In this document: positions 1 through 64,000 of the stretch, in pieces
How the letters are laid out: each line of letters opens with the position of its first letter
How positions within the stretch are numbered: position 1 is the stretch's first letter
DNA from: a virus
IMG/VR virus record: IMGVR_UViG_3300036985_006427
Coordinates: 32,001 to 96,000 of that record
Direction: 5' to 3' (one strand)
Length of the DNA: 64,000 nucleotides
The notes under the pieces: model-generated
Told to the model about the DNA's origin: nothing
The model's input: the letters and a program-made list of their open reading frames with translations, nothing else
Database searches by the model: none
Made by a program: the position numbers and the translations under genes

Positions 1-3000
1 CCGTTCATCACGGTGTTCACCAAATCTGCGCTGGTGGCGCGTTTTCCTAAGCCTCTTCTTATAGCGCTATTTTGTTCATCTCTGAGTTTTTGTCTTTCTC
101 TGGCTATTTGACTTATTGCCATCTCTTTTTGTTTCGCTAATTTTCCCCATTGAGCTGTGTATAAATCCAACTTGACGGTCGTTTTTACTCCTCCTTGAGA
201 AACATTTATTCCTATAGACGTTATCAACGGTCCTTCTGCTTGTAAGGCTTTTGCTAACGCTATACCTGTTGGAGCATCTGGAAAAACAAAACCTCCTCGT
301 TCACTAAACAAAAGTAAACTGTTTGAAAACTGAGCTTCTAAAGATCCTGCTTCGTTCATCAATTGATAACCAGCATAATTCCAAGGAGCTAAATTTTCAT
401 TCTTGATAAATTCTACCTTGCCGCCAATATCAGAATATTTAATTCTTGAATCCTCTTCAGGGTTTAATTGGCTCGCTGACATCCATGGACCATAACATCT
501 TTCCATAGACATCAATGGCAAAGCTATCAAGTCTGGATAAACTGGTGACGGTTGAATATAATTGATAGCAGTATTTGGACTGTTTGCTATGCTTCCTTTT
601 ACTATTTTTTTAGCAATTGATCTTGCGGATGAAATTTCACCCAAAGATAGATTGAGCCAATCTGATTTTTTTCCGGGTATAAAGGCCATTTCCAACGGAG
701 CCAATCCAAATACTCCTATCACAAATTCTGAACCAACTAAATTATATCTTTGTGCCTCTCTTATTGCTTTTTCTCTTTGTTGTAAGAAAACCGGAGAAAG
801 TAGGTCTGAAGGATTGACCCTAAACAGAGTAGGTTCACATCTTAAATTTGGTGGTCCGGGAACTGGAATAGCTGGGAAATTAAACTCCGGAATTTGCACA
901 GTATCTTGTGTCATAAGATGTTTAAGCTGCGCCGCTTGATATGTTTGATTTTGACCATCATTCCATCTTGTGTCCACTGAGCTTTTTATTCTTCCGGGAA
1001 GCGTTATCAAAGCATACACATGTTCATCGTCTAATTGTTCTGTATCTGTGTCTATGATCCAACCATCTAAATCTGCATTGTAGGTTCTGCTAAAATCAAC
1101 CCAAGGAGAAGCTGTACCATCAACACCCCCGTTTTTAGGAAGGGAAAACAATGGAACGATTTCTTCAAAAATATATTTAGACGCCCTGCATCCGTTAGCA
1201 CCAACGGTTTCTACTAATTTTTGTTCCGGAATAGACAAGTTAAACGAATAGTTTCTTGCAAATTGAGTCAACGAATAATCTTTGAGTCTCGGAGGCATGT
1301 ATAGCTTTTCTTCAACACTACACTTTACAAAAGCCATTGATGGCGGTTGTAATATTTTTTTATTTCGATCCGCTTCTGTTGCCGCTAAACCTTCAAACCT
1401 TGTTTTTTGATCTATATTGTTGTTTGGCAATTCTTCGACAACATCCGCAATGAATTGACCGCCCTGAGTAACAACCTGTTGAACAATGTCGTTCTTACTA
1501 ACGCCAGTAAAGTCTAACAATTCACTATGATTAAACCTAACATAGCATTGAACACGACTGGTATCGCTGAGTAAATTTGTGGTATCAACTGGACACAAAC
1601 CTTGCTGAATAGCCGGAGGCAAAGCGCTCCAAGGAACGCCATTTTTCAGAGCTTGCAATGCAGATATATTGACTCCAAACATATTGAATCCAAAAAAACC
1701 GCCTTGTGATTCTGGTTTATAATTCCATTCCCAAGCTTCACTGAATGGATTAAAATTACCTTTCAAGGCTCCAAAATTATATGAAGCAGAAGCTCCACGT
1801 CTTTGAGATAGATTTTTATCTGAAACATAATCTTGTAAATAAGGATACCACAAGTTTGAAGGATTGCTGTTTGATAGTGCGTCCAATGCCCTCAGTTCAT
1901 ATCCTATGTTGCCAGAAAGTCTATTGATATCATAATAAACTCCTCCGATAGCAGCGGGATCTGAAGAAATAGGTTTCGGAGGAAATCCAAAAGGACCATT
2001 TTTAACATTGAATGGAGTTGTTCCAGTGAAAGTAGAGATCGTTGATGAATAGCCAAGGTTGCATGACTTTGGAAGTCTAACCAAAAACTTTTTACCAAGA
2101 CATTCATCTGCTATAGCTTTTACAAATTCGTATACTTTTTTCGCATTTTCTTCATGTTTCTTTGCTGTTTTTTCGATATTAAATAAGAATTTTCCCAAAG
2201 GGCCATTTCCTATATTTTGAACATAAGCTACTGTGTCTCCAGCCGCTTTTAGTTGAGATTGTAATTTCAAATAATTATTGATGGTTTGCTGAGCCTTTGA
2301 AATTTCTTCTGTTAATGCTTTCTTTTCTTTGTCATCAGAATAATAAAGCTTATTTAAAGTATCTTGTAAATCAGCTACATGATCTATAGCTCTCGGCAAT
2401 TGCAGCATCGGAGCTTCAACACTTTCAAGTCCTTTTTGTAGATGTTCTGTATCTTTTATCAATCTAGTTTTTGCATTCACAAGGCTACTGATTCCAGCTT
2501 CAAGTATTCCAATGTTGGTGGCTCTTCTGTAATAAAGAGGATAACCAAAAGGAGGAGAGCATGGACTAGCTGGATATCCATCCTCAGTAACGACAGGTTT
2601 GTCAGAATGCCAAACGCATCTTGGAACTGTGACTGCATATTGCCTGCCTTTTAATGCGTTTATAGCACTGGTGATTTCACCATCCTGTAAAGCTCCAGCT
2701 AATTCAGTAATTTTTGCAAACGATTGAGCTTGAATCGCTTCTGATCCAGCAGACAGAGTGCTTAAAAAAGCTCGGTGCTCTGAAATATCTTCAATGTAAG
2801 TATCGTTGTATGATAATAAAAAATCTTTCCATTTTTCGTATGAGATTAAAGCTGCTCGTAGCTCCATCTCTGTCGCCACGTAATAGCTTCCAACTCCATG
2901 AGCGTTTAGAGATGTGGCGTCCAGTAAAATCTGTTGGTAAGAACCAAAGCCTCTTGGTATTGATATAGCTTTGTTTCCAATCATACCATAATACGGCAAA

Positions 3001-4793
3001 AGTTGCTGTTGCTCTTGAACTCTGAGATCCCATTGGGATTGTTGAAGCCAAGTCATATTGGCGGTATTGTTCGCTTGATTCGAAGTCCAGAGAGTGTCTC
3101 TATCACGTTCAGTGGAAAAGAAATATGTTTCGACCTCTTGGGCACCAACAACAAACTTGTCGGTAACAACATTGGATAATTCATAACCAACATCTTGGTT
3201 TTCTACATTGATGCCTCTTGACTCTAAATTATCTAAGTATGATTTTATCGCGCCATATTTTGGCTGCTTTGTTTTATCTATAGCATCTAGTCTTATTATT
3301 CCTGTGATAATATTTGCGGATTTTCCTTGAGATATTTGGTCGTTGTTGTAATTATAGAAAAATTCACATGACGGATGATCTATAACCGGAAGCAATGTTA
3401 CGTATAGTTCATGACTAATGATATCGCATAACTCTTGAGCTAGGCTCAGCAAGTCTATTTGGCTAAAATCCATGTAATACAATAGTGGGATTTTTCCTGT
3501 GGGGATTCCACCAAAATCAACCACATAATTAAATCCTCTAAAATTTATTGATCCGCCAAAACCAGCTTGAACATATTCTTGTGGCATGAACCCGTCGTAT
3601 TGAAACAATGCGGACAAAGCTTGAGAAATGCGATAAAATGGCATTCCTTTGTCGCTTCTTCTTGAAAAACCTTGACCAGTGATTGGGAAAAATCTAGGTA
3701 GATTTTCTGGGTTAACAATAGAATTGTTTACTTCAAAAAAGTATTCATCCTTCAAGAGAACTGGCTTAGGGTTTATATCAGTTGTCAACGATCCATCAGA
3801 TGAAACCCATTGTCTCGCTGAAGGTGTAACTTGAGCTATGTTATTAGTCTTTTCCCAACCAGTAACGTCATTCCAATTAGATAAAACTCCAACATAATCT
3901 ACTCTTCCAGAATTATCAACAAGCTTAGTTACAATTGCGGCTGTGCCTTCTCTTTCAAATTTTGTCAGCAATTGAACCGATGGATCATATTCTAAAAACC
4001 CATAGACATTTATAAGGTTTTTATTGTTGAATGTTGTTCCTTGGTAGTCGTTTAATAGAACTGCTACATTGGATAGAATTTCCCTCGGATCTGTGAGCTG
4101 AACAGCATACGTTGGCTTGCCACCGTTGCCTTTATTTTGAGTGTAGCTTTGCAGTATCCCACCAAAATTAAAGTGAGAACGTCCTCGCCAGTATGTGTTT
4201 ATATCCCATAAAGCGCTTCTGTTTTGAATGAGTTTCGCTTGACGGTCAACAAAATGATATGGTTTCAATTCGTCGAAATCATCTGGGTTCCAGCTTGACG
4301 TAGGAAATGGAACGCCCCAAGCATTATTGGCTATTTTTGGAGGAAGGGTTTCTATGCCATACAGATCATCGTACGTTTGACGGAAAGCCTGATCTATTGT
4401 TGCTGGATTTTTTCCAAACTTAAAAAATACTGGCGTGCCAACAACGGGAGGTCTGAAAGTATCATATTCTCCGTTGTGGTATGGATCGTCTCCGTAACCC
4501 AATGTTGTTGAGTCTGATTTATTGAATTCGTCATTTATTAAATTGACGCTCATTGTAGATGATGAAGATCCAAACCCTGCGCTTAAATCAAAGTCAATGA
4601 TAGAAGCTCCAAGAAATGTTTGTTGTACAAACCCTTCATTGCCAAAGTTTCCACCGGTGAGATTATCTGCGGTCCAACCTCCAGTTGATATGCCTCCGCT
4701 GGCTCCTTGAGGTAGATTAAAATGAACAGGCCAATCTTTTCCGTATTCACCTGAAGGCGGAATTATTCCATATGCATTATCTAAATTTGACAT
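1..4793 (-). CDS. Tail tip / baseplate hub-like protein, partial (>1590 aa, runs off the left edge)
   Basis: Absent from the ORF track, consistent with no stop in the window. ATG at 4793 with GGAGAGG RBS. Frame spot-checked at the start (MSNLDNAYG), ~3180 (NQDVGYELSN) and the edge. Hub-like motifs FGGILQSY..VQLTDPREIL and GPLITSIGINVSQGGVKTTV; lies downstream of the tape measure. Confidence 0.75.
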   Translation of the reverse strand, partial: MSNLDNAYGIIPPSGEYGKDWPVHFNLPQGASGGISTGGWTADNLTGGNFGNEGFVQQTFLGASIIDFDLSAGFGSSSSTMSVNLINDEFNKSDSTTLGYGDDPYHNGEYDTFRPPVVGTPVFFKFGKNPATIDQAFRQTYDDLYGIETLPPKIANNAWGVPFPTSSWNPDDFDELKPYHFVDRQAKLIQNRSALWDINTYWRGRSHFNFGGILQSYTQNKGNGGKPTYAVQLTDPREILSNVAVLLNDYQGTTFNNKNLINVYGFLEYDPSVQLLTKFEREGTAAIVTKLVDNSGRVDYVGVLSNWNDVTGWEKTNNIAQVTPSARQWVSSDGSLTTDINPKPVLLKDEYFFEVNNSIVNPENLPRFFPITGQGFSRRSDKGMPFYRISQALSALFQYDGFMPQEYVQAGFGGSINFRGFNYVVDFGGIPTGKIPLLYYMDFSQIDLLSLAQELCDIISHELYVTLLPVIDHPSCEFFYNYNNDQISQGKSANIITGIIRLDAIDKTKQPKYGAIKSYLDNLESRGINVENQDVGYELSNVVTDKFVVGAQEVETYFFSTERDRDTLWTSNQANNTANMTWLQQSQWDLRVQEQQQLLPYYGMIGNKAISIPRGFGSYQQILLDATSLNAHGVGSYYVATEMELRAALISYEKWKDFLLSYNDTYIEDISEHRAFLSTLSAGSEAIQAQSFAKITELAGALQDGEITSAINALKGRQYAVTVPRCVWHSDKPVVTEDGYPASPCSPPFGYPLYYRRATNIGILEAGISSLVNAKTRLIKDTEHLQKGLESVEAPMLQLPRAIDHVADLQDTLNKLYYSDDKEKKALTEEISKAQQTINNYLKLQSQLKAAGDTVAYVQNIGNGPLGKFLFNIEKTAKKHEENAKKVYEFVKAIADECLGKKFLVRLPKSCNLGYSSTISTFTGTTPFNVKNGPFGFPPKPISSDPAAIGGVYYDINRLSGNIGYELRALDALSNSNPSNLWYPYLQDYVSDKNLSQRRGASASYNFGALKGNFNPFSEAWEWNYKPESQGGFFGFNMFGVNISALQALKNGVPWSALPPAIQQGLCPVDTTNLLSDTSRVQCYVRFNHSELLDFTGVSKNDIVQQVVTQGGQFIADVVEELPNNNIDQKTRFEGLAATEADRNKKILQPPSMAFVKCSVEEKLYMPPRLKDYSLTQFARNYSFNLSIPEQKLVETVGANGCRASKYIFEEIVPLFSLPKNGGVDGTASPWVDFSRTYNADLDGWIIDTDTEQLDDEHVYALITLPGRIKSSVDTRWNDGQNQTYQAAQLKHLMTQDTVQIPEFNFPAIPVPGPPNLRCEPTLFRVNPSDLLSPVFLQQREKAIREAQRYNLVGSEFVIGVFGLAPLEMAFIPGKKSDWLNLSLGEISSARSIAKKIVKGSIANSPNTAINYIQPSPVYPDLIALPLMSMERCYGPWMSASQLNPEEDSRIKYSDIGGKVEFIKNENLAPWNYAGYQLMNEAGSLEAQFSNSLLLFSERGGFVFPDAPTGIALAKALQAEGPLITSIGINVSQGGVKTTVKLDLYTAQWGKLAKQKEMAISQIARERQKLRDEQNSAIRRGLGKRATSADLVNTVMN

Positions 4794-4807
4794 TTATCCT
4801 CTCCAAA

Positions 4808-5344
4808 TTATCCGTATGGGTTCCAATTGACAGAAGTCCTAAAGGTAGAAATATATGGTATTGATATTACTCCCACTGGAAGAACTAGTTCATGATGAAT
4901 ATAGTTGTTGAATATGGTAAAATCTTCTATTTGTTTAGACCTTACATCTTCGCCATTAGAAAATCTACTTCTCTCAAGATTATAATGAAAAATGCCACTT
5001 TGCCTATTCTGATCGCATAAAACCCCATCTTCTGATGGATATGTTTTTAATATTCCTGAAGCATCCCACCAAGCGTCACTATAATAGTTGTTTATATCGC
5101 TGGCTTTATACTTTGCTTCTGTTTGTTCGTTGGGATATGGAAACGGTACATTTATCCCAGAGCCTCTGAAAGACGGTGCTTCTGATCTCATTCTGTGAGA
5201 TTGAGTAACGTCAAAACCGTTTGATTCTCCCGAAGGCAACAATCCAGAGACTGGCATTGCTTGTTGCTGTGAAGACAAAGGAAGGTTTGGACCTAACCCT
5301 GCGTCAAAAAAATCTGACCATTTAGGTTTATAAGCATGTGTCAT
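4808..5344 (-). CDS. Hypothetical tail-module protein (178 aa)
   Basis: ORF tightly packed between tail genes; no recognisable motif. Confidence 0.6.
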   Translation of the reverse strand: MTHAYKPKWSDFFDAGLGPNLPLSSQQQAMPVSGLLPSGESNGFDVTQSHRMRSEAPSFRGSGINVPFPYPNEQTEAKYKASDINNYYSDAWWDASGILKTYPSEDGVLCDQNRQSGIFHYNLERSRFSNGEDVRSKQIEDFTIFNNYIHHELVLPVGVISIPYISTFRTSVNWNPYG

Positions 5345-5346
5345 GA

Positions 5347-7092
5347 TTAACGATCCAACTCATATGTCCAAGAGATATTGAATGAATAAGTGCCTTCTTT
5401 AGGATTCCAACTTTCGCTAGGAGGAGATATGAAATACTTTCTGACTCCGGGTTCATTCTTTGGACTAAGTTCGTTTATTAATCCAGCTATTTGACTAGCG
5501 GTTGGTTCAACAAGACTGGGTTTTTTCAATATCAATGTATTTCTTTTGTCTCCATATGCTATTTTTGTATAGTCCATAGTCAAGCTTATAGAAACATCCC
5601 TTTTATACTCTGTTCTTCCGCCTATATATTGTAGCACTGGACCAGTTGCTCTGCCAAGAACTGGAATGATCGCAAAAATATCTCCGGGATAAGTATCGTT
5701 GACCTGAATACTTTCAGCGATAACCCCTGATATTATATTTGTTGGTCTGTTGTTGAAGCTAAGATTATAAGATATATCTCCAGTGTATTGATTTGAACTC
5801 AAGCTCATGGAGACTGGCTGAGAATTAAGGGCAACTGCAACTAAATTATTAGCACGTTTATATATTGGACTGATCAATCCAAACCTTCCGCTGTTTGATA
5901 TTTCATTATATTTTGACAAAGCGTTTGCATACGCTCCGCTGACAGCGTTAAAATTTGCACTTCCAAGACCAGATCCATAAACTGGTGAAAAATTACGCAA
6001 ACCCTTTATCGCTCCATCTATTTGGACCGTAATGAAAGGATCGGTGTTTGATGTGGATGTAGATAAATTATAAACTTCATTTGCTTTTCCACTGCTCAAT
6101 ATCCAGTTTTCTGACACTGAGTATGTACCTTCAGTGACATTGATTTGCTCAGTTCTTACATGATTATAACCACCGTAAGAATTCACTAAATTGATAGTAC
6201 CAGAGCCTATTTGACCAATAATATTAGGATATTGTATGCCAGTTCCGCCACCGCTTAGTCTTTTCTGCACAAACCTTTTAGCTTGTTCCCAAGCTGGCAC
6301 ATTCAAGCTTCCAATGGCAGACGTTTGGTAATTGTAGCTTGTGCTTGCTGGTCCATAAACCGTTTTACCAGTAGCGCTCAGAGAATGAGATATTCTATAA
6401 GTTATGGGATTATCAACAGACTCACCAGTTTGGTCGTCTGCTTCGATACCCCAGTCTTCACTGTAAGTTTCGATAAACGCAGTATCTTGACTGCTGAGCA
6501 AGGCAGAAATGTTAGTGTCTGTGGCTCGAAGATCTCCATTAACAAATGTTCCTTCATAGTCTACATACTGGTCTGGATCGTCCCCTCGAAGTAGATAATC
6601 AGCTTCTAAAACTATCGTATACTCACACTTAGTGATATATTGACCTTCAGTAAAGTCAACACTAATAGTTCTTGGAAAACAAGTTATTGTAGCCCCAGCA
6701 TTATCGAGAATATCTGTTATTTCTACTCGTTGTCCATCTTGGGCAAACAAAGCTCTTAAAGCTCGCTGTTTGCTAAAAATAGCAGACTCTGGTTTATGAA
6801 CTTTTTGCTTGGGTGGTCTTGATCGTTGGGATGTAGGAACAGAGTCAAACTGGCCATACGGACCAACACCTGTAGGAGCAGCGTTTGCAAAAAAATCAAA
6901 CAGCGTATTTGTATCTGGACTTAATGCGTACGGTGTTCCTTCATTTGGCAGTAAACTACCAGTAAGGGTAATTGTATAGGTAACCCCAAAATTTCCCTCT
7001 TTATTTTTTAGAATAGACTCAGAAATTTGAACTAACGGTGTTGGACGCACAGTACAAATGTCAGTATTTTTGTAATAAACTTTTATTGGCAT
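5347..7092 (-). CDS. Putative distal tail / minor tail protein (581 aa)
   Basis: Beta-rich, repeated Y-x-(I/V/L)-S strands; position after tape measure and adhesin. Confidence 0.55.
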   Translation of the reverse strand: MPIKVYYKNTDICTVRPTPLVQISESILKNKEGNFGVTYTITLTGSLLPNEGTPYALSPDTNTLFDFFANAAPTGVGPYGQFDSVPTSQRSRPPKQKVHKPESAIFSKQRALRALFAQDGQRVEITDILDNAGATITCFPRTISVDFTEGQYITKCEYTIVLEADYLLRGDDPDQYVDYEGTFVNGDLRATDTNISALLSSQDTAFIETYSEDWGIEADDQTGESVDNPITYRISHSLSATGKTVYGPASTSYNYQTSAIGSLNVPAWEQAKRFVQKRLSGGGTGIQYPNIIGQIGSGTINLVNSYGGYNHVRTEQINVTEGTYSVSENWILSSGKANEVYNLSTSTSNTDPFITVQIDGAIKGLRNFSPVYGSGLGSANFNAVSGAYANALSKYNEISNSGRFGLISPIYKRANNLVAVALNSQPVSMSLSSNQYTGDISYNLSFNNRPTNIISGVIAESIQVNDTYPGDIFAIIPVLGRATGPVLQYIGGRTEYKRDVSISLTMDYTKIAYGDKRNTLILKKPSLVEPTASQIAGLINELSPKNEPGVRKYFISPPSESWNPKEGTYSFNISWTYELDR

Positions 7093-10000
7093 TTAATATC
7101 CTCTTACTCTTAAATTAAGAGCATTCGTTGTCTGAGTACTCGTCAGTGATAAATTCAAGGATTCTGAACTCTGCCCACTTGGAGCAGAGATAAACAGAGA
7201 TAATCCAGAAGGGTTCTCTCCGCTAGCAATCCCTAAAACACCAAAGTTATACAATCCTAATGTATTATACACATTTGCTCGATCTGGCCCCAACAACGAT
7301 AGGTTCATATCTCCAGACATAGCGACTGGTCTTCCGGAGGTTATCAAGTTGAATGAATTGTTGATTTCTGTACCCGGAAACAGTTCAAACTTTATGTTAT
7401 CGATGTATGGTCTATGAGCCACAAAACCCTTTGTTGATGGGTCAAAACCAGAAGCTTCTAAGAAAATGTCTCCATTTTTATTGCTAAACACTATGCCTGA
7501 AACTACATATTCTAATGAATCTCCAGATGAATTCTGGTACACCCTTAGGCCAACCCTGTCTGTTGATCCAGACTCTTGTTTGTTTCCAAACACATGAGCG
7601 TCTATCCAACCTCCGCTATTTTGTATAGAAGGAATCTGTTGTCTTAAAACACAGTCGAAGGTATAAGCAGCTCCAGCATTATTTAAACCTTTTGTTGGAT
7701 GATCTCCACTCGTTGGCCAATCGTGATTTGGAGAACCAGCAATCAATGTATAATCACTATCTCCTCTAAGTGGCCTATCTATACAAACGGAGGCTCCAAA
7801 GTTGTCATTGTCTGAACCACTAGCCGCCAATATTCCGGTTGTTAATGCGGTTTGAACTCTAGACTTGTAACCTACGGCAAGCATCTTTTCAGCAAATATC
7901 CATCTTTGTGTTCTTTCATTGAAGTTGACCATTTCGTTTCTATAGTTATAAACAGCACCATTGTTTAGAGTCATTGTTCCGCTGTTGTTGCCAAATGTAT
8001 TTACTCTGATTCCGGAATCGGCTAAATCGTAGAATGAATGTTTTGGAATATCAAACTTGGCGTCAAAACTCTTTCTCTGGAAGGCTGTAGATCCACTGTA
8101 GATATGGTGATGTAAAGTTTCAAACGAATGATTTGGAGCGCCCACAACGGCCATGTCGTAAGCTATATCAACTGAAAATCCAAATCTATCTCCACGGCGA
8201 GCGTATTCTGATATAAATGAAGAATCGTTTATTTGATGTGGACCTCTCAAACTTGTTAATTTCTGAGATGGAGTTGGAGAGAAATCGTAGATGCCAACAT
8301 TTATGCTGTTTGGCTTTATCTTTTGTTTGAACTCCCAAGGTAGAAACTCTTCTATTACATTTTTACCATTGTTTGTTTTCTCGAATATGAATGCAGCTCC
8401 AGCGCCTCCGTCTGCGCCTATTCTTATTCCAGATCTAGTTGCATCGTTTTTGATTTCATGCCACTGAACAATTCCACTGACACCGCTTATAGCTCCTTCT
8501 GAATGAAATGCGTTGTATGGTGTTCCAACTATAATTTTTCCATTGTCTATAGCGACAGAGTATCCGAATAAATCTCCCGGACATCCAGAGTTGAATAAAT
8601 CATAATCAAGATAGTCTGCGTTAGCTATCTTCATAAGCTCATTCAATCCGCCTCCGATACCGGCATCAACTATAAAGCTTCTGTTTGAATTTTTATCTAA
8701 TCCTAACAGGATATCATAATCGGTATAAATACCTCCATTGTAGGTTACAATATCCAAGAAGTCTCCACTGAACCTAGGGTACATTCCATATTTAGTGATA
8801 ACTTCATCGTTAAAGAAGCTTTTGGATCTTTGTTCCATTTCTTCTGAAGTTTTAAGTTCTGGTGGTCTAGATAGAGTTGTAGGATCGTACGTATCCTCGT
8901 TGTCAGAATAGTTGTTCAAATTACCAGCAACACCATTTCCTCCCCAAAGTCTAGAAGGAATCAAAGTAGCGCCAATAGCCTGACCGCTAACCGCAGCATA
9001 TTTAGCCGGAGAGCCTCGTTCAGGAGCGCGTAATTTCTGAGAAAGTTCCCAGTTTCTGCCTTCTTTTATTAGGGCAGTATCGTAAACCCCTCCTGATTGT
9101 AGTCTTCCTGCCCCGTTACCAATGTTGATGGTTTCGCCAGTATCGTTTGGACTCGGAGGATATAGATTTCTAACAAAGCTTTGGTTGCCAGTTATAGTCG
9201 TTGATCTATAATGAGGGCATTGACCTTGAAGCAAAGTTGAGTCTGCTATTAAAATGATTTTTGATCTTCTCTTGCCATTCTGGAACGATGAGAAGTTTTC
9301 AAACTCTTCTGCCACAATGACTGGTCCATCTTCTATCAATTCTTCAGCCCAGCTTTCAGACGCAGAAATACACTCATCTGTTGTGAAATTGTTTTCATCA
9401 CAGTAAATGGAACTCTTGTGTTTGACTGGTCTAGAAACACCCGGAACTACTCCGCTAGCTGCTGGATTCACAGCGTACCGGAAGTTGAATTGAACTGGAA
9501 GTCCATCGTTTATCAAACCGCTGGTTGTTATAGCATTGATTTCAGTAATGATTGGAAGCAACGCTCCAGAGATAGACAGCATTCTAGGAGTTTTAGGAGG
9601 CAATGAAATGCCTTCTAATTCTTTGACATCTATAAAACTAGACCATTTACTTGTTTGAAAAGTTATTCCAAACTCATCTATGTTGCTATTTGATTCTGTT
9701 CTAAATTCAAAAATGGTTTCCTGAGGAATATAGGTCGTTGTTTTGGTTAGCTCTCCAACGCTTCCACAGGCGAACGAAGGCAAACCTACGGGCGTATCAA
9801 ATATTAGATTTCCACTATGATTCGCGCATATTTTAAATTTTTCATCTGGAGACTCAGAGACCCAATTTATCCATACTCTGTATCCAGATCCGGGTAAAAT
9901 AGGGAAAGTAACAGCGCCTGCCCCGTTAATCTGCCAAGTGTTTTTAGCTCCATACACTTTATAGGTTTGTTTTATCTCTGGCAAGAAAGATAGTATTCTT

Positions 10001-13000
10001 TCAAAATCCTGCCCTCCTGATAATGGCACAAAGTTTGTTCTGCTTGCGTATGAAAACTCTTCACTTTGAGATGCAACGCTAATTGTAGCTGTGTTTGGAT
10101 GGAAATCTATTCCACTGAGACTTGTAGAGGTTTTGTAACTAGGATATGTGAAGTGATACCCATCATCACAACCGCTGATGCTGTCTGTTGCATAGTTTAT
10201 CAATTGTTTGTTGTCATTTTCTGTATATCTGCTCAACTTGTCTGACAAGTAATACTTGCCAAGTTTTGGTAAGTACATTGGCTTGCTTGTCATTCTCAGG
10301 CCACTGCAAAGATATGTAATATTATCAGATATTTCTTGAGCGGTACTATCTTTTACAGCACTGTAAGTTATAATTATCTTCTTGTTGCCAAAGTCAAGCC
10401 AGTCGTTTAGCGTCATTAAATCTTCACTCGAAGGTTTTCCAGACGGAAACGCCAACCACACAAAGTCTATGGAGCCGTTGACATATCTCATTTCACTGTT
10501 TTCTGTGAAAAATCCGCCATCAGGAAAAAATTCAACGTTTAATTTATTTGCTAAATTATGACCAGAGGCAGAATTTCCAGAAGAGTCATAAGCGTTCTTG
10601 AGAGATGTTCTTCCTGTAAAGCCATTTATCTGCAAACCCTTTGGGGCATACAAGCAATCTTTACGGATCATATTTATATAAAACTCTGTATTCTTATCTT
10701 TATTCAACGTGGCGTAACTAAGACCACGGCTAGCATCATCTTCACTCCACTGCGTAGCCAAGACATAAATGCGAGAATTATTAAATGATCCATCTGGTTT
10801 TCTTCCAGACTCCACAAGGGCTACTATCTGATCTGGGTAAACCGTTTCTGTGACATCAACAGCTTCAGATAAAATTTTACCAGCAGCTTGCATCAATCCG
10901 TCACGACCATTTTCAAGAGCAGGGTCGAACATATCTCCGTTATAATAAAATGAATTAAAGTTTCCACTAACAACCGATGGTCCATTTTCCATTATATGGA
11001 ACGCAAGTTCATTTATGTTGTTGGCAGCAAAAGATATCTTTTCTTCAAACTGCTTGTTGACTTTATAAACCTGTGGCTGAAAAGTATCCCATATCAATCC
11101 AGATGTAGCTGGATCGTACCAAGATGTTGGAGGCAAGTGTTCAGCGGTCGTCAAGACTGGCACGGGTTCTTCATTGCTTTTGTTGAACAACGATTGTGGA
11201 GGGCTATCACAATCGATAGTAAAGTTCTGGAACTGCAAAGGCCAGTTTTTATAATATGACACTACGCTACAAGTCTTTGGAGTTGTTTTTACGCACTGCT
11301 CTTTCCATTGGGCTCGTAAATCACCTACAATCCCTTTTAATGGAAATTCACATTTTGAATTTATAATTGGAGCAGGACCGTCACCGCAAGTAGCTCCTTC
11401 TGGGCAATTTAGATTTTCAAAAAATTCATCAAGATTATCTCTAGACAAATCTATACGAATATCGCCAACACCCTTGATATAATATTCTCCATGATGCTCA
11501 ATCGTTCTTCCAGTTGATCTATCTGGCAAGAAAGATTTAGTAGCATTGTATTTATTGCTAGAAACATCTTGTTGAGAAATGCATCCTTGAGCAGAATACT
11601 CAACATTACGCGCAGGATGTATTCTCATTCTGGAGCCTAATTTTTCCAGAATTTTGTTTACAATTTTATTTGAATCTTCATACAATCCATCTTCTTCCCA
11701 TACTGGGTCGTTGCCAACGATAACAAGATTTCTATCACCCAAAGACAACCAATCTTTGATGTTTTGAATAATTTCATCGCTTGCAGCATCTAGTTCTGGA
11801 GTGACAATAAACGCAAGACCAGCGTCTCTAGGAATTTCAATTTCAGAGAAATCAGTTCTTCTCCAAGATTTACCTTGATATCCAATCGTTCCGTTTGACC
11901 CAGAAGCGAAGATCAAAGGCCAATTAGAATTATCATAATAACCCAAAGCTCTTTCTTCAGGATGAGAAGATCTGTCAAGATTGCCAAACCTTCCAAACTC
12001 AACAACTTTGTTGTGAGGATAATATTTTCTGTTTTGGAATACTCTCACCGCTCCAGCATTTGTATATGAAGCCCAAGAGAGAATGTTATCACCCCAAACG
12101 TTAGCGTCTTCAAATTCGTTAAAGCAGTCTGTGGGTGCTCCGAACGCTACGGTTTCTCCGTCTTGGTCTACAGCACAGCTCCATCCGAGCCTCGACGTTG
12201 AAGCGAACGTAGATGGCAAGAACTGTCTGGTTCCTAAGTATTGAATATCATTGTGCCCATACTGATATGTCATTTTATAAGGGGTTGGCAGAGTTCCCCA
12301 GAAGTTGATATCATTTCTATATTCAAATCTTTCTGAGGATTGTATAAAGTCGTATGTAGACACTTTGGCTATAGCTTGTCCAGATTGAGACGCTATAGAA
12401 TCGTAATGACTGACAGCTTGCGGCTTGTTCGTGGAAACGCACCAGCTACGAATATTGTCGTAAACCTTCTGGGCTTCTTTTTCGTTTCGTTCAAAAATAT
12501 TACAAGATTTATCGTTCCACGGAGAACCGACTGCTACAACTTCTCCATTTTTACTTATAGAAACGGCGTGTCCAAACCTATCGTTGTATGTCTTGCTGTA
12601 TATCGAACCTAAACCATCCATACTGTCAAAGTTAAATTCTAACTTGTCGTTTGGAGACACAATGACTTGTATACAATTGAAAGTGTTTCTTTCTTTTTCA
12701 AATATATAAACTCTTCCGCCAGAGGCTGGTGGTACTTGAAATTCTGTTACAACAGACCCATGAGTAGAACCCCATTCTTGACCAACGCCACTTGCTATAA
12801 AGTTTCTGTTTAAAGTAGTGTTGGTGTATCCTGCGGACAATCTTCCGCTATCGAATGTATTTTCAAACAACTGCTTGCAAGTGGTATCCCATGTTTCAGA
12901 CTCTCCAGTGATCTTATTCAGATGACCACTTTGCGCAATGTTTTGGACAAGATCTTTGACTCCACTCGCATAAGAGTGAGCTAAATAAAACTTTTCAAAC

Positions 13001-16000
13001 TCATCATAGATGTTGATGACCACCCCATTGTTGCCGTATTGCAACGCTCCTTCAGTAGACCCTGTTTGTTCTTTGAAAAGACCAATGATAGCTGGTATTC
13101 CGCTATACACTGAGAATTCAGTAGAACCACTAGGAAACGCTTGGAAGAAAGCGGACTTTACTCCGCTGAGCATTTGATTGAACACAACTGGTCTTCCAGA
13201 AGCTATGAAATTTGCAGGAGATCCTAATCCACCAAGAACCCCTGAACCAGTATCAAGCAGTAATTCTAGGTCATCCAATCTAGGAATGTATTTGTGGACA
13301 AACCATGAAGACTCATCGGTTGGTATAACTGGATAATTTCTATTTGAATGAGTTAATTGTAGTACTATCAACTTAGGGTTGATTTGAGCGTACCATTCGT
13401 TTGGTCCGCTGTTCCAAGGTGCAGAGAAATATTTCCATAGTGTATTAAATTTTTGAGCTGTTGCAGCTACACTTTTCAGCTTTTCTTTTTCGTATTCAAA
13501 TAAGTCTGTAAATATGATTCCTGCCGTTGGAATGCCAGACACAGCAATGTCAGAGAAGCTTCTTGACCACTTGGCTCTTGGGGCACCCACAACCACAATC
13601 TCACGTTCACCACTAGAGCAAATATCTAAGGATTCTCCGAATTTTCTGCCTTCCTGTCCAATCTGCCATTTGTTTCCAGATATAGAGAATTGATCAAATC
13701 TAATTATATTTTCTTCTGTTCTTTGTATGTAATCTTTTCTGAAACCAGATGGTAACATCAACTGTTCAGCGTAAGACCATCCAGCCTTTTTGCCAGCTTG
13801 ATCAGAACCTCTTCTGTACAAGAATACAGATCCAGCTCCAGATACGTTCACTGTAGATTCGTCGTAAGGTGAATAATCTGAGATTGTAATGTTAGGAGCA
13901 GATATAGCCATCAAGTCATTGCTGACACGCACCTGTTGACCGTAATTATCATTTACGTTTCTGCCAGAAGCAGATATTAACTTCACACCTGAGAATACTA
14001 TGTTTTGATCACAATCTTCAGTGCAGCAACCGCTATTGTTTGGATACCAAGCTGGTCCACACATTCCGTATTCCCATTCTTCGAATGTTCTTGGAACAGG
14101 AATAGATTGATTAGAACCAGTTTTAATAACTAGCGTGGTCTTATAAGCAAGCGATGGCAATAGCTGATCAAACTTTCTTATTCCATAGTAATTTCCGCTA
14201 TATCCAAATCCACCTGCGAAATTAATTGCTCCAGAGTTTGTGTACGTATTCTTTGCTCTGAAGATGCCTCCATCATTGCATGTTTCTTGTCTCCACGTAA
14301 TGCCGTCAGTAACCAAAGCTTTATCTATAGCTTTGCTTGGACTGTCTCCTGTGCATGATCCATAACCTATTAAATCTACACCTCTGATTTCATTGTTTGC
14401 AGGCAGAAATGCAACATGATTGTCTGCAAGTTCTATTGGAGATCCATAGCTACTGCTGTTCCATACAGCCAAAGAAGATCCAAAATTAGAGCTATAGTTT
14501 GCTGTTACAAAATTTAGAGATCCAGTCAACAAGGATTTAACCAAAGGATTATGCACATACAAAGGCATAGATTGATTTATAATGTTTGGAGCGTTTATGT
14601 ACAAAGGCATAGAATGTGAGCGTCGTGTGGACACTCCTTGATTATGACCAACAATGGTCAATCCGATCACTCCACTGGCACTGCCTTTTTGTCTGTTCAA
14701 TTGCTGGTTATGTAAAAATAATGGCAATGAAGATAAAACGCCCACGTTTCCAGAAGAAGCGAATAGATTAAGATTTAATACTGGACCTTCTGGTTTACCT
14801 GCCAACTCTATATTGACCAGAGTCAATGGCATACCAAAGAAACTACCAACAGATGTATTTGGGTTTCCGTCATCTGATGTATCGAGCATACCTAAAACTT
14901 TAGGCATAGATAAAGACAAGCCGCTACTCAGCGATGTTGGTAATTCTCCGCTGATATTTAAATTAAAATAGCTGTATCCAGATTGAGGAGGTATAAATAG
15001 ATTCAATGAATTAGATTCAGTGAAAGCTCCACTTACATTCAAGAAAAATCCAGATGGATGATCTACTTCATTGAAGATATTATACGGTATAGGAACCTGA
15101 ACTATCAACGGTAGTATTCCACTGTTTTCTCTTGGGAAACCGCCAATGTTAAGATTGATTTGGCTAGAAGCCGGGAAAGCTCCACTAACATTCATATTGA
15201 ATGTGCCGGAAGAACCCAGTGCCAAAATATTAGCATCTACCATTCTCACATGAGAAGAGTGCATATCTATTCTAGATTCAAATGCTGGTCCAGAAGGATA
15301 AACCAGATCGTATTGAACGAACATTTGATTTACATCGTCTTTGAAATATCTTTCTGAAAAATCTTTTAACCTTGGTTCTTTTGGGAATACAGCCCAAGGC
15401 TCTGTTTCATCGATTAGATCTTCATAATCAAATGTAGATTCTAACTTAACAAAACAGCTAGACGGTTCGATGTAATGAATTTTTCTGTTTACCAATCCCC
15501 AATTCGGCTCTTCTGTTGTCCAATATGGGTCTTGTTTCTTTGTGTACAAGCTAACTATAAACTTTGGACCAGATGGAGCGATTGTTTCACAAGATGGCCA
15601 CTTTATTCCATCTCCAAATTTATGCTCAACAATAGTTTCTACAACGAGGGCTCGTTCAGAAAATTTATATCCAACTGGTATGCTCTTGGTTATTCTTCTG
15701 TTGACTGCGTAAAAATTATCCACAACGTCAGATAAATGAAATCTTAAAAAGTCATTTTCTATCTGAGTATGGTAAGCTACAGTGTTATCCACAGATGTTG
15801 GCAGCGTTATATTTGTCTTGTCTGAATATCCAATGCCATCGCTTTTCAAATTAAAGGAAATCAGATCACGACCTGTGCGTTTTGTCAAGAAGTCAAACGA
15901 AGCGTCAAATTGGCAATATTTAAAGTCACCTACGTGCCAATCATTGTGCGTATCTTCGTCAACGTTTTGCCATAATGTAAATCTATCGTTGGTGTGTGAT

Positions 16001-19000
16001 TCAGAAGGATTCCATAGTTTAACTCTTTGATTTGCTAAAAATACATCTGCACTAGTTTCTTTGAGTTGTAAATCTGGATCTGATTGGACTATTTTACAAC
16101 CAGACGCAAGACCAAACTCACTAACAAACATATTCATGCCAACACCAGAACCAGTAGAAAACCCTACTGTAACATCGCTGTCTCCGACATAGATATCAAA
16201 CGGAGTAGAAGTAGCACGCAATGTATTCCAAGGATAAGCAAATTCGTTGTCTGTATATAATTTTAATTCACTCAAATCCTTATCGTTATAAGTAAGAATA
16301 ACTGCAAGTGGATATTGATATTCTGAATAATGAGCAGTGTCAGTTATTTTAATGATATTTCCAGTTGTGCTCCGAGCTAAACCGCAGAGATAACCGTTTT
16401 CGTAAGATATAGCAAACTCTAATTGTCTTCCTCCATGAGCATTGTGGAGACCCCATTTAGACACAAGTACTCCGCTATTAAATAAATTATAACCAACACC
16501 GCTTACATTTACGTCTGGTGTAAATTTAATATAAGAAACAAATCCATCGGAAGTATCTAAAGAATGATTAAAATCAATATAAGAGTTTTGTCCGCTAATT
16601 CTTACTATGTTGTTAAAAGCATCTGAAATCTGACCGTATAGCTGATCACTTGTAAAATTAGCCGCTCCATTGCTTAAAGACGTCCAGTCGGTAGTTTGGT
16701 AAGAGGTACTATAACCCGGCAACTGATTGTTGAATATTGTAGGGTTAGTAAATCTCCAACCAATGTTTTTATATCTATATTGACCATTACCATAAGTTGT
16801 GTGTAAAACACCGCCATTTCCGGTGTTATTGTGTGGATTTATTGTATGACCATCATCATAATCAAAATCATAAAAACCAAAATTAAATGGAGAATCTAAC
16901 AATGGATTATAGAATGAAAAACCAAACATGTTGGGATGGAAATCCCCTTGTGTTAGACCTTCCATTCCTTTCCATCTTCGAGCGTAGTTGGTTCTTATTG
17001 TATTTGGTGAACCATAAGCATGGGGAATGTTTTGTATTCTAGATATTGGCCCATATCCAGATCCAGCGTTGAGTACGCTATCATAAGATTGCATACCAGA
17101 AGGATACAAAGCGGCTTCAGATCTTCCGTCTTGAGTTTTGCCAAACTTCTCTCCACCCTGAGTGTACAGATTTATAGCATTAGCAGGAGCATATCTCACG
17201 CACAATTCGGCGTATCCAATAGCTGCACCGCTTGGCAATGGGAATATATCAAGGTATACATTTTCTAAGAAAGAGCTAAGACTATAATCTCTAGACAACC
17301 CCAGCTTTACTTTATCGTCAAGTATAACCAAAGGTATTTCATAAAGTTGAAAACCCGTACTGTTAACAACTGGGTATTGAGACAATCTATAATGATCGTT
17401 TCCGCTTGATTCAAAGTAAGTGTCATTTTCAGACAATGAACCACCACCGATTGTTCTGTCTGAATCACCTCGGTAAAATCCAGACAGCACAGGGTAGTTG
17501 CCAATGTTAGAAACGAAAGTGTCATTCAAGAAAATTCCAGATGGATCTTGAATAAATCCGCCAGACGGAGGTGTTACAAACAATAAATCGTCGTTGCTGT
17601 ACCCTACAACGTCCAAGATATAATCTCGGCTACCAACCTGTTTCTTAGCAAGAACTTTGAGTGTTAGAGATTCAACGTTATAAAAACAAATATCTTCTTG
17701 AATATTTTCAATACGTTTTTCTACACTGAATGCTCCAGTTGGTTTCCACCATGTTGTGTTTGTCCCTTGATCAAATGAGAAGTTAAAATCACCATTTGTA
17801 ATTTCATCTACTTTGTTGTATCCGGTTTGAAACTTTAAAATCAACTTTCCAGAATTCGCTATGTTTCCACCGCTGGTTGATTGCAATTTGATGAATCTAT
17901 CGGCATTTTTAACATTCAATATATTTATTAATTCTTTAGAGCCACAAACGTCTTGATTTGTTGCTCCTATTGGATATCCAGCAGTTATCGTTGTGTCATC
18001 TGCCCATACATTGTTGTTGACAGAAGGATAAATGGTTGTATCGTACGTATTGATAGCTATGAACGTTGGATTGATGCTTCTCTCTAGCCTTCGTCCAATT
18101 TCTCTCACAGGTATGCGGAATGGTAAATAATTCTCTAACCTTGGACCATACCCGCCACTGTTGCAAATTTCTACTGCTGATATTCTGAATCCTCTGGTAG
18201 GATTTATAAATCTTGTTTCATTGCTTGATAAAGGTTGTCCATCAATCGCCAAGTAGCTGTTGCCATTGTTGCTAAGTATCTCTGGAATAATATAATTTTC
18301 TTCAAAACCATCATCGAAACCCTTGTTGAAGGGATCGTCTAATGAGACAGCTCTTACGCTAAAAGACAATTGATATCCACTCACCTTATGCATATGAGGA
18401 ATGGTTCGCTGCCAGTCGTATTTTTCATTTATAACATTTATTTGAGGAAGAGATGAATACGTAGTAAAGTTAGAGTATTCTTCTGTGGAATCGCCTCTCA
18501 TCTGAATGTCATTGTATTTAACTATCAAATTTCCAGATGGGTCAGATAATTTAATGTTATATAATGTATACAGGGGTGGAAGTTTAGACTCATAATTATA
18601 CAGAGGTGTTGCTACTCTTATTCTAAAAGAAGAGCGTTCAGGTCTGACATACATATCAGTAAGTTCGCACTTGTACTGAAAAAGACCCTCTGTATGAAAA
18701 GTGTTTGGTTCAATGTAGGAGTTTTTGTCATCAGACAATAAGTTGGAATCTCCACGATCTTTCAAGACGCCTTCATAAATACCTTCATCTATATTGGACC
18801 ATAAGTTTGTTGACTCTAAAGACGGTCCAGCAAAAGTTCCAAACCCACTGTCTATCGGCAGATCGTTTGATGGATACAGTTTGCCTTGACAGTAAAAGTC
18901 CCCAAAATCACCCGCTACCTTGTCTGTTATTGTGTTTATGATATTAGCTTCGCCGGTTATCACTTGTGACAATACATAGCTAGCCTTGATGCTGTTGAGA

Positions 19001-19569
19001 ATATCTGACGAACCTATGATTTCTGACACAAGGCTTATGTAAGAACTAAAAATAGTTGATATGTCAGCTACACCAACAATACTTGCTCCTCCAACAGACT
19101 TAGCGGTCACCATGTTCGGAGCGGTGGCGTTAGCGTATCCAAAAACACTTGGATCTACAGCAGGAGGATTGCTCAGCAAGCCAAGGTTTGGACCGTCATA
19201 AAAAAATAAAACTGATCCATTTTCGAATTTTTGGATCACATTGGATGAAATCTTGACAAACTGATTTGGAGAAACTTCATACGACAACTCTATATTCCAG
19301 CCTTCATCGATAAGATCTTTGTACTGACAGGTGTTTGCAGAACATCCAGATAGAGTGTATAATGGTCCACTTCCAGCCAATGAATTTTTATCGAAATAAA
19401 CAATTATTTGCTGTGGAGGCGCTGCTATTTTAGAAAACGTATTGAATGAGGCTGATAAAGCAGCTTCATTGAGTGTCATTGTAGCAAGAAGCTCACCTCC
19501 TCCGGGACAGGTGGCTGAGGTTCCTTTTATACAACAACATTCCAAACTCTTCAAGAACGGTTCTGACAT
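7093..19569 (-). CDS. Giant virion adhesin (4158 aa): LamG-like domain, seven FG-GAP repeats, vWA-like and GIFT/GATase-like inserts
   Basis: FG-GAP blades such as DRFGHAVSISKNGEVVAVGSP, DLFGYSVAIDNGKIIVGTP, DRFGFSVDIAYDMAVVGAP..NGAVY; LamG-like segment ~16130-16600 (FVSYIKF..VLVSKW..VILTYND..LKLYTD). Confidence 0.8.
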   Translation of the reverse strand: MSEPFLKSLECCCIKGTSATCPGGGELLATMTLNEAALSASFNTFSKIAAPPQQIIVYFDKNSLAGSGPLYTLSGCSANTCQYKDLIDEGWNIELSYEVSPNQFVKISSNVIQKFENGSVLFFYDGPNLGLLSNPPAVDPSVFGYANATAPNMVTAKSVGGASIVGVADISTIFSSYISLVSEIIGSSDILNSIKASYVLSQVITGEANIINTITDKVAGDFGDFYCQGKLYPSNDLPIDSGFGTFAGPSLESTNLWSNIDEGIYEGVLKDRGDSNLLSDDKNSYIEPNTFHTEGLFQYKCELTDMYVRPERSSFRIRVATPLYNYESKLPPLYTLYNIKLSDPSGNLIVKYNDIQMRGDSTEEYSNFTTYSSLPQINVINEKYDWQRTIPHMHKVSGYQLSFSVRAVSLDDPFNKGFDDGFEENYIIPEILSNNGNSYLAIDGQPLSSNETRFINPTRGFRISAVEICNSGGYGPRLENYLPFRIPVREIGRRLERSINPTFIAINTYDTTIYPSVNNNVWADDTTITAGYPIGATNQDVCGSKELINILNVKNADRFIKLQSTSGGNIANSGKLILKFQTGYNKVDEITNGDFNFSFDQGTNTTWWKPTGAFSVEKRIENIQEDICFYNVESLTLKVLAKKQVGSRDYILDVVGYSNDDLLFVTPPSGGFIQDPSGIFLNDTFVSNIGNYPVLSGFYRGDSDRTIGGGSLSENDTYFESSGNDHYRLSQYPVVNSTGFQLYEIPLVILDDKVKLGLSRDYSLSSFLENVYLDIFPLPSGAAIGYAELCVRYAPANAINLYTQGGEKFGKTQDGRSEAALYPSGMQSYDSVLNAGSGYGPISRIQNIPHAYGSPNTIRTNYARRWKGMEGLTQGDFHPNMFGFSFYNPLLDSPFNFGFYDFDYDDGHTINPHNNTGNGGVLHTTYGNGQYRYKNIGWRFTNPTIFNNQLPGYSTSYQTTDWTSLSNGAANFTSDQLYGQISDAFNNIVRISGQNSYIDFNHSLDTSDGFVSYIKFTPDVNVSGVGYNLFNSGVLVSKWGLHNAHGGRQLEFAISYENGYLCGLARSTTGNIIKITDTAHYSEYQYPLAVILTYNDKDLSELKLYTDNEFAYPWNTLRATSTPFDIYVGDSDVTVGFSTGSGVGMNMFVSEFGLASGCKIVQSDPDLQLKETSADVFLANQRVKLWNPSESHTNDRFTLWQNVDEDTHNDWHVGDFKYCQFDASFDFLTKRTGRDLISFNLKSDGIGYSDKTNITLPTSVDNTVAYHTQIENDFLRFHLSDVVDNFYAVNRRITKSIPVGYKFSERALVVETIVEHKFGDGIKWPSCETIAPSGPKFIVSLYTKKQDPYWTTEEPNWGLVNRKIHYIEPSSCFVKLESTFDYEDLIDETEPWAVFPKEPRLKDFSERYFKDDVNQMFVQYDLVYPSGPAFESRIDMHSSHVRMVDANILALGSSGTFNMNVSGAFPASSQINLNIGGFPRENSGILPLIVQVPIPYNIFNEVDHPSGFFLNVSGAFTESNSLNLFIPPQSGYSYFNLNISGELPTSLSSGLSLSMPKVLGMLDTSDDGNPNTSVGSFFGMPLTLVNIELAGKPEGPVLNLNLFASSGNVGVLSSLPLFLHNQQLNRQKGSASGVIGLTIVGHNQGVSTRRSHSMPLYINAPNIINQSMPLYVHNPLVKSLLTGSLNFVTANYSSNFGSSLAVWNSSSYGSPIELADNHVAFLPANNEIRGVDLIGYGSCTGDSPSKAIDKALVTDGITWRQETCNDGGIFRAKNTYTNSGAINFAGGFGYSGNYYGIRKFDQLLPSLAYKTTLVIKTGSNQSIPVPRTFEEWEYGMCGPAWYPNNSGCCTEDCDQNIVFSGVKLISASGRNVNDNYGQQVRVSNDLMAISAPNITISDYSPYDESTVNVSGAGSVFLYRRGSDQAGKKAGWSYAEQLMLPSGFRKDYIQRTEENIIRFDQFSISGNKWQIGQEGRKFGESLDICSSGEREIVVVGAPRAKWSRSFSDIAVSGIPTAGIIFTDLFEYEKEKLKSVAATAQKFNTLWKYFSAPWNSGPNEWYAQINPKLIVLQLTHSNRNYPVIPTDESSWFVHKYIPRLDDLELLLDTGSGVLGGLGSPANFIASGRPVVFNQMLSGVKSAFFQAFPSGSTEFSVYSGIPAIIGLFKEQTGSTEGALQYGNNGVVINIYDEFEKFYLAHSYASGVKDLVQNIAQSGHLNKITGESETWDTTCKQLFENTFDSGRLSAGYTNTTLNRNFIASGVGQEWGSTHGSVVTEFQVPPASGGRVYIFEKERNTFNCIQVIVSPNDKLEFNFDSMDGLGSIYSKTYNDRFGHAVSISKNGEVVAVGSPWNDKSCNIFERNEKEAQKVYDNIRSWCVSTNKPQAVSHYDSIASQSGQAIAKVSTYDFIQSSERFEYRNDINFWGTLPTPYKMTYQYGHNDIQYLGTRQFLPSTFASTSRLGWSCAVDQDGETVAFGAPTDCFNEFEDANVWGDNILSWASYTNAGAVRVFQNRKYYPHNKVVEFGRFGNLDRSSHPEERALGYYDNSNWPLIFASGSNGTIGYQGKSWRRTDFSEIEIPRDAGLAFIVTPELDAASDEIIQNIKDWLSLGDRNLVIVGNDPVWEEDGLYEDSNKIVNKILEKLGSRMRIHPARNVEYSAQGCISQQDVSSNKYNATKSFLPDRSTGRTIEHHGEYYIKGVGDIRIDLSRDNLDEFFENLNCPEGATCGDGPAPIINSKCEFPLKGIVGDLRAQWKEQCVKTTPKTCSVVSYYKNWPLQFQNFTIDCDSPPQSLFNKSNEEPVPVLTTAEHLPPTSWYDPATSGLIWDTFQPQVYKVNKQFEEKISFAANNINELAFHIMENGPSVVSGNFNSFYYNGDMFDPALENGRDGLMQAAGKILSEAVDVTETVYPDQIVALVESGRKPDGSFNNSRIYVLATQWSEDDASRGLSYATLNKDKNTEFYINMIRKDCLYAPKGLQINGFTGRTSLKNAYDSSGNSASGHNLANKLNVEFFPDGGFFTENSEMRYVNGSIDFVWLAFPSGKPSSEDLMTLNDWLDFGNKKIIITYSAVKDSTAQEISDNITYLCSGLRMTSKPMYLPKLGKYYLSDKLSRYTENDNKQLINYATDSISGCDDGYHFTYPSYKTSTSLSGIDFHPNTATISVASQSEEFSYASRTNFVPLSGGQDFERILSFLPEIKQTYKVYGAKNTWQINGAGAVTFPILPGSGYRVWINWVSESPDEKFKICANHSGNLIFDTPVGLPSFACGSVGELTKTTTYIPQETIFEFRTESNSNIDEFGITFQTSKWSSFIDVKELEGISLPPKTPRMLSISGALLPIITEINAITTSGLINDGLPVQFNFRYAVNPAASGVVPGVSRPVKHKSSIYCDENNFTTDECISASESWAEELIEDGPVIVAEEFENFSSFQNGKRRSKIILIADSTLLQGQCPHYRSTTITGNQSFVRNLYPPSPNDTGETINIGNGAGRLQSGGVYDTALIKEGRNWELSQKLRAPERGSPAKYAAVSGQAIGATLIPSRLWGGNGVAGNLNNYSDNEDTYDPTTLSRPPELKTSEEMEQRSKSFFNDEVITKYGMYPRFSGDFLDIVTYNGGIYTDYDILLGLDKNSNRSFIVDAGIGGGLNELMKIANADYLDYDLFNSGCPGDLFGYSVAIDNGKIIVGTPYNAFHSEGAISGVSGIVQWHEIKNDATRSGIRIGADGGAGAAFIFEKTNNGKNVIEEFLPWEFKQKIKPNSINVGIYDFSPTPSQKLTSLRGPHQINDSSFISEYARRGDRFGFSVDIAYDMAVVGAPNHSFETLHHHIYSGSTAFQRKSFDAKFDIPKHSFYDLADSGIRVNTFGNNSGTMTLNNGAVYNYRNEMVNFNERTQRWIFAEKMLAVGYKSRVQTALTTGILAASGSDNDNFGASVCIDRPLRGDSDYTLIAGSPNHDWPTSGDHPTKGLNNAGAAYTFDCVLRQQIPSIQNSGGWIDAHVFGNKQESGSTDRVGLRVYQNSSGDSLEYVVSGIVFSNKNGDIFLEASGFDPSTKGFVAHRPYIDNIKFELFPGTEINNSFNLITSGRPVAMSGDMNLSLLGPDRANVYNTLGLYNFGVLGIASGENPSGLSLFISAPSGQSSESLNLSLTSTQTTNALNLRVRGY

Positions 19570-19573
19570 TTTG

Positions 19574-22500
19574 TTAACCTAATACAGAGTTAGTTTTCTT
19601 TAAATCACCGGATGTGTTTGTCTTAAACTGCGATATTTGTTTTCCTACTTCGGTCAACAATTCTTGCTTTATGTCTTCTTTCATTGTTTCTAAGAAAGAA
19701 GCTCCATTAAAGTTAACATTGATATTCGTTGTATCTAAAGCTACTTGGAATTTACTTCCTATAAGCTTGTCTACGGTCGCAGCGAAATTATTGAATATAG
19801 TTGTTAACTGTGGTATCGCTGCACTGAATGCGCTGCCTACACCATCTACCGCTCCTCCAACGTTATAATATCGAGCTTTACCTCCACCGCTCATTGCTCC
19901 GGGAGCACTCGCTCCACCACCTTTGTTCATAGCTTGTAGTATCTGTAAATTATTGCCACGTTGAACTGACGATCTGTTGACCACAAATTCTCCCGGAGTC
20001 AACATAGCCGGAACGGTATCTGTTCCACGCGGAACGAACATTCCTCTGTTCGCATAAACTGGACCTCCTCTGTAAAGACCCGGAGGAGCAGGTGCCGCAG
20101 CAGGTGCTTGAGCTGGAGCAGCAGCAGCGCCACCTAAAGCTTGGTTTAATTGTTTGCCAATGTCTCCAATTGTAAGTTCTTGAGCATAAACAATTGCTTG
20201 TTTAGTATTAACTTCTGCTCTTTCAAATTCGGCTGCTTGTTGACCAAGTTGACCAAGTGTTGTCGCTAATTCTCTACCTTCAGCTTTCTTAGCTTGCTCT
20301 TCGGTTGTTGTGCCAGATAGTACACCCGTTGATTGAACTCCGAAACGTTGCAGCGTTAAATCTTCTGCTCTTCTTTTTTTATCATCCGATAAGCCTTGTC
20401 CCTCAAGGGTTTTGAAACCAGCTCCCAACGCTGAACCACTAAACAAACTAGTCAAAGCAGAGCTTCCGCTCGCTAGTGCAGCACCAGCTCCAGCAGCCGC
20501 TTGTTTTTCTAAAAACCCTTCTATGTCACCGCTTATGAGTGATTCGAGAGAATCCTTTTCTGCTTGATTTTTTCTTTGAATTAATTGAAGTTCTTCTTTT
20601 CTAGCTTCAATTTCTTGTTTTGTTTGTGAGATTAAATCTTGTTGTAACGCTTTCAGTCTTTCTCTAGTGTCTTCTTCCGCTCCAGCGCCACCAGAAAAAG
20701 CTCTTTCTCCAGACACTGCGCCAGCTCTAGCTCTTTCTTCTAGTTGTAAGAATTGATTGCTAATATCAGCGGATACGCTTTGAATATCACCAGCGTTGCC
20801 AGTTTGAAGACCACGCACACCAACAGCCTCAGCGCCAACATTGAAGCTTGCAACTCTAGCTTGTTGTTTTTCGCCTGCTGTTAAAGCTTTACCACCAAAC
20901 TCTTCAAAGATCTTGCCAGCCTCTAGTTGTAATTCTATAGCCCTTCTTTGTGCTGCTACATATTCTTGTTCAGATGCTATACGTTGTTGAATTCCCTTGA
21001 TCAGTAATTGCTCTGCCTCTGAGCGTTTTTGAAGAACACCAAGAACTTCTTTGTTGAATGCATCACTAGTTTTTTGCAATGCTTCTCTTAATGGACCAAA
21101 ATTTCCAGCTTGAATTTCAGCAAGATCTTCTCCGTTAAACTTAGAGCTTGCTTCGTCAAGACCAGCATTAATTCTTGTTGCCACTTCAGGATCTAATCCG
21201 GCGGTCAATTCTTCACTGAGTATCCTTGATATTTCTTGTGGAGTTGCTCCCGCCGGTCCTTTTTCCGTTAATTTCTTTTGTATGTTTGCAAAAGAATCTG
21301 AATCTTTATTTAGTCTAGAAAAGGCAGTGTTGAAACCTTTAGCTGCACCACTCGCGTTACCTATGGCAGCCTCACTAGCTCCAGCTTCACGCAAAGTACC
21401 TTCTAGTGTTGCAATGGCTCCATCTAATTCCTTTGCTGACAAAGTGCCAGCAGCGCTAGTCAATGCGGTCTGTAAGATATCTAATGAATCACCAAACTTA
21501 TCTCCAACCTGATCTATAGTTAATAATTTCGATAATTTTTTGTTTGTAGCATCCAATGAATCAGAAAGTGTTCCAAGGCCAAAGTTAGTAGCTTTGATAA
21601 GAGCTAATTGTCTTATGGCTTGCTCTTTAGCGGCTTTCAAAGACTGTTTACCAGCTTCTTCTCTTTGTTTTTCAAATCCTCTAATTTTAATTTCTTGTTG
21701 TTCAAGATCTGAAAATACTCTGGCTCCCGGTCCTTGTGATTGCTGCACATTTGCGTCAATTCTAGCTTGCTCTGCTGGAGAAAATTGTGAAGTAGTAGCA
21801 GCTTTAAATGCTGAATTATCGGTAACAGTCCTTTCAGCTTCGTCCGCCGTTGCTCCTCTCATGATCTGATCCGCAAGAACATTACCAAACATTGGTAATT
21901 GTTCCATAAATGCAGTAGTAGCTTTTTCTTGGTCTGGAATTTGTTCTTTCAAAGCTTCGGCTCTTTTTTTGTCGTTAGACTTATCCAATTGCCCCTGAAG
22001 CATACTGCCAACCAAAGCACCCAAAGGACCAGCAATAGCTAATCCAGCCATAGTTGAGGCTCCTTCCAGAGCCCAGAATGAATTATTAACATCTTCAATT
22101 CTTGAATTGCTCAAAGCTATGGATTGTGCAAGAACACCAAACTCATTGTTTAAATTACCAGTTAAATTGCCTTTCGTAAATTCATCGGTTAAAGTGCTAG
22201 ATCCAGACTCTACACGTTGCATAGCCATAGCGACATCGTTGGCGTTTTTAGAAGCTTCGTTTTCCTGTTTCTTTCTGGCGGCAGCTAATCTAGCTTCTTG
22301 TTTAACTGTATCTGTACTTGGACCTAATCCAAAGAATGCTAAAGTTTTTCTAAAGGCATTTAATGGTCCTTCTAACAGCCCAAACGCATCAGCTAATTTA
22401 AGACCAATCGCAACAATACCAATCGTAACACCAACTAGCACACCTAATGGTCCACTGACAGCAATTAAAACACCAGCTAAAATTCCAAGAGCTATAGTTA

Positions 22501-25500
22501 CTTTATTTACTATGTTAGAATTTGCAGACGCTACAGCCGTTTCTCCAGCTTTTGCGACATTGCCTTGCTCAATAGCCTTTTTAGCTTTTTCATGCACGCC
22601 TGTTAAAGAATCAACAGCTTTAGTTAAAGCAAAAGCAGCTATACCGCCAGCAGCAAACCCAGCAATCAATGGACCAAGTACTGGACCAGAACGGGCAAGT
22701 ACTTTACCTAGCTGTGGACCTAATTTAGTTAGTTGGGAGCCGAATTTACCTAATCGACCCGGAAATTTTTCTAATATCTCTCCTGCTTTTTTAACTCCGC
22801 TTTCCAAACCACTGTTCTTGGCTCCAACTTGTAAGCCAGCACCTACTCTGGAAGATTTACCACGGAAGAATTGACCAATGTCTTTCAGTCCTGCTGCGTT
22901 TAATTTTAGACCAAAAGCTTGAGCAGCAGCAGCAGCACCAAGTAATCCTGCAAGAAGTGTTTGCAAACCACCCACTAACCCATCGGCAAATTTTGCAAGA
23001 GCGCTGCTATTTTCATCAATTTGTGGTTTTAAATAACCTAAGCCGCCAATAACAGCAGACACCCCAACAGATAACTTCAGAAGGTAATCATCATCTTTTT
23101 TTCGTGTTTTACCTGTTGGTGGACTAGTTGGAGATGTTCCTGTGCCAGTTCCAGCGTTTGGACTAGTCGGACTAACTGGAGGACAAGGACACACCGGAGG
23201 AACTACTTGAGGAGTTGCTGCGGGTAGACTAGTTGGATACCCTAGCCCTCCCGGTTTTGGATTGGTAGTTGCTGCGGGTGGAATAATGACTGGAGGTTTT
23301 ACCGTAGTCATTGCCGGGTTTCGTCTTTGCACTGAACTTGGCTTCTTGCCTAAGGCTAATTTAGCTGCATTTTCTTGAACTCCAGCAGCCTTGATAGCTT
23401 GAGCGTTTGTCTGTAATTCTGCTGTGACCTTATCTCTAATTTCCTTTCCTCTTTTTAAAGATTCTTCTTCTCGCTGTAAAGCAGCGTTTGTATCTTTTAG
23501 ATTTTTATCCATCACTGTGGATTCTTTCAGAAGATCATTCAGCTTTTTCGCATGCTCATCTTGAGCCTTCCTGTGGGTTCGTAAAGCCTTTTTATATTCG
23601 TTTAAATCTTTCTCGACCGATTCTTTGCTATCACCAAAATCCTTGAAACCATTTGGACCAGATTTTTTTCTAAGAGCAAGTTTACGTTCTTCAATTTTTG
23701 CTTTAATTTCTGCTTCATTTAATGGTTTCGAGGAACCTCTAACATCAACAGTAGTTTTAAGATCTTTTACTGAAGTTAGATCGGCAAATTCCTTTGTTTT
23801 TAAATCTATAGCGGATTCTTGTTCAGCCTTCTTTGCTTTTAAAGAGCCGACAGTAATCTCTTTTTTGGATATGCTTGATGAGATACCAACCTGTTGTCTT
23901 TGTAAATTACCCCTATCTTTTTGCAAATTTTGTCTAGTTACTTTTGCTGCATCTCTCATAGCTTCAAGCTCTGCTTTAGTAGGAGACACTGGAAGAACTG
24001 CCGGAGTAGTAGCCACTGGAGGTGCTGCAGTAACTGGCGGAGTAGTAGCCACTGGAAGAACTGCCGGAGTAGTAGCCACTGGAGGTGCTGCAGTAACTGG
24101 CGGAGTAGTAGCCACTGGAGGAACTGCCGGAGTAGTATCCACTGGAGGTGCTGCAGTAACTGGCGGAGTAGTAGCCACTGGAGGTGCTGGTACAGCAGCT
24201 TCTGGTGCAGGAGGTTCTGGCTGTTTAGGAGTTGGAGTTCCTAAAAATTCAGCAGCTTTCTTTTCTTTTACGTTAGCCTCTTGTGTGAGTTTAGCGTTTT
24301 TCTCTAAGTTAGACTGAAGCTTATCTCTAATTCTAATCGAACTATTTAAACTATCCTGTTCTCGCTTTAAAGAATCTGCTGTCTTTTTTAACGAGTCTTT
24401 GAGATCTGTTTCTTGTTCTTCAAGCTTCTTGGTTTGTAAATGAGCAGAAGCCATATCTTTAGCCAAAGATTGAAGATTACCTTTTAATAGTTCTAAATCC
24501 TTTGTTACAAAATCTCTACCTCCAAGGAGTTCAAGCTCACCAGAATCTCCGTTAAGAGCAGATTCACGTTTCTTAATTTCACTTTTTATATTGACAGAGG
24601 TTTGTACGTCGGACTTTCTTTTCCTCTTATTCACATAAATGTCATCACTCACTGACGTCAGAGTAGATATTTGTTCATTCCTCTGAGCATCTAAAGCGTT
24701 TATATTACCTTGTTTTTCAGTTATGTCACCAGAAACATGAGCCTGACCGCTTTTTAACCCATCTCGTTTCTTTTCTAATTCTGCTCTAGTTTCGATTGCC
24801 GCTTTGTGAATAGCTTCAACGTCTGATGTTAAATCCTCTGCAGATAATCCAGCAAAACCTTCACCACTCTTTTTTAACTCCTCGGCCATCGCAATCATAG
24901 CTAATTCAGCGTCACCAGTACTTGCTAATATAGATTGTGCAGCAGTATTAGAGCCTGCAAACAAATTAGCAAAAACTTCTCTGTTTTGACCAGCATAGTT
25001 TTCAATAAAATTTAAACTAGCACCAGTCTTTTTCATAGACGTTACAAGAGCTTGAGTTATTTTATCTGTTATTTGCTTTTGAAAAGTACCTTCTTTTTCG
25101 CTAGCATAACCAGAACCTCCTCCACCAATCTTGTCTCCAGCAGCAACATCCACTAAATGACCAACCTCATGATCTATTGTTCCTGTTGTTGCTTTATCCT
25201 TGGCTGTCTTAACTTGAAATACACGCTCATTTTTGTCGTTTCCACCAGCTCTAAACTGACCGTAGGATGAACCACCATCAATATTGTCAACAATCCCACT
25301 TTTGTACTCTTCAGTACCTTGACCCTTTTCAATTCCGTCTAATATTGCTTTCTTTATATCTTCTGGTAGATGATTCGTTACTTTTTTGAATGCCTTACCG
25401 AAATCTTCGGCGGTCTTTACTTTATCTTTTCCACCAACCCGTGCTCGCACGATATCTTTAGCAGCTTCGTCAGTCGCTAGACCTCCAACTTCAAAACGAT

Positions 25501-27952
25501 TCCAACCGCCTCCAACCGAACCGCCCTTGGCGAATTTAGCAACACCCTGCTTGTTCATTCGGTTAAGGTTTCCATAACCGATACGCTGTGCAGAGCTTTT
25601 GTTCACAACAAACTCACCGGGAGTCAGCAAAGCTGGAACCGTGTCTGTTCCAGCAGAACCTCCTTCAGCGAATTTAGCAACACGCGAACCAGATGTGGAA
25701 CCTCCAGACGCTTTCTTTGAAGTATTTGTCGCTTTAGGTTGAATTTGTATATTTTTGAAAGTAGATTCATATAAATCTGAAGCTAATTGATTTTTTATCT
25801 TTTTGTGAAATTCTGCTGGTGCAATATTACTGTTACTTGAGCCAGCAGACACTTTAGCGTCAATATACTTGATATTTTTCAATGCCTTGAATAAATTCCC
25901 AGAGTTTATACCGCCGGTAAAGTCAAATGGTCTATTTTCTTCTTTAGCTTCAACAGCAATTGGCTGACCATTGAAAGCATCAACAACATCTTCAAATAAA
26001 TTACCTTTTTGAGCTTGAGCTAACTTATATTGCGGAGAAAATCTAACTTCATCCCCTTTTAATTTAACGCCAGCGAAGTTTCCAAATTTATTTACTACAG
26101 ATTTTATTAAAACTTTAGATTCTTCGTTTACGATATCATCGAAATTAATCTTTTGCTCATATCCAATACCTTCTGCTAATGTAGAATATGTTTTTTGTTC
26201 AAATTGAAGTTGTTTTCGTGCTATATTTTTTATGTCGTCGGTGGACATATTTCCAGAACTGCCGTATATGTCTTCGATTGATAATGATCTTAGTCCACCA
26301 AATCCAGTTCTTGTCTTTATAATATCATCAATAGATACTATAGCTTTTCCAACTTTTGGTTCGAGTTCTGGATTTATTATATCTGGAACTGCAATTCCGA
26401 CAGAACTTTCTTGAGCTATTCCTCCAGTAGCATATCTATGCTCATTCATCGCCGCCAATTTATCAGCACCAATTTTATTGACGCTGCTCTTGCGGATTAC
26501 GAATTCTCCGGGAGTGAGCATAGCCGGAACGGTGTCTTGATTTCCAACACCCGGAACAGAACCTCCTCGTGCAAAACCTAATATTCGTCCACCATCATTT
26601 TTACCCAACGTTCCCAATCCACGAATAGCAGCTCCAGCGCCAGAGGCGAAAGAACCTAGGCCCTTAGCGAATTTAAATGCAGCCATAGCAGCAATAAGAG
26701 GAACAAGCGGTTTAATAGCATCAGCGACTTTGATTAACGCACTAGCAACTTCTAAAGCTGTACGAGCAAAAAGCTGAAAAGATGTGCTTTCGGCAATACT
26801 ACGAACTAAAGCTAAAAATTCTTCTTTGACTTTAGTGATTTGAACCGCTAAGGCTTGCTGTGCAGTAGCGGCATCCTTAGTCAATGAACCACTACCGGAT
26901 TGCGCGACATTGAGAGCATTTTGAGCTACAGAAAACTGCTGTAGTAAAGGAATGACTTTACCAATTTGTCTAAAACCACCGAGTTCTTCAGCTACTCTAA
27001 TAAATTTAATATCACCCTCTTCTAATCCAGATAATGCTTGTGCTAATCGTTTAGAAGCTTCGAATGGTCCAACAAATTTACCCTCCAAATCCAATAGTTC
27101 AACGCCATATTGACGTAAGAACTCAATTGTCTGGGGTCTTTGAATACGTGTAAAGATCGTTCTCAAGCCAGTGGCAATACTTTCAGCACTTTCACGAGTT
27201 GTGGCTCGAACCGATGTAAATAGAGCTAATAGTTCTTCTAAACTACCGCCAGAAGCTTTAAAAACACCACCAAATCTGCGAACAGCACTGATTAAGTCTT
27301 CAGCTTCAACGGCAAACGCTCCAGCAACAGCGTTAACAGAGCCAAGCTGTGCTTCTAAAGCACCAACACCTTGTCCAAACTGAGCTAAAATAGCAACAGC
27401 ACCCTCGGCAGTTTCTGTGATGCTATCGAAGTTTGGAGCAAGAGTTGTTTTAGCAAGAGCCTCAAGGGCCACTTTTAAGTCGTCTGCACCAATACCAGCT
27501 TGTGCTAATATAGTTGCTGTACTTAATAAGTCTTTACTAGAAGTGCCAAGGCCGACAGATAGTCTAGTTATTGTGTCTGTTAGGTCTCTTAATTCACCTA
27601 TTGACTTACCTGTAACTTGAGAAACTTTAATGACTTCCCTTTGGAAAGCGATAGATTCATCTATTGCGCCAGCTAAAGAATTTGTAAACAAACTGACTGC
27701 ACGACTTGCAATCGTAAAAGCTGCAAATCTTTTTATAGCCAAACCAAAAGATCTACCCATAGCATCAGCGGCAGAAGAAGCTCTCTGTGTTGCCGCTGTT
27801 AATTGGTTTATCTGTTTGGTGGCAGATCCAGCGGCTTTGATAGACACTGGAATGTTAACGCCCTGAAGTTGTTGATTTATTTGCTGTACAACTTGAGAGG
27901 CGTTGTTTGGAGCTTGCAATTGAATTTGTGCAGTGAGTACAAATTTAGCCAT
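19574..27952 (-). CDS. Tape measure protein (2792 aa) with internal cargo-like domains
   Basis: N-terminal TP901-type TMP core (LAQAG..ALAKT..ESAESIATGLRTIFTRI), Ala/Gly-rich hydrophobic segments, coiled coils, three DTVPAxLTPGEFV motifs; follows tail tube and chaperones. Confidence 0.93.
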   Translation of the reverse strand: MAKFVLTAQIQLQAPNNASQVVQQINQQLQGVNIPVSIKAAGSATKQINQLTAATQRASSAADAMGRSFGLAIKRFAAFTIASRAVSLFTNSLAGAIDESIAFQREVIKVSQVTGKSIGELRDLTDTITRLSVGLGTSSKDLLSTATILAQAGIGADDLKVALEALAKTTLAPNFDSITETAEGAVAILAQFGQGVGALEAQLGSVNAVAGAFAVEAEDLISAVRRFGGVFKASGGSLEELLALFTSVRATTRESAESIATGLRTIFTRIQRPQTIEFLRQYGVELLDLEGKFVGPFEASKRLAQALSGLEEGDIKFIRVAEELGGFRQIGKVIPLLQQFSVAQNALNVAQSGSGSLTKDAATAQQALAVQITKVKEEFLALVRSIAESTSFQLFARTALEVASALIKVADAIKPLVPLIAAMAAFKFAKGLGSFASGAGAAIRGLGTLGKNDGGRILGFARGGSVPGVGNQDTVPAMLTPGEFVIRKSSVNKIGADKLAAMNEHRYATGGIAQESSVGIAVPDIINPELEPKVGKAIVSIDDIIKTRTGFGGLRSLSIEDIYGSSGNMSTDDIKNIARKQLQFEQKTYSTLAEGIGYEQKINFDDIVNEESKVLIKSVVNKFGNFAGVKLKGDEVRFSPQYKLAQAQKGNLFEDVVDAFNGQPIAVEAKEENRPFDFTGGINSGNLFKALKNIKYIDAKVSAGSSNSNIAPAEFHKKIKNQLASDLYESTFKNIQIQPKATNTSKKASGGSTSGSRVAKFAEGGSAGTDTVPALLTPGEFVVNKSSAQRIGYGNLNRMNKQGVAKFAKGGSVGGGWNRFEVGGLATDEAAKDIVRARVGGKDKVKTAEDFGKAFKKVTNHLPEDIKKAILDGIEKGQGTEEYKSGIVDNIDGGSSYGQFRAGGNDKNERVFQVKTAKDKATTGTIDHEVGHLVDVAAGDKIGGGGSGYASEKEGTFQKQITDKITQALVTSMKKTGASLNFIENYAGQNREVFANLFAGSNTAAQSILASTGDAELAMIAMAEELKKSGEGFAGLSAEDLTSDVEAIHKAAIETRAELEKKRDGLKSGQAHVSGDITEKQGNINALDAQRNEQISTLTSVSDDIYVNKRKRKSDVQTSVNIKSEIKKRESALNGDSGELELLGGRDFVTKDLELLKGNLQSLAKDMASAHLQTKKLEEQETDLKDSLKKTADSLKREQDSLNSSIRIRDKLQSNLEKNAKLTQEANVKEKKAAEFLGTPTPKQPEPPAPEAAVPAPPVATTPPVTAAPPVDTTPAVPPVATTPPVTAAPPVATTPAVLPVATTPPVTAAPPVATTPAVLPVSPTKAELEAMRDAAKVTRQNLQKDRGNLQRQQVGISSSISKKEITVGSLKAKKAEQESAIDLKTKEFADLTSVKDLKTTVDVRGSSKPLNEAEIKAKIEERKLALRKKSGPNGFKDFGDSKESVEKDLNEYKKALRTHRKAQDEHAKKLNDLLKESTVMDKNLKDTNAALQREEESLKRGKEIRDKVTAELQTNAQAIKAAGVQENAAKLALGKKPSSVQRRNPAMTTVKPPVIIPPAATTNPKPGGLGYPTSLPAATPQVVPPVCPCPPVSPTSPNAGTGTGTSPTSPPTGKTRKKDDDYLLKLSVGVSAVIGGLGYLKPQIDENSSALAKFADGLVGGLQTLLAGLLGAAAAAQAFGLKLNAAGLKDIGQFFRGKSSRVGAGLQVGAKNSGLESGVKKAGEILEKFPGRLGKFGSQLTKLGPQLGKVLARSGPVLGPLIAGFAAGGIAAFALTKAVDSLTGVHEKAKKAIEQGNVAKAGETAVASANSNIVNKVTIALGILAGVLIAVSGPLGVLVGVTIGIVAIGLKLADAFGLLEGPLNAFRKTLAFFGLGPSTDTVKQEARLAAARKKQENEASKNANDVAMAMQRVESGSSTLTDEFTKGNLTGNLNNEFGVLAQSIALSNSRIEDVNNSFWALEGASTMAGLAIAGPLGALVGSMLQGQLDKSNDKKRAEALKEQIPDQEKATTAFMEQLPMFGNVLADQIMRGATADEAERTVTDNSAFKAATTSQFSPAEQARIDANVQQSQGPGARVFSDLEQQEIKIRGFEKQREEAGKQSLKAAKEQAIRQLALIKATNFGLGTLSDSLDATNKKLSKLLTIDQVGDKFGDSLDILQTALTSAAGTLSAKELDGAIATLEGTLREAGASEAAIGNASGAAKGFNTAFSRLNKDSDSFANIQKKLTEKGPAGATPQEISRILSEELTAGLDPEVATRINAGLDEASSKFNGEDLAEIQAGNFGPLREALQKTSDAFNKEVLGVLQKRSEAEQLLIKGIQQRIASEQEYVAAQRRAIELQLEAGKIFEEFGGKALTAGEKQQARVASFNVGAEAVGVRGLQTGNAGDIQSVSADISNQFLQLEERARAGAVSGERAFSGGAGAEEDTRERLKALQQDLISQTKQEIEARKEELQLIQRKNQAEKDSLESLISGDIEGFLEKQAAAGAGAALASGSSALTSLFSGSALGAGFKTLEGQGLSDDKKRRAEDLTLQRFGVQSTGVLSGTTTEEQAKKAEGRELATTLGQLGQQAAEFERAEVNTKQAIVYAQELTIGDIGKQLNQALGGAAAAPAQAPAAAPAPPGLYRGGPVYANRGMFVPRGTDTVPAMLTPGEFVVNRSSVQRGNNLQILQAMNKGGGASAPGAMSGGGKARYYNVGGAVDGVGSAFSAAIPQLTTIFNNFAATVDKLIGSKFQVALDTTNINVNFNGASFLETMKEDIKQELLTEVGKQISQFKTNTSGDLKKTNSVLG
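23988..24188. repeat. 63-bp tandem repeat, ~3.2 copies, encoding (P/L)PVATTPPVTAAPPVATTPAV inside the tape measure gene
   Basis: Units start at 23988, 24051, 24114 and 24177 and are nearly identical. Confidence 0.95.
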
Positions 27953-27979
27953 GACTTGGTCTTACCTTTTTATGTAAAT

Positions 27980-28900
27980 TTAGACTACACTTTCCGCTTC
28001 ACTTTCCTCTTCACTTTCCGTATTCTTTTCTGTCGTTTTTTTACTCTTTGTTTTTGGTTTCTTTACACTTTCAGGTTCTACAGTCAGTTCTACGATCAGG
28101 TCGTTTTCATAGTCGGCTAATTCATAAGTTCCCTCTTGAGTTAACTTAGAACCTTCTCGATCTATTCTGTTGCCTTGATCGTCGATGTAATAACCGTCTT
28201 TGTCGATATTTTTACCCTTTGTATCAACCAACTGGCTTGGGTTTTGAGGATCAACCAAACTCAAATCTTCATTCACCAAACCAAACTTTGTAAGGAATTT
28301 ATTTTCTGGTAAATTCTTCTCAAAATCACTGTCTAAATTATACAGTATCTTTCCCAGCAACCCTGCGCAAGCGTAGGCTATTTCGTCCGCACTTTTATTA
28401 TTATACTCATTAAAGTCTTTATAAACGCGAGTTCCGTTTTTATAGAAAGAGCAACTAGCAACGAGATAATCGAATCTAGAGTTGTCGGCTAAATTATCAG
28501 CCGTATTTTCTTCCAGAGTGATTCTTTCTGTGATCAAGTCTCTCAACTCAAAGCGTTTTCTTCTGATTTGAATGGCAACGTCTCTGCCTTCAGATAACTT
28601 TGGCTTTGCTTTGCCAATTTTGCCTTGATAGAGTTCTCTTTCGAGCATCAATATTTCTTTGGTTATTTCTTCTTCTTCTCTGTCTTTGGATTCATCCCAA
28701 ATGCCACGCTTTCTCATGAAAACTGCTAGTTCTTTTTTGGTCAAGATATCATCTTGAATACATTGATTCCAAACCTTGGATTTGTATCTTTCAGCCATCT
28801 TCAAAACTTCATTGCTTGGCTTTTGTACGTAAATTTCAACTTCCTTGATTTCACCGTCAACGTTAACGCTAACCTTGGTTTCCATCTTATTATTAATCAT
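27980..28900 (-). CDS. Putative tail assembly chaperone (G-like, 306 aa)
   Basis: Directly upstream of the tape measure; paralogous to 29273-30307. Confidence 0.55.
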   Translation of the reverse strand: MINNKMETKVSVNVDGEIKEVEIYVQKPSNEVLKMAERYKSKVWNQCIQDDILTKKELAVFMRKRGIWDESKDREEEEITKEILMLERELYQGKIGKAKPKLSEGRDVAIQIRRKRFELRDLITERITLEENTADNLADNSRFDYLVASCSFYKNGTRVYKDFNEYNNKSADEIAYACAGLLGKILYNLDSDFEKNLPENKFLTKFGLVNEDLSLVDPQNPSQLVDTKGKNIDKDGYYIDDQGNRIDREGSKLTQEGTYELADYENDLIVELTVEPESVKKPKTKSKKTTEKNTESEEESEAESVV

Positions 28901-29270
28901 TCTGTTCCCCTTTTCCTTTTATTCTTGTATAAACTGGAAGAGTCGCCTGATATCTCAACCATTTGACATCATACTGGGCTAACTCGGCATCAACATTCCT
29001 GCATTGAGTGTTTCCCTTGTCGAGAATCTCAGATCTAACTTTTTGAAAAATTTCATACATAATTATTTGTTCAGGTGATAATTCCCCTTCCTTTGATAAC
29101 CATAAAAATGAAAAATGATCTTCCATAGAGCTTAAAGCTCCAATCATTGTTGTTTCCACTTTTTTCTTTAAAATTTTACTCAATCTGTCCCGAGAGTCTT
29201 GCTTGTACTTGTCCTCTCTTACACTTTTATACTCTGATTGCTTTCTTATCAATTCTTCGAAATTGTCCAT
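28893..29270 (-). CDS. Hypothetical protein (125 aa)
   Basis: AAGGAGG RBS; sits between the two chaperone-like paralogues. Confidence 0.7.
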   Translation of the reverse strand: MDNFEELIRKQSEYKSVREDKYKQDSRDRLSKILKKKVETTMIGALSSMEDHFSFLWLSKEGELSPEQIIMYEIFQKVRSEILDKGNTQCRNVDAELAQYDVKWLRYQATLPVYTRIKGKGEQND

Positions 29271-29272
29271 CT

Positions 29273-30307
29273 TTACCTCCTTTTATCCTTCATCATTTGA
29301 TGTTGAGTAGCTTGAACTTCTATTTTCTTATCTTGAAAGTCAAGGTCTGTAACGTTACCAAGACGTTTAACTGTATCTAATCTTTGTTTTCTGACTATTT
29401 CAGCTCCAAACGAATTCATGCCATGGATATTTTCAGCCTCTTTGGCAGAGTCCGTCATGATCATGATCTCATCTGAATTTGCTATTTTTTGATTTGATGT
29501 TTTTGATTCTAATTCACTCTTGGCTTTTTCGCTTTTTTGTTTTCTTTTCTGTAAGATAAACCAACCGTCGAGCATGTCGTCGTCGGCTATAACTTCTTCT
29601 GTTGGACACTCCATAGACTCTTGAATGTTATCATACATACTTGACCAGAGTATCAATGACTTTTGATCATTTGATAATACTCTGTTTGTTTCGTTTCCAA
29701 AAAGAGCGGAGTAGCTTTTAGAATGCCAACAAACTCTCCAAGGGTCGTTTCTCGCTAGATCTCTGATTTGCTTTTCTGATAATTGTATTGAATTATATAG
29801 ATAGTATAGTTCTGTCAAATCTACATTTCCGATGTCCAACAACTCATTGCCAACAAAACAACACTTGCCAAATAAAAACAGCGACTTTTCTTGAGTGGCA
29901 ATACCTTCACACGTTTTACTGAAAAGGTCATCTTTTTCATTGTTGAGTTTGATCAAAGCTTTTTCAGCAGCCCTGATATAAAGTCTGATGGTTTCTCTTA
30001 GCTTTTCTTTGCTTCTGGAGTTGAAGATTTCTACTTTCAGCTTGTCTATATCTTTTTTACAACCTTCAATTTTTTCTTCTTTTTCTTTTGTCCACAATCC
30101 ATGACCTTTCATCCATTCTAACATTTCTTCGTACGTAAGAATATCATCCGATCTAGCTGCATCAAAAGATTCCATGAAGACTTCGTTGGCTAAAAACTCA
30201 TCTTCTATGGTTGGAGTTACAACCTTTACTCGAACATTTTCTAATTTTAGAATATAAAATCCAGATCTTATTCTTGATATGAAATACTCCCGTTCATAAG
30301 AGTTCAT
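29273..30307 (-). CDS. Putative tail assembly chaperone (GT-like, 344 aa)
   Basis: Follows the major tail gene; N-terminal half paralogous to 27980-28900, plus a distinct C-terminal domain (WSSMYD..CPTEEVIADDDMLDGWF). Confidence 0.5.
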   Translation of the reverse strand: MNSYEREYFISRIRSGFYILKLENVRVKVVTPTIEDEFLANEVFMESFDAARSDDILTYEEMLEWMKGHGLWTKEKEEKIEGCKKDIDKLKVEIFNSRSKEKLRETIRLYIRAAEKALIKLNNEKDDLFSKTCEGIATQEKSLFLFGKCCFVGNELLDIGNVDLTELYYLYNSIQLSEKQIRDLARNDPWRVCWHSKSYSALFGNETNRVLSNDQKSLILWSSMYDNIQESMECPTEEVIADDDMLDGWFILQKRKQKSEKAKSELESKTSNQKIANSDEIMIMTDSAKEAENIHGMNSFGAEIVRKQRLDTVKRLGNVTDLDFQDKKIEVQATQHQMMKDKRR

Positions 30308-30340
30308 AAAAACCTCATGATACGGGAGTTTAGTGATTTC
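30281..30340 (-). promoter_or_regulatory. RNA hairpin covering the RBS (GAGG) and AUG of the 344-aa gene
   Basis: mRNA ACUCCCGU-A-UCAUGAG-GUUUUUAUGAACU-CUUAUGA-ACGGGAGU: 8-bp perfect stem plus 7-bp stem with one G-U pair. Confidence 0.7.
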
Positions 30341-30441
30341 ATAAAAAAGTCCTTCCTCACCCCATCGTCACTCGCTATCCTGTGTCGCTATCGCAGTTCA
30401 GGGGTGTGTCCATCAGTAACAAAAACTTACCGATAATTACA

Positions 30442-31629
30442 TCAACCTATCAAGCCAGTTGGAAACGTTCCCTGACCAACGTCGTTCGCACGCTTTGAGG
30501 TTACACCAGCGTTTAGCGTCAAAGCTCCAAATCCAATATAACCGCTTGCTTGGGCAATGTCTTGTACGTCCAATGAATTGAAATTCTGGAAGCTATATGA
30601 GCAAGATACGTTTCCTCCACCAGCATCTCCTCCACCATAACTAACGCTCGTTAATTTATTCTTGTTTCCAAGATCGAACGCAACTCCGCATCTCAGAAGT
30701 AAAAATATAGGCTCATTTCTAAGGTTATTGCCAGAGTCAACTGTTCCGGTAAGAGATGCGGCTCCTGCTTCGAGAGCATCAACAAAATCTCCAGAAGTTG
30801 TGATAGCTTCAATCTCACAAGTTACTTCTACAGGAAAAGTAGCTGGTCGAAAGAAAGCTGCTTTTCTTCCAAGTTCAAGAATGTCCTCACGACCAAAGTC
30901 GGTGCTGCAAGTGAAATTCTGAATATGAACCCTTGGATTAGTGCCATTCAAACCATTGCCATAACCACTTGCGGCAGTTCCAATGTTCAAGACACCATCA
31001 ATAACCCTTGGCAGAATCGATCCGGCCAACAGTACGTCTTCGCGTCTTTGAACGCCTCCGCTAGGTGATGAGTCAATACCAAGAGCTTTTGGAGAGTCGC
31101 TTCCGTTAAAAGAAGCCACATCAGCAGATGCGATCTGTTGACCTGTCACTAGCCATCTTTTGTTGTTGCCCACCAAGGTTACTGATTCTGTACAGTTTCC
31201 ATCAACAGGAACTGTATAACTAATGGATGAAACCGCCATTCCAGAACAATAAACTTCTACTTCTGCATTTTGGCCAGCAACATTGTTTTTCTGAGCGTCA
31301 AAAATACCAAGTCTAAGATCGCACTTGGTGTCAGCTCGACCAACAATGCCGCTATTGCTTGTTCCAACAACACCAACAGTAGCCATGTGGTAAATCAATG
31401 GGTATCCATCTATTACTTTTTCTAGGGTAACCTCGATATCTGGAGTACCTTCAATGTTTTCATAAATTTCTACTTGACCAAGCTCAAAAACCTGTTCAAG
31501 GTTGAAACTTGTGTTGATACCTACGCTTTGTACGCCGTGAACCATGTCTGTAGCGTCAATACCGGCGTCACCCTCGTTGGTGATAGCCAAAGCTTGACAG
31601 GCGTAAAATATTCTCTTATTGTTTGACAT
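30442..31629 (-). CDS. Major tail (tube) protein (395 aa)
   Basis: HGVQSVGINTSFNLEQVFELGQ and EDILELGRK half-repeats typical of tube proteins; own promoter motif and AGGAG RBS; position. Confidence 0.8.
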   Translation of the reverse strand: MSNNKRIFYACQALAITNEGDAGIDATDMVHGVQSVGINTSFNLEQVFELGQVEIYENIEGTPDIEVTLEKVIDGYPLIYHMATVGVVGTSNSGIVGRADTKCDLRLGIFDAQKNNVAGQNAEVEVYCSGMAVSSISYTVPVDGNCTESVTLVGNNKRWLVTGQQIASADVASFNGSDSPKALGIDSSPSGGVQRREDVLLAGSILPRVIDGVLNIGTAASGYGNGLNGTNPRVHIQNFTCSTDFGREDILELGRKAAFFRPATFPVEVTCEIEAITTSGDFVDALEAGAASLTGTVDSGNNLRNEPIFLLLRCGVAFDLGNKNKLTSVSYGGGDAGGGNVSCSYSFQNFNSLDVQDIAQASGYIGFGALTLNAGVTSKRANDVGQGTFPTGLIG

Positions 31630-31667
31630 TATATCTCTCCTGAGTTAAAATGAAAGATCGCTATTAA

Positions 31668-31678
31668 ATAATACACAA
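31668..31678 (-). promoter_or_regulatory. Putative late promoter TTGTGTATTAT
   Basis: Recurrent intergenic motif, ~39 nt upstream of the major tail gene. Confidence 0.65.
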
Positions 31679-31683
31679 AAATG

Positions 31684-32664
31684 CTAAATATTTGTCTTTA
31701 TTCCCAATGTGCAGAACCTCACAATACCTCCAAATAAATTAGGACTCACCATGTCCATTTTCTCGACGACGGTGTTTTCCATACGAAAAGGACCAGCGTT
31801 ATAATTCTCTATCAATTCTGGGTACAAAATAGCGCTTGGATTAGGATAACCTAAATGATTTATAGGGTATTTATTCTCACTGTTTAGCCTATCGCTATCA
31901 ATAACATATACGCTTTTATCATTTTGAAGCGAAACTATATCCACCAGCATATTGCGTGTTTGTTCGTCTTCAGCTATGCAATGAGCTATAACATCTGTGT
32001 AAACCCATTGACCGCCACCAAGTTGGTACGGTTTGAACTTTCTGATTGGAACAATTTCAAAAGCTATAGCTGGTAATTGTAATCTATTTTCTGGAGGAAT
32101 ATCCCAAGCCCCAGTGCTCACGTCATAGAAATTATTATTTGGCTGGTTGCTGTTTGTTTGAATCTGCCTCAACCAAGGCACATTGTTTGCATAAACTATA
32201 TTTATGTATTTGTATGAATATTCTACTTGAACCAAAGATCCACTTGGTACGGCAGAATTAAATATAACCCTACCGTTAAAATAATCAACATGGTGAGCGT
32301 ATGTGCCCACTCCAGAATTTGGCTGAAACTGATTGTTCACATAAATGCCACTTATTCCGGGAAAGTTTGCATTTGATCCAACCTTTGGCGATGCCATTCC
32401 AATTCCAGACACTCCACTTTGCCAAACCCAGTTTTTTCTAAAACCCTCCCAAACTTGTCCAGAAGTATAAGAGTCGTTGGATGAGAGTCTAAGACGACTC
32501 ATATCAAGACCATTTGGAGAAGTTTCACCTTTTGTTACATTGAAGTAATTGCCTTTTTCAAGCAATGCCCAGTCAAAATATTCGACCAAGGCGTCTTGAA
32601 TATTGTTGTTTAAACTGTAATCATTTATGCTTGTGAAACCTTTTAAGCCGTCATAATTAGCCAT
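31684..32664 (-). CDS. Neck / tail terminator-like protein
   Basis: RLQLPAIAFE..RNMLVDIVSLQ; start moved to MANYDG on GGAGG spacing; upstream of tail tube. Confidence 0.55.
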   Translation of the reverse strand: MANYDGLKGFTSINDYSLNNNIQDALVEYFDWALLEKGNYFNVTKGETSPNGLDMSRLRLSSNDSYTSGQVWEGFRKNWVWQSGVSGIGMASPKVGSNANFPGISGIYVNNQFQPNSGVGTYAHHVDYFNGRVIFNSAVPSGSLVQVEYSYKYINIVYANNVPWLRQIQTNSNQPNNNFYDVSTGAWDIPPENRLQLPAIAFEIVPIRKFKPYQLGGGQWVYTDVIAHCIAEDEQTRNMLVDIVSLQNDKSVYVIDSDRLNSENKYPINHLGYPNPSAILYPELIENYNAGPFRMENTVVEKMDMVSPNLFGGIVRFCTLGIKTNI

Positions 32665-33289
32665 AGAAAGCATCCTCCATTATCGAAGATAGCTCTTTGT
32701 CTCTGCCCTGTAGGGCTCTGGTGATAAAATTATTTTCTGCTGTACCCGCAAAATTAGGAGGAATTCTCCATAAATTTCCCGACACCATTGTTCCTCCTCC
32801 AGATCTTCCAGAATTATCTGGCTTGTATGTATATCCAGAAACGATAGTGTTTGAACCTTGAGTCAACAACCAATTCAACCAAGGCAATCGAGCGGACGTA
32901 GCCTGAATCACAGCTTCAGGCAAGCCCAGAATATTGGAAAAATTATCTGGTTGTAAGTAAAAAATTATTCCACCTTGAAGCTTGTCGTTTATTTCTTCAA
33001 ATTCCACAGCAACGCTTTTCGCTACAGCCAAAGATATTGCCTCTATCGCCTGATTGGATGTTCCAGTTATAAAACCAAGTTGTGCGTTCAAGCTGTTTAA
33101 AACACCCTCATCTAATATACTGGAGATTTCCGGTTGTTCAAAAATCCAACCCTGAACCAAAGATCTGACTTGGTCTTCTGCTTTTTTATGGTTCTTTTTT
33201 AATTTCAAATTCAAATCCTTGGCCATTGCTGTGAACAAGGTTTTTTGTATTGAATTTTTAGAACCGGATAATTTTAATGAGATGCTCAT
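32657..33289 (-). CDS. Neck / tail completion-like protein
   Basis: LPWLNWLL..WRIPP..GTAENNFITRAL; start MSISLK overlaps the upstream stop (ATGA). Confidence 0.55.
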   Translation of the reverse strand: MSISLKLSGSKNSIQKTLFTAMAKDLNLKLKKNHKKAEDQVRSLVQGWIFEQPEISSILDEGVLNSLNAQLGFITGTSNQAIEAISLAVAKSVAVEFEEINDKLQGGIIFYLQPDNFSNILGLPEAVIQATSARLPWLNWLLTQGSNTIVSGYTYKPDNSGRSGGGTMVSGNLWRIPPNFAGTAENNFITRALQGRDKELSSIMEDAFYG

Positions 33290-33771
33290 GTTGCTCGCTG
33301 CCAAAAACAACCAAAATAGCGGTTTTGTCTTAAACCCATTGGAAAAGGTTCACCAAATTTAGTGAACTTAAACTCTCGTAAATCTTTGATATTGTTGTGA
33401 ACCACGAGGTATTTTGCCCTCATGACTTTGTCTAAATCAGAAGCAAAGAATATAGTTTGAATACTGTTGTCTGGAGCAACAATGTCGCCACCAAGCTTGA
33501 TCCAGCTTCTGCTGTCCCAGTACACCTTTAATCTGATGGTTTCAAGCTTTTCAACTTCTTTAAAAGTTTTATCAGCACGCTTGTAATTGTCAGATTGTAG
33601 TCTGTGGGCGTTTACGGATTTGTTGTACGGAATATTATCATAGGTATTGGATATTTCTTCTACCTTTTCTATAAACACCAGCGTACAATCAATACCAAAT
33701 ATATCTGTGATTGTAGAATCAATGATATCATAGTATTTTATAAAAACGCTCTCTGGAATATTGATAGGCAT
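33286..33771 (-). CDS. Head closure / head-tail joining protein
   Basis: Size, position, C-terminal PFPMGLRQNRYFGCFWQR. Confidence 0.55.
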   Translation of the reverse strand: MPINIPESVFIKYYDIIDSTITDIFGIDCTLVFIEKVEEISNTYDNIPYNKSVNAHRLQSDNYKRADKTFKEVEKLETIRLKVYWDSRSWIKLGGDIVAPDNSIQTIFFASDLDKVMRAKYLVVHNNIKDLREFKFTKFGEPFPMGLRQNRYFGCFWQRAT

Positions 33772-33783
33772 AATTTACTCCAA

Positions 33784-33984
33784 TCAAGAAGCTCCACCAC
33801 CGTAATGTTCATCGAATCTGCCGCTGGTTCTAACGTTCATAACACCAGAAGTGACGTACTGATTTACATCTGGCGATCTTTTTTCAACAGAAGCAGAGCC
33901 AGCTTCAGTTACAAAAGTAACCATGGAGCCATTTTGTATTCCGTTTGCAGGAATCACAGGCTGCACTGCGTAAGGATGACCCAT
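33784..33984 (-). CDS. Small hypothetical protein (66 aa)
   Basis: GGAG RBS before MGHPYAV. Confidence 0.6.
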   Translation of the reverse strand: MGHPYAVQPVIPANGIQNGSMVTFVTEAGSASVEKRSPDVNQYVTSGVMNVRTSGRFDEHYGGGAS

Positions 33985-34014
33985 TTTATTCTCCAATATA
34001 AGTTGATTGCTAGT

Positions 34015-37000
34015 TTAGAATGTAGTTATTGCATTAAATTTATACCACGTAAAACCAGTAGCAGTTGATCCAAGACACACGGCTATCCCACTCCCGTTAT
34101 TAGTTCCTAGGTGTGGTATTTCATATAAGGCTACAACGCCTTGTCCTTTGGGTATAATCTGATTGCTATTACCTATTAATTCCGCAGCGGCTCCAGTTCC
34201 CTGAGTTCCACTTGCCAAAGGTAATCTCAATACTCCATATTGATTGATGATAGCGTTTGTTACGGGATAAGGAGCGCTTGACCCTCCAACTGAAGGAGCG
34301 CTTCTGTATTGTGTTTCAAATAAGTTTTTGGATTGATTGCTAACATTATAATTCTCTGGATACAACCATAACTTTAAAGCTGATCTGGTCGCTACTGTCG
34401 GAGTAAGATTCAGCGCTGAGTTTAAGATTCCAGTTGCCTTGATTGTAGCTGCACCTGCTGCGTCATGAGGGTCTAATTTTTTGCCTATGTGCAATGAAGC
34501 TCCGATGTTTGGAATATGACCCTGAATACAACCATTGATGTCAATGAGGTTAGGCTGGCCTGTAGGATGAGCCCAATAAAAATCTATGCCAGTGTTTGCT
34601 TGGAACGATATTGAGCTTCTTATTCCACTGGCGGTTCGTCCTGCGTAAGTTCCAATAAACAAAGAATGATCGCAATCATACGAGCGATCACCGGCTTGTG
34701 TTCCAATCATTACGGCATTACTAGATGCACCACCTGAGAATGCAGTAAAACTTCCAATAAGAACGCAACCATTCATTCCGCTAGATAGGTATCCAGCGTT
34801 CACGCCCATTGCTATGGTTCTGCTTGAATTGTATGATTTAAAACCCGCGTTGTACCCAACACACACGCCACTGCTAACTTCTACAGAGTTTCCATCCAAA
34901 GCATTCGCTCCAACGCTCACCATACTGAAACAGCCACTGGCAGTTCTCGCTGCATCATAACCAATGCTTACATTCAGATTATGACCAGAACCTGCATAAG
35001 CAGCCTGTGAACCGATATTTACATTGCTGCCTGCGATATCCACACCGTTACGTCCAGCCGAACTACCAATGTTGATATTTCCAGCTAATCTTGGATTTAA
35101 GTCAGTATCGACTCTTCCTGCCATCCAACCAATACTTACTGAATTATTTCCTTGAGCAAAAGAGCGGTCTCCCATTGATATGGAATCGGCTCCACTCACC
35201 ATAGCGTTACCACTTATTGATCCAGCGTAACTTCCAATACATATACTGTCTACTACACTTCCTCCAGCAGGAGTCCCAAAGATTACCTGTCCAGCCCCTT
35301 TGCCTATATTGATGATAGTCGCATCCTTAACCAAATCGCTTCCGAAACCAGCTCCACTACCAATCAATATGCTTCCGGGTCCAGCGTTTATGTTCCTAAA
35401 ACTTGGATTGCTTCGGTTTAGAGCAAAACTATCGATAACAATGGTGCCACTAGGAAAGTTTAATTGACGTATACTTCCACTTCCATCTGGATCTAATATA
35501 ATTTTACTGTTTGCAGAAACCAAACCACTGGCTGCACTCAACGCTGTAAAACCAACAATCTGTCCAGAAGCAAAGGCCGCAATTCCACTGATGGCTAAAC
35601 CGCTTGCGGTATTTTGTAGAATTTGACCACGCAGAAAATTACCTGAGTTTTGTATTGTATCAAACAATACTCCGGATAGTCCACTGGCTCCAATGGTAAA
35701 CGTATTGGTTCCAGAATCATATTCAGCACTAACTCCAGAAATACCACTTATAGTTACTGTTTGACCATTGAGGATAGTGTCATTGGCAAATTTTCCATTC
35801 GTTACATTGAATGTATAAGTATTGTTATTGTCATAACCAATGACGAATACACCACTGCTGTTTGTTCCATCATCTAGGTCGCGATAATCAATGTTGATGC
35901 CGCTAACCCCAGAAATAACCAATCTAGATCCAGCAGATCTAAGGTCTGGCGTATTATTGCCGTAACCATTTCCACTGGCCAATGTGAAAAAGTTATAAGT
36001 TTGTGCAATTATTTGATTTTGTAAAACTCCGGACAAACCGCTTGCCGAAATTGTTAAACTGTTATTTGAAGGATCATATTGAACCTCTACTCCACTGACA
36101 CCACTGACGGTCACGGTTTGTCCATCGGTGATTGGGTCATCGCTCACTTTACCGTTGGTTAATTTCCAGTTAGCATAAGATCCAGTTCCTCCAACAGTTC
36201 CTCCATTCCACACCAACGAGCCTCCATTGTTCCAAAGCATATAACCACCAACACCAGAGTTTAGCATTGGTTTATTATCGTGAGGCAGAAAAATGCCTCC
36301 GCTGGGAGCCATATAGCCGCTGGTGATAACAGATCCGCTGTTTGTTATTTGATAAAAAGTTGTTCCATCTCCGCTTTGCATTTGGAAGAACGGAGTGCTG
36401 CTGCCAGAACCTTGATGTTGAATGATAAATGCGGCGTCATCAGCAAATTTAGGTTTTACGTACAGTGTAGCGCTTGGGTTAACATTTTCCGGAGAACCAA
36501 CGGTCACACGACCCTTGTAAATATCTCCAACAATTGTGTTTCCAACGTTGATCTTGCCGCTAGCTTGATGTGTCAAGAAACTTGAGCTAGAACCAGAAGC
36601 AATGATTTCTATATTTTCATTGCCAGAAACAGATATTCCAGCATTTGACCCCAAGTATACGTTGTGTACACCGCTGGCATTTTGTGCTGATTTGGTTCCT
36701 ATTGCTATTGAGTTTGTTAAAACAAGACCAGACAAACCAACATCTCTGCCAATAGCTACGACGTCAGATGAATTTCTAGAGTATCGAAGTGCGTTTTTTC
36801 CAACGGCCACTGAGCTTGATAATAAAGAAGTTTCACCGACAACATCTTTGCCAATCGCAACAATTTCATTTAAATTAAATGATCCGCTGGCAGATGCATC
36901 ACCGATCAAATAAGAAGAGTAAATTCCACTGGAACCCTTCACAGAGTTTTGGCCAATAGCAACTACATTTGATAAACCTGAAGCCACAGAAGCTGAGTCT

Positions 37001-38706
37001 AGGCCGATAGCCACGACAGATGTTGAGCTTCTCATTCCGCTGGCAGAATAATCTCCGATAGCAACAACATTATTCAACCCACTGGAGCTAAAGCCTGCGT
37101 TTCTACCCACAAAAACAAGACTATTTGAATTTTTTGCACCAGCACCAGCTTCAGTTCCAATGGCTACCGTGTGATTTGTACTGTTTGAATTTTGCAAGGC
37201 TTTTAGACCAACGCCAATGACACCCGAGGATGAAGCTACGTTTTCACCAGCATTACGACCCACAAAGATTGAATCAAAGGTTCCGCTAGCCCCAAAGCTT
37301 GCGCTTTTCCCAATACTTACCGTGTAATAATTATCGGATAGATTGCCAAGATTTGTATTGTTGTTGCCATCGCCAATTCTTATCAAATCATCTTTGAAGA
37401 TCAATTGATTGAAATATCCAGATGCGGCGGAAATTGTACTGTCGCCTTTGACATCCAATGTGTAAGCTGGAATATCTAAAGAGGCATTTCCACCAACAAG
37501 AAGTCTATTGGTAGCATAGTCAAAACGTATTCCGCTGTCATGAGTGATAACTCCGTTAGCCTTATAGATAGGAATCATACCTGTAATAAGAACATTGGGA
37601 TTCTGACCATCTAGACCTAAATTATCTTGAATAACCATTGACCATGCGTTTTTAAGCTCTGTCACTGTCGGAAGATCGCTAACAACCAACCTTCGGAAAC
37701 TAGGAGGACCGTCTGGGCATGGGTTGCACACTCCGCTTATTGGTCCAGAGAACACCGTGGCAACTTGTTGATCCACAAAGTCTATGATTTGACTCACAAC
37801 ACCACTCAGTTCAATGACACCCTGCGCTGATGAACCTTTTATGTTTCTACGAAATGGTTCAAATTGTCTTCCACCAGAAGCTGTCTCAAGAGTGTCTGTG
37901 AGTTGTCCTCCGGCAAATAAAACTCCAGAACCACCATCAACAAAACCAGAAGCTCTGATTATTGAGTTGGGAAGTGAACCGCCCACATCTATTGAATATC
38001 CGGGGGTTTTGTTTATACCTAAAAATCCGTTTGAATTGTTCCACACAAGATTTGAAGTATAATTTAAGATTTGTTCATTTTCCCAAAACGCGATGCCGCT
38101 TTGCTTGGGCTCTTTGACGTTGTTGGAGATGCCAAATCCGTTGTATACAGATGTCTTTCCGGGATATGTAACAAAAACTTCTTTTACGCCTACACCAAAA
38201 GATACTGGCGTTCCAGATGCAGCGTAATCAGATCCGCTTGCAGCCAAAGAAGCAACACCAAGAGCAGCGTGTTCAGCGATATGATAAAAAGTAATTCCGG
38301 GATATCCGTTGAAATTAATTCCACTAACAGACGAAAATGGGCCAGTTGAAAAACCAACTCCTTTTTCAGCAGATGATCTGGACAACCAAAGAGGATAAAA
38401 ATATCCAGTGTTGCCATTTGTTGGTCCACTGTTGCTGGTTCCGTTGATATACCAAGGTCCAACATTTATCTTGGAACTTCTGAACGGATTTCTAGTAACA
38501 GAATCTGTGGAACCGTCTTTCTTGAAGATTCCCGATCCGATCTCATACTGCACATTGTCTGTTATAGCATAGAATACTGCGTCTCCAGAAGCATAAAAAT
38601 CTTTGAAAGCGCTAAAACTAGACACTGGACCATCCAAAGAGATGTTTCCGGTGCCTTGCACTCTGGACGTTTCTTTTATTCTATCTGCCAAGAAAAAATT
38701 TGACAT
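34015..38706 (-). CDS. Long fibre/adhesin (1563 aa) with YadA-like beta-roll repeats
   Basis: N-terminal LADRIKET anchor-like domain; ~14-aa VVAIG/NIG repeats; many Ser-Gly dipeptides. Confidence 0.75.
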   Translation of the reverse strand: MSNFFLADRIKETSRVQGTGNISLDGPVSSFSAFKDFYASGDAVFYAITDNVQYEIGSGIFKKDGSTDSVTRNPFRSSKINVGPWYINGTSNSGPTNGNTGYFYPLWLSRSSAEKGVGFSTGPFSSVSGINFNGYPGITFYHIAEHAALGVASLAASGSDYAASGTPVSFGVGVKEVFVTYPGKTSVYNGFGISNNVKEPKQSGIAFWENEQILNYTSNLVWNNSNGFLGINKTPGYSIDVGGSLPNSIIRASGFVDGGSGVLFAGGQLTDTLETASGGRQFEPFRRNIKGSSAQGVIELSGVVSQIIDFVDQQVATVFSGPISGVCNPCPDGPPSFRRLVVSDLPTVTELKNAWSMVIQDNLGLDGQNPNVLITGMIPIYKANGVITHDSGIRFDYATNRLLVGGNASLDIPAYTLDVKGDSTISAASGYFNQLIFKDDLIRIGDGNNNTNLGNLSDNYYTVSIGKSASFGASGTFDSIFVGRNAGENVASSSGVIGVGLKALQNSNSTNHTVAIGTEAGAGAKNSNSLVFVGRNAGFSSSGLNNVVAIGDYSASGMRSSTSVVAIGLDSASVASGLSNVVAIGQNSVKGSSGIYSSYLIGDASASGSFNLNEIVAIGKDVVGETSLLSSSVAVGKNALRYSRNSSDVVAIGRDVGLSGLVLTNSIAIGTKSAQNASGVHNVYLGSNAGISVSGNENIEIIASGSSSSFLTHQASGKINVGNTIVGDIYKGRVTVGSPENVNPSATLYVKPKFADDAAFIIQHQGSGSSTPFFQMQSGDGTTFYQITNSGSVITSGYMAPSGGIFLPHDNKPMLNSGVGGYMLWNNGGSLVWNGGTVGGTGSYANWKLTNGKVSDDPITDGQTVTVSGVSGVEVQYDPSNNSLTISASGLSGVLQNQIIAQTYNFFTLASGNGYGNNTPDLRSAGSRLVISGVSGINIDYRDLDDGTNSSGVFVIGYDNNNTYTFNVTNGKFANDTILNGQTVTISGISGVSAEYDSGTNTFTIGASGLSGVLFDTIQNSGNFLRGQILQNTASGLAISGIAAFASGQIVGFTALSAASGLVSANSKIILDPDGSGSIRQLNFPSGTIVIDSFALNRSNPSFRNINAGPGSILIGSGAGFGSDLVKDATIINIGKGAGQVIFGTPAGGSVVDSICIGSYAGSISGNAMVSGADSISMGDRSFAQGNNSVSIGWMAGRVDTDLNPRLAGNINIGSSAGRNGVDIAGSNVNIGSQAAYAGSGHNLNVSIGYDAARTASGCFSMVSVGANALDGNSVEVSSGVCVGYNAGFKSYNSSRTIAMGVNAGYLSSGMNGCVLIGSFTAFSGGASSNAVMIGTQAGDRSYDCDHSLFIGTYAGRTASGIRSSISFQANTGIDFYWAHPTGQPNLIDINGCIQGHIPNIGASLHIGKKLDPHDAAGAATIKATGILNSALNLTPTVATRSALKLWLYPENYNVSNQSKNLFETQYRSAPSVGGSSAPYPVTNAIINQYGVLRLPLASGTQGTGAAAELIGNSNQIIPKGQGVVALYEIPHLGTNNGSGIAVCLGSTATGFTWYKFNAITTF

Positions 38707-38720
38707 TTATATTCCCTCAA

Positions 38721-39695
38721 TTAAAACGTTGGTGCTGAACTTTCATCTATCATCGTTGGAGGTGTTCCAGAAGATTCTGAAGGGCTGTAGCCATAGGCGA
38801 CGAATGAGCAAACTTTACCATCCACATATTGACCGCCTTCGTCTTGAATAACATATGTTACAGATCTCAAGAAAGTGCCATCATTGCCAGATCTTGCTAT
38901 GCAAGAAACCGTATTGACATCCATATCCAAAAGATTAGAATTTGTGCTTGTGCCATTGGATGTTCCAATAGCTACAAAATTATTATTTTCAAATACGCCA
39001 GAAGAAAAAGTGATCTTCAACTTTCCAGCTTCTTTTCTTGATATGCTGTGAATATTATGCCAAGAGTATACAACGGGAGCATTGTTGGCTCCGCTGGCGC
39101 TAAAGTAGACCCAAGCTTTAGCTACGCCCTTGGCGTTGCTTATTGTCGAATTATCTCCCCATTTCATTGCTCCAGAAACGTATATTTCTTGGATTGTAGC
39201 ATTGGCATTCAACTGTTGAAATCTGAATCCGACATCTGGGATGCCAGACTTATTGATCCAATTAGCTCCTGTTGACATATTTCCAGTCAATGGTCTAGCA
39301 CCATCACGGTTATAATACTGGGTGTGAGTATCATTTGCTAGACCCGCTAAAGAGTCATGGTTTATACCACTATCGCCAAGCCAAGGCTCCGTTTGTCTTT
39401 TTGTTCGTTTGGCCACAGCATCACAATTAGGAAAAAATATACCAGATTCTATTATTAGATCGCCATGATCCGCTCCAGCGCTAGCTCCAGAAGAATCAGC
39501 CTTTGAAAATTTTACAGCGTTGAAAAACGGAAACTTAACTTCCGTATCGCCACTGGCTACGATTTTATTTATAGAAAACGCTATGTCTTCCAAGTTATGA
39601 CGCACATCATAAGCAGAAATAAGACCTGCGTTATTATCAGCAAGTTCTGAACTTATATTAGCAATTAACTGACCAGAATTAAGTTGACTAGGCAT
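38721..39695 (-). CDS. Short fibre protein (324 aa)
   Basis: N-terminal ADNNAGLISAYDVR motif shared with 51045-52646; HDSLAGL..HTQY motif; C-terminal AKAWVYF fibre-tip-like domain. Confidence 0.6.
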   Translation of the reverse strand: MPSQLNSGQLIANISSELADNNAGLISAYDVRHNLEDIAFSINKIVASGDTEVKFPFFNAVKFSKADSSGASAGADHGDLIIESGIFFPNCDAVAKRTKRQTEPWLGDSGINHDSLAGLANDTHTQYYNRDGARPLTGNMSTGANWINKSGIPDVGFRFQQLNANATIQEIYVSGAMKWGDNSTISNAKGVAKAWVYFSASGANNAPVVYSWHNIHSISRKEAGKLKITFSSGVFENNNFVAIGTSNGTSTNSNLLDMDVNTVSCIARSGNDGTFLRSVTYVIQDEGGQYVDGKVCSFVAYGYSPSESSGTPPTMIDESSAPTF

Positions 39696-39707
39696 TTAAG
39701 CTCTCCT

Positions 39708-40232
39708 TTAATATTCAAAATATCCGTTACCGGCCCTATGACCGCCAAAGTAGTTCCTAGATACACCGTCAGATCCGGGACTGTATGGACCAAGAATTGC
39801 TTGACCTCCGATACTGTTTCCGGCTCTGTATTCTAACAACTGTTGTTCAAATTTATCACACAGATCTTTGTAAAGAACCGTTAGTGTTTGCGTTACTCCG
39901 CGTAGATCGATTGCGGAAGGACCATCTTTTATGGAAATGGCATTTCCGGATTCACTGCGAATAGAGCCACCGACTATTATACACGCTGTGCGTAAACATA
40001 TCAAAGTTATGAAAGCTTTGTCTTCATTGCTTGGATCTGTAGGATCTGGCAACAGAGTACAGTTTTCTACATTTATATTATAATCTTGATTAAAATCCAC
40101 ATTTATTTGCGTGAGTTGGCCAGCCACAAGAATAGCGGTTTCTATTCTATGGTCAGAATATTTATAGTTATCTGGATCTACGTCATCTATAAGATATCGA
40201 ACAATAGTACCCATTTGACCTTGCCAAGACAT
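39708..40232 (-). CDS. Head-tail connector/adaptor protein
   Basis: IVRYLIDD..YSD.RIE helical adaptor pattern; position. Confidence 0.6.
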   Translation of the reverse strand: MSWQGQMGTIVRYLIDDVDPDNYKYSDHRIETAILVAGQLTQINVDFNQDYNINVENCTLLPDPTDPSNEDKAFITLICLRTACIIVGGSIRSESGNAISIKDGPSAIDLRGVTQTLTVLYKDLCDKFEQQLLEYRAGNSIGGQAILGPYSPGSDGVSRNYFGGHRAGNGYFEY

Positions 40233-40242
40233 ATCGTCACCT

Positions 40243-40548
40243 CTATAAGTTGCGATGTACTTTAAAAGTTACAGTGCTAGTGTAAAAACTGCCATTTGCT
40301 AGGATGACACGCCCTTGAAGTTTATACAAACCAGCAGTATCTATATCTCCAGACACCGTCGTGTAATACATCTTGCCGTCTGTGCCGTTGGTTTCGAAAG
40401 TTCCAGATCTAGTCAATATAGATCCATCTGGCTTTTTAATAAAAATAGATAAGCTTGTAGCTGACGATATATTTACAATAGCATCATTGTCAGTTATTGT
40501 AACTAACAATTTAGTTCCTATGTCTCCCTCTTGGATTTGACTTGCCAT
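40243..40548 (-). CDS. BppU N-terminal-like Ig domain protein
   Basis: GDIGT..KKPDG..GTDGKMYY..GDIDTAGLY..FKV pattern. Confidence 0.7.
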   Translation of the reverse strand: MASQIQEGDIGTKLLVTITDNDAIVNISSATSLSIFIKKPDGSILTRSGTFETNGTDGKMYYTTVSGDIDTAGLYKLQGRVILANGSFYTSTVTFKVHRNL

Positions 40549-40581
40549 ATTGCACCCTTAAAACAAAAGAAAGGTTTTTTT

Positions 40582-40824
40582 TTAAAGAATAAATTCATTT
40601 ATTTTTTTTAGTTGAGTATTCAATTCATTTATTTCTTTTATTCCAATTGTTATTTCAAACCCTCTGGAAATCTTCATGTCAAAGCTTTGCTGTTCATTCA
40701 CATCCAAGTTTAACGGTAATATTTCATCAATAAACAATTGATAAGCGATAAGATCACCGTTCAGAGCTTGCTCTGTAGAGGATGATAATGGCACTTCTGA
40801 CCAAGCTGAGGCGGAAAATATCAT
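40582..40824 (-). CDS. Small structural protein (80 aa)
   Basis: MIFSASAWSEVPLSS N-terminus resembles phage appendage-associated small proteins. Confidence 0.5.
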   Translation of the reverse strand: MIFSASAWSEVPLSSSTEQALNGDLIAYQLFIDEILPLNLDVNEQQSFDMKISRGFEITIGIKEINELNTQLKKINEFIL

Positions 40825-40872
40825 ATGTTTTTTTTATTTATTTATATCAAACGAGTGTGTAGGTAGGTTTTC

Positions 40873-41490
40873 TTATAGATAATTGTGTGTGATGTAATCA
40901 AGGTGATGTTTTCCGTGAAACCCAAAAGAGCTATCGATACTTCCGACCAACTCAGTAGAAAAGGTCTTAGCTACTTCTTCTGTGGCAAATTTACAATCTG
41001 CGTCCTCGTATACTGACCTATTGTGGCAGCAGATGAACACGTCCTCATTAAAGAAGCCATAATTCGACTTCCAAGGAATATCTTTCTCCTTCGCGAGCTT
41101 AAGCAGCTTTTTGCTCCTCAATGAGAAGCCACCGTTGCCAACTCGAATAAGAGTGTTATCTGGCGTTCTGTAAGAAATTGGATCATTGGGGATCGGCCAT
41201 ATCGCACCAATGTAATCGTAGTTCAAAAAATCATCACGCCATAGGGAAGGATTAATGATAAAGCCATCATCTTGTATGATCAGAGCATGAGAAGTATGTA
41301 TGTATTCTGCTAAGTCATAGACTATGAAACGATTATATTCTTCATAAGTTCTATTCTCATCTAAGAATATTGCTGAGTCAAAACTGCACAACTCATTCAT
41401 CTTGTCAAAGATGACTCTAGCTTTAACCTGATTCACTCCGGCTACACAGACTAATGAAGCCGGAATCTTGATTTTTTGTGCTGTTTTCAT
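40873..41490 (-). CDS. DUF5672-like GT-A glycosyltransferase
   Basis: ALIIQDDG..YDYIGAIW..VGNGGFSLRSK..NEDVFIC..SFGFHG motifs. Confidence 0.8.
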   Translation of the reverse strand: MKTAQKIKIPASLVCVAGVNQVKARVIFDKMNELCSFDSAIFLDENRTYEEYNRFIVYDLAEYIHTSHALIIQDDGFIINPSLWRDDFLNYDYIGAIWPIPNDPISYRTPDNTLIRVGNGGFSLRSKKLLKLAKEKDIPWKSNYGFFNEDVFICCHNRSVYEDADCKFATEEVAKTFSTELVGSIDSSFGFHGKHHLDYITHNYL

Positions 41491-41533
41491 ACTGTCTCTT
41501 TCCGGATAGTAATTTCATGTTGTAATTCAAAAT

Positions 41534-41544
41534 ATAATACACTT
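41534..41544 (-). promoter_or_regulatory. Putative late promoter AAGTGTATTAT
   Basis: Motif ~44 nt upstream of the glycosyltransferase ATG. Confidence 0.55.
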
Positions 41545-41566
41545 TTTATCTAAAATAGACTCTCAA

Positions 41567-42004
41567 TTACTCTGGGGGAGTTTCTGCTGGAGGAACTGCC
41601 CACTCCGTAGTAAGTTCGCTCAGAGTTAATCCAGATGGTTCAATAGTATAGTTGAATGCGGCCCATTTATAACGGTCTGCCAATACTCCCGGATAGGAAA
41701 TGTCGATAAACTCGACAAGACCGGCTGCTGCTGTAAGGATCTGGATAGCTGTGTCTCCCAACACATCCAAGATTGACTGCATCTCCGACACAGAATGGCG
41801 ACTACCGCCACTGACGAATGTGGTGACTTGCACCCCATCAACCTCATTTGTGGATTCTGATCCACTTACCCCCCAAAAATCCTCATAAGCAGCCTTGAAT
41901 TGCTCAAGAATGGTTACTTCAAGTTGATTGGAACGTAGCACCTTGTTGGTGGCATGTTCCTCAGCATTGTGTGAAAACGTTGGTGTTGGTACTTCGAACG
42001 GCAT
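41567..42004 (-). CDS. Hypothetical protein, possible fibre chaperone (145 aa)
   Basis: AGGAG RBS; acidic and helical; follows fibre genes. Confidence 0.55.
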   Translation of the reverse strand: MPFEVPTPTFSHNAEEHATNKVLRSNQLEVTILEQFKAAYEDFWGVSGSESTNEVDGVQVTTFVSGGSRHSVSEMQSILDVLGDTAIQILTAAAGLVEFIDISYPGVLADRYKWAAFNYTIEPSGLTLSELTTEWAVPPAETPPE

Positions 42005-42026
42005 AATCGACTCCTATTGAAAACTG

Positions 42027-43016
42027 TTAAAAAGAAGTTCCCATCATAAGGTTATTTAAATTCAGGTTGATTGGGGCGGAACTGCCTGTAAGCGTACCAG
42101 AGACAGTTGCAACTCCCGCACTACTCGCACTAATCTGAACGGAATTTTCTAGCAAGCCAGAGGCCGACGCAACTCCCGCAACCGATCCTGCTAAGGTTCC
42201 CGAACCTCTTACTGTTCCCGTAAGAGATGCAACACCGGCAGATGTGCCGACAAGTCTACCACTACCTTTTAGAACACCAACAGTTGATGCAGTACCAGAA
42301 GAATAGTTTCGTGCCGGTCGCAGAGCAATCGTAGTCGTCACCCAAGTTCCAGTGTTTGTGGATGTCGAGCCGCCGAATATAGCGGGGTTATAATTCCCAG
42401 AGGTCCATGTTGTTAGTAGGGCTGTTCCCGCATTTGCGTCGGACGTTGTTGTCGTGATGGTGACGCTGCGAAAATGGTTAGTTGTCGCTGACATCCCAGC
42501 AGGATTTGTGAACACCGCTCCAGCCGCAACACCAGCAGCCCCACATGCTAGAATCCACGAACCAGCAGTGACTGGCGTAATCGCAGCAGCATTAGCCAAA
42601 CCTGAATTGACGCCTCCTGCGGTCGTCGGTGTGACGTCCGATGGAGTGGTCGTATCTACCCCACGAAACGCATGAATTACAACAGCAACACCAGCCGTCG
42701 TAGCATTGCTCGCTGGGATTGAAACCGTTGCGTCCGGTGTCACGCCCATGAACTTATACGAGACTAATTGATTCGCATTGTTGTCGTCGTCTCGATACAG
42801 GTCTGTTGCAGTAAACGCCGTGTACCCGGTTGGCGTCATTTGCGCGTTTGTGCGGTTGACGTTGTCGGTTGATATCACATAGTTTACAACAATGATGTCG
42901 TGCTGCAACAGGGTTGCAGACGCTCCGGCTGCATCAAGTAAGTCCGTGAGGGAGCAAGACTGTTCAGTCGTAGCATTATGTATGAATGTCTTGCTTCCAA
43001 CGAACGTGATTGCCAT
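42027..43016 (-). CDS. Ala/Thr/Gly-rich appendage protein (329 aa)
   Basis: MAITFVG start, beta-sandwich-like body, C-terminal SAGVAS.xG repeats; higher GC. Confidence 0.6.
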   Translation of the reverse strand: MAITFVGSKTFIHNATTEQSCSLTDLLDAAGASATLLQHDIIVVNYVISTDNVNRTNAQMTPTGYTAFTATDLYRDDDNNANQLVSYKFMGVTPDATVSIPASNATTAGVAVVIHAFRGVDTTTPSDVTPTTAGGVNSGLANAAAITPVTAGSWILACGAAGVAAGAVFTNPAGMSATTNHFRSVTITTTTSDANAGTALLTTWTSGNYNPAIFGGSTSTNTGTWVTTTIALRPARNYSSGTASTVGVLKGSGRLVGTSAGVASLTGTVRGSGTLAGSVAGVASASGLLENSVQISASSAGVATVSGTLTGSSAPINLNLNNLMMGTSF

Positions 43017-43019
43017 AGA

Positions 43020-43460
43020 TTAGTCCTCAGAGATTGACAATTGTCCGATAGCAAACGCTGGCGTGATTCCGTTAGAGACTACAAGCGATGAAGACAGAGA
43101 ACCTTTGTAGAGCACCTTTCCTGTACCGCTGATGGCAGTGCCGACAGCAAAATGCGTAATCGTATTTGTTCCGCCCGTCGCTGCAGGAAAAGTAACGGCT
43201 CCAGCATTGGTCGCCGTGCCGGTCGTCACGGTCCACGTTGCACCAGATCTAGCGATTGCAACACGAGCATAGCTCGTATAAGTGGCTTCAGTGGTCGATT
43301 GGGTTCCTGTCTCACCAACGTCGGCTGTGTGAAGAGACACGTACAGTGATCCCGCTGTAGTTGAACCGCGTAGCCCAGTCGCGTCCCCAACCAACGCACA
43401 ATCGATGTTGTTCAGGATTAGCGACAACAAATCAGATTCGAATGTATTTCCTTTTGACAT
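43020..43460 (-). CDS. Virion appendage protein, paralogue of 52656-53144
   Basis: FESDLL..LYVSLHT..YAR..VTFPAATG..ITHFAVG..GKVLY..GITPAF. Confidence 0.65.
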   Translation of the reverse strand: MSKGNTFESDLLSLILNNIDCALVGDATGLRGSTTAGSLYVSLHTADVGETGTQSTTEATYTSYARVAIARSGATWTVTTGTATNAGAVTFPAATGGTNTITHFAVGTAISGTGKVLYKGSLSSSLVVSNGITPAFAIGQLSISED

Positions 43461-43472
43461 TATTTTTTACCC

Positions 43473-43590
43473 TTAGTAAATAGTGAAAGTATCACCGCCA
43501 GTCGGTGCTGTTGTGAATGCGTACCCTACTGCGACAGTAATTGTCGTCGTATCGATATTTGATCCTTGGAATTTAGTGAGTGTCTCTGTA
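43473..43590 (-). pseudogene. C-terminal remnant of a structural gene (..TTITVAVGYAFTTAPTGGDTFTIY*)
   Basis: Protein-like frame ending in TAA just before the 43460 start; no ATG or RBS, only a GTG inside the promoter motif. Confidence 0.5.
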
Positions 43591-43592
43591 AA

Positions 43593-43603
43593 TAAATACA
43601 CAA
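43593..43603 (-). promoter_or_regulatory. Putative late promoter TTGTGTATTTA
   Basis: Recurrent intergenic motif. Confidence 0.55.
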
Positions 43604-43620
43604 TTAGAACTCTTAATGCA

Positions 43621-45471
43621 TTATACTGCAACGTCCGTTGAAGCTAGATATATGACAGATCCATTGTATCTCCAAGATACTATACGCACAGAATCTATCG
43701 CGTCCGCCGCCCAATCGGGTTCAGCTCCCATCCATTTGATCGTTCCAGCAGAAACCGCCCATACGATATCTTTCGCAGCAGAAGCATGTTGTCTCACTAT
43801 TATACTTCCAGCGCTAGAACCTGTCGGAACAGTTAATGTAGCGGTGACAGTCCCTGTAGCAGATGTCAGAGCTAAGGTTTGATGATTGCCGCTGTCTAAA
43901 GTTATAGTCTGCGTTGTTCCAGATGGAGTGTTGGTTGTTTCGCTGTGACAGGCCAGCTTGTAGAATTTTGTTACTCCAGAAGACTCAATCTGAACACTTG
44001 TGGCAGAGATCGTAGATCCAATAGGTGTAGTAGCGAACTTAATTAAAGATCCGTGGCCTGTAGAGGTTATATCTTCAGCAGCGACGAATCCAATGTAGGC
44101 CCCAGCGAGAGTATGAAATGCTGATCCATTATGATAACCGTATGATCCGAAGACCCCAATTATATCTGCGCTAAGAGCTTGTGTGGGTGATCCACTTGTG
44201 CCCTGAGCTTTTCTAAATCTTACAGATGAAATACTCGCCCCGTATCTTTCGACGTGTATGTTTGCGTTGGTAACAGTTGTAGTGTTAGAACAGTTTAGTT
44301 CTTGGGCAAAAGTGGCGGCACCAGCATTCGTGAAACTCAGCCACGGTGCAATCGTTGTAGTACCTGCACTATACCCCCCAATCGTCAAGCCTCTCAGAGT
44401 GCCACCGGTACTACCGTTCTCTGGTCCGATTTCGAAGTTCGCAGAGGCTTTGCCTCGAACGTTGATTCGTTCGTAGCTCGTAGTAGATGTCCATGTGCCG
44501 TAGACTCCGAATGACTGAACATTCGCCGCATTTCTGAGTGCTAGTGTACCTGCAGCGTCTCTATATAAATATAAATCTTTAGTTCCGGCTGAGTCATCAC
44601 TACTTGTCCAAGCGATATTATTATTAGCATTAAGTGTAATTCCACTATCGCTAAACTGCAGTCTGCCTGTACTCTCTCCCAATACTCTAAATCCAACAGT
44701 ATAGTTAGTTGTCCATACAAGAGCCGCTCCGACATTTCCAACTAAGGAACTCGACCCAAATGTCAGTTTATTTGAGTTGAGTATTATTTCACCTCCAAAA
44801 TTACTCGTTCCACTCTCCACATTCAACACATAAGCACTCGTGATCGTAGCATTCGTGCCAGCCACCGGAGGTCCACTAATTGACAACGTACTCGCAGTAG
44901 TGATCGTACTCGCCCCAACAAATCCATAAGTCGGAGCCTGAATTCGCATCGCCCGCTGAGTGGTCAAAGCTCCTGTTGCGAACTGAACAGTTCGTGCTAG
45001 GTTGAAGTTAAGGTCTGTTGCTTCAGTGGACGCTGTAAGCGTAGTGTGGGCGGCACCAGTTAGAGTCAGTGCAGTAGGCGATCCATCAGTAGATACCGTT
45101 TGGCTTAAAACTATACCACTAGCATTGAGACTTGTGAAATTTCCACTAGAAGCATAAATATTTCTAAATTGTAAATTCTGATCGCCAATATCATAGGTGT
45201 TATTAGTCATTGGCATGACATTTCCATTGTCCGTAATCTTAATCTTGCCAATAGCCCCTGCTGTAGAAGAGGCTGTGGCGAAGACTAAAGATGTTGGATT
45301 AGAAGCAGACTGAAAAGACCCTTCTGCCTGAGCTATAACTCTAGCGCCAACAGAGATAGCTGAAAGACCATCGATTTCAGAGGAGGCGGCAAAACTAAGT
45401 TTTCCCACTTCATCGCCAGATGCAACTATCGTACTGTTGCTTTGTAGAGTTAAGCTTCTCATGATACTCAT
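43621..45471 (-). CDS. Mosaic fibre protein (616 aa)
   Basis: YDIGDQNLQFRNIY, LYRDAAGTLALRN and C-terminal WAVSAGTIKW..WRYNG fibre-type motifs. Confidence 0.7.
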   Translation of the reverse strand: MSIMRSLTLQSNSTIVASGDEVGKLSFAASSEIDGLSAISVGARVIAQAEGSFQSASNPTSLVFATASSTAGAIGKIKITDNGNVMPMTNNTYDIGDQNLQFRNIYASSGNFTSLNASGIVLSQTVSTDGSPTALTLTGAAHTTLTASTEATDLNFNLARTVQFATGALTTQRAMRIQAPTYGFVGASTITTASTLSISGPPVAGTNATITSAYVLNVESGTSNFGGEIILNSNKLTFGSSSLVGNVGAALVWTTNYTVGFRVLGESTGRLQFSDSGITLNANNNIAWTSSDDSAGTKDLYLYRDAAGTLALRNAANVQSFGVYGTWTSTTSYERINVRGKASANFEIGPENGSTGGTLRGLTIGGYSAGTTTIAPWLSFTNAGAATFAQELNCSNTTTVTNANIHVERYGASISSVRFRKAQGTSGSPTQALSADIIGVFGSYGYHNGSAFHTLAGAYIGFVAAEDITSTGHGSLIKFATTPIGSTISATSVQIESSGVTKFYKLACHSETTNTPSGTTQTITLDSGNHQTLALTSATGTVTATLTVPTGSSAGSIIVRQHASAAKDIVWAVSAGTIKWMGAEPDWAADAIDSVRIVSWRYNGSVIYLASTDVAV

Positions 45472-45487
45472 AAAACGTTATGTCCTA

Positions 45488-46957
45488 TTATAGAATGTGC
45501 CAGTTTGTTCCATCTGAAGCTACACTTAAAGATTCATACTGATGATACAACAAGACCGAAGTCGAACCGTCAATAGTTGCTGATCCTCCTCTTTCGACAG
45601 TAACCGTTCCTGCTGCGCTGTCAACTTTCTTCACATGCATAATCTTTCCTGTTGCAACCGCTGGCAGATTAACAGTGATACCACCCGCACCAGCCGTGCA
45701 AAGATTGATATCATTGCTCAGAATCACGTTTGTGCTAACAGCGGCTGCTGTTCTTGATCTTTTAACTTCAGCAACACCAGCGTCTTTAATTCTTAGAATA
45801 TCAGCATTAACTTCTACCGTAGAATTATCAACATTTAAACTAAGGACACCACTACCATCTGTAATGAGACCAGTACCAGCAAGGTAACTGCCAACATCAG
45901 AAATGGTGCTACGCTGCTCTGTCGCTCCGTCAAAGTCAAGCATAGCGAAGCTGTCACCGCTAGCAAGTGCCACAACAGAAAACTCGTTAAAGTCAATGCT
46001 CAACACTTGGCTAGCCATTGCCAAACCGTTACCAGCAACCCCAGCATTCAATGTACCGCTAACGGTATCTGTTGCGCTAACGGTAAAGCTAATAGCAGTT
46101 CCGCCTTTAAACATTAATGTATTTGAATCTAACATTGTTTCAGTCGTCGCACCATCGCTGATGCTAAAACTGCTCATAGATCCAAGTCCAGTAATAAAAG
46201 TCTCTCTATTTACCTTGGTTAGACCTGTAGTAGAAGCGTCGTACAGCAAGATAAAATCGTTTGTTCCATCAACAGCTCCAGTGAGTGTTGGCTGTGAACT
46301 GATAGCGGTTTTATCTAACGCTGTTGTCAAAGTGACATTGCTACCGCCGTTAAAATTCTCAGCAGATGCTAACGTCTGACCAGAAACAGTAAAAGTCCTT
46401 GTTGTTGCAAGGGTAGTTGCGGTTGTTGCTGTTGTTGCGGTACTTGCATTGCCCGCCAATTCACCGGAAACACCTTGAACTTTCAACCAACCGAGCTGGC
46501 CGGTAAATACGTTGGAGGTCATATTTCCTGTCGAGTACAGAGCAAAACCTTGAGTGTCATCGTCCCAGCCAAAGAAACCAGATCTTGCTGCACCATTATA
46601 ATAATTAAAAGCAATGCCGCGATCAAAATTATCATCAACAGTAGGAGAGCCACTCCCAAGAACAATAACTGGATCTTCAACAGTAACAGTTGTAGAGTTA
46701 ACGGTTGTTGTCGTGCCATTAACAGTAAGATTACCGGCAATACTCAGACTTTGAGTAAGGCTAACATTACCATTAGACGCAATTGAGATTGAATCAGAAT
46801 CATCCTGCGTGCCAATAAAGCCGCCATTTGGTAATCTTAAAGAATTATTTACAACGTCGTAAGTGAACGAAGAGACTGATTCGTAAAGTTTATCAGTAGC
46901 CGAGGTGCCAAAAAAAACTATACCACTAGGATTACGATCAAAGGGAGAAAATGACAT
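45488..46957 (-). CDS. Fibre protein (489 aa)
   Basis: GNLTVNGTTTTVNST..EDP..DRG, GNASTAT..L.T.R repeat; C-terminal LP..KK..TIDG..SDGTNW domain. Confidence 0.7.
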   Translation of the reverse strand: MSFSPFDRNPSGIVFFGTSATDKLYESVSSFTYDVVNNSLRLPNGGFIGTQDDSDSISIASNGNVSLTQSLSIAGNLTVNGTTTTVNSTTVTVEDPVIVLGSGSPTVDDNFDRGIAFNYYNGAARSGFFGWDDDTQGFALYSTGNMTSNVFTGQLGWLKVQGVSGELAGNASTATTATTATTLATTRTFTVSGQTLASAENFNGGSNVTLTTALDKTAISSQPTLTGAVDGTNDFILLYDASTTGLTKVNRETFITGLGSMSSFSISDGATTETMLDSNTLMFKGGTAISFTVSATDTVSGTLNAGVAGNGLAMASQVLSIDFNEFSVVALASGDSFAMLDFDGATEQRSTISDVGSYLAGTGLITDGSGVLSLNVDNSTVEVNADILRIKDAGVAEVKRSRTAAAVSTNVILSNDINLCTAGAGGITVNLPAVATGKIMHVKKVDSAAGTVTVERGGSATIDGSTSVLLYHQYESLSVASDGTNWHIL

Positions 46958-47001
46958 ATTAAAAACTCCAGCTAAAGTGTTTAAAAATAAATTATAAAAC
47001 T

Positions 47002-47012
47002 AATCTACACCA
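47002..47012 (-). promoter_or_regulatory. Degenerate late promoter-like motif TGGTGTAGATT
   Basis: Similar spacing (~45 nt) to the next ATG as the other copies. Confidence 0.35.
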
Positions 47013-47597
47013 TTAAATTAGAAACCAATTTGAATTATCTGATATTAAAGTATAGCTTTCGTGCCTAAAAAGAATTCCTAATCCACTTTGTCCGTCTATA
47101 GTTTGAGATCCGCTAGGTATAAGTATTCCTGAATTAGACCCAGACTTAAACTTTACAGTGAAATGTTTCCCTCCATTTTCCACTGCTGTCGGTAAATATA
47201 CTTTTACAGGATTATTAGTGGTATCTAAGAAAACAACATCAGAGTCATTTGATAAGCTAACATCTGAATTAATGTTAACAAAGTTTCTATAACCCGACAA
47301 TGTAGCCTTGCTTGCCGGAAGAGTGCAAAATACAATGGAAATTCCTTCAAGGTTTACTTTTGCTCCACCGGCAGAGCTGTTAAAAATAGTATCTCTAGAC
47401 AGAGAATTTGAAGAAGATGTATAAACACCCTTACCAACTTCCCACCTACTGTTGTTTTCTATAGCGTAATATGTTTCATTTCCATTGCCAATACCCTGAT
47501 TGAAGCTTTGAAAAGCTCCATAAGCACCATTTAAAGCTACGGAGCCGCTGCCGACAGTTGAAGATGTTTCTTTTACTCTATCCGATAAAATAAACAT
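47013..47597 (-). CDS. Short fibre protein (194 aa)
   Basis: N-terminal LSDRVKET domain shared with 34015-38706; C-terminal domain shared with 45488-46957. Confidence 0.7.
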   Translation of the reverse strand: MFILSDRVKETSSTVGSGSVALNGAYGAFQSFNQGIGNGNETYYAIENNSRWEVGKGVYTSSSNSLSRDTIFNSSAGGAKVNLEGISIVFCTLPASKATLSGYRNFVNINSDVSLSNDSDVVFLDTTNNPVKVYLPTAVENGGKHFTVKFKSGSNSGILIPSGSQTIDGQSGLGILFRHESYTLISDNSNWFLI

Positions 47598-47695
47598 TTT
47601 AAATCCCTAATAAACGTTTCTATCCGCAGCGTATTGGTGTACAATAATTTAGAAGTGAATTAACCGTAATATTAGTCGAATCTACCTAACTATCA

Positions 47696-48358
47696 CTAGA
47701 GACCGCATAGACTCCGTAAAGTCTGACTAGCCTCACCTGTGTTGCACGAAGTTTGAACAAAAGGGCATATAATGTCTTCGTTGCGATTCGAAATACTTGA
47801 TACTATGATTTTATGATCCGACCTAGCATCTTGCTTTAGTTTTTCCACAGTAGCTTCAACTTGGATTGCTGTCATACTGCCGGAATCATCAACAAAAATT
47901 GCAACCTCTCTGGAAGAATTGAAAGACTGTAATACATCTCCTCCGTAGTGATTTACTATTGTTTTTATTCTTTGCCAAGGGTCATTCTGATCTGCTGTAT
48001 AGGTATTACCATAATCCCTTTTCATATACTTAATTAATCCTCCATAAAATTTATTGTATTCTAGTTTTAGAGAAAAAGCTTTTGGCCAAGATATAAATGT
48101 TGAAGGATAAGACACAGACCCTTCGTAAAGGCCAGCTTGAACGTCTAAAACAAACAGCAATCTATCTGGATATGCTAGTCTCCATAAATACATTTTCTGG
48201 TTAAAAGAATTAGCACCAACATCTGATCTAGCAGTGTCATCAATAATCGCTACGCAAATAACTTTTTCGCAATCTGAAATTTGCGGTTCTTCCGAGCCTC
48301 CAGAACCTCCAGAACCTGCGTTTCCGCAACAAGGATTGCATTGATTTGGTCTTCCCAT
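47696..48358 (-). CDS. vWA-like protein with MIDAS motif and Cys-rich N-terminus (220 aa)
   Basis: VAIFVDDSGSM (DxSxS, 47876-47890); N-terminal QCNPCCG followed by a GSGGSGG linker. Confidence 0.65.
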   Translation of the reverse strand: MGRPNQCNPCCGNAGSGGSGGSEEPQISDCEKVICVAIIDDTARSDVGANSFNQKMYLWRLAYPDRLLFVLDVQAGLYEGSVSYPSTFISWPKAFSLKLEYNKFYGGLIKYMKRDYGNTYTADQNDPWQRIKTIVNHYGGDVLQSFNSSREVAIFVDDSGSMTAIQVEATVEKLKQDARSDHKIIVSSISNRNEDIICPFVQTSCNTGEASQTLRSLCGL

Positions 48359-48368
48359 GTTTGTTTCC

Positions 48369-51041
48369 TTAGCAACTAACCCATATAGGTCGATATTCGT
48401 TTCCTAACTTTATAGCAACAACGTATGTATTAACATTTAAAGTAAGTTTACTGTCCCTGTTGGTGACGTAAACACTTCGCCCAGCAGAAATTCCATTTTC
48501 ATATACTGTCAACAATCCAGATTGTGGACTAACGATACCTGTCACTGGCGTAAAGTTCTGAGATAATATTCCTTCAACGAACAGTGGATTGATGCTAGAG
48601 GTTGTGCTTACAACATGCCCACTGCAACTCATGTAAGCAACCATATTGTTGTTGCAATACCACGATTGAAGAACCTTGTTTCCACTTATTATTGGATTGC
48701 CTGAATGACCAACTGTGTCTTCATACCTAACTTCCAAAGGAGCTGTAGGAGTTAACCTTGCATCACCTATAGATATATTTCTCAAGTCTGTGCGTCCAGC
48801 AATAGCCTTGTTGATGGCAAGTCTGTTGGATAATGCTAAATCGGCTGGGTCAGAGAACAATCTTTGGTTATCGCCTAACCCTGCTACAATCTCAATATTT
48901 CCTGTTCCGCCTTCTCCGGCAGTCGCAGTTCCTTTGAGCGCAAATTTTCCGATACCAACGGAGCTTGTCAAAGTGGAGTTTAAACCAGCGCTGTTTCCAA
49001 TAAACACACAATCTACTGCTGAGTCTGAATTTTTACCAGCACTGGTTCCAATGCACACGGCGTAGGCCGTATTGTTAGAACCTTCACCAGCGGACGGTCC
49101 AATGAAAATATTATTGAATGGTGTTGAAAGCGTTGGGTTTGATACTGTAGCATTGGCTCCAGCGTAAGACCCAATGATAACTGAATTGTATTGACCGCTA
49201 GAACCAAAGGCAACGTCACAACCTATCATCACAGATCTTGCGTTTGCCGATGTGTTTACATTCAGTTCGTTTTCTGGGTTAGAAATCAAAACATTGCAGT
49301 TTTCTGCTATCGAAGATATTCCACTGGACACGTAGTCTGCTAAACCCTGCAAAGACATCTTGCCTATTTTAGAAGAATTTGTTCCGTCCAACTGAACAGC
49401 AACAAAAGTATTGTCTGTTCTGATGTTGTTGGATACTGAACCAGCAAGACCCAAAGATGAATAATTAAGACTAAAATAGTTTGAATTATTTGAAGCTTGA
49501 AATGCCTTGTTTACTCCAGATACTCCAAAAGTTGGAATCAATTCAAAAGAAGATAATCCATCCAATGAAGTTCCATCTCCGAAGAATATAGATCCTGTCA
49601 CATCTAGGTTGCCGTATAACCTACAGTAAGAGCCAATAGGGTCTAATTCAAGTAAAGTCTTTTTATTTGAAAGATCGGTATTTAGGAAATTGAATCTTAA
49701 TTTATCTCTAGCTGGATTGCCTGTGCCTGCAGGAGCATCATGGTCGATGACATCTAAGTTTATTACTTCTCTATCAGAGTTAGAACCAGTATTAATATAT
49801 TCTGTTGATACTTTAAATTCTGAAGCTTGCGTTTGGCTTACAGAAAAATATCCACCAAGAATTGTTAAAAATTTACCTCCTTGCAACAGATTGCCTGTCA
49901 CAAGAGGTGAGGTTCCAAATCCAATTGCCAAAGCTCCCGTTGGAGGCTCGTCGTTATTGCATAAGTTTCTTCCTATCAGTATTGTGTCTTTTACGACATA
50001 TGGGTTGTACTCGTCCGCATTTATCAGGTTATTACTGCCAATGATAACGTTGCCTGTGGCACTGGAGTAAGTCGTGAGATTTTCAGCTCCGACGATTGTA
50101 TTGTTTACTGATGATGTAAGACCGCTACCAGTTAAATATCCAATCATCGTGCTTCGTGAAGATTGAGAACTTTGACCGATATGAAAACCAGCAAAGTATC
50201 CGTAGCATGTATTTCTTATGCTATTTGCATTAACGGTTCTAACGTTGGGGGTATACCAACCTCCATGTGTATTTCCGTGGATGTTTCCGTATATCAGTCC
50301 GTGCAAGTTATTTTCTGGCACTAAATCTTGACTAAGCACAAGATTTGTTTCAGCTCCTCCATCATCTTTAAAGAACAAGGCTTGTGTTCTTCCTCCTCCA
50401 GAATATGGTTTTACGTAAATTTTACCAAAGTCTGCGTGATTTGCTGGCGATGAAGCTTGTTCATGCATGGATATTGTGCCGCTATCCTGATGACCAGCGC
50501 ATGAATAGGATATTGTCAGAGGCGCGTTTGCTTCAAATGTTCTGACGGAACCAGATCTTGTGAGCCCTAGGCTGATATAACCTCTTTCTGAAATTGACAA
50601 GTGAGAAAATTCAACACCTTGAGTGCCACTCGCGCGAATGAGAGAAAAATCAACAACAGTTTTATCTCCAGTCACTCCCGGTCCCGGATCAACACATGGG
50701 TTATTCCCATAATATCCGCCAATTATCGAGGCATCATCAAGAGCTGGGTCATAACAGATATGCAATCCTGATGACCTTGAGTTTCCGTTTCCCAATAATT
50801 CCAGAGAACTTCTATAAGATTTTGATGGACCACTAGAAAATCTGATATTAGAATTTCCAGTAGATTGAACGTTCAGTATAGTCGCAGGAAGAAAAGGAGA
50901 GCCTGTCGATGGATTGTATTCGGCGTTTGTTATGCCAACGAGACCAGACTGAGATGCTGTTCCGCCATTTCTTAAAATTGTGACAGCTTCTCTTACGTTT
51001 GAGTTGCCGTTATCAATATGTACAGATAATCTATCTTTCAT
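48369..51041 (-). CDS. Fibre/adhesin (890 aa) with YadA-like repeats
   Basis: NTIVG/NVIIG/VFIG..AG repeats; ends RPIWVSC. Confidence 0.7.
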   Translation of the reverse strand: MKDRLSVHIDNGNSNVREAVTILRNGGTASQSGLVGITNAEYNPSTGSPFLPATILNVQSTGNSNIRFSSGPSKSYRSSLELLGNGNSRSSGLHICYDPALDDASIIGGYYGNNPCVDPGPGVTGDKTVVDFSLIRASGTQGVEFSHLSISERGYISLGLTRSGSVRTFEANAPLTISYSCAGHQDSGTISMHEQASSPANHADFGKIYVKPYSGGGRTQALFFKDDGGAETNLVLSQDLVPENNLHGLIYGNIHGNTHGGWYTPNVRTVNANSIRNTCYGYFAGFHIGQSSQSSRSTMIGYLTGSGLTSSVNNTIVGAENLTTYSSATGNVIIGSNNLINADEYNPYVVKDTILIGRNLCNNDEPPTGALAIGFGTSPLVTGNLLQGGKFLTILGGYFSVSQTQASEFKVSTEYINTGSNSDREVINLDVIDHDAPAGTGNPARDKLRFNFLNTDLSNKKTLLELDPIGSYCRLYGNLDVTGSIFFGDGTSLDGLSSFELIPTFGVSGVNKAFQASNNSNYFSLNYSSLGLAGSVSNNIRTDNTFVAVQLDGTNSSKIGKMSLQGLADYVSSGISSIAENCNVLISNPENELNVNTSANARSVMIGCDVAFGSSGQYNSVIIGSYAGANATVSNPTLSTPFNNIFIGPSAGEGSNNTAYAVCIGTSAGKNSDSAVDCVFIGNSAGLNSTLTSSVGIGKFALKGTATAGEGGTGNIEIVAGLGDNQRLFSDPADLALSNRLAINKAIAGRTDLRNISIGDARLTPTAPLEVRYEDTVGHSGNPIISGNKVLQSWYCNNNMVAYMSCSGHVVSTTSSINPLFVEGILSQNFTPVTGIVSPQSGLLTVYENGISAGRSVYVTNRDSKLTLNVNTYVVAIKLGNEYRPIWVSC

Positions 51042-51044
51042 TGT

Positions 51045-52646
51045 TTATTCCTGATTCCGCTCGTCATGGTAAATGATACTGAATCCACGGGCTGTATTTA
51101 CATTTCTTATTCTGCTGGCAAATCTTTGAGTGATTTTAACTCCTGAATCCACAGTTCCGTACATAACAGTATAATTGTATCCACTTGGGTTGTTGCTTAT
51201 AATGTCGGTGCCAGATCGAGATATGAAGTTGATATCGTTCAGTGTCTGATAAGCATTGTTTACATGTGGCTCTTGACCAACAATCACTCTTTGACCAGAT
51301 GCTTCAAACGGCTCTAAGAATATTCCCATGCATCCGCTTTGAGTAACTACAGATGCGGTGTTTCTTCCCAACAGTCTGTCTGAAATTAAAGATGCTCCAG
51401 CATCTATTTCGAGAGAGATGTTGGATTCAAATCTAGATCTGCTGTACGGATTGTCGTTTGGCAAGCCGTTTAAAGTTGGGTCTGGCTGTTTGTATATGAA
51501 TTTGTAATCTCTTAAGTATGAATTTGCGGCACCACTAGAGTGAATTTCAAGACCAGCGCCATCCAGTGATACATCGTCTAGAAACCCGCAAACAGAAGAA
51601 TTATGAAAACCGTCATCTTCAGCGTCACAAAACCCACTGGTAGCCAGATGCAGGGTTTTGCATTCATAAAGACAGTTGGTTATGGTGTTGTACTCTACAT
51701 CGTTAGCTTTTAATTGACCGCTGATAACAACATCGTTGAAATAACCATCCCATCTCAACAATGGATGTCCGATAGCATATCTGTCGTTGATGTTTGGAAC
51801 CAAGTCACCATAGACTGTGAGCCTTGCATCAGCTATATTGTGCATGGCTCCAGATGGTTTTCCGCCAATTCCAACAAGATTTCCAGAAAAATATACTGAT
51901 TCATTTATTGAAGACCACGGTTTTTGACTTCTGCCTAAATTGAAACTACCACTGTTTGTTGGAGATATATCCCCAGAAACCTGAAGCATTCCAAAGTTAT
52001 GAAGAGAGTTTGTTCCAATTGCTAATTTATGCTGAGCTGGATTAAGATTTCCAAATAACAATGGAGCTTGACCCGAAAAGACTGGATTGCCATTTTGATC
52101 ACATACGGATTCTGACGATATGGGATTTGCCGAAACAACCAAAGTGTAGCTGTCGTTTGGACTCACGTACCAACCAGCTCCATGACCTATAGCAATATTG
52201 AAATCGCCAGTCTTGTTGTTGTAAAGCGTAAAGTTCCCAATGCCAATATTTCCAGAACCAATAGTATTTCCAGCTAACGACAGGTGACCCAAAGATGTGT
52301 TTGAACTTCCATATAAATTACATGAAAGTGAATAGCTGCCAACGGCAGTATTTCCGCTTCCATTATAATTATTTCTCAAGGAAGCATAACCAACCGCAGT
52401 ATTGTCTACGCTGGTTCTTCCAGCAAGAAACATACTGGATAAAGCTAATTTTCCAGCAAATGTAGTTCTTGTTTCTGGGGTTGAAAAATTACTTGAAACA
52501 AGTTCATTTCCAGCAAAAAAGTTTGGAAATGAATCTATTAAATCAATCAAGCTTGTACGTAAGTCAAGCGGAGATATTTCCTGAGTTGCATTGTCTGGAA
52601 GCAACCCCTGAATGTAAGTAATGTATTCAGCCTTTGTGAACCTCAT
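51045..52646 (-). CDS. Fibre protein (533 aa)
   Basis: PDNATQEISPLDLR N-terminus; NTAVG..SL..N..G repeats; GDISP..FNLG..PW repeats. Confidence 0.7.
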   Translation of the reverse strand: MRFTKAEYITYIQGLLPDNATQEISPLDLRTSLIDLIDSFPNFFAGNELVSSNFSTPETRTTFAGKLALSSMFLAGRTSVDNTAVGYASLRNNYNGSGNTAVGSYSLSCNLYGSSNTSLGHLSLAGNTIGSGNIGIGNFTLYNNKTGDFNIAIGHGAGWYVSPNDSYTLVVSANPISSESVCDQNGNPVFSGQAPLLFGNLNPAQHKLAIGTNSLHNFGMLQVSGDISPTNSGSFNLGRSQKPWSSINESVYFSGNLVGIGGKPSGAMHNIADARLTVYGDLVPNINDRYAIGHPLLRWDGYFNDVVISGQLKANDVEYNTITNCLYECKTLHLATSGFCDAEDDGFHNSSVCGFLDDVSLDGAGLEIHSSGAANSYLRDYKFIYKQPDPTLNGLPNDNPYSRSRFESNISLEIDAGASLISDRLLGRNTASVVTQSGCMGIFLEPFEASGQRVIVGQEPHVNNAYQTLNDINFISRSGTDIISNNPSGYNYTVMYGTVDSGVKITQRFASRIRNVNTARGFSIIYHDERNQE

Positions 52647-52655
52647 TGGTTATCT

Positions 52656-53144
52656 CTATTGTAGTTTAATTTGTAGTGTTGATAAGTCAAACTTTACAGA
52701 GTCGCCTTGATAAATAATTCTTGGGTTGTTTAATTGTGCATACATAAGCATGTTTCCAAGCCCGTACTGTCCTGAGTCAACAATAGCTATTCCGGAAATC
52801 CAGCCCCAATCAGTCAGAGCAGTTGGAAATAACACTGTGTTTGTATTTTTAATAAGTCCACTTCCAGCATTATGATCGGCAATGAAATATGACCAAACGG
52901 AATCTCCGTTTGTGGATGGATTGCCAAGATCATATCTCGCATAACCAGTTGATGCACCACCGGGAGTTCCAGATGGAATCTCTGGTAAAGTGCCGCCTTT
53001 TGCGTACTGAGATGATCCGGTGTTAGATTCTCTTGGAACCCCACTGCACAACGCTATAGCTATATTGGTTGGTTTTGGAAAAGAACCATTTCTAAAAAGA
53101 TGATGGAGCAATCCAGATTCCAAGTAATCAGAAAAAGCAGTCAT
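52656..53144 (-). CDS. Virion appendage/head-associated protein (162 aa)
   Basis: MTAFSDYLE..YAR..FPTA..WG.I..GD.VKF pattern; first gene after the MCP. Confidence 0.65.
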   Translation of the reverse strand: MTAFSDYLESGLLHHLFRNGSFPKPTNIAIALCSGVPRESNTGSSQYAKGGTLPEIPSGTPGGASTGYARYDLGNPSTNGDSVWSYFIADHNAGSGLIKNTNTVLFPTALTDWGWISGIAIVDSGQYGLGNMLMYAQLNNPRIIYQGDSVKFDLSTLQIKLQ

Positions 53145-53194
53145 AAAATTATCCTCTTTACGAATCCTATCTATTGGAATACGATTTACAAATT

Positions 53195-53205
53195 ATTATA
53201 CACAA
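53195..53205 (-). promoter_or_regulatory. Putative late promoter TTGTGTATAAT
   Basis: Identical to the copy at 56293; overlaps the terminator U-tract. Confidence 0.7.
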
Positions 53206-53240
53206 AAAAAGAGCCATCACCAAACAAATGGAGATGGCTC
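53204..53240 (-). terminator. Rho-independent terminator after the major capsid gene
   Basis: GAGCCATC-TCCATTTGTTTGGT-GATGGCTC followed by T7. Confidence 0.85.
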
Positions 53241-53270
53241 TTCTTGTAGATAAAAGCAGATTAAATACTA

Positions 53271-54278
53271 TTAGTATGAACCAAGGATAATTCGACGATT
53301 GTCGAGAACGCCAAATCCAAGTTCAGCAAATCCATAGTAACCAACTCTCTGCTGACGATGAAGTGAAGGATCTTCAAACACCTGAAGAGCCTGCTTCATA
53401 GGCATGATAAAGCTATCGCTAGAACCCTGATCGAGACCAATAACCAACTCTAGGTCGCTAGCCTGAACAGCGCCGCCAAGACCATTTGTGAAGAAGTCTT
53501 GGTACTCTTGACCTTCGCCAAGTTCGTCTAGGTCATGCAGGTTAACACCAAAGATACGAGTGATAGGAGCGCCACCTTCACTCGCTGAATAGATTTCGCG
53601 ACGGGTAACTTCATCAATCTGATCAAGACCCCAATTGCGAACATCTTCAAGAGATTCTGGAGATACGTAAAGATCAGTCAATCTACCTCGATTGGCTGAA
53701 CCAGTGTTGCCACCAGCATTTCTACGCATAACAGTCTGCATAAGAGAAACGAATCTCTTTGTGAATAGACCGGCTGTAGCATCACCGTCATAAACCAAGA
53801 TGTTGCGATCAACACCAGCAGCCAACAGCGTGTGAAAACCGTCATCGTTCATCTTCTTTACGAAGCCAGCTTCCATTACCTGTGCGGCACGAGCAGCAAC
53901 ATCCCAGCGAGCTTCACGAGCATAACGCAGCAAATAATCGATGCTGGACGTGATCGTGTAGGTAGGAATCGTTACATAATCACTTTCAACCGCACGTTCA
54001 GGAATACGACCGTGACCCGGATTTGTGTAAGCAACGTGCTCACCTTCAAGTCCCGGAGAAATCAAGTCGAGAGGATATTCAGTGCTTGCGCCCGGCTCAA
54101 CACTGATTGTCTCGAAGATATCAGAAAGAATATTGCCAACAAGAACACCCTTACGCAAAGGAAGTTCAAGAGCTTTAGCAAACTCACGCTGAGATGCAAG
54201 AGCTACATTCTGATCATTATCACCAGTCTTTGAAAAAAGACTGATAAATTCATTACTAGGTCTCTCTGTATATGACAT
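53271..54278 (-). CDS. Major capsid protein (HK97-fold, 335 aa)
   Basis: Position after scaffold and decoration genes, AAGGAG RBS, downstream terminator; ARWDVAARA..DLYVSPE..RQQRVGYYG pattern. Confidence 0.85.
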   Translation of the reverse strand: MSYTERPSNEFISLFSKTGDNDQNVALASQREFAKALELPLRKGVLVGNILSDIFETISVEPGASTEYPLDLISPGLEGEHVAYTNPGHGRIPERAVESDYVTIPTYTITSSIDYLLRYAREARWDVAARAAQVMEAGFVKKMNDDGFHTLLAAGVDRNILVYDGDATAGLFTKRFVSLMQTVMRRNAGGNTGSANRGRLTDLYVSPESLEDVRNWGLDQIDEVTRREIYSASEGGAPITRIFGVNLHDLDELGEGQEYQDFFTNGLGGAVQASDLELVIGLDQGSSDSFIMPMKQALQVFEDPSLHRQQRVGYYGFAELGFGVLDNRRIILGSY

Positions 54279-54311
54279 ATTATATATCTCCTTTAAAATT
54301 AAAGATTAGTT

Positions 54312-54797
54312 TTAGCCGAAGTTAGGAAGGTTAACGTAAACTTTAGCATAACCATCAGCGTCCTTGCGGGACATGAAACGGCCAATAGCCAAGTTACCAG
54401 ATGCTACTGCATTAGAAGCTACGGTTGAAATGTTACCAGCAGTAATATTGTCTGCATAAGCAACCGATCCCGGAACTGGAGTTCCAGTAACCAAGTTGGT
54501 TACAACCCAACCACGAGTTAGCACAGTTACCTTGCCACCCTTTTGTACTTCATCCTTGTACTGATTGATGTGAGTACGAGTAAGGTCTTTATCAACAACA
54601 TCGTTCAGCAAAATACCAACTGGAACGCCAGTAACTGCAACCTGCTTGTAAGCTACGGTATTGTCTCCCTGATCCATCGCTGCGCCAGAAGCGCTTAAAA
54701 CGTCCAAGCAAACAACGCCACCGCGACTTGCGGTTCCAGTCGTATAGAAAAAGCTGATATCTGTAGATTCTTCATATCTATCTGATTTAAGAGCCAT
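54312..54797 (-). CDS. Head decoration/cement protein (161 aa)
   Basis: Start corrected to MALKSDR (AGGAG RBS); PVGILLNDV..GGKVTV..GWVVT..IGRF beta-tulip-like pattern. Confidence 0.7.
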   Translation of the reverse strand: MALKSDRYEESTDISFFYTTGTASRGGVVCLDVLSASGAAMDQGDNTVAYKQVAVTGVPVGILLNDVVDKDLTRTHINQYKDEVQKGGKVTVLTRGWVVTNLVTGTPVPGSVAYADNITAGNISTVASNAVASGNLAIGRFMSRKDADGYAKVYVNLPNFG

Positions 54798-54825
54798 AGT
54801 TATATTCTCCTGTTTTTTTTTATAA

Positions 54826-55467
54826 TTACTTGTTGAGTACGTGATTTTCAAACCAGTTTGAAACACTCGCTCTGGTGGATTCAAGTTCATTGTGTTCTGG
54901 AACGATCAGTGTAGCTTCTGAACTTTCTATTTTTTCGAAAGTTTCTGGAGTTACTTCGGCTTCTGTGATCTTAGCCTTAGAATCCTTCTTCATAGATTCT
55001 TTATCTTCCGTTGACTTCTTTTCAAACATCATCTTCTTCTTGCCGTACATAGCAACTACGGCTTCAAAAGAAGCGTCATCAAGAGCATCAAAAGCAGCAA
55101 GAGTTGTTTCTACTTCTTCTTGCTCAAAACCAGCTTCTACCAAAGAAGCCATTCTCTTCTGCATCTTTTCTTTCTTCTTCATTTCTACCATGTTCATAGT
55201 TGCTTCGGCAAGCTGATTGCTCGATTGAGCCAAAGCGTCTTCGAGTTCAGCAACACGAGCCTGAGTAGACTTGATAACTTCATTAAGCTGATCAATCGTT
55301 GCGTGACTTTGTTCAGCGGCAGTCTTGAAGGAATCAACCTTGGAAGCAAATTCCTTGTCTTTAGCTTCTTCGATCTTTGCCTTGATAGCTTCGTTTTCAA
55401 TCTTAGCTTTTGCTAGCTGATCACGAACCTCTCTTAGCTGCGTTTCGAACAATGTATCTTCAGCCAT
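54826..55467 (-). CDS. Probable nested in-frame scaffold protein (213 aa)
   Basis: Internal AGGAG-N8-ATG (MAEDTLFE) at the protease/coiled-coil boundary. Confidence 0.55.
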   Translation of the reverse strand: MAEDTLFETQLREVRDQLAKAKIENEAIKAKIEEAKDKEFASKVDSFKTAAEQSHATIDQLNEVIKSTQARVAELEDALAQSSNQLAEATMNMVEMKKKEKMQKRMASLVEAGFEQEEVETTLAAFDALDDASFEAVVAMYGKKKMMFEKKSTEDKESMKKDSKAKITEAEVTPETFEKIESSEATLIVPEHNELESTRASVSNWFENHVLNK

Positions 55468-56277
55468 TTTAATTTCTCCTATTGAAAATTTAGAGTATGC
55501 ATTAAAGTTTATAACATTTGCAACCGTATTATTAAATATAACACTTCTCGGGTTCGCAGGCTTTGAAACCAACCCTTTGCCAGAAAAAGAAATGTTTGAC
55601 AAAGCACGACCTAATTTATAACCTTCATATACGCCAGTTCCACCGTAAGACTTTAGATGTTTGGTCAAAAACGCTGAAGCTTCATCGCGTTCCAATATTT
55701 TTGCCATACCCTTGTTGTCGATCATCGCATAATCAAATCCAGAAAAAAGACATTCCATAGAAACGTACCATTTTCCTTCTTCAATTTCAGCAATGATTTT
55801 GTCCATCCGCTCTTTGTTTGTTTCATCACTCCAACTGTTGTATAAAACAGCCTGAGTGATAATATCAAAATCTTCTGGACGGGCATCATCTTCGTCGGCT
55901 ACAGATTTACCATCCTTGGTTAAAACGTAAGAACCTGTGATATGACCAATTATATCATTTTCATCATGCATGAAATTGAATTGTTTATCTTCTGGAGTTT
56001 TCCTCGCAGCCCAAGTGGCTTCAGGAGTAAAAACGTCATCATTTTTATTCCATCCAGTAGAAACAAGAACAGACTCTATGTAGTAGAGGTCTAGCTGATT
56101 TTTATTCTCAGCAAGTGCTATCTGAAGAGAATCTGGTATTTTAATATGATCGGATATTGATGGTAACCCTCTCTTGTGTAGATCATCTACGCGAGAGCAA
56201 TAAGCTATAGATGCCTGAGTTTTAACTAACTCGGCTACTCCATCTTTAATTTCATGTTTAAAAATTTTTATTGTCAT
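54826..56277 (-). CDS. Prohead protease fused to scaffold (483 aa)
   Basis: N.NDD.F, FMHD..IIGH (His), VSME (Ser), G.GLV.KPANP; C-terminal coiled coil. Confidence 0.8.
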   Translation of the reverse strand: MTIKIFKHEIKDGVAELVKTQASIAYCSRVDDLHKRGLPSISDHIKIPDSLQIALAENKNQLDLYYIESVLVSTGWNKNDDVFTPEATWAARKTPEDKQFNFMHDENDIIGHITGSYVLTKDGKSVADEDDARPEDFDIITQAVLYNSWSDETNKERMDKIIAEIEEGKWYVSMECLFSGFDYAMIDNKGMAKILERDEASAFLTKHLKSYGGTGVYEGYKLGRALSNISFSGKGLVSKPANPRSVIFNNTVANVINFNAYSKFSIGEIKMAEDTLFETQLREVRDQLAKAKIENEAIKAKIEEAKDKEFASKVDSFKTAAEQSHATIDQLNEVIKSTQARVAELEDALAQSSNQLAEATMNMVEMKKKEKMQKRMASLVEAGFEQEEVETTLAAFDALDDASFEAVVAMYGKKKMMFEKKSTEDKESMKKDSKAKITEAEVTPETFEKIESSEATLIVPEHNELESTRASVSNWFENHVLNK

Positions 56278-56292
56278 ATTTTACCTCATGAC

Positions 56293-56303
56293 ATTATACA
56301 CAA
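56293..56303 (-). promoter_or_regulatory. Putative late promoter TTGTGTATAAT
   Basis: Recurrent motif upstream of the prohead protease gene. Confidence 0.7.
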
Positions 56304-56335
56304 AAAAATAAAAAACACAAAGAAAGCATCTTTTT

Positions 56336-58351
56336 TTAGCTTAACAATAACTCCACATAATTTGCGATAACAAGCTTTCTGTAATTTTCTATACTGTTTG
56401 CTGAAACTTTTATTTCTTTTAATTCTGATGGAATAGGCTTAAATTTTTCGGAGATAGCTTTGTATATAGAACCGTCGTTTAGATCGCACATTGGAGTAAG
56501 ATTCAACAACGTTGCCAATCTTAATTGCTCAAACTCTTGAGCTTCTGCTTTCGTTAGCTGTCTCATATTAGCTTTGCCTTTATTAGACAAATATCCATCT
56601 ATCAATATGGAGGTGTGATCAAAGGCTGACGTGACCCACATAAACAACTCAGCAACTCCCGGAGTGCTCTTTGGTGTATCCACACGCTTTTTCCTTGGAC
56701 CCTCATCTAATTTATTTGGAGGTCTTCCGTTGTCCTTTTTTGCAGCAGGGCTGCTTTTTAAACCAGTTTCAGGTTTAGATTCTTGTATGTCTTTATTGAT
56801 TTCACCTTGCTTTTCTATTTTTTCCATATCAATCTGCTGATTTGCATTGTGGAAAGGGCTGGCTTTTGGAGGCAGCTTTTCATCTTCTCTGGATTTAGCT
56901 TCTCTTTGTAGTCTAACCTTTTCTACGTTTGGAACTTCCTTGAATCTTTCAAGCACAGTTTCGTGAGAAATAATATCTCTGTCAGCAAGTTGAATCAGCA
57001 AATTCTTTTCACTGGATTCGTCAGATAGACTCATTTGATCATAAATAACATGAGCTGATTTTCTGAAGCCCATAGATTTTCTTATGTCTTCAAGTTCTTT
57101 TTCCCAAAACTTAGTGAGCTGATCTCTTCCGTACTGTAATCTTTCGACCAAGGTTTTAAGAGAGATAAAATTGTTTGTGAAACCACCTCCCTGTCCAGAC
57201 ATTCCGGTCAACGTTGGAGGAACTCCAAGTCCAGCAAAAATACTGTTTAGTACATTTTGGTATTTTTCAGCTCCCAAGAACTTGTAAACTTGAGAGTTAC
57301 TTTCTGTGAATTTTAACTCTGGTCCATAAACAAGCTCCATACATCCGCCTCCAGTATTGCTGGCTAGTATGTTTCTTAATTTATTTACACCTTCTTTTGT
57401 TGGTAAAACCTTGTGTTCAAAGCTTCCGAGTGTCCATAGTCTGATGTTTGAAATAGCACCATCCAACGCTGCCAAGTCTGCTAATTTCATTTTCTCCAAC
57501 ATTACAATGTCGTCAAGAATTGCGTAAACAAGTGGATTCGCCCATTGTTGCCAGTCGTCCTTTTTATAATAAAACACTGATAATTTTTCAGGATCTAAGT
57601 CTATCTTTCGATTATTGCTCTTTATACTGTTCTTGATGTTGGTTGGTAGAGTTTCAAGAACTTTTACCGGAATGGTGCCGTCTTTGAAGTTGTCAAAAAA
57701 AGAGTCTGAGCTTAACTGATAGTTTTGTTTGCCAAGAAAGAGACTAACGACACCGTCCTTCATGTCTATGGTCATTGGATTAAAGAAGTTGTACCTCCAA
57801 GGAATTACATTCTTTTTAATAGTTGGTATTTCTACCACTATGTCTTGAGCCAAAGATTTGATATAAGTAACTATGTCTTCACTGATATTAGCGTGACTTT
57901 TATATACAAAAACATTTCCAGTTCTGTACAGATTGTTTAAAAATCTTTCTGATCTCTCTTTGCCATCAACCTTTTTGAACCATTGCTGATAGAATTTTTC
58001 AACACTCTTGTTTTCATGAACAATGTTTATTCCTTGACAACCAAAATCACCCATTAAATCTATAATATTCCTTACAATCCCAACCTTATCATAAGCTTCC
58101 ATGCACATTTTTATTATACTTTTAGAGCGCGTAGGAATTTGCTCTTCTGGTCTAAACGCATAATAATCATTGCGAGTAAATCCGGGTTTTACAGATCTGT
58201 TTGGTTCAATGTTTAAAAAATCTCTGTGATAAGCTTTGCTCACACCGGCATAAGACTCGGAAGCTTCAGAAAAATTTTTAAAAGCCAAGGCTTTTGAGTT
58301 TTGATCGTTTTCATTCCAAGTCGAAAGAGAGCCGTTGGTTTTTTCAGACAT
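56336..58351 (-). CDS. Portal protein (671 aa)
   Basis: Between TerL and protease; VGIVRNIIDLM, LYRTGN.F, IFAGLGVPP, IISHET motifs. Confidence 0.85.
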   Translation of the reverse strand: MSEKTNGSLSTWNENDQNSKALAFKNFSEASESYAGVSKAYHRDFLNIEPNRSVKPGFTRNDYYAFRPEEQIPTRSKSIIKMCMEAYDKVGIVRNIIDLMGDFGCQGINIVHENKSVEKFYQQWFKKVDGKERSERFLNNLYRTGNVFVYKSHANISEDIVTYIKSLAQDIVVEIPTIKKNVIPWRYNFFNPMTIDMKDGVVSLFLGKQNYQLSSDSFFDNFKDGTIPVKVLETLPTNIKNSIKSNNRKIDLDPEKLSVFYYKKDDWQQWANPLVYAILDDIVMLEKMKLADLAALDGAISNIRLWTLGSFEHKVLPTKEGVNKLRNILASNTGGGCMELVYGPELKFTESNSQVYKFLGAEKYQNVLNSIFAGLGVPPTLTGMSGQGGGFTNNFISLKTLVERLQYGRDQLTKFWEKELEDIRKSMGFRKSAHVIYDQMSLSDESSEKNLLIQLADRDIISHETVLERFKEVPNVEKVRLQREAKSREDEKLPPKASPFHNANQQIDMEKIEKQGEINKDIQESKPETGLKSSPAAKKDNGRPPNKLDEGPRKKRVDTPKSTPGVAELFMWVTSAFDHTSILIDGYLSNKGKANMRQLTKAEAQEFEQLRLATLLNLTPMCDLNDGSIYKAISEKFKPIPSELKEIKVSANSIENYRKLVIANYVELLLS

Positions 58352-58397
58352 TTTATCGCCTTTATAATTGAACTGTAATCAGATTGTATTCCAAATG

Positions 58398-58408
58398 ACT
58401 ATACACAT
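58398..58408 (-). promoter_or_regulatory. Putative late promoter ATGTGTATAGT
   Basis: Recurrent motif ~47 nt upstream of the portal ATG. Confidence 0.55.
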
Positions 58409-58411
58409 ATT

Positions 58412-60412
58412 TCAATAAAGGTTATTATTCATATTGTCTGTGAACCAAGCTGGGCCATTATACAGTTTACCTTTTGGGTCTTTTTCTTTCTCAACTGTTG
58501 CAAATCCTCCATAAAAATTATATATTTCTGAGCTTGGAGTTCGGGCTATGGTTCTGGCGGACATATTGGCCATCAAAAGAGCTGAGTATCTGTCTTTTCT
58601 TAGCTTGCCCTTTTTGCCAGTTCCTATGACTGTTTCTGGCGTGTCCCATTTGTCTCTGCCAGAAGGTGTTTGTGATATTTGAATCATAGCCAACTCATCT
58701 TTTAGATCCTCTATTTCCATAACGCACTGTTCCAGTGTGTCAAAAGATCTGCCCTTCATTTCATCTTCGATTGCTGAAATATCCAGACTGAGCGTATCGA
58801 ACATGGGGAATAAAAGAGCTTTATCCTCAAAGTCTTTTCTCATTCCGTGATTTGATTCAGACACCCAGTCATATCTAGAAAATTGGCACATTTCTAATAT
58901 ATGTAGACCTCTGTTGTCGTCTGAGTCTTTTGGTTTTTCTGGGTCGATTGTTTCCCAGATTGGAACTTCATTTTCTTGTATTTTATCTTTATCGTGTAAG
59001 CTTTCCATAACAGCGATACCGCCACCTCCAGCATCCATAGCTATTTGAACGCATGGAAAAACTATCATCAAATCTCTTATTTTTCTAGCGCAATAAGCGT
59101 AAAAATCAGATTCAGATGAAAATCCACTTTTAATTTTTTCTTTGTGCTGATCTCTGTTTGTTGTCCAACAGTGGACGACTCTTCTGTGATCTTCGTTTAG
59201 TTCTAAAATCACAATACTGAAATTGTCTACTTCTGAAGCTGGGTCAACTCCAAAGATGTATTTCTTTTGTATGTCGCCTCTGATTCTTGTTGAAAAACAA
59301 ATATCAATTCCATTTTTGTCTTTTATAGGAGCTTTGTCCAAGTACTGATCGTTTGTGACGCACGCCTCTATCAGGGATCGCTTGAAAAAGCCCTGTGAGT
59401 CGCGTGTGAAGCAAGCTCCGAACTCCATCTGGTATATTCCAGCGTGAACGGTAGCCTTTGATCTAGCGACCTGTGAGGCGTCCATAAAGCCCTCTGGTAA
59501 AAGCTCGTAGGGTATTCTTATTATCGAATAATCTTTCCAGTTAAAACCTTCTGGGGGATCTTCATTGAAGATGTCTCGTAATCTACTTTCTTTGCCTTGG
59601 CTCTTTATTATCGATTTCCACTTTTTCCAATATTGAGCGAAATGGTTAAAATCGTAATAGGCTGTTCCTGAAAGAATTATTTGATTGTCACTCTTTTTAA
59701 GAATATTGCTATCTTCTTCAAAATAATCTAAATTATACTCTTTGGCCTTTTTTTTCGCTGCCATGCTTTTAACGTTTTCGATGGGATCTGAACTCACTGC
59801 AGCAAAACCAGCAACAACATTTTCGAAAATATCCCTTGGTATACTTGCAAATTCATCAGAGATAATATCATTTGCTCGTTGACCTCTTATCTTCTGGCCA
59901 TCTCCTAAAGGTAGGCATGTCACGCGAGACTGATTTATTCTGAGTACGCATCTGTCAACGTCTCTTCTTGGTCCAGACTCAGCATCGCACATGCTTCTTA
60001 GGATTGGAGCTTTGTTCCATATTGTTTCCATGTATTCAAACAGCACTTTTGATTGTCTGAAAGCAGCACCAACAATAACAATCTTTCTTTCTGGAAGGAT
60101 CAAAGCTCTGAGTATTGAATAAAGAGATAAAATAAAAGACTTGCCAAAACCTCGGCTAGCGATAAGCATCGGAAATTTACGATTCCACATCTCATGTAAA
60201 AACAAAGCTTGAGATGGCAGTATGTTGACGTTCAATATGTGTTTGCATAAAAACGAAAAATACTCTGGCCTTGTCATCAACCACAACAATCTATAGTGAG
60301 AATCGTTTGCAGATCCTATGAATTTCATTGGATTGAATATTAATTCATCATTGATGTCGTCAAGGTTCAGCCAAGCTTCATTTATAACTTTGATTTTGCC
60401 ATCGTCTTTCAT
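58412..60412 (-). CDS. terL: Terminase large subunit
   Basis: Walker A ASRGFGKS, IRGQRA, Walker B IISDE, nuclease FGVDPA and KDRYSA. Confidence 0.95.
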   Translation of the reverse strand: MKDDGKIKVINEAWLNLDDINDELIFNPMKFIGSANDSHYRLLWLMTRPEYFSFLCKHILNVNILPSQALFLHEMWNRKFPMLIASRGFGKSFILSLYSILRALILPERKIVIVGAAFRQSKVLFEYMETIWNKAPILRSMCDAESGPRRDVDRCVLRINQSRVTCLPLGDGQKIRGQRANDIISDEFASIPRDIFENVVAGFAAVSSDPIENVKSMAAKKKAKEYNLDYFEEDSNILKKSDNQIILSGTAYYDFNHFAQYWKKWKSIIKSQGKESRLRDIFNEDPPEGFNWKDYSIIRIPYELLPEGFMDASQVARSKATVHAGIYQMEFGACFTRDSQGFFKRSLIEACVTNDQYLDKAPIKDKNGIDICFSTRIRGDIQKKYIFGVDPASEVDNFSIVILELNEDHRRVVHCWTTNRDQHKEKIKSGFSSESDFYAYCARKIRDLMIVFPCVQIAMDAGGGGIAVMESLHDKDKIQENEVPIWETIDPEKPKDSDDNRGLHILEMCQFSRYDWVSESNHGMRKDFEDKALLFPMFDTLSLDISAIEDEMKGRSFDTLEQCVMEIEDLKDELAMIQISQTPSGRDKWDTPETVIGTGKKGKLRKDRYSALLMANMSARTIARTPSSEIYNFYGGFATVEKEKDPKGKLYNGPAWFTDNMNNNLY

Positions 60413-61062
60413 TTCAAACTCCCGATACTCTTCATTTTTCTTGTGTCAAGTACATGGTCTGCAAAACCATAATAAACGGATTCATTTGCTTCTAGATACC
60501 AATCTCCGTCTTTTAATTTTCTCTTTAAGAAATTTCTTACCTTGTCTATGTCTAGATTGGTGTAACTTTCCTTGAAGTATTTACCATAAATACATTTGTT
60601 GGCATAGATATCTATCATGATCTCAGCGTTGATCTTGTCTAACTTTGCCAAGTTGTGTGCGCTTAAATGATCGCTTGCGCAAGCAAAGCTTCCATAATGA
60701 AGCATGAAATGGGCGTTTGGAGTTAAAACTCTTTTGTCTGCTGCTTGCAGAATTATGCCGCTCATAGACTCAGCTTGACCATAAGCCACTATCGTAACGT
60801 AAGACTTAGTCAAAGCTATCGCGTCGTAGATGACCATACCGTCAGACCAATTGCCTCCGATACTGTGCATGTGAACAATTATCGGTTCTTCAGAGATGGT
60901 GTCTAAAAGCCTGATGTTCTTATAAAAGTTAACAGCCATTCTGTACTCGACACCGGGATCTTCATCAGTATTGAATACATGTCCATGAAGATATATTTCT
61001 CTGTTCTTTACGTCTAATCCATATTGATGTATGTCCGAAATAGTATCTGTTAGAATGTCCAT
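60409..61062 (-). CDS. clpP: ClpP-family (S14) serine protease
   Basis: SIGG..GMVIYD, AESMS (Ser), FMLH (His), DWYL..YGFAD; start MDILTD with GGGAG RBS. Confidence 0.88.
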   Translation of the reverse strand: MDILTDTISDIHQYGLDVKNREIYLHGHVFNTDEDPGVEYRMAVNFYKNIRLLDTISEEPIIVHMHSIGGNWSDGMVIYDAIALTKSYVTIVAYGQAESMSGIILQAADKRVLTPNAHFMLHYGSFACASDHLSAHNLAKLDKINAEIMIDIYANKCIYGKYFKESYTNLDIDKVRNFLKRKLKDGDWYLEANESVYYGFADHVLDTRKMKSIGSLK

Positions 61063-61063
61063 T

Positions 61064-61573
61064 TTAATCTTTTCTCCCAATAGAGTAGTGTTCGTTTACC
61101 CTCTTCAAAATACTGTTTACTGCTAACTTTGCATTTTTCCTGTTGCCGCAAAAAATAACATGTATGCCATGATACATTTGGAATTCTATTAGCATTTTAA
61201 GGATGTACTTGTTGGTTACTTTTATCGAAGACCATTTTTCCTCAGGAATATCAGATCTATCTGGAAAATCCATTACATCTTCAAGAGAAAATTCTAATAT
61301 CAGAAATTTAAAAGGAAAGGGTGTCATTCTTTCTATTTCTCTGATGAATCTATGTTTATCTTTTCCAAGATTTATAGCTAATTCAGAAATCCTACCTTTT
61401 CTTTCTATGCAGATTTTATCTTCAAGACCAACAATCGAATAATCTCCTGTGTCGAGTTTTTTAACAACCATTCCCTCACATGAGGTGTAGGTTCCAGAAA
61501 ACTTTTCAAAAGTATATCCGTCTTGCTCCCTTGTGTCTTTTATGACCGTGTAAGGAGGTGATTTAATTGGCAT
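61064..61573 (-). CDS. ERCC4/XPF-family structure-specific nuclease
   Basis: DTREQ, GDY, IERK motifs. Confidence 0.85.
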   Translation of the reverse strand: MPIKSPPYTVIKDTREQDGYTFEKFSGTYTSCEGMVVKKLDTGDYSIVGLEDKICIERKGRISELAINLGKDKHRFIREIERMTPFPFKFLILEFSLEDVMDFPDRSDIPEEKWSSIKVTNKYILKMLIEFQMYHGIHVIFCGNRKNAKLAVNSILKRVNEHYSIGRKD

Positions 61574-61829
61574 TTTTTCTTATTATCTCCATAAAAAGCG
61601 AGCTATAGAAATGTTCCTTGTCTTTGATAGAGTCGTGACACGATCTACAAAGTGTTATTCCATTTTGAGTGTCGAACCTCAAAGACGGAGCACTGGACCA
61701 TTTATTGATATGATGTGCTTGTAATTTACTTTTACGCTTACAATTTGGCATTTGACACATGAATTTATCTCGTTTGTAAACTCTTGTTCGCCATTCTTTG
61801 TAAACTGGATCATCATAATTTCTTTTCAT
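61563..61829 (-). CDS. HNH endonuclease
   Basis: RDKFMCQ..C..AHHI..NGITLC..CH; start moved to MKRNY. Confidence 0.9.
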   Translation of the reverse strand: MKRNYDDPVYKEWRTRVYKRDKFMCQMPNCKRKSKLQAHHINKWSSAPSLRFDTQNGITLCRSCHDSIKDKEHFYSSLFMEIIRKNAN

Positions 61830-62076
61830 CTTTACACACAACCTTTATTATTCTGATATCGTTTTCGATGTCTTTTATAAAAAGAGCGATCTTGTCAGAA
61901 GGCTTTTGTTTGAGCAGAGTTTCAGAAAATTTACAGTAAGCCAAGTAACAAGCTTCGTCTGGATCTGCAGCTTCAATAAAGATATCTGGATACCCATGGT
62001 TAAATTCATTCAATCTGAATTGCACAAGTCTTTGTAAGACAGCAGTAAGATTAAAAGTTATTACATAAATCTTCAT
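61813..62076 (-). CDS. Hypothetical protein (87 aa)
   Basis: Overlaps the gmd stop (ATGA). Confidence 0.65.
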   Translation of the reverse strand: MKIYVITFNLTAVLQRLVQFRLNEFNHGYPDIFIEAADPDEACYLAYCKFSETLLKQKPSDKIALFIKDIENDIRIIKVVCKDEKKL

Positions 62077-63173
62077 GGCAATGTGTCATGATCAATCATT
62101 AGTTTCACCAAGTCTGTAAATGTATGTTTTGGTTTCCAGCCAAGAACATTGAGTGCCTTGCTGGATTCTCCACATAAATAGTCAACTTCTGCTGGTCTAT
62201 AGAATTCTGGATCTTGAACAACCAATCCAGACCAATCTACGATACCAACATGGTTGAATGCTACGTCTAGGAACTCACGAATAGTGTGAGTCTCGCCGCT
62301 GCAGATGACGTAATCATCAGGATAATCCTGCTGAAGCATCGTCCACATCGCTTCCACGTAATCTCCTGCATACCCCCAATCTCTGAATGCTTCTAAGTTG
62401 CCCAGACGTAGTTTTGGAAACTTTTCAACAATTGAGCCATCCCCACTGAGTATAAGTGGAGAAATTTTAAGAAAATAGTTTGGATCAGAGTCATAATCAA
62501 TAGCAAGACTATCTACATGGTTTTTCCATTTCACGAATTCTCCAATCCACTTTGTGATTTTTCTGGTGACGAAATCTTCACCTCTTCTTGGACCCTCATG
62601 ATTAAAAAGGATTCCAGAGCTAGCATGAAAAGAATAAGCTTCACGAAAAAGGCTAACCATATGATGAGCGGCGCATTTCGCTATCGCGTATGGGCTTTGC
62701 GGCATGAATTTAGTTTCTTCGTCTTGATATTTTACTGTTAATCCAGACGTTGTGTCAGTATACTGATCATAATTTTTACCAAACATCTCGCTTGAGCTAG
62801 CCTGATAAAACCTAGCTTTTGTTATTTGTAGATCAACCAATGCTTGTAAAATATTAAGGCACCCCTTGCCTGTAATATCCCAAGTCAAGGCTGGCTGTTT
62901 GAACGATACGGCAACATGACTTTGTGCCGCTAAATTATAGACTTCATCTACATCCGCGTGTTTTTTAAGGATATTGCTGACAGAATGTACATCAGTGATG
63001 TCTCCGTGCATCAGTTCGAAACTCTGATTGCAAAGCACATGTTTGATTCTTTGTGTGTTGTCGGTACTTGAGCGTCGTGCAACACCAACAACGTGATAAC
63101 CTTTTGAGAGTAGCAGGTCTGCCAAGTGACTACCATCTTGTCCTGTTATTCCAAATACGATAGCTTTTTTCAT
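62073..63173 (-). CDS. gmd: GDP-mannose 4,6-dehydratase
   Basis: GITGQDG, NLAAQSHV, QASSSE, YAIAK, NHEGPRRG..FVTRKI, RDWGYA, RPAEV. Confidence 0.96.
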   Translation of the reverse strand: MKKAIVFGITGQDGSHLADLLLSKGYHVVGVARRSSTDNTQRIKHVLCNQSFELMHGDITDVHSVSNILKKHADVDEVYNLAAQSHVAVSFKQPALTWDITGKGCLNILQALVDLQITKARFYQASSSEMFGKNYDQYTDTTSGLTVKYQDEETKFMPQSPYAIAKCAAHHMVSLFREAYSFHASSGILFNHEGPRRGEDFVTRKITKWIGEFVKWKNHVDSLAIDYDSDPNYFLKISPLILSGDGSIVEKFPKLRLGNLEAFRDWGYAGDYVEAMWTMLQQDYPDDYVICSGETHTIREFLDVAFNHVGIVDWSGLVVQDPEFYRPAEVDYLCGESSKALNVLGWKPKHTFTDLVKLMIDHDTLP

Positions 63174-63195
63174 AAGTTTTCCTTTTTGCTTCCAA

Positions 63196-64000
63196 TTAAT
63201 CTTTGACGGTTTCGGGTGTCAAGAAAGGTTGATCTACTGTTCCGTCATTGTACTTGTGGTATTGAGCAAGCCTGTCTTGTTCTTTGTACATTGAAAGTCG
63301 CATTTTTTCCATTTCGAGGCCGTAAGACCTTGCAACCTCTTGGTTGGTTATCAAATATGTCATCCATCCGGTAAAACTTGACTTGCTGTCCTGAAAGCGC
63401 TGTACGCGCTGTTCGCGCGTTGCTTTCATGTCCTTTAGCATTGAACTCTTTTTGGTTTGAAGCTCTCGGTAGTCCTTGTTGAGCGATTCCTGAGAGGCTT
63501 TGAGCGAGGCGATCTGACTTGCCATGTTGAACAACACGTCTTTGTCGATTTGATCCGGGTCTCGTTGACGCTCAGCAAAGATCAGGGTTTCTAAAACAGA
63601 TATTTGTTCTAGGTTTTCTTTGTTGCCCTTCAAAGAGCGGTTCATTAGTAATTCTAATTTTATAAGGTCAACAACCTGCAGCTCTTCGGTTGGAATAACA
63701 TCATCTTGAAATTGAGATATAATTCTGGACCAATGATATTGAAATAGCTTCAATTCATCTTCAGTGAATTGTTGTTTTAGCTCAACGAAGTATGGTCTAA
63801 AAGCAAGGTCATATTTTGCTTGGTCTTCAGTTGATATAGAGTCAAACCAACTGGGTTTTTCTATTTCGTTTTTTGCAACTTTGCGTTTTATGAAGTCTAG
63901 AACGCTATCTGGATTTCTGTCTAGAGACAGAGCTAATTTTTGATAACCAAAGTTAACGTTTTCTTTTATGAACGTTTCTTCTGGTTTACTGATGCGTCCC
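63196..64000 (-). CDS. Hypothetical HTH + coiled-coil protein, partial at the 5' end (possible small-terminase-like)
   Basis: Frame stays open to the right edge (GRISKPEETFIKEN..LALSLDRNPDSV..); the ORF-track start at 63753 is internal. Confidence 0.6.
   Translation of the reverse strand, partial: GRISKPEETFIKENVNFGYQKLALSLDRNPDSVLDFIKRKVAKNEIEKPSWFDSISTEDQAKYDLAFRPYFVELKQQFTEDELKLFQYHWSRIISQFQDDVIPTEELQVVDLIKLELLMNRSLKGNKENLEQISVLETLIFAERQRDPDQIDKDVLFNMASQIASLKASQESLNKDYRELQTKKSSMLKDMKATREQRVQRFQDSKSSFTGWMTYLITNQEVARSYGLEMEKMRLSMYKEQDRLAQYHKYNDGTVDQPFLTPETVKD

Follow-up and report, generated by a model that had tools for sequence, protein, structure and literature searches.

A predicted two-segment FG-GAP propeller with two looped-out modules in a giant tail-tip protein of an uncultured marine phage

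An uncultured marine phage encodes a 4158-residue protein that is predicted to contain a single seven-bladed FG-GAP propeller built from two segments of its chain, blades 1-4 (residues 1876-2524) and blades 5-7 (residues 3667-3972), which are separated by about 1,130-1,150 residues. A further domain is looped out of blade 2. The gene (P0001) lies in the 64,000-nucleotide window analysed here, directly after a tape measure gene recognised by its Pfam match to PhageMin_Tail (PF10145), and from this position the giant protein is assigned to the tail tip. FG-GAP propellers often serve as scaffolds in adhesion, and the explanation we favour, as somewhat the likelier account, is that the tail-tip protein uses its two-segment propeller as a display platform for looped-out domains that likely recognise the host. 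The features on which this proposal draws are collected in Table 1; the fold, the closure of the ring, and the anatomy of the inserts are supported by structure prediction.

Table 1. Features of the giant protein and its upstream neighbour, in window coordinates. Residue n of the 4158-residue protein starts at position 19569-3(n-1).
Feature	Residues	Position	Strand	Basis
Tape measure protein, 2792 aa, upstream neighbour		19574..27952	(-)	Pfam PhageMin_Tail PF10145, E 2.4e-22
Whole gene of the giant protein, 4158 aa (P0001)		7093..19569	(-)	ORF list and translation
Conserved strand before blade 1	1859-1865	13975..13995	(-)	touches blade 7 in two-chain model
Blade 1	1876-1937	13759..13944	(-)	motif scan; AF2 strands 26-29, 32-37, 59-66, 77-83 of fragment
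Long beta-hairpin between blades 1 and 2	1946-1970	13660..13734	(-)	AF2 strands 92-104, 107-116
Blade 2, strands 1-2	1977-1997	13579..13641	(-)	motif scan, AF2
Blade-2 insert, predicted family-specific three-layer alpha/beta sandwich	2000-2285	12715..13572	(-)	AF2, fold searches, HMM search
E-x-T-x-S, MIDAS-like, after central beta-strand	2167-2171	13057..13071	(-)	conserved-column counts
Blade 2, strands 3-4	2286-2304	12658..12714	(-)	AF2 strands 432-439, 442-450
Blade 3	2332-2437	12259..12576	(-)	AF2
Blade 4	2461-2524	11998..12189	(-)	motif scan, AF2
Middle insertion, ~1,130 residues	2525-3655	8605..11997	(-)	found in all relatives, 999-1244 aa long
DUF4350/GldG-like unit 1, N-terminal half	about 2579-2662	11584..11835	(-)	Pfam in relatives, hhalign
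DUF4350/GldG-like unit 2, N-terminal half	about 3022-3103	10261..10506	(-)	Pfam in relatives, hhalign
Blade 5	3667-3753	8311..8571	(-)	FG-GAP_2, motif scan, two-chain model
Blade 6	3796-3897	7879..8184	(-)	FG-GAP_2, motif scan
Blade 7	3924-3972	7654..7800	(-)	motif scan, two-chain model

The blade signal is well above chance, as judged from three results. Pfam FG-GAP_2 (PF14312) matches the protein over four stretches at E 6.3e-22 (77.9 bits, cut-off 23), the AF2 model of blades 1-4 plus the blade-2 insert has a pLDDT of 85.7, and the integrin alpha propellers of alphaM, alphaX, and alphaL match the blades 1-4 model at Z 15-16 (rmsd 2.7-2.8 Å over 206-213 residues), the four-stranded antiparallel blades of the model superposing on these solved structures. 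A motif scan finds FG..GAP-type blade starts at seven sites, which are the first residues of the seven blades in Table 1 (approximate in window coordinates). The first-pass annotation of this DNA had read seven FG-GAP blades of the integrin alpha type at these places; the motif scan and the Pfam match put them there, and the superposition bears out the type of propeller. FG-GAP_2, rather than the integrin-type PF01839, is the sole Pfam match in the 4158 residues. Direct reading of the translation finds the integrin-type calcium hairpin D-x-[DN]-x-D-G between strands 1 and 2 absent from blades 5-7, and a short D-Q-D-G makes blade 4 the only blade with a trace of this motif. In the AF2 model, blade 3 has a roughly 60-residue helical excursion (2363-2424) between its strands 3 and 4. 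The fourth strand of blade 4 is not resolved there (fragment residues 663-676 have low pLDDT), so the middle insertion could interrupt blade 4 itself instead of separating it from blade 5.

Closure of the two segments into one ring is suggested by a two-chain prediction of blades 1-4 with blades 5-7, which gives an ipSAE of 0.77 against 0.00 for the best control, a mark reached in the benchmark by 58 of 80 solved complexes and by 2 of 110 mismatched pairs, though the pass may partly reflect model memory of solved propellers. At least 58% of contacts are shared between runs, and the partner pLDDT is 61 or more. The contacts of lowest error link the inner strands of blades 1 and 7, and also blades 4 and 5, so that the earlier claim of a single closed propeller holds as a prediction. 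The interface list also sets residues 5-11 of chain 1 against residues 322-333 of chain 2, and the conserved strand that precedes blade 1 may act as the 'velcro' strand closing the ring.

The architecture is that of a family with over 318 full-length relatives (3.7-5.2 kaa). It is conserved in hundreds of relatives from marine metagenomes, among them some from Tara Oceans samples of the <0.22 µm size fraction. No hit came from tblastn against 50,697 phage records, leaving the family without an isolate match, and a search of the literature on the family likewise found no match. Matching MAG contigs carry conflicting taxonomy. Both insertions are present in every relative examined, that of blade 2 at 239-303 residues in 52 of 52. 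In some relatives the propeller module is a separate gene of 2,197-2,284 aa that retains all seven blades. Column entropy is 0.9-1.4 bits in the blades, 1.74 in the blade-2 insert, and 1.84 in the middle module, peaking at 2.26 over residues 3104-3400, although higher variability of inserts is also expected for any surface-exposed domain.

The separation of blades 4 and 5 by the middle insertion was missing from the first-pass annotation. Its two DUF4350/GldG-like units align with each other in hhalign at a probability of 96.3% (E 1.6e-9), and are thus homologous and the product of an internal duplication. Among 42 relatives, 28 match DUF4350 (PF14258; best E 3e-8) and seven match ABC_transp_aux (PF09822), the matches listed being mostly below the Pfam gathering score; the middle module of the 4158-residue protein itself has no Pfam match at E 0.01 or better. 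These two Pfam families represent the DUF4350 and the GldG / IFT52 'GIFT' domains, respectively, and in the giant protein the corresponding units are embedded in the propeller and interrupted by further sequence.

The blade-2 insert spans 286 residues and is modelled with confidence when predicted alone (AF2 pLDDT 89.8, pTM 0.88). Strands 1-2 of blade 2 run up to residue 1997, and strands 3-4 begin at 2286. The earlier description of blade 2 as split by an alpha/beta insert of about 280 residues therefore stands, while its statement that only the last strand of the blade comes after the insert does not, as two strands follow. VIA-align against 48,161 chains gives a best Z of 8.0 for 3rag_B, with all other neighbours generic Rossmann-like at Z 6.2 or lower, where the tool's own note regards Z below 8 as common background. 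The best neighbour is the uncharacterised protein Aaci_0196 of Alicyclobacillus acidocaldarius, which superposes over 159 of 226 residues at an rmsd of 4.1 Å with 6% sequence identity, a Z of 8 being the tool's common-background level; no paper on 3rag_B or Aaci_0196 was found in the literature. The insert is thus best described as a predicted generic Rossmann-like alpha/beta sandwich. It contains a conserved [DE]-x-[ST]-x-S, with column counts of 53/53, 53/53, and 52/53 at the three specified positions. The copy in the 4158-residue protein is ExTxS, whereas distant relatives have the canonical DxSxS at this site. D2022 is conserved in 50 of 53 sequences. The conserved motif is a candidate metal or ligand site, where the giant protein may bind metal.

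The first-pass annotation had called the insert vWA-like and aligned it by eye with a 220-residue protein (47696-48358), taken to be a free MIDAS protein. On this reading, the insert would be a genuine vWA/I-domain, perhaps circularly permuted, with a MIDAS, kin to the 220-residue protein and acting in integrin-like metal-ion-dependent binding. It can draw on the motif, which follows a hydrophobic strand in 53 of 53 sequences and is canonical in distant relatives, on the fold class, which is an alpha/beta sandwich, and on the order of secondary-structure elements, which in the model can be read as a vWA domain begun at strand D. Foldseek with the whole fragment (blades 1-4 plus insert) also ranks the I-domain integrins alphaL, alphaM, alphaX, and alphaE at the top, at E 1.7e-7 over 570-770 aligned columns, compared with only 132 columns for the I-less alpha4. 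This ranking reflects a co-linear layout of propeller, alpha/beta insert, and propeller, and the lead of the I-domain integrins is explained by the alignment bridging an alpha/beta insert. With the insert alone, the best Foldseek match has E 0.016, and no vWA is in that list or in that of VIA-align; a PDB profile search finds none either, and of the Pfam vWA models (PF00092 / PF13519) VWA_2 matches one of 53 insert sequences at a non-significant E of 0.16. The motif strand is the fourth of the domain and not the first. An HMM of the insert searched against 1.84 billion proteins retrieves only the giant-protein family, and the 220-residue protein is not among the hits. BLASTP between the two gives nothing (E 1.2). 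An hhalign comparison of the two families selects exactly the strand and DxSxS motif (E 0.0025), but it does so over 18 columns at a probability of 12%. Homology of the insert with the 220-residue protein is not supported, the motif alone being common to both. Nor is the 220-residue protein recognisable as a vWA or MIDAS protein: it has no Pfam match, and VWA_2 appears in only 2 of its 18 relatives at a non-significant E of 0.033. We therefore regard a vWA/I-domain identity for the insert as improbable, and give equally little credence to the specific form in which a circularly permuted vWA-like domain has a working MIDAS made from [DE]2167-x-[ST]-x-S and D2022. Were such a permuted domain real, marine phages would have reached the I-domain-integrin solution independently, with a MIDAS head on a seven-bladed FG-GAP propeller, and the 220-residue protein, which has a DDSGS motif, might be a remote free-standing relative.

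Among the nearest known counterparts are the integrins alphaM, alphaX, alphaL, and alphaE (e.g. PDB 7usm, 5es4, 5e6s). They have a seven-bladed FG-GAP propeller, as predicted for the giant protein, and both loop out an alpha/beta domain a few hundred residues long early in the propeller. The giant's insert has a MIDAS-like [DE]x[ST]xS; in the alphaI domain the MIDAS is DxSxS with a distal Thr and Asp, which coordinate Mg2+. The integrin alphaI domain is a vWA domain, whereas the giant's insert is not detectably one. In integrins the junction of blades 2 and 3 carries the I domain (PMC2784866), whereas the insert lies within blade 2, in the loop between strands 2 and 3. Unlike integrins, the giant protein has another insertion, about 1,130 residues long, at blades 4/5, blades without integrin-type calcium-binding hairpins, and no thigh or calf domains, membrane anchor, or beta-subunit partner; no integrin beta-like gene was found among the neighbours scanned. 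Integrins gained their I domain in early chordates (bioRxiv 10.1101/2023.11.05.565221), which leaves convergence as the only origin of the likeness, and of the two origins earlier offered, convergent or related, only the former is retained. The resemblance to I-domain integrins is one of convergent architecture, not of insert homology. Bacterial FG-GAP_2 propeller proteins, the only Pfam family matched above threshold, likewise have blades without calcium loops. To our knowledge, no described FG-GAP_2 member has a ring interrupted by more than 1,000 residues or occurs in a phage tail protein. The literature search likewise found neither an FG-GAP propeller with looped-out domains and a two-segment ring whose parts are separated by more than 1,100 residues, nor one described in a phage tail protein.

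We propose that the C-terminal 2,400 residues of the tail-tip protein may constitute the display platform. The conserved propeller would be the scaffold, and the more variable looped-out domains the working parts: the Rossmann-like domain in the strand 2-3 loop of blade 2, and, where blade 4 joins blade 5, the middle module, which contains two or more DUF4350/GldG-like units. From the usual topology of propellers, both loops are expected on the same face. The most probable task of the looped-out domains is recognition of a structure on the host surface when the phage adsorbs, and the proposed function of the giant protein is adhesion. The looped-out domains could instead be enzymes, for example with a glycan-modifying or depolymerising activity at the tail tip, the D/E-S/T-S residues being catalytic or cofactor-binding. 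Enzymes are often built on Rossmann-like sandwiches and on class I glutamine-amidotransferase-like (DUF4350/GldG) folds, and esterases, deacetylases, and glycosyltransferases (Z 4-6) are among the weak structural neighbours, as are two phage tail/tailspike chains at Z 5.4 (9lc0_I, 9vyh_m). None of these matches rises above the generic level, however, as they lie in the tool's background range, and Pfam, PHROGs, and PDB profiles give no catalytic family signature, which makes an enzymatic role unlikely, if a little less so than a vWA identity. Host recognition, too, has a result against it: nowhere along its length does the protein match any known family of receptor-binding proteins or enzymes. 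The propeller itself might not be a single ring: the two blade sets could make up partial beta-sheet arrays of their own, or pair across the subunits of a multimer, the usual state of tail-tip proteins. The two-chain score would come out identical for intermolecular pairing. Four and three blades make exactly seven, however, both sets lie on one polypeptide in the split-gene relatives, the two-chain model makes contacts at both junctions simultaneously, and the architecture is invariant across the family; we accordingly hold such an arrangement to be a poor candidate beside the single ring.

The family is abundant in marine viromes. If the looped-out domains recognise the host, the giant protein would be a natural case of domain display on a propeller and a convergent parallel to the I-domain integrins. 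The separable module of 2,200-2,400 residues offers a concrete handle with which structure and binding can be studied in uncultured marine phages.

The giant protein is encoded by a single ORF next to a tape measure gene (table). The window also contains genes for a large terminase and several virion or tail-fibre-like proteins. The region is therefore a phage tail module, with the giant protein encoded at the place typical for tail-tip proteins. By the usual length rule, a 2,792-aa tape measure protein implies a very long tail, of the order of 400 nm. Across all 4158 residues the sole Pfam family is FG-GAP_2 (PF14312; E 6.3e-22, 77.9 bits against a cut-off of 23), matched in four stretches. 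PHROGs returned no match for the whole giant protein and almost nothing for eight neighbouring proteins. Sequence-profile searches of the PDB gave nothing usable for the N-terminal 1854 residues, for blades 5-7, or for the module between blades 4 and 5 (residues 2525-3655), and found integrins only weakly, at E 0.025 or worse, with blades 1-4. Ser-Gly-rich, loosely periodic segments with N-L-x-x-S-G-type repeats occupy residues ~1451-1700 and ~4061-4158 (window ~14470-15220 and 7093-7390, minus strand). A weak motif at residue 4109 in the second of these, considered as an eighth blade, is present in close relatives only and was rejected.

Positions of the giant protein gene, its upstream neighbour and the seven propeller blades (genes in window coordinates, blades in residues of the giant protein)
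Feature	Position	Strand	Comment
Giant protein gene	7093-19569	-	4158 aa, single ORF
Tape measure protein	19574-27952	-	2792 aa, directly upstream of giant gene; PF10145, E 2.4e-22
Blade 1	residues 1876-1937	-	
Blade 2	residues 1977-1997 plus 2286-2304	-	split by insert
Blade 3	residues 2332-2437	-	
Blade 4	residues 2461-2524	-	
Blade 5	residues 3667-3753	-	
Blade 6	residues 3796-3897	-	
Blade 7	residues 3924-3972	-	

Seven blades were placed by combining a motif scan, alignment columns and AF2 secondary structure, with the boundaries of blades 5-7 set by invariant alignment columns. These are the seven FG-GAP blades reported in the first-pass annotation, which had their coordinates right but passed over the gap of ~1,130 residues that divides them into a group of four and a group of three. 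An AF2 model of residues 1855-2530, built from a 53-sequence alignment (pLDDT 85.7, pTM 0.73), consists of four four-stranded blades. In it a long beta-hairpin separates blade 1 from blade 2, blade 3 makes a helical excursion of ~60 residues, and strands 2 and 3 of blade 2 flank a large alpha/beta domain. The top VIA-align matches of this model are integrin alpha propellers, led by alphaM (7usm_A; Z 16.1, rmsd 2.7 A over 206 residues). The integrins all lie at Z 12.6-16, and propellers of other kinds at 9.7-12.5. Blade register differs from one integrin superposition to the next, as expected of pseudo-symmetric blades, so the superpositions carry no information on how phage and integrin blades pair up. 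The strand 1-2 loop of blade 7 (residues 3924-3947; window 7765-7800, minus strand) carries an R-G-D tripeptide within R-x-x-R-G-D-S-D-Y. None of 47 relatives differs at R3935 or D3937, and G3936 is nearly invariant; in an integrin-like propeller the tripeptide is a curiosity, and its role is probably structural.

Closure of the ring was predicted with residues 1855-2516 and 3642-3977 as two chains with separate alignments. The ipSAE was 0.77, against 0.00 for the best of three controls; 58 of 80 solved complexes attain the ipSAE mark, as do 2 of 110 mismatched pairs, a calibration that is only rough here because the alignments were user-made. Contact agreement across the runs was at least 58% and partner pLDDT at least 61. 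The lowest-error contacts join residues 1877-1884, the inner strand of blade 1, to residues 3927-3947 of blade 7, and residues 2463-2477 of blade 4 to residues 3669-3679 of blade 5. In the model these are the two junctions required by a closed 4+3 ring. The conserved strand 1859-1865 is also predicted to contact blade 7 and may be the closing strand. Part of this result may stem from solved propellers that the model has learned, and a swap of blade sets between subunits would score the same as a ring formed within one chain. In the overall prediction, two segments of the chain assemble into one integrin-type propeller; one domain leaves blade 2 through its strand 2-3 loop, and a large module occupies the junction of blades 4 and 5.

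The blade-2 insert was also modelled alone (residues 2000-2285, 53 sequences), giving a pLDDT of 89.8 and a pTM of 0.88. The predicted order of elements is beta-alpha-beta-beta-alpha-alpha-beta-alpha-beta-beta-alpha-beta-alpha-alpha, and the insert is modelled as a three-layer alpha/beta sandwich. This bears out the alpha/beta character ascribed to it at first pass; its description there as vWA-like found no backing in any search. Foldseek against the PDB gave no vWA domain (best E 0.016), and none was among the matches listed by VIA-align against 48,161 chains. The best of these was 3rag_B, the uncharacterised protein Aaci_0196 (Z 8.0, rmsd 4.1 A over 159 residues), followed at Z 6.2 or below by generic Rossmann-like, GT-B, deacetylase, periplasmic-binding and CARF folds. 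Re-alignment by VIA with the top 1000 Foldseek chains likewise gave no vWA domain (best Z 5.8), and Foldseek against the predicted viral structures of BFVD gave nothing specific (best E 0.0096). Pfam produced only noise across all 53 insert sequences, with VWA_2 appearing once at E 0.16, and a PDB profile search found nothing. An HMM of the insert retrieved 97 proteins from 1.84 billion representatives, all of them members or fragments of the giant family, and hhalign detected no relation to the middle module. ESM Atlas placed the insert at 0.83 to capsid-protein clusters; given the low recognition and a score below 0.9, we regard this as noise. The insert is a domain specific to the giant family, in a fold class that is common.

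The insert does contain a MIDAS-like [DE]-x-[ST]-x-S motif, which in this phage takes the form E-x-T-x-S at residues 2167-2171, after a hydrophobic strand; by the alignment, this is the segment singled out at first pass. The motif is strictly conserved (D/E at 2167 in 53 of 53 sequences, S/T at 2169 in 53 of 53, S at 2171 in 52 of 53) and becomes canonical DxSxS in distant relatives. D2022, an aspartate at the end of the insert's first strand, is kept in 50 of 53. The motif hints at a site for a metal or ligand on the sheet's C-terminal edge. The strand that bears it, however, is fourth in the insert and first in vWA. The insert could be a circularly permuted vWA domain, which we consider improbable.

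A similar motif, D-D-S-G-S, lies behind a hydrophobic strand at residues 157-161 of the 220-aa protein (ORF 47696-48358, minus strand), with which the insert had earlier been aligned by eye. That alignment did not hold up: BLASTP between the two found nothing, and hhalign of the insert against the 220-aa family recovered 18 columns that are exactly the motif (probability 12%, pairwise E 0.0025). The two have a motif in common and no demonstrable common domain. The 220-aa protein itself has no Pfam match, and its family gave nothing in a PDB profile search; Pfam on 18 members yielded only VWA_2, at E 0.033, in two. Its DxSxS stands only 60 residues before the C-terminus, too late for a canonical vWA domain. 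The family, with 21 metagenomic members, has an invariant Cys-rich N-terminus, with five invariant cysteines within the first 35 residues.

Of 42 relatives searched with Pfam, 28 have a DUF4350 match in the middle insertion (best E 3e-8) and 7 a match to the GldG-type ABC_transp_aux, all matches with a listed score being below gathering; the window's own middle insertion has no Pfam match at E 0.01 or better. By hhalign, segment ~2579-2662 is a homologue of segment ~3022-3103 (probability 96.3%, E 1.6e-9), and some hundreds of residues after each is a piece that weakly resembles the C-terminal half of such a domain (hhalign probability 6.7%). Together these matches argue for at least two DUF4350/GldG-like units broken up by other sequence, the comparison demonstrating internal duplication but not nesting of the units. 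Just after the first DUF4350-like half, at residues ~2700-2790 (window 11200-11500, minus strand), are four invariant cysteines, C2722, C2740, C2759 and C2787, which hint at a sub-domain that is stabilised by disulfides or binds metal.

Among known architectures, that of the I-domain integrin alpha chain comes closest. With the whole 676-residue model, Foldseek ranked alphaL, alphaM, alphaX and alphaE first (E 1.7e-7 to 6e-4, 570-770 columns, TM only 0.12-0.20), while I-less alpha4 aligned over only 132 columns (E 2.8e-3). In our reading, I-domain integrins rank first since a local alignment can bridge the alpha/beta insert, and so gather blades from either side of it, only if the target has one too, which is evidence for co-linear architecture and not for homology of the inserts. 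The phage protein differs from an I-domain integrin alpha chain in that its insertion lies within blade 2, the inserted domain has no detectable vWA identity, a second and much larger insertion is present, and the blades lack calcium hairpins. The leg domains, membrane anchor and beta-subunit partner of integrin alpha are absent. Early chordates acquired the integrin I domain from a collagen-type domain (bioRxiv 10.1101/2023.11.05.565221), and the resemblance is therefore convergent. The first-pass observation was largely right: as a matter of architecture the integrin analogy stands, while a vWA identity of the insert and its tie to the 220-aa protein are unsupported.

In a region search, the full length of residues 1860-2520 was covered by more than 318 proteins of 2.3-5.2 kaa (mostly ~4 kaa), all from marine or other metagenomes, and a pattern scan of IMG/VR found 62 loci at 25-92% identity. 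Blade spacing is constant among relatives and both insertions are always present, at 239-303 aa for the blade-2 insert (52 of 52 relatives) and 999-1244 aa for the middle insertion (50 of 50). In seven of the 62 loci (L043, L046-L051) the giant gene is split near residue 1739. The two checked in detail, L043 and L046, each encode two proteins, an N-terminal one of 1,519-1,576 aa and one of 2,197-2,284 aa that bears the propeller. The second keeps all seven blades, which makes the propeller region a separable module. The split pairs span L043:3157-14570 and L046:2983-14285; in these and in L047-L051 the two ORFs are adjacent and either abut or overlap by a few bases. The split point falls within a conserved Cys-rich stretch, and the two-ORF state could reflect either a genuine split of the gene or a conserved site of translational frameshifting. 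Megablast and tblastn against 50,697 phage records found no isolate homologue of the giant gene. A genome-contig scan for the host found only homologous contigs (L064-L067) binned in MAGs labelled Verrucomicrobiales, SAR202 and Flavobacteriales. These are most likely phage contigs mis-binned with bacteria, so the labels give no host. In the literature we found no description of FG-GAP propellers in phage tail proteins, and nothing relevant on DUF4350 in phages or on Aaci_0196.

Across 47 full-length proteins, column entropy rises from 0.9-1.4 bits for the blades to 1.74 for the blade-2 insert and 1.84 for the middle module, where it peaks at 2.26 in residues 3104-3400 and falls to 0.80 in the first DUF4350-like half. 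The Ser-Gly-rich segments are the most variable parts of the giant protein, at 2.21 and 1.89 bits respectively. The entropy pattern is compatible with a conserved scaffold that displays more variable parts, and is also expected of any exposed domain. In integrin propellers the 2-3 and 4-1 loops lie on one face; by this standard topology, the blade-2 insert and the middle module would both project from the same side. The looped-out folds could, with lower probability, have enzymatic roles. From gene position and variability we infer that the face bearing the two modules would point to the host, and that the looped-out domains most likely recognise a surface structure at adsorption.

Follow-up and report, generated by a model that had tools for sequence, protein, structure and literature searches.

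Does a peptide that recurs within a giant phage tape measure protein (TMP) mark places where the protein is cut to free injected enzymes, or is it a joint or structural unit that is never cut? The question arises from a 64,000-nt stretch of viral DNA, here called the window (positions 32,001 to 96,000 of IMG/VR record IMGVR_UViG_3300036985_006427), in which one large open reading frame (ORF) contains three copies of DTVPA(M/L)LTPGEFV (Table 1). The original prediction was that these copies, together with the di-glycine motifs around them, are processing or recognition signals that release enzyme-like effectors embedded in the TMP, and that they may also be points at which such cargo is swapped.

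By its family matches, the ORF is a phage tail tape measure protein. PhageMin_Tail (Pfam PF10145; aa 128-312, E 2.4e-22) and TIGR01760 (NCBIfam; aa 90-425, E 1.3e-23) both match it, as do PHROGs 4211, 28, and 167, all three of which are tape measure families; a phmmer search of PDB with the whole TMP returned no match. The protein is Gly and Ala rich. All ORFs around the gene lie on the same strand, with large tail-like ORFs downstream, and the neighboring genes have no family matches.

Table 1. Features of the TMP gene and its product (residues of the TMP; positions in the window)
Feature	Residues (aa)	Window positions	Strand	Basis
TMP gene	2792-aa open frame	19574-27952	−	Pfam, PHROG, TIGR01760
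Cassette 1	454-515	26408-26593	−	Cassette profile, E 5e-25
Cassette 1 core, DTVPAMLTPGEFV	473-485	26498-26536	−	
Cassette 1 flanks	FARGG 460-464, YATGG 507-511	within 26408-26593	−	
Module A, globular domain of an undescribed family	516-752	25697-26407	−	pLDDT above 90 in two models
Cassette 2	753-820	25493-25696	−	Cassette profile, E 3.7e-28
Cassette 2 core, DTVPALLTPGEFV	770-782	25607-25645	−	
Cassette 2 flanks	FAEGG 761-765, FAKGG 807-811	within 25493-25696	−	
Module B, zincin-like domain	821 to about 1045	24818-25492	−	HExxHxxD plus distal Glu
Hydrophobic stretches	1658-1684, 1756-1780, 1812-1862	22367-22981	−	Kyte-Doolittle, 19-residue window at least 1.5, peak 2.36
Cassette 3	2633-2688	19889-20056	−	Cassette profile, E 3.4e-21
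Cassette 3 core, DTVPAMLTPGEFV	2645-2657	19982-20020	−	
C-terminal tail	2689-2792	19577-19888	−	By position only

Translation of the gene places the three peptides exactly where they had been predicted, and all ten of the xxxGG motifs said to flank them are present: KNDGG, FARGG, and YATGG for copy 1; KASGG, FAEGG, FAKGG, and FEVGG for copy 2; and LYRGG, AMSGG, and YNVGG for copy 3. Of the 34 GG dipeptides in the TMP, 15 cluster near the cores, in a region that makes up 10% of the protein (binomial p 3e-7). We found that each copy belongs to a conserved module of ∼55 to 65 aa, the cassette, laid out as aromatic-A-x-GG, a short spacer, the D-T-V-P-A-x-L-T-P-G-E-F-V hairpin, a short helix running to MN, and a further aromatic-A-x-GG. 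The two flanks of cassette 2 are encoded by a 35-nt direct repeat (D9; 25511-25545 and 25649-25683, 83% identical). Among the three copies, the 39-nt cores are only 79 to 87% identical in DNA, but the changes are synonymous and the peptide is kept; the copies are therefore old and have been held by selection on the protein.

The cassette extends well beyond this virus. A profile built from 576 copies matched lambda gpH (aa 732-788, E 1.8e-8), and phmmer with isolated cassette 1 against PDB found the TMP chains of Douge, JBD30, and lambda; Douge TMP gp16 contains two copies, and the JBD30 TMP also has the cassette. It occurs in 505 phage records, nearly always within annotated TMPs (two cassettes in the cluster B mycobacteriophage JakeO, for example), and there are 2873 library matches. 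On the strength of these matches, the cassette is a conserved module shared with lambda gpH and not a local oddity; our literature search found no report of a PGEFV motif in tape measures. We surveyed 151 giant TMP-like proteins (the best 150 of the 2873 matches plus this TMP), which carry between 1 and 10 copies; the median start of the first cassette is aa 461, and a median of 120 aa separates the end of the last one from the C terminus. In the same proteins, aromatic/aliphatic-A/S-x-GG motifs occur at 2.04 per 100 aa beside the cores versus 0.085 elsewhere, a 24-fold enrichment. Cassette 3 is the terminal copy here: with 104 aa between its end and the C terminus, it lies within the ∼60 to 170 aa expected for the terminal copy of a gpH-type module.

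Close relatives reveal what has happened at the cassette flanks. Two of them (L009 and L010) are 94.3% identical in DNA to this TMP over aa 1-510, have no DNA similarity over aa 511-759, and are 92 to 95% identical over aa 760-1067. Similarity to both ends at aa 510, in the YATGG flank of cassette 1, and it resumes, for L008 as well as L009 and L010, at aa 760, at the FAEGG flank of cassette 2. These near-identical relatives replaced the whole segment aa 511-759, and with it the enzyme-like insert, with the joints in the YATGG and FAEGG flanks, which shows that among related phages the conserved flanks are homologous-recombination joints for the segment they enclose. A second mosaic gap against the same relatives, at aa 1068-1225, is bordered by no cassette, so the cassettes are not the only joints. 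The proposal that cassettes are points for swapping cargo, and that homologous TMPs would vary between them, thus holds for aa 511-759 but not throughout. Besides the cassette-free gap, the core profile of module A matched 65 of 158 proteins and lay between cassettes 1 and 2 in 62 of the 65, a fixed place that marks it as a family feature, not freely swapped cargo. When single modules were the query, related-locus searches returned just four close loci. Two proteins that could have been free-standing modules, P0007 and P0115, were rejected because both proved to be fragments at contig ends (an adaptor-derived peptide terminates P0007), and they provide no evidence for split genes.

Cassettes 1 and 2 do bracket a non-ruler segment, module A, as predicted. 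Its alignment identifies E654, D677, D698-x-K700, and K718 as conserved: E654 and D677 do not vary, D698 is kept in at least 90% of the sequences, and K700 is the majority residue; in the model, E654 lies in a helix and D698-x-K700 in a strand. PD-(D/E)xK nucleases have the same residue order (E ... D ... (D/E)xK), but their fold is not matched by the confident module A model. Searches with aa 516-752 found no match in Pfam, NCBIfam, PHROG, or PDB sequences, and the ESM Atlas gave no usable match. Both structure models returned only helical or chance matches from PDB (Foldseek and VIA wide) and BFVD: the best VIA match in PDB, VIA wide included, had a Z score of 4.4 and involved a helix only, the best Foldseek E values were 0.35 to 0.41 against PDB and 0.06 against BFVD, and neither method listed a nuclease. 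Since module A has no match to solved folds, it is the E/D/DxK motif by itself that gives rise to the description "nuclease-like."

The prediction that cassette 2 precedes a zinc peptidase agrees with our findings at the level of sequence. Module B contains HEVGH (25157-25171; aa 928-932), followed by D935 and E992-x-F-A, and this zincin motif is conserved across 30 homologs (H928, E929, H932, and D935, 96% each; E992, 93%). Module B therefore looks like a zinc protease of the zincin type, its activity being predicted. Lethal-factor-like/MtfA gluzincins (Peptidase_M90, ATLF) likewise combine HExxH with a distal Glu in E-x-F-A, and we take the E-x-F-A box of module B to resemble that of lethal factor. 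The link to ATLF and Peptidase_M90 comes from feature neighbors in the ESM Atlas (nearest named neighbors Wss1-like, Peptidase_M90, and ATLF; scores 0.90 to 0.93) and not from Pfam, where seven members had no match at E up to 5, PF07737 and PF06167 included; PDB sequences, NCBIfam, and PHROG gave no significant match. The AF2 model of module B is poor, with pLDDT below 50 over most of aa 872-961. In 29 of 30 proteins, a cassette precedes the HExxH by 76 to 148 aa (median, 104), although the motif itself may stand anywhere from residue 600 to residue 3321; module B thus travels with its cassette. We rejected module B as the processing protease: only about 30 of the 151 cassette-bearing relatives have it, so it cannot be a general processing enzyme.

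To our knowledge, the TMPs of lambda and T5 are the only ones known to be cut, and a literature search on TMP autoproteolysis or the TMP as a polyprotein returned nothing relevant. Lambda gpH is cut into gpH* and gpHC at a glycine-rich region, which removes ∼14 kDa; according to a 2025 structural paper, neither the cut site nor the catalyst is known (PMC12617516). We computed fragments of 77.7 to 79.9 plus 14.6 to 12.3 kDa for a cut at aa 710-735. The cassette of gpH directly follows the glycine-rich cutting region, and the cut, which can be placed to about ±20 residues, probably falls before the cassette and not at its GG motifs. In this 853-aa protein, the cassette is near the C terminus, like copy 3, and has FATGG and YATGG flanks; TIGR01541 spans aa 472-813, including the cassette stretch, and our TMP has no match to TIGR01541 or to Pfam Tape_meas_lam_C. 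In contrast to the three copies here, gpH has one cassette, which lacks the core Asp and Pro, and it has no inserted enzyme-like domains.

In T5, cleavage of pb2 after R1127 yields pb2* and the muralytic end piece pb2C, and a TMP-borne enzyme is thereby released (PMC10038345). The cut lies directly before AEGG, which resembles aromatic-A-x-GG, but pb2 does not match the cassette profile (its best region, elsewhere in the protein, scores −3.9 bits). An enzyme-like segment is set apart from the ruler body in pb2 as it is here; however, pb2C forms the C-terminal end and attacks the cell wall, whereas modules A and B are both within the N-terminal third of the TMP and neither is a recognizable cell-wall hydrolase. 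Also comparable are the TMP of Gordonia phage Hortense, in which an SLT domain abuts one of three cassettes, and gp213 of cyanomyovirus S-SCSM1, in which a glucosaminidase domain follows a cassette. These are also folded enzyme domains beside the same cassette in a tail-lumen protein, but they are peptidoglycan hydrolases, whereas modules A and B match nothing in Pfam, NCBIfam, PHROG, or PDB.

We looked for candidate proteases in the 110-kb record, which is ∼66% complete. It contains no match to the GG-specific families adenain/C5 (PF00770), Ulp/C48 (PF02902), C39 (PF03412), or JAB (PF14464), the C5 search having had no match in any control genome either, and none to NlpC/P60 (PF00877). A ClpP-like protease at window positions 60442-60951 was the only protease found in that search. 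As for self-cutting, we considered whether the core might be related to the GDSMxPTLxxGD hairpin found in LexA and signal-peptidase (S24/S26) enzymes, and we rejected the idea: a cassette is much too short for this, its Asp sits at the nucleophile position, and lambda does not have even the Asp. The absence of this otherwise invariant residue from the lambda copy argues against a shared catalytic residue.

Overall, we favor the reading that this TMP contains several copies of a conserved junction module, the cassette, whose flanks are exchange joints and flexible connectors; on balance, this is probably correct. After the N-terminal ruler domain comes copy 1; module A lies between copies 1 and 2, the zincin-like module B comes after copy 2, and copy 3 is placed as in lambda, with about 105 aa left before the C terminus. 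The glycine-flanked modules would be flexible connectors, allowing folded non-ruler domains to ride in a mostly helical ruler, and the terminal copy would be the start of a gpHC-like end piece. By analogy with lambda and T5, we see about an even chance that this end piece is cut off at the terminal copy during tail maturation. Cutting at copies 1 and 2 as well, so that modules A and B came free after ejection, is possible but less likely. We consider it rather improbable that the junction module determines TMP maturation through a host- or self-catalyzed cut next to itself in lambda-type TMPs and that giant TMPs are polyproteins that free nonmuralytic enzymes at DNA entry (here, an E/D/DxK domain with a new fold and a zinc protease resembling lethal factor).

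We are doubtful of the full polyprotein explanation, in which each cassette is a recognition or cleavage signal and cleavage after xxGG by a phage, host, or self-acting protease frees modules A and B as injected effectors. The lambda TMP is cut beside its cassette and the T5 TMP before its AEGG box, but the lambda cut is only approximately placed, and cleavage at an internal cassette has no precedent. While the fixed distance of module B from its cassette is what one expects of a processed unit, and T5 is a precedent for release of a TMP-borne enzyme, module B is missing from most cassette-bearing relatives and so is not the common protease; nor were JAB, NlpC/P60, C48, C5, or C39 enzymes found in the partial record, and the core Asp that might have been catalytic is not conserved in lambda. 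The 24-fold enrichment of aromatic-A-x-GG flanks at cassettes also fits this explanation, but if both GG boxes were cut, the cassette would itself be released, which is unprecedented. The original effector proposal is thus supported in part: conserved cassettes that bound segments, a globular module A, a conserved zincin motif in module B, exchange joints, and a cutting precedent in lambda and T5 speak for it, but no GG protease was found in the 110-kb record.

A structural or assembly role, in which the cassette is a hinge or a small folding or docking unit (for the tail tip, tube lumen, or a chaperone) that is never cut and becomes a recombination joint by conservation alone, is an alternative of which we are similarly doubtful. 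It explains why the cassette is kept from lambda to actinophages, whatever adjoins it, and conserved DNA alone suffices for module exchange. In its favor, too, the distance between the terminal copy and the C terminus that docks in the tip is fixed. Against it, the internal copies are far from the tail tip, none of the four solved tails that include the cassette or its region has it both ordered and resolved, and the coincidence with the lambda cutting region is left unexplained. A chance or low-complexity repeat without function, conceivable in a protein so rich in Gly and Ala, is refuted by profile E values that reach 1e-28, by the wide distribution among phage records and library proteins, and by conservation of the peptide while the DNA diverges synonymously.

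That the cassette is unresolved in all solved tails also counts against our junction-module reading, as does the instability of its predicted fold between two models: cassette 1 is predicted as a β-hairpin plus two short helices with pLDDT of 73 to 87 in one model versus 41 to 58 in the other. A three-copy complex prediction for cassette 1 scored 0.02, which gives no answer for or against self-association.

Even without cutting, the junction module explains how phages shuffle TMP inserts, which bears on host range and on evasion of tape-measure-sensing defenses. A conserved, unannotated module beside the lambda cut region is a concrete target in model phages, and it recurs, in multiple copies, in thousands of giant TMPs. 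Were the module to direct cutting, these giant TMPs would be effector-delivery polyproteins with enzymes beyond cell-wall hydrolases.

The C-terminal tail beyond cassette 3 is expected to dock in the tail tip, by analogy with Douge, JBD30, T5, and lambda, in which the last 33 to 42 TMP residues are the part resolved there. The hydrophobic stretches within aa 1658-1862, judging from their hydropathy, are probably membrane inserting.

By its translation, the 2,792-residue open frame is the tape measure protein (TMP): residues 128-312 match PhageMin_Tail (Pfam; E = 2.4e-22), residues 90-425 match TIGR01760, and tape-measure PHROGs are matched as well. Its source is a 110-kb IMG/VR virus contig, ~66% complete. 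The original prediction described three DTVPA[ML]LTPGEFV copies and ten xxxGG motifs; we found the copies exactly where predicted, at residues 473-485, 770-782, and 2645-2657, along with all ten motifs (10/10). GG dipeptides cluster at these cores, with 15 of 34 lying within the 10% of TMP length around them (p = 3e-7). Since the 39-nt cores of the glycine-flanked modules (here, cassettes) share 79-87% DNA identity and their peptide is nearly invariant, the copies are ancient and maintained by selection at the protein level. A direct repeat encodes both flank boxes of cassette 2, whose flanks are therefore duplicates of each other. Fold predictions for the cassette were unstable (pLDDT 73-87 versus 41-58 between models).

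Beyond these observations, which hold, the original interpretation is supported in part. We are confident in treating the cassette as an ancient TMP junction module that has gone unannotated and that bounds inserted globular modules. A profile built from 576 aligned copies out of library matches has the consensus K-F-A-S-G-G, a short spacer, G-T-D-T-V-P-A-M-L-T-P-G-E-F-V-I-N-K, a helix ending L-x-A-M-N-K, and then Y-A-K-G-G; it scores the copies in this TMP at E = 5e-25, 3.7e-28, and 3.4e-21. It also matches lambda gpH, the lambda TMP, at residues 732-788 (E = 1.8e-8), mycobacteriophage JakeO (twice), Gordonia phage Hortense (three times, with an SLT domain beside a cassette), and a Casadabanvirus TMP (Pseudomonas phage PA1/KOR/2010). 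Searching the PDB sequence set with cassette 1 alone (phmmer) retrieved TMP chains from three phages, Douge (two copies), JBD30, and lambda, and tblastn placed the cassette in 505 phage records, nearly always within annotated TMPs. A further profile match, the virion "lysozyme" gp213 of cyanomyovirus S-SCSM1, carries it ~50 residues N-terminal of a glucosaminidase domain; thus, the module is not confined to siphophage TMPs.

An exhaustive search with residues 486-1060 yielded 2,873 proteins at E ≤ 1e-3, the best 150 of which are 248 to 7,872 residues long, mostly at least 2,000. In these 150 and this TMP there are 1 to 10 cassettes per protein, the first starting at a median of residue 461 and the last ending a median of 120 residues from the C terminus. 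An aromatic/aliphatic-A/S-x-GG box occurs 2.04 times per 100 residues beside cassette cores versus 0.085 elsewhere, so the predicted di-glycine flanks belong to the module. No model in Pfam or NCBIfam, and no functionally named PHROG, describes the cassette alone; lambda's falls within the broad TIGR01541 model (residues 472-813), which this TMP does not match. A 463-residue library protein (P0007), considered as a free-standing cassette-module-cassette gene, was rejected as a contig-end artifact: its terminal peptide (…SYTHLRAHET) is typical of translated sequencing adaptor.

The cassettes act as exchange joints. Compared with three IMG/VR relatives (L008, L009, and L010), the first replaced block stretches between the YATGG flank of cassette 1 (residues 507-511) and the FAEGG flank of cassette 2 (residues 761-765), and the relatives carry a very divergent, longer version of module A there. 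Because this block starts and ends in cassette flanks, it is direct evidence for the predicted recombination points; however, cassettes are not the only joints, because a second dissimilar block has none at its edges. That second block falls in a predicted coiled-coil stretch.

Coordinates of features in and around the tape measure gene (window positions unless another record is named)
Feature	Positions	Strand	TMP residues	Description
TMP gene	19574-27952	-	1-2792	Single open frame; translation and family matches
Segment			1-510	94.3% DNA identity to L009, L010; L008 starts at residue 264
First replaced block			511-759	No DNA similarity to L008, L009, L010
Segment			760-1067	92-95% DNA identity to relatives
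Second dissimilar block	24278-24751	-	1068-1225	No DNA similarity to relatives; L008, L009 otherwise 81-95% identical
Segment			After 1225	81-86% DNA identity (L008, L009)
Direct repeat	25511-25545, 25649-25683			35 nt, 83% identical; two VAKFA-x-GGS boxes flanking cassette 2 core
Pro/Thr/Ala/Val-rich repeat	23978-24232	-	~1241-1320	63-nt period in DNA
Downstream ORF	7093-19569	-		4,158 aa; sole family match FG-GAP repeats (E = 6e-22)
DUF5672 protein	40873-41490	-		Structural gene block
Gp80-like fiber protein domain	43020-43460	-		PF23140; structural gene block
ClpP-family protease gene	60442-60951	-		PF00574 (E = 1.5e-20)
S-SCSM1 gp213	L003 3264-6116			950 aa; baseplate-hub gene cluster

Module A, between cassettes 1 and 2 (residues 516-752), was predicted at pLDDT >90 in two independent runs. 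Its alignment shows invariant E654 and D677 and near-invariant D698, with K700 and K718 also present, in the residue order of PD-(D/E)xK nucleases. The model matched neither a solved structure (best VIA Z 4.4, helix only; best Foldseek E 0.35-0.41, PDB) nor a predicted viral one (best Foldseek E 0.06, BFVD). The "nuclease-like" label is therefore a motif-level lead rather than a fold assignment. By profile, the module A core is found in 65 of 158 proteins and sits between cassettes 1 and 2 in 62 of these 65: in this TMP lineage, module A holds a constant position. Module B (residues 821 to ~1045), a candidate lethal-factor-like zinc peptidase, has conserved motif residues (30 homologues; HExxHxxD 96% conserved, distal E-x-F-A Glu 93%), but no Pfam match emerged even at E ≤ 5. 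Its nearest ESM Atlas clusters are Wss1-like, Peptidase_M90, and ATLF; its structure model is poor. In 29 of the 30 proteins, HExxH follows a cassette at a distance of 76 to 148 residues, wherever it falls in the protein (absolute positions 600 to 3321), so cassette and module B move as a unit.

The profile match firmly supports homology between the cassette and the stretch adjoining lambda's cutting region. TMPs known to be cut are only those of lambda and T5, and the precise cut site and catalyst for gpH were unknown as of 2025 (PMC12617516). Mass calculation places a gpH cut between residues 710 and 735 (77.7-79.9 kDa plus 14.6-12.3 kDa), immediately before or at the cassette start. In T5, cleavage of pb2 falls after R1127 (PMC10038345), and AEGG comes next; the cassette profile finds no match in pb2, so this is resemblance only. 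Solved tails show only the last 33 to 42 TMP residues, the cassette region being disordered in Douge, JBD30, T5, and lambda. That the terminal cassette marks a cutting site seems to us evenly balanced; internal cassettes are more doubtful candidates.

As for a possible cutting enzyme, the ClpP-like protease, the only protease recognized in the record, is probably the prohead protease; JAB, NlpC/P60, C48, C5, and C39 peptidases were not detectable in the 110 kb. Absence of the core Asp from the lambda cassette argues against shared self-cutting chemistry. Most cassette-bearing TMPs have no module B, which therefore cannot be what processes them in general.

Tail genes neighboring the TMP gave almost no family matches; the giant ORF directly downstream is probably a tail-tip or adhesin protein. 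The mid-TMP Pro-rich tandem repeat, with units such as PPVATTPPVTAA, could be an extended spacer or glycosylation target, and a second Pro-rich stretch follows it near residues 1590-1650.
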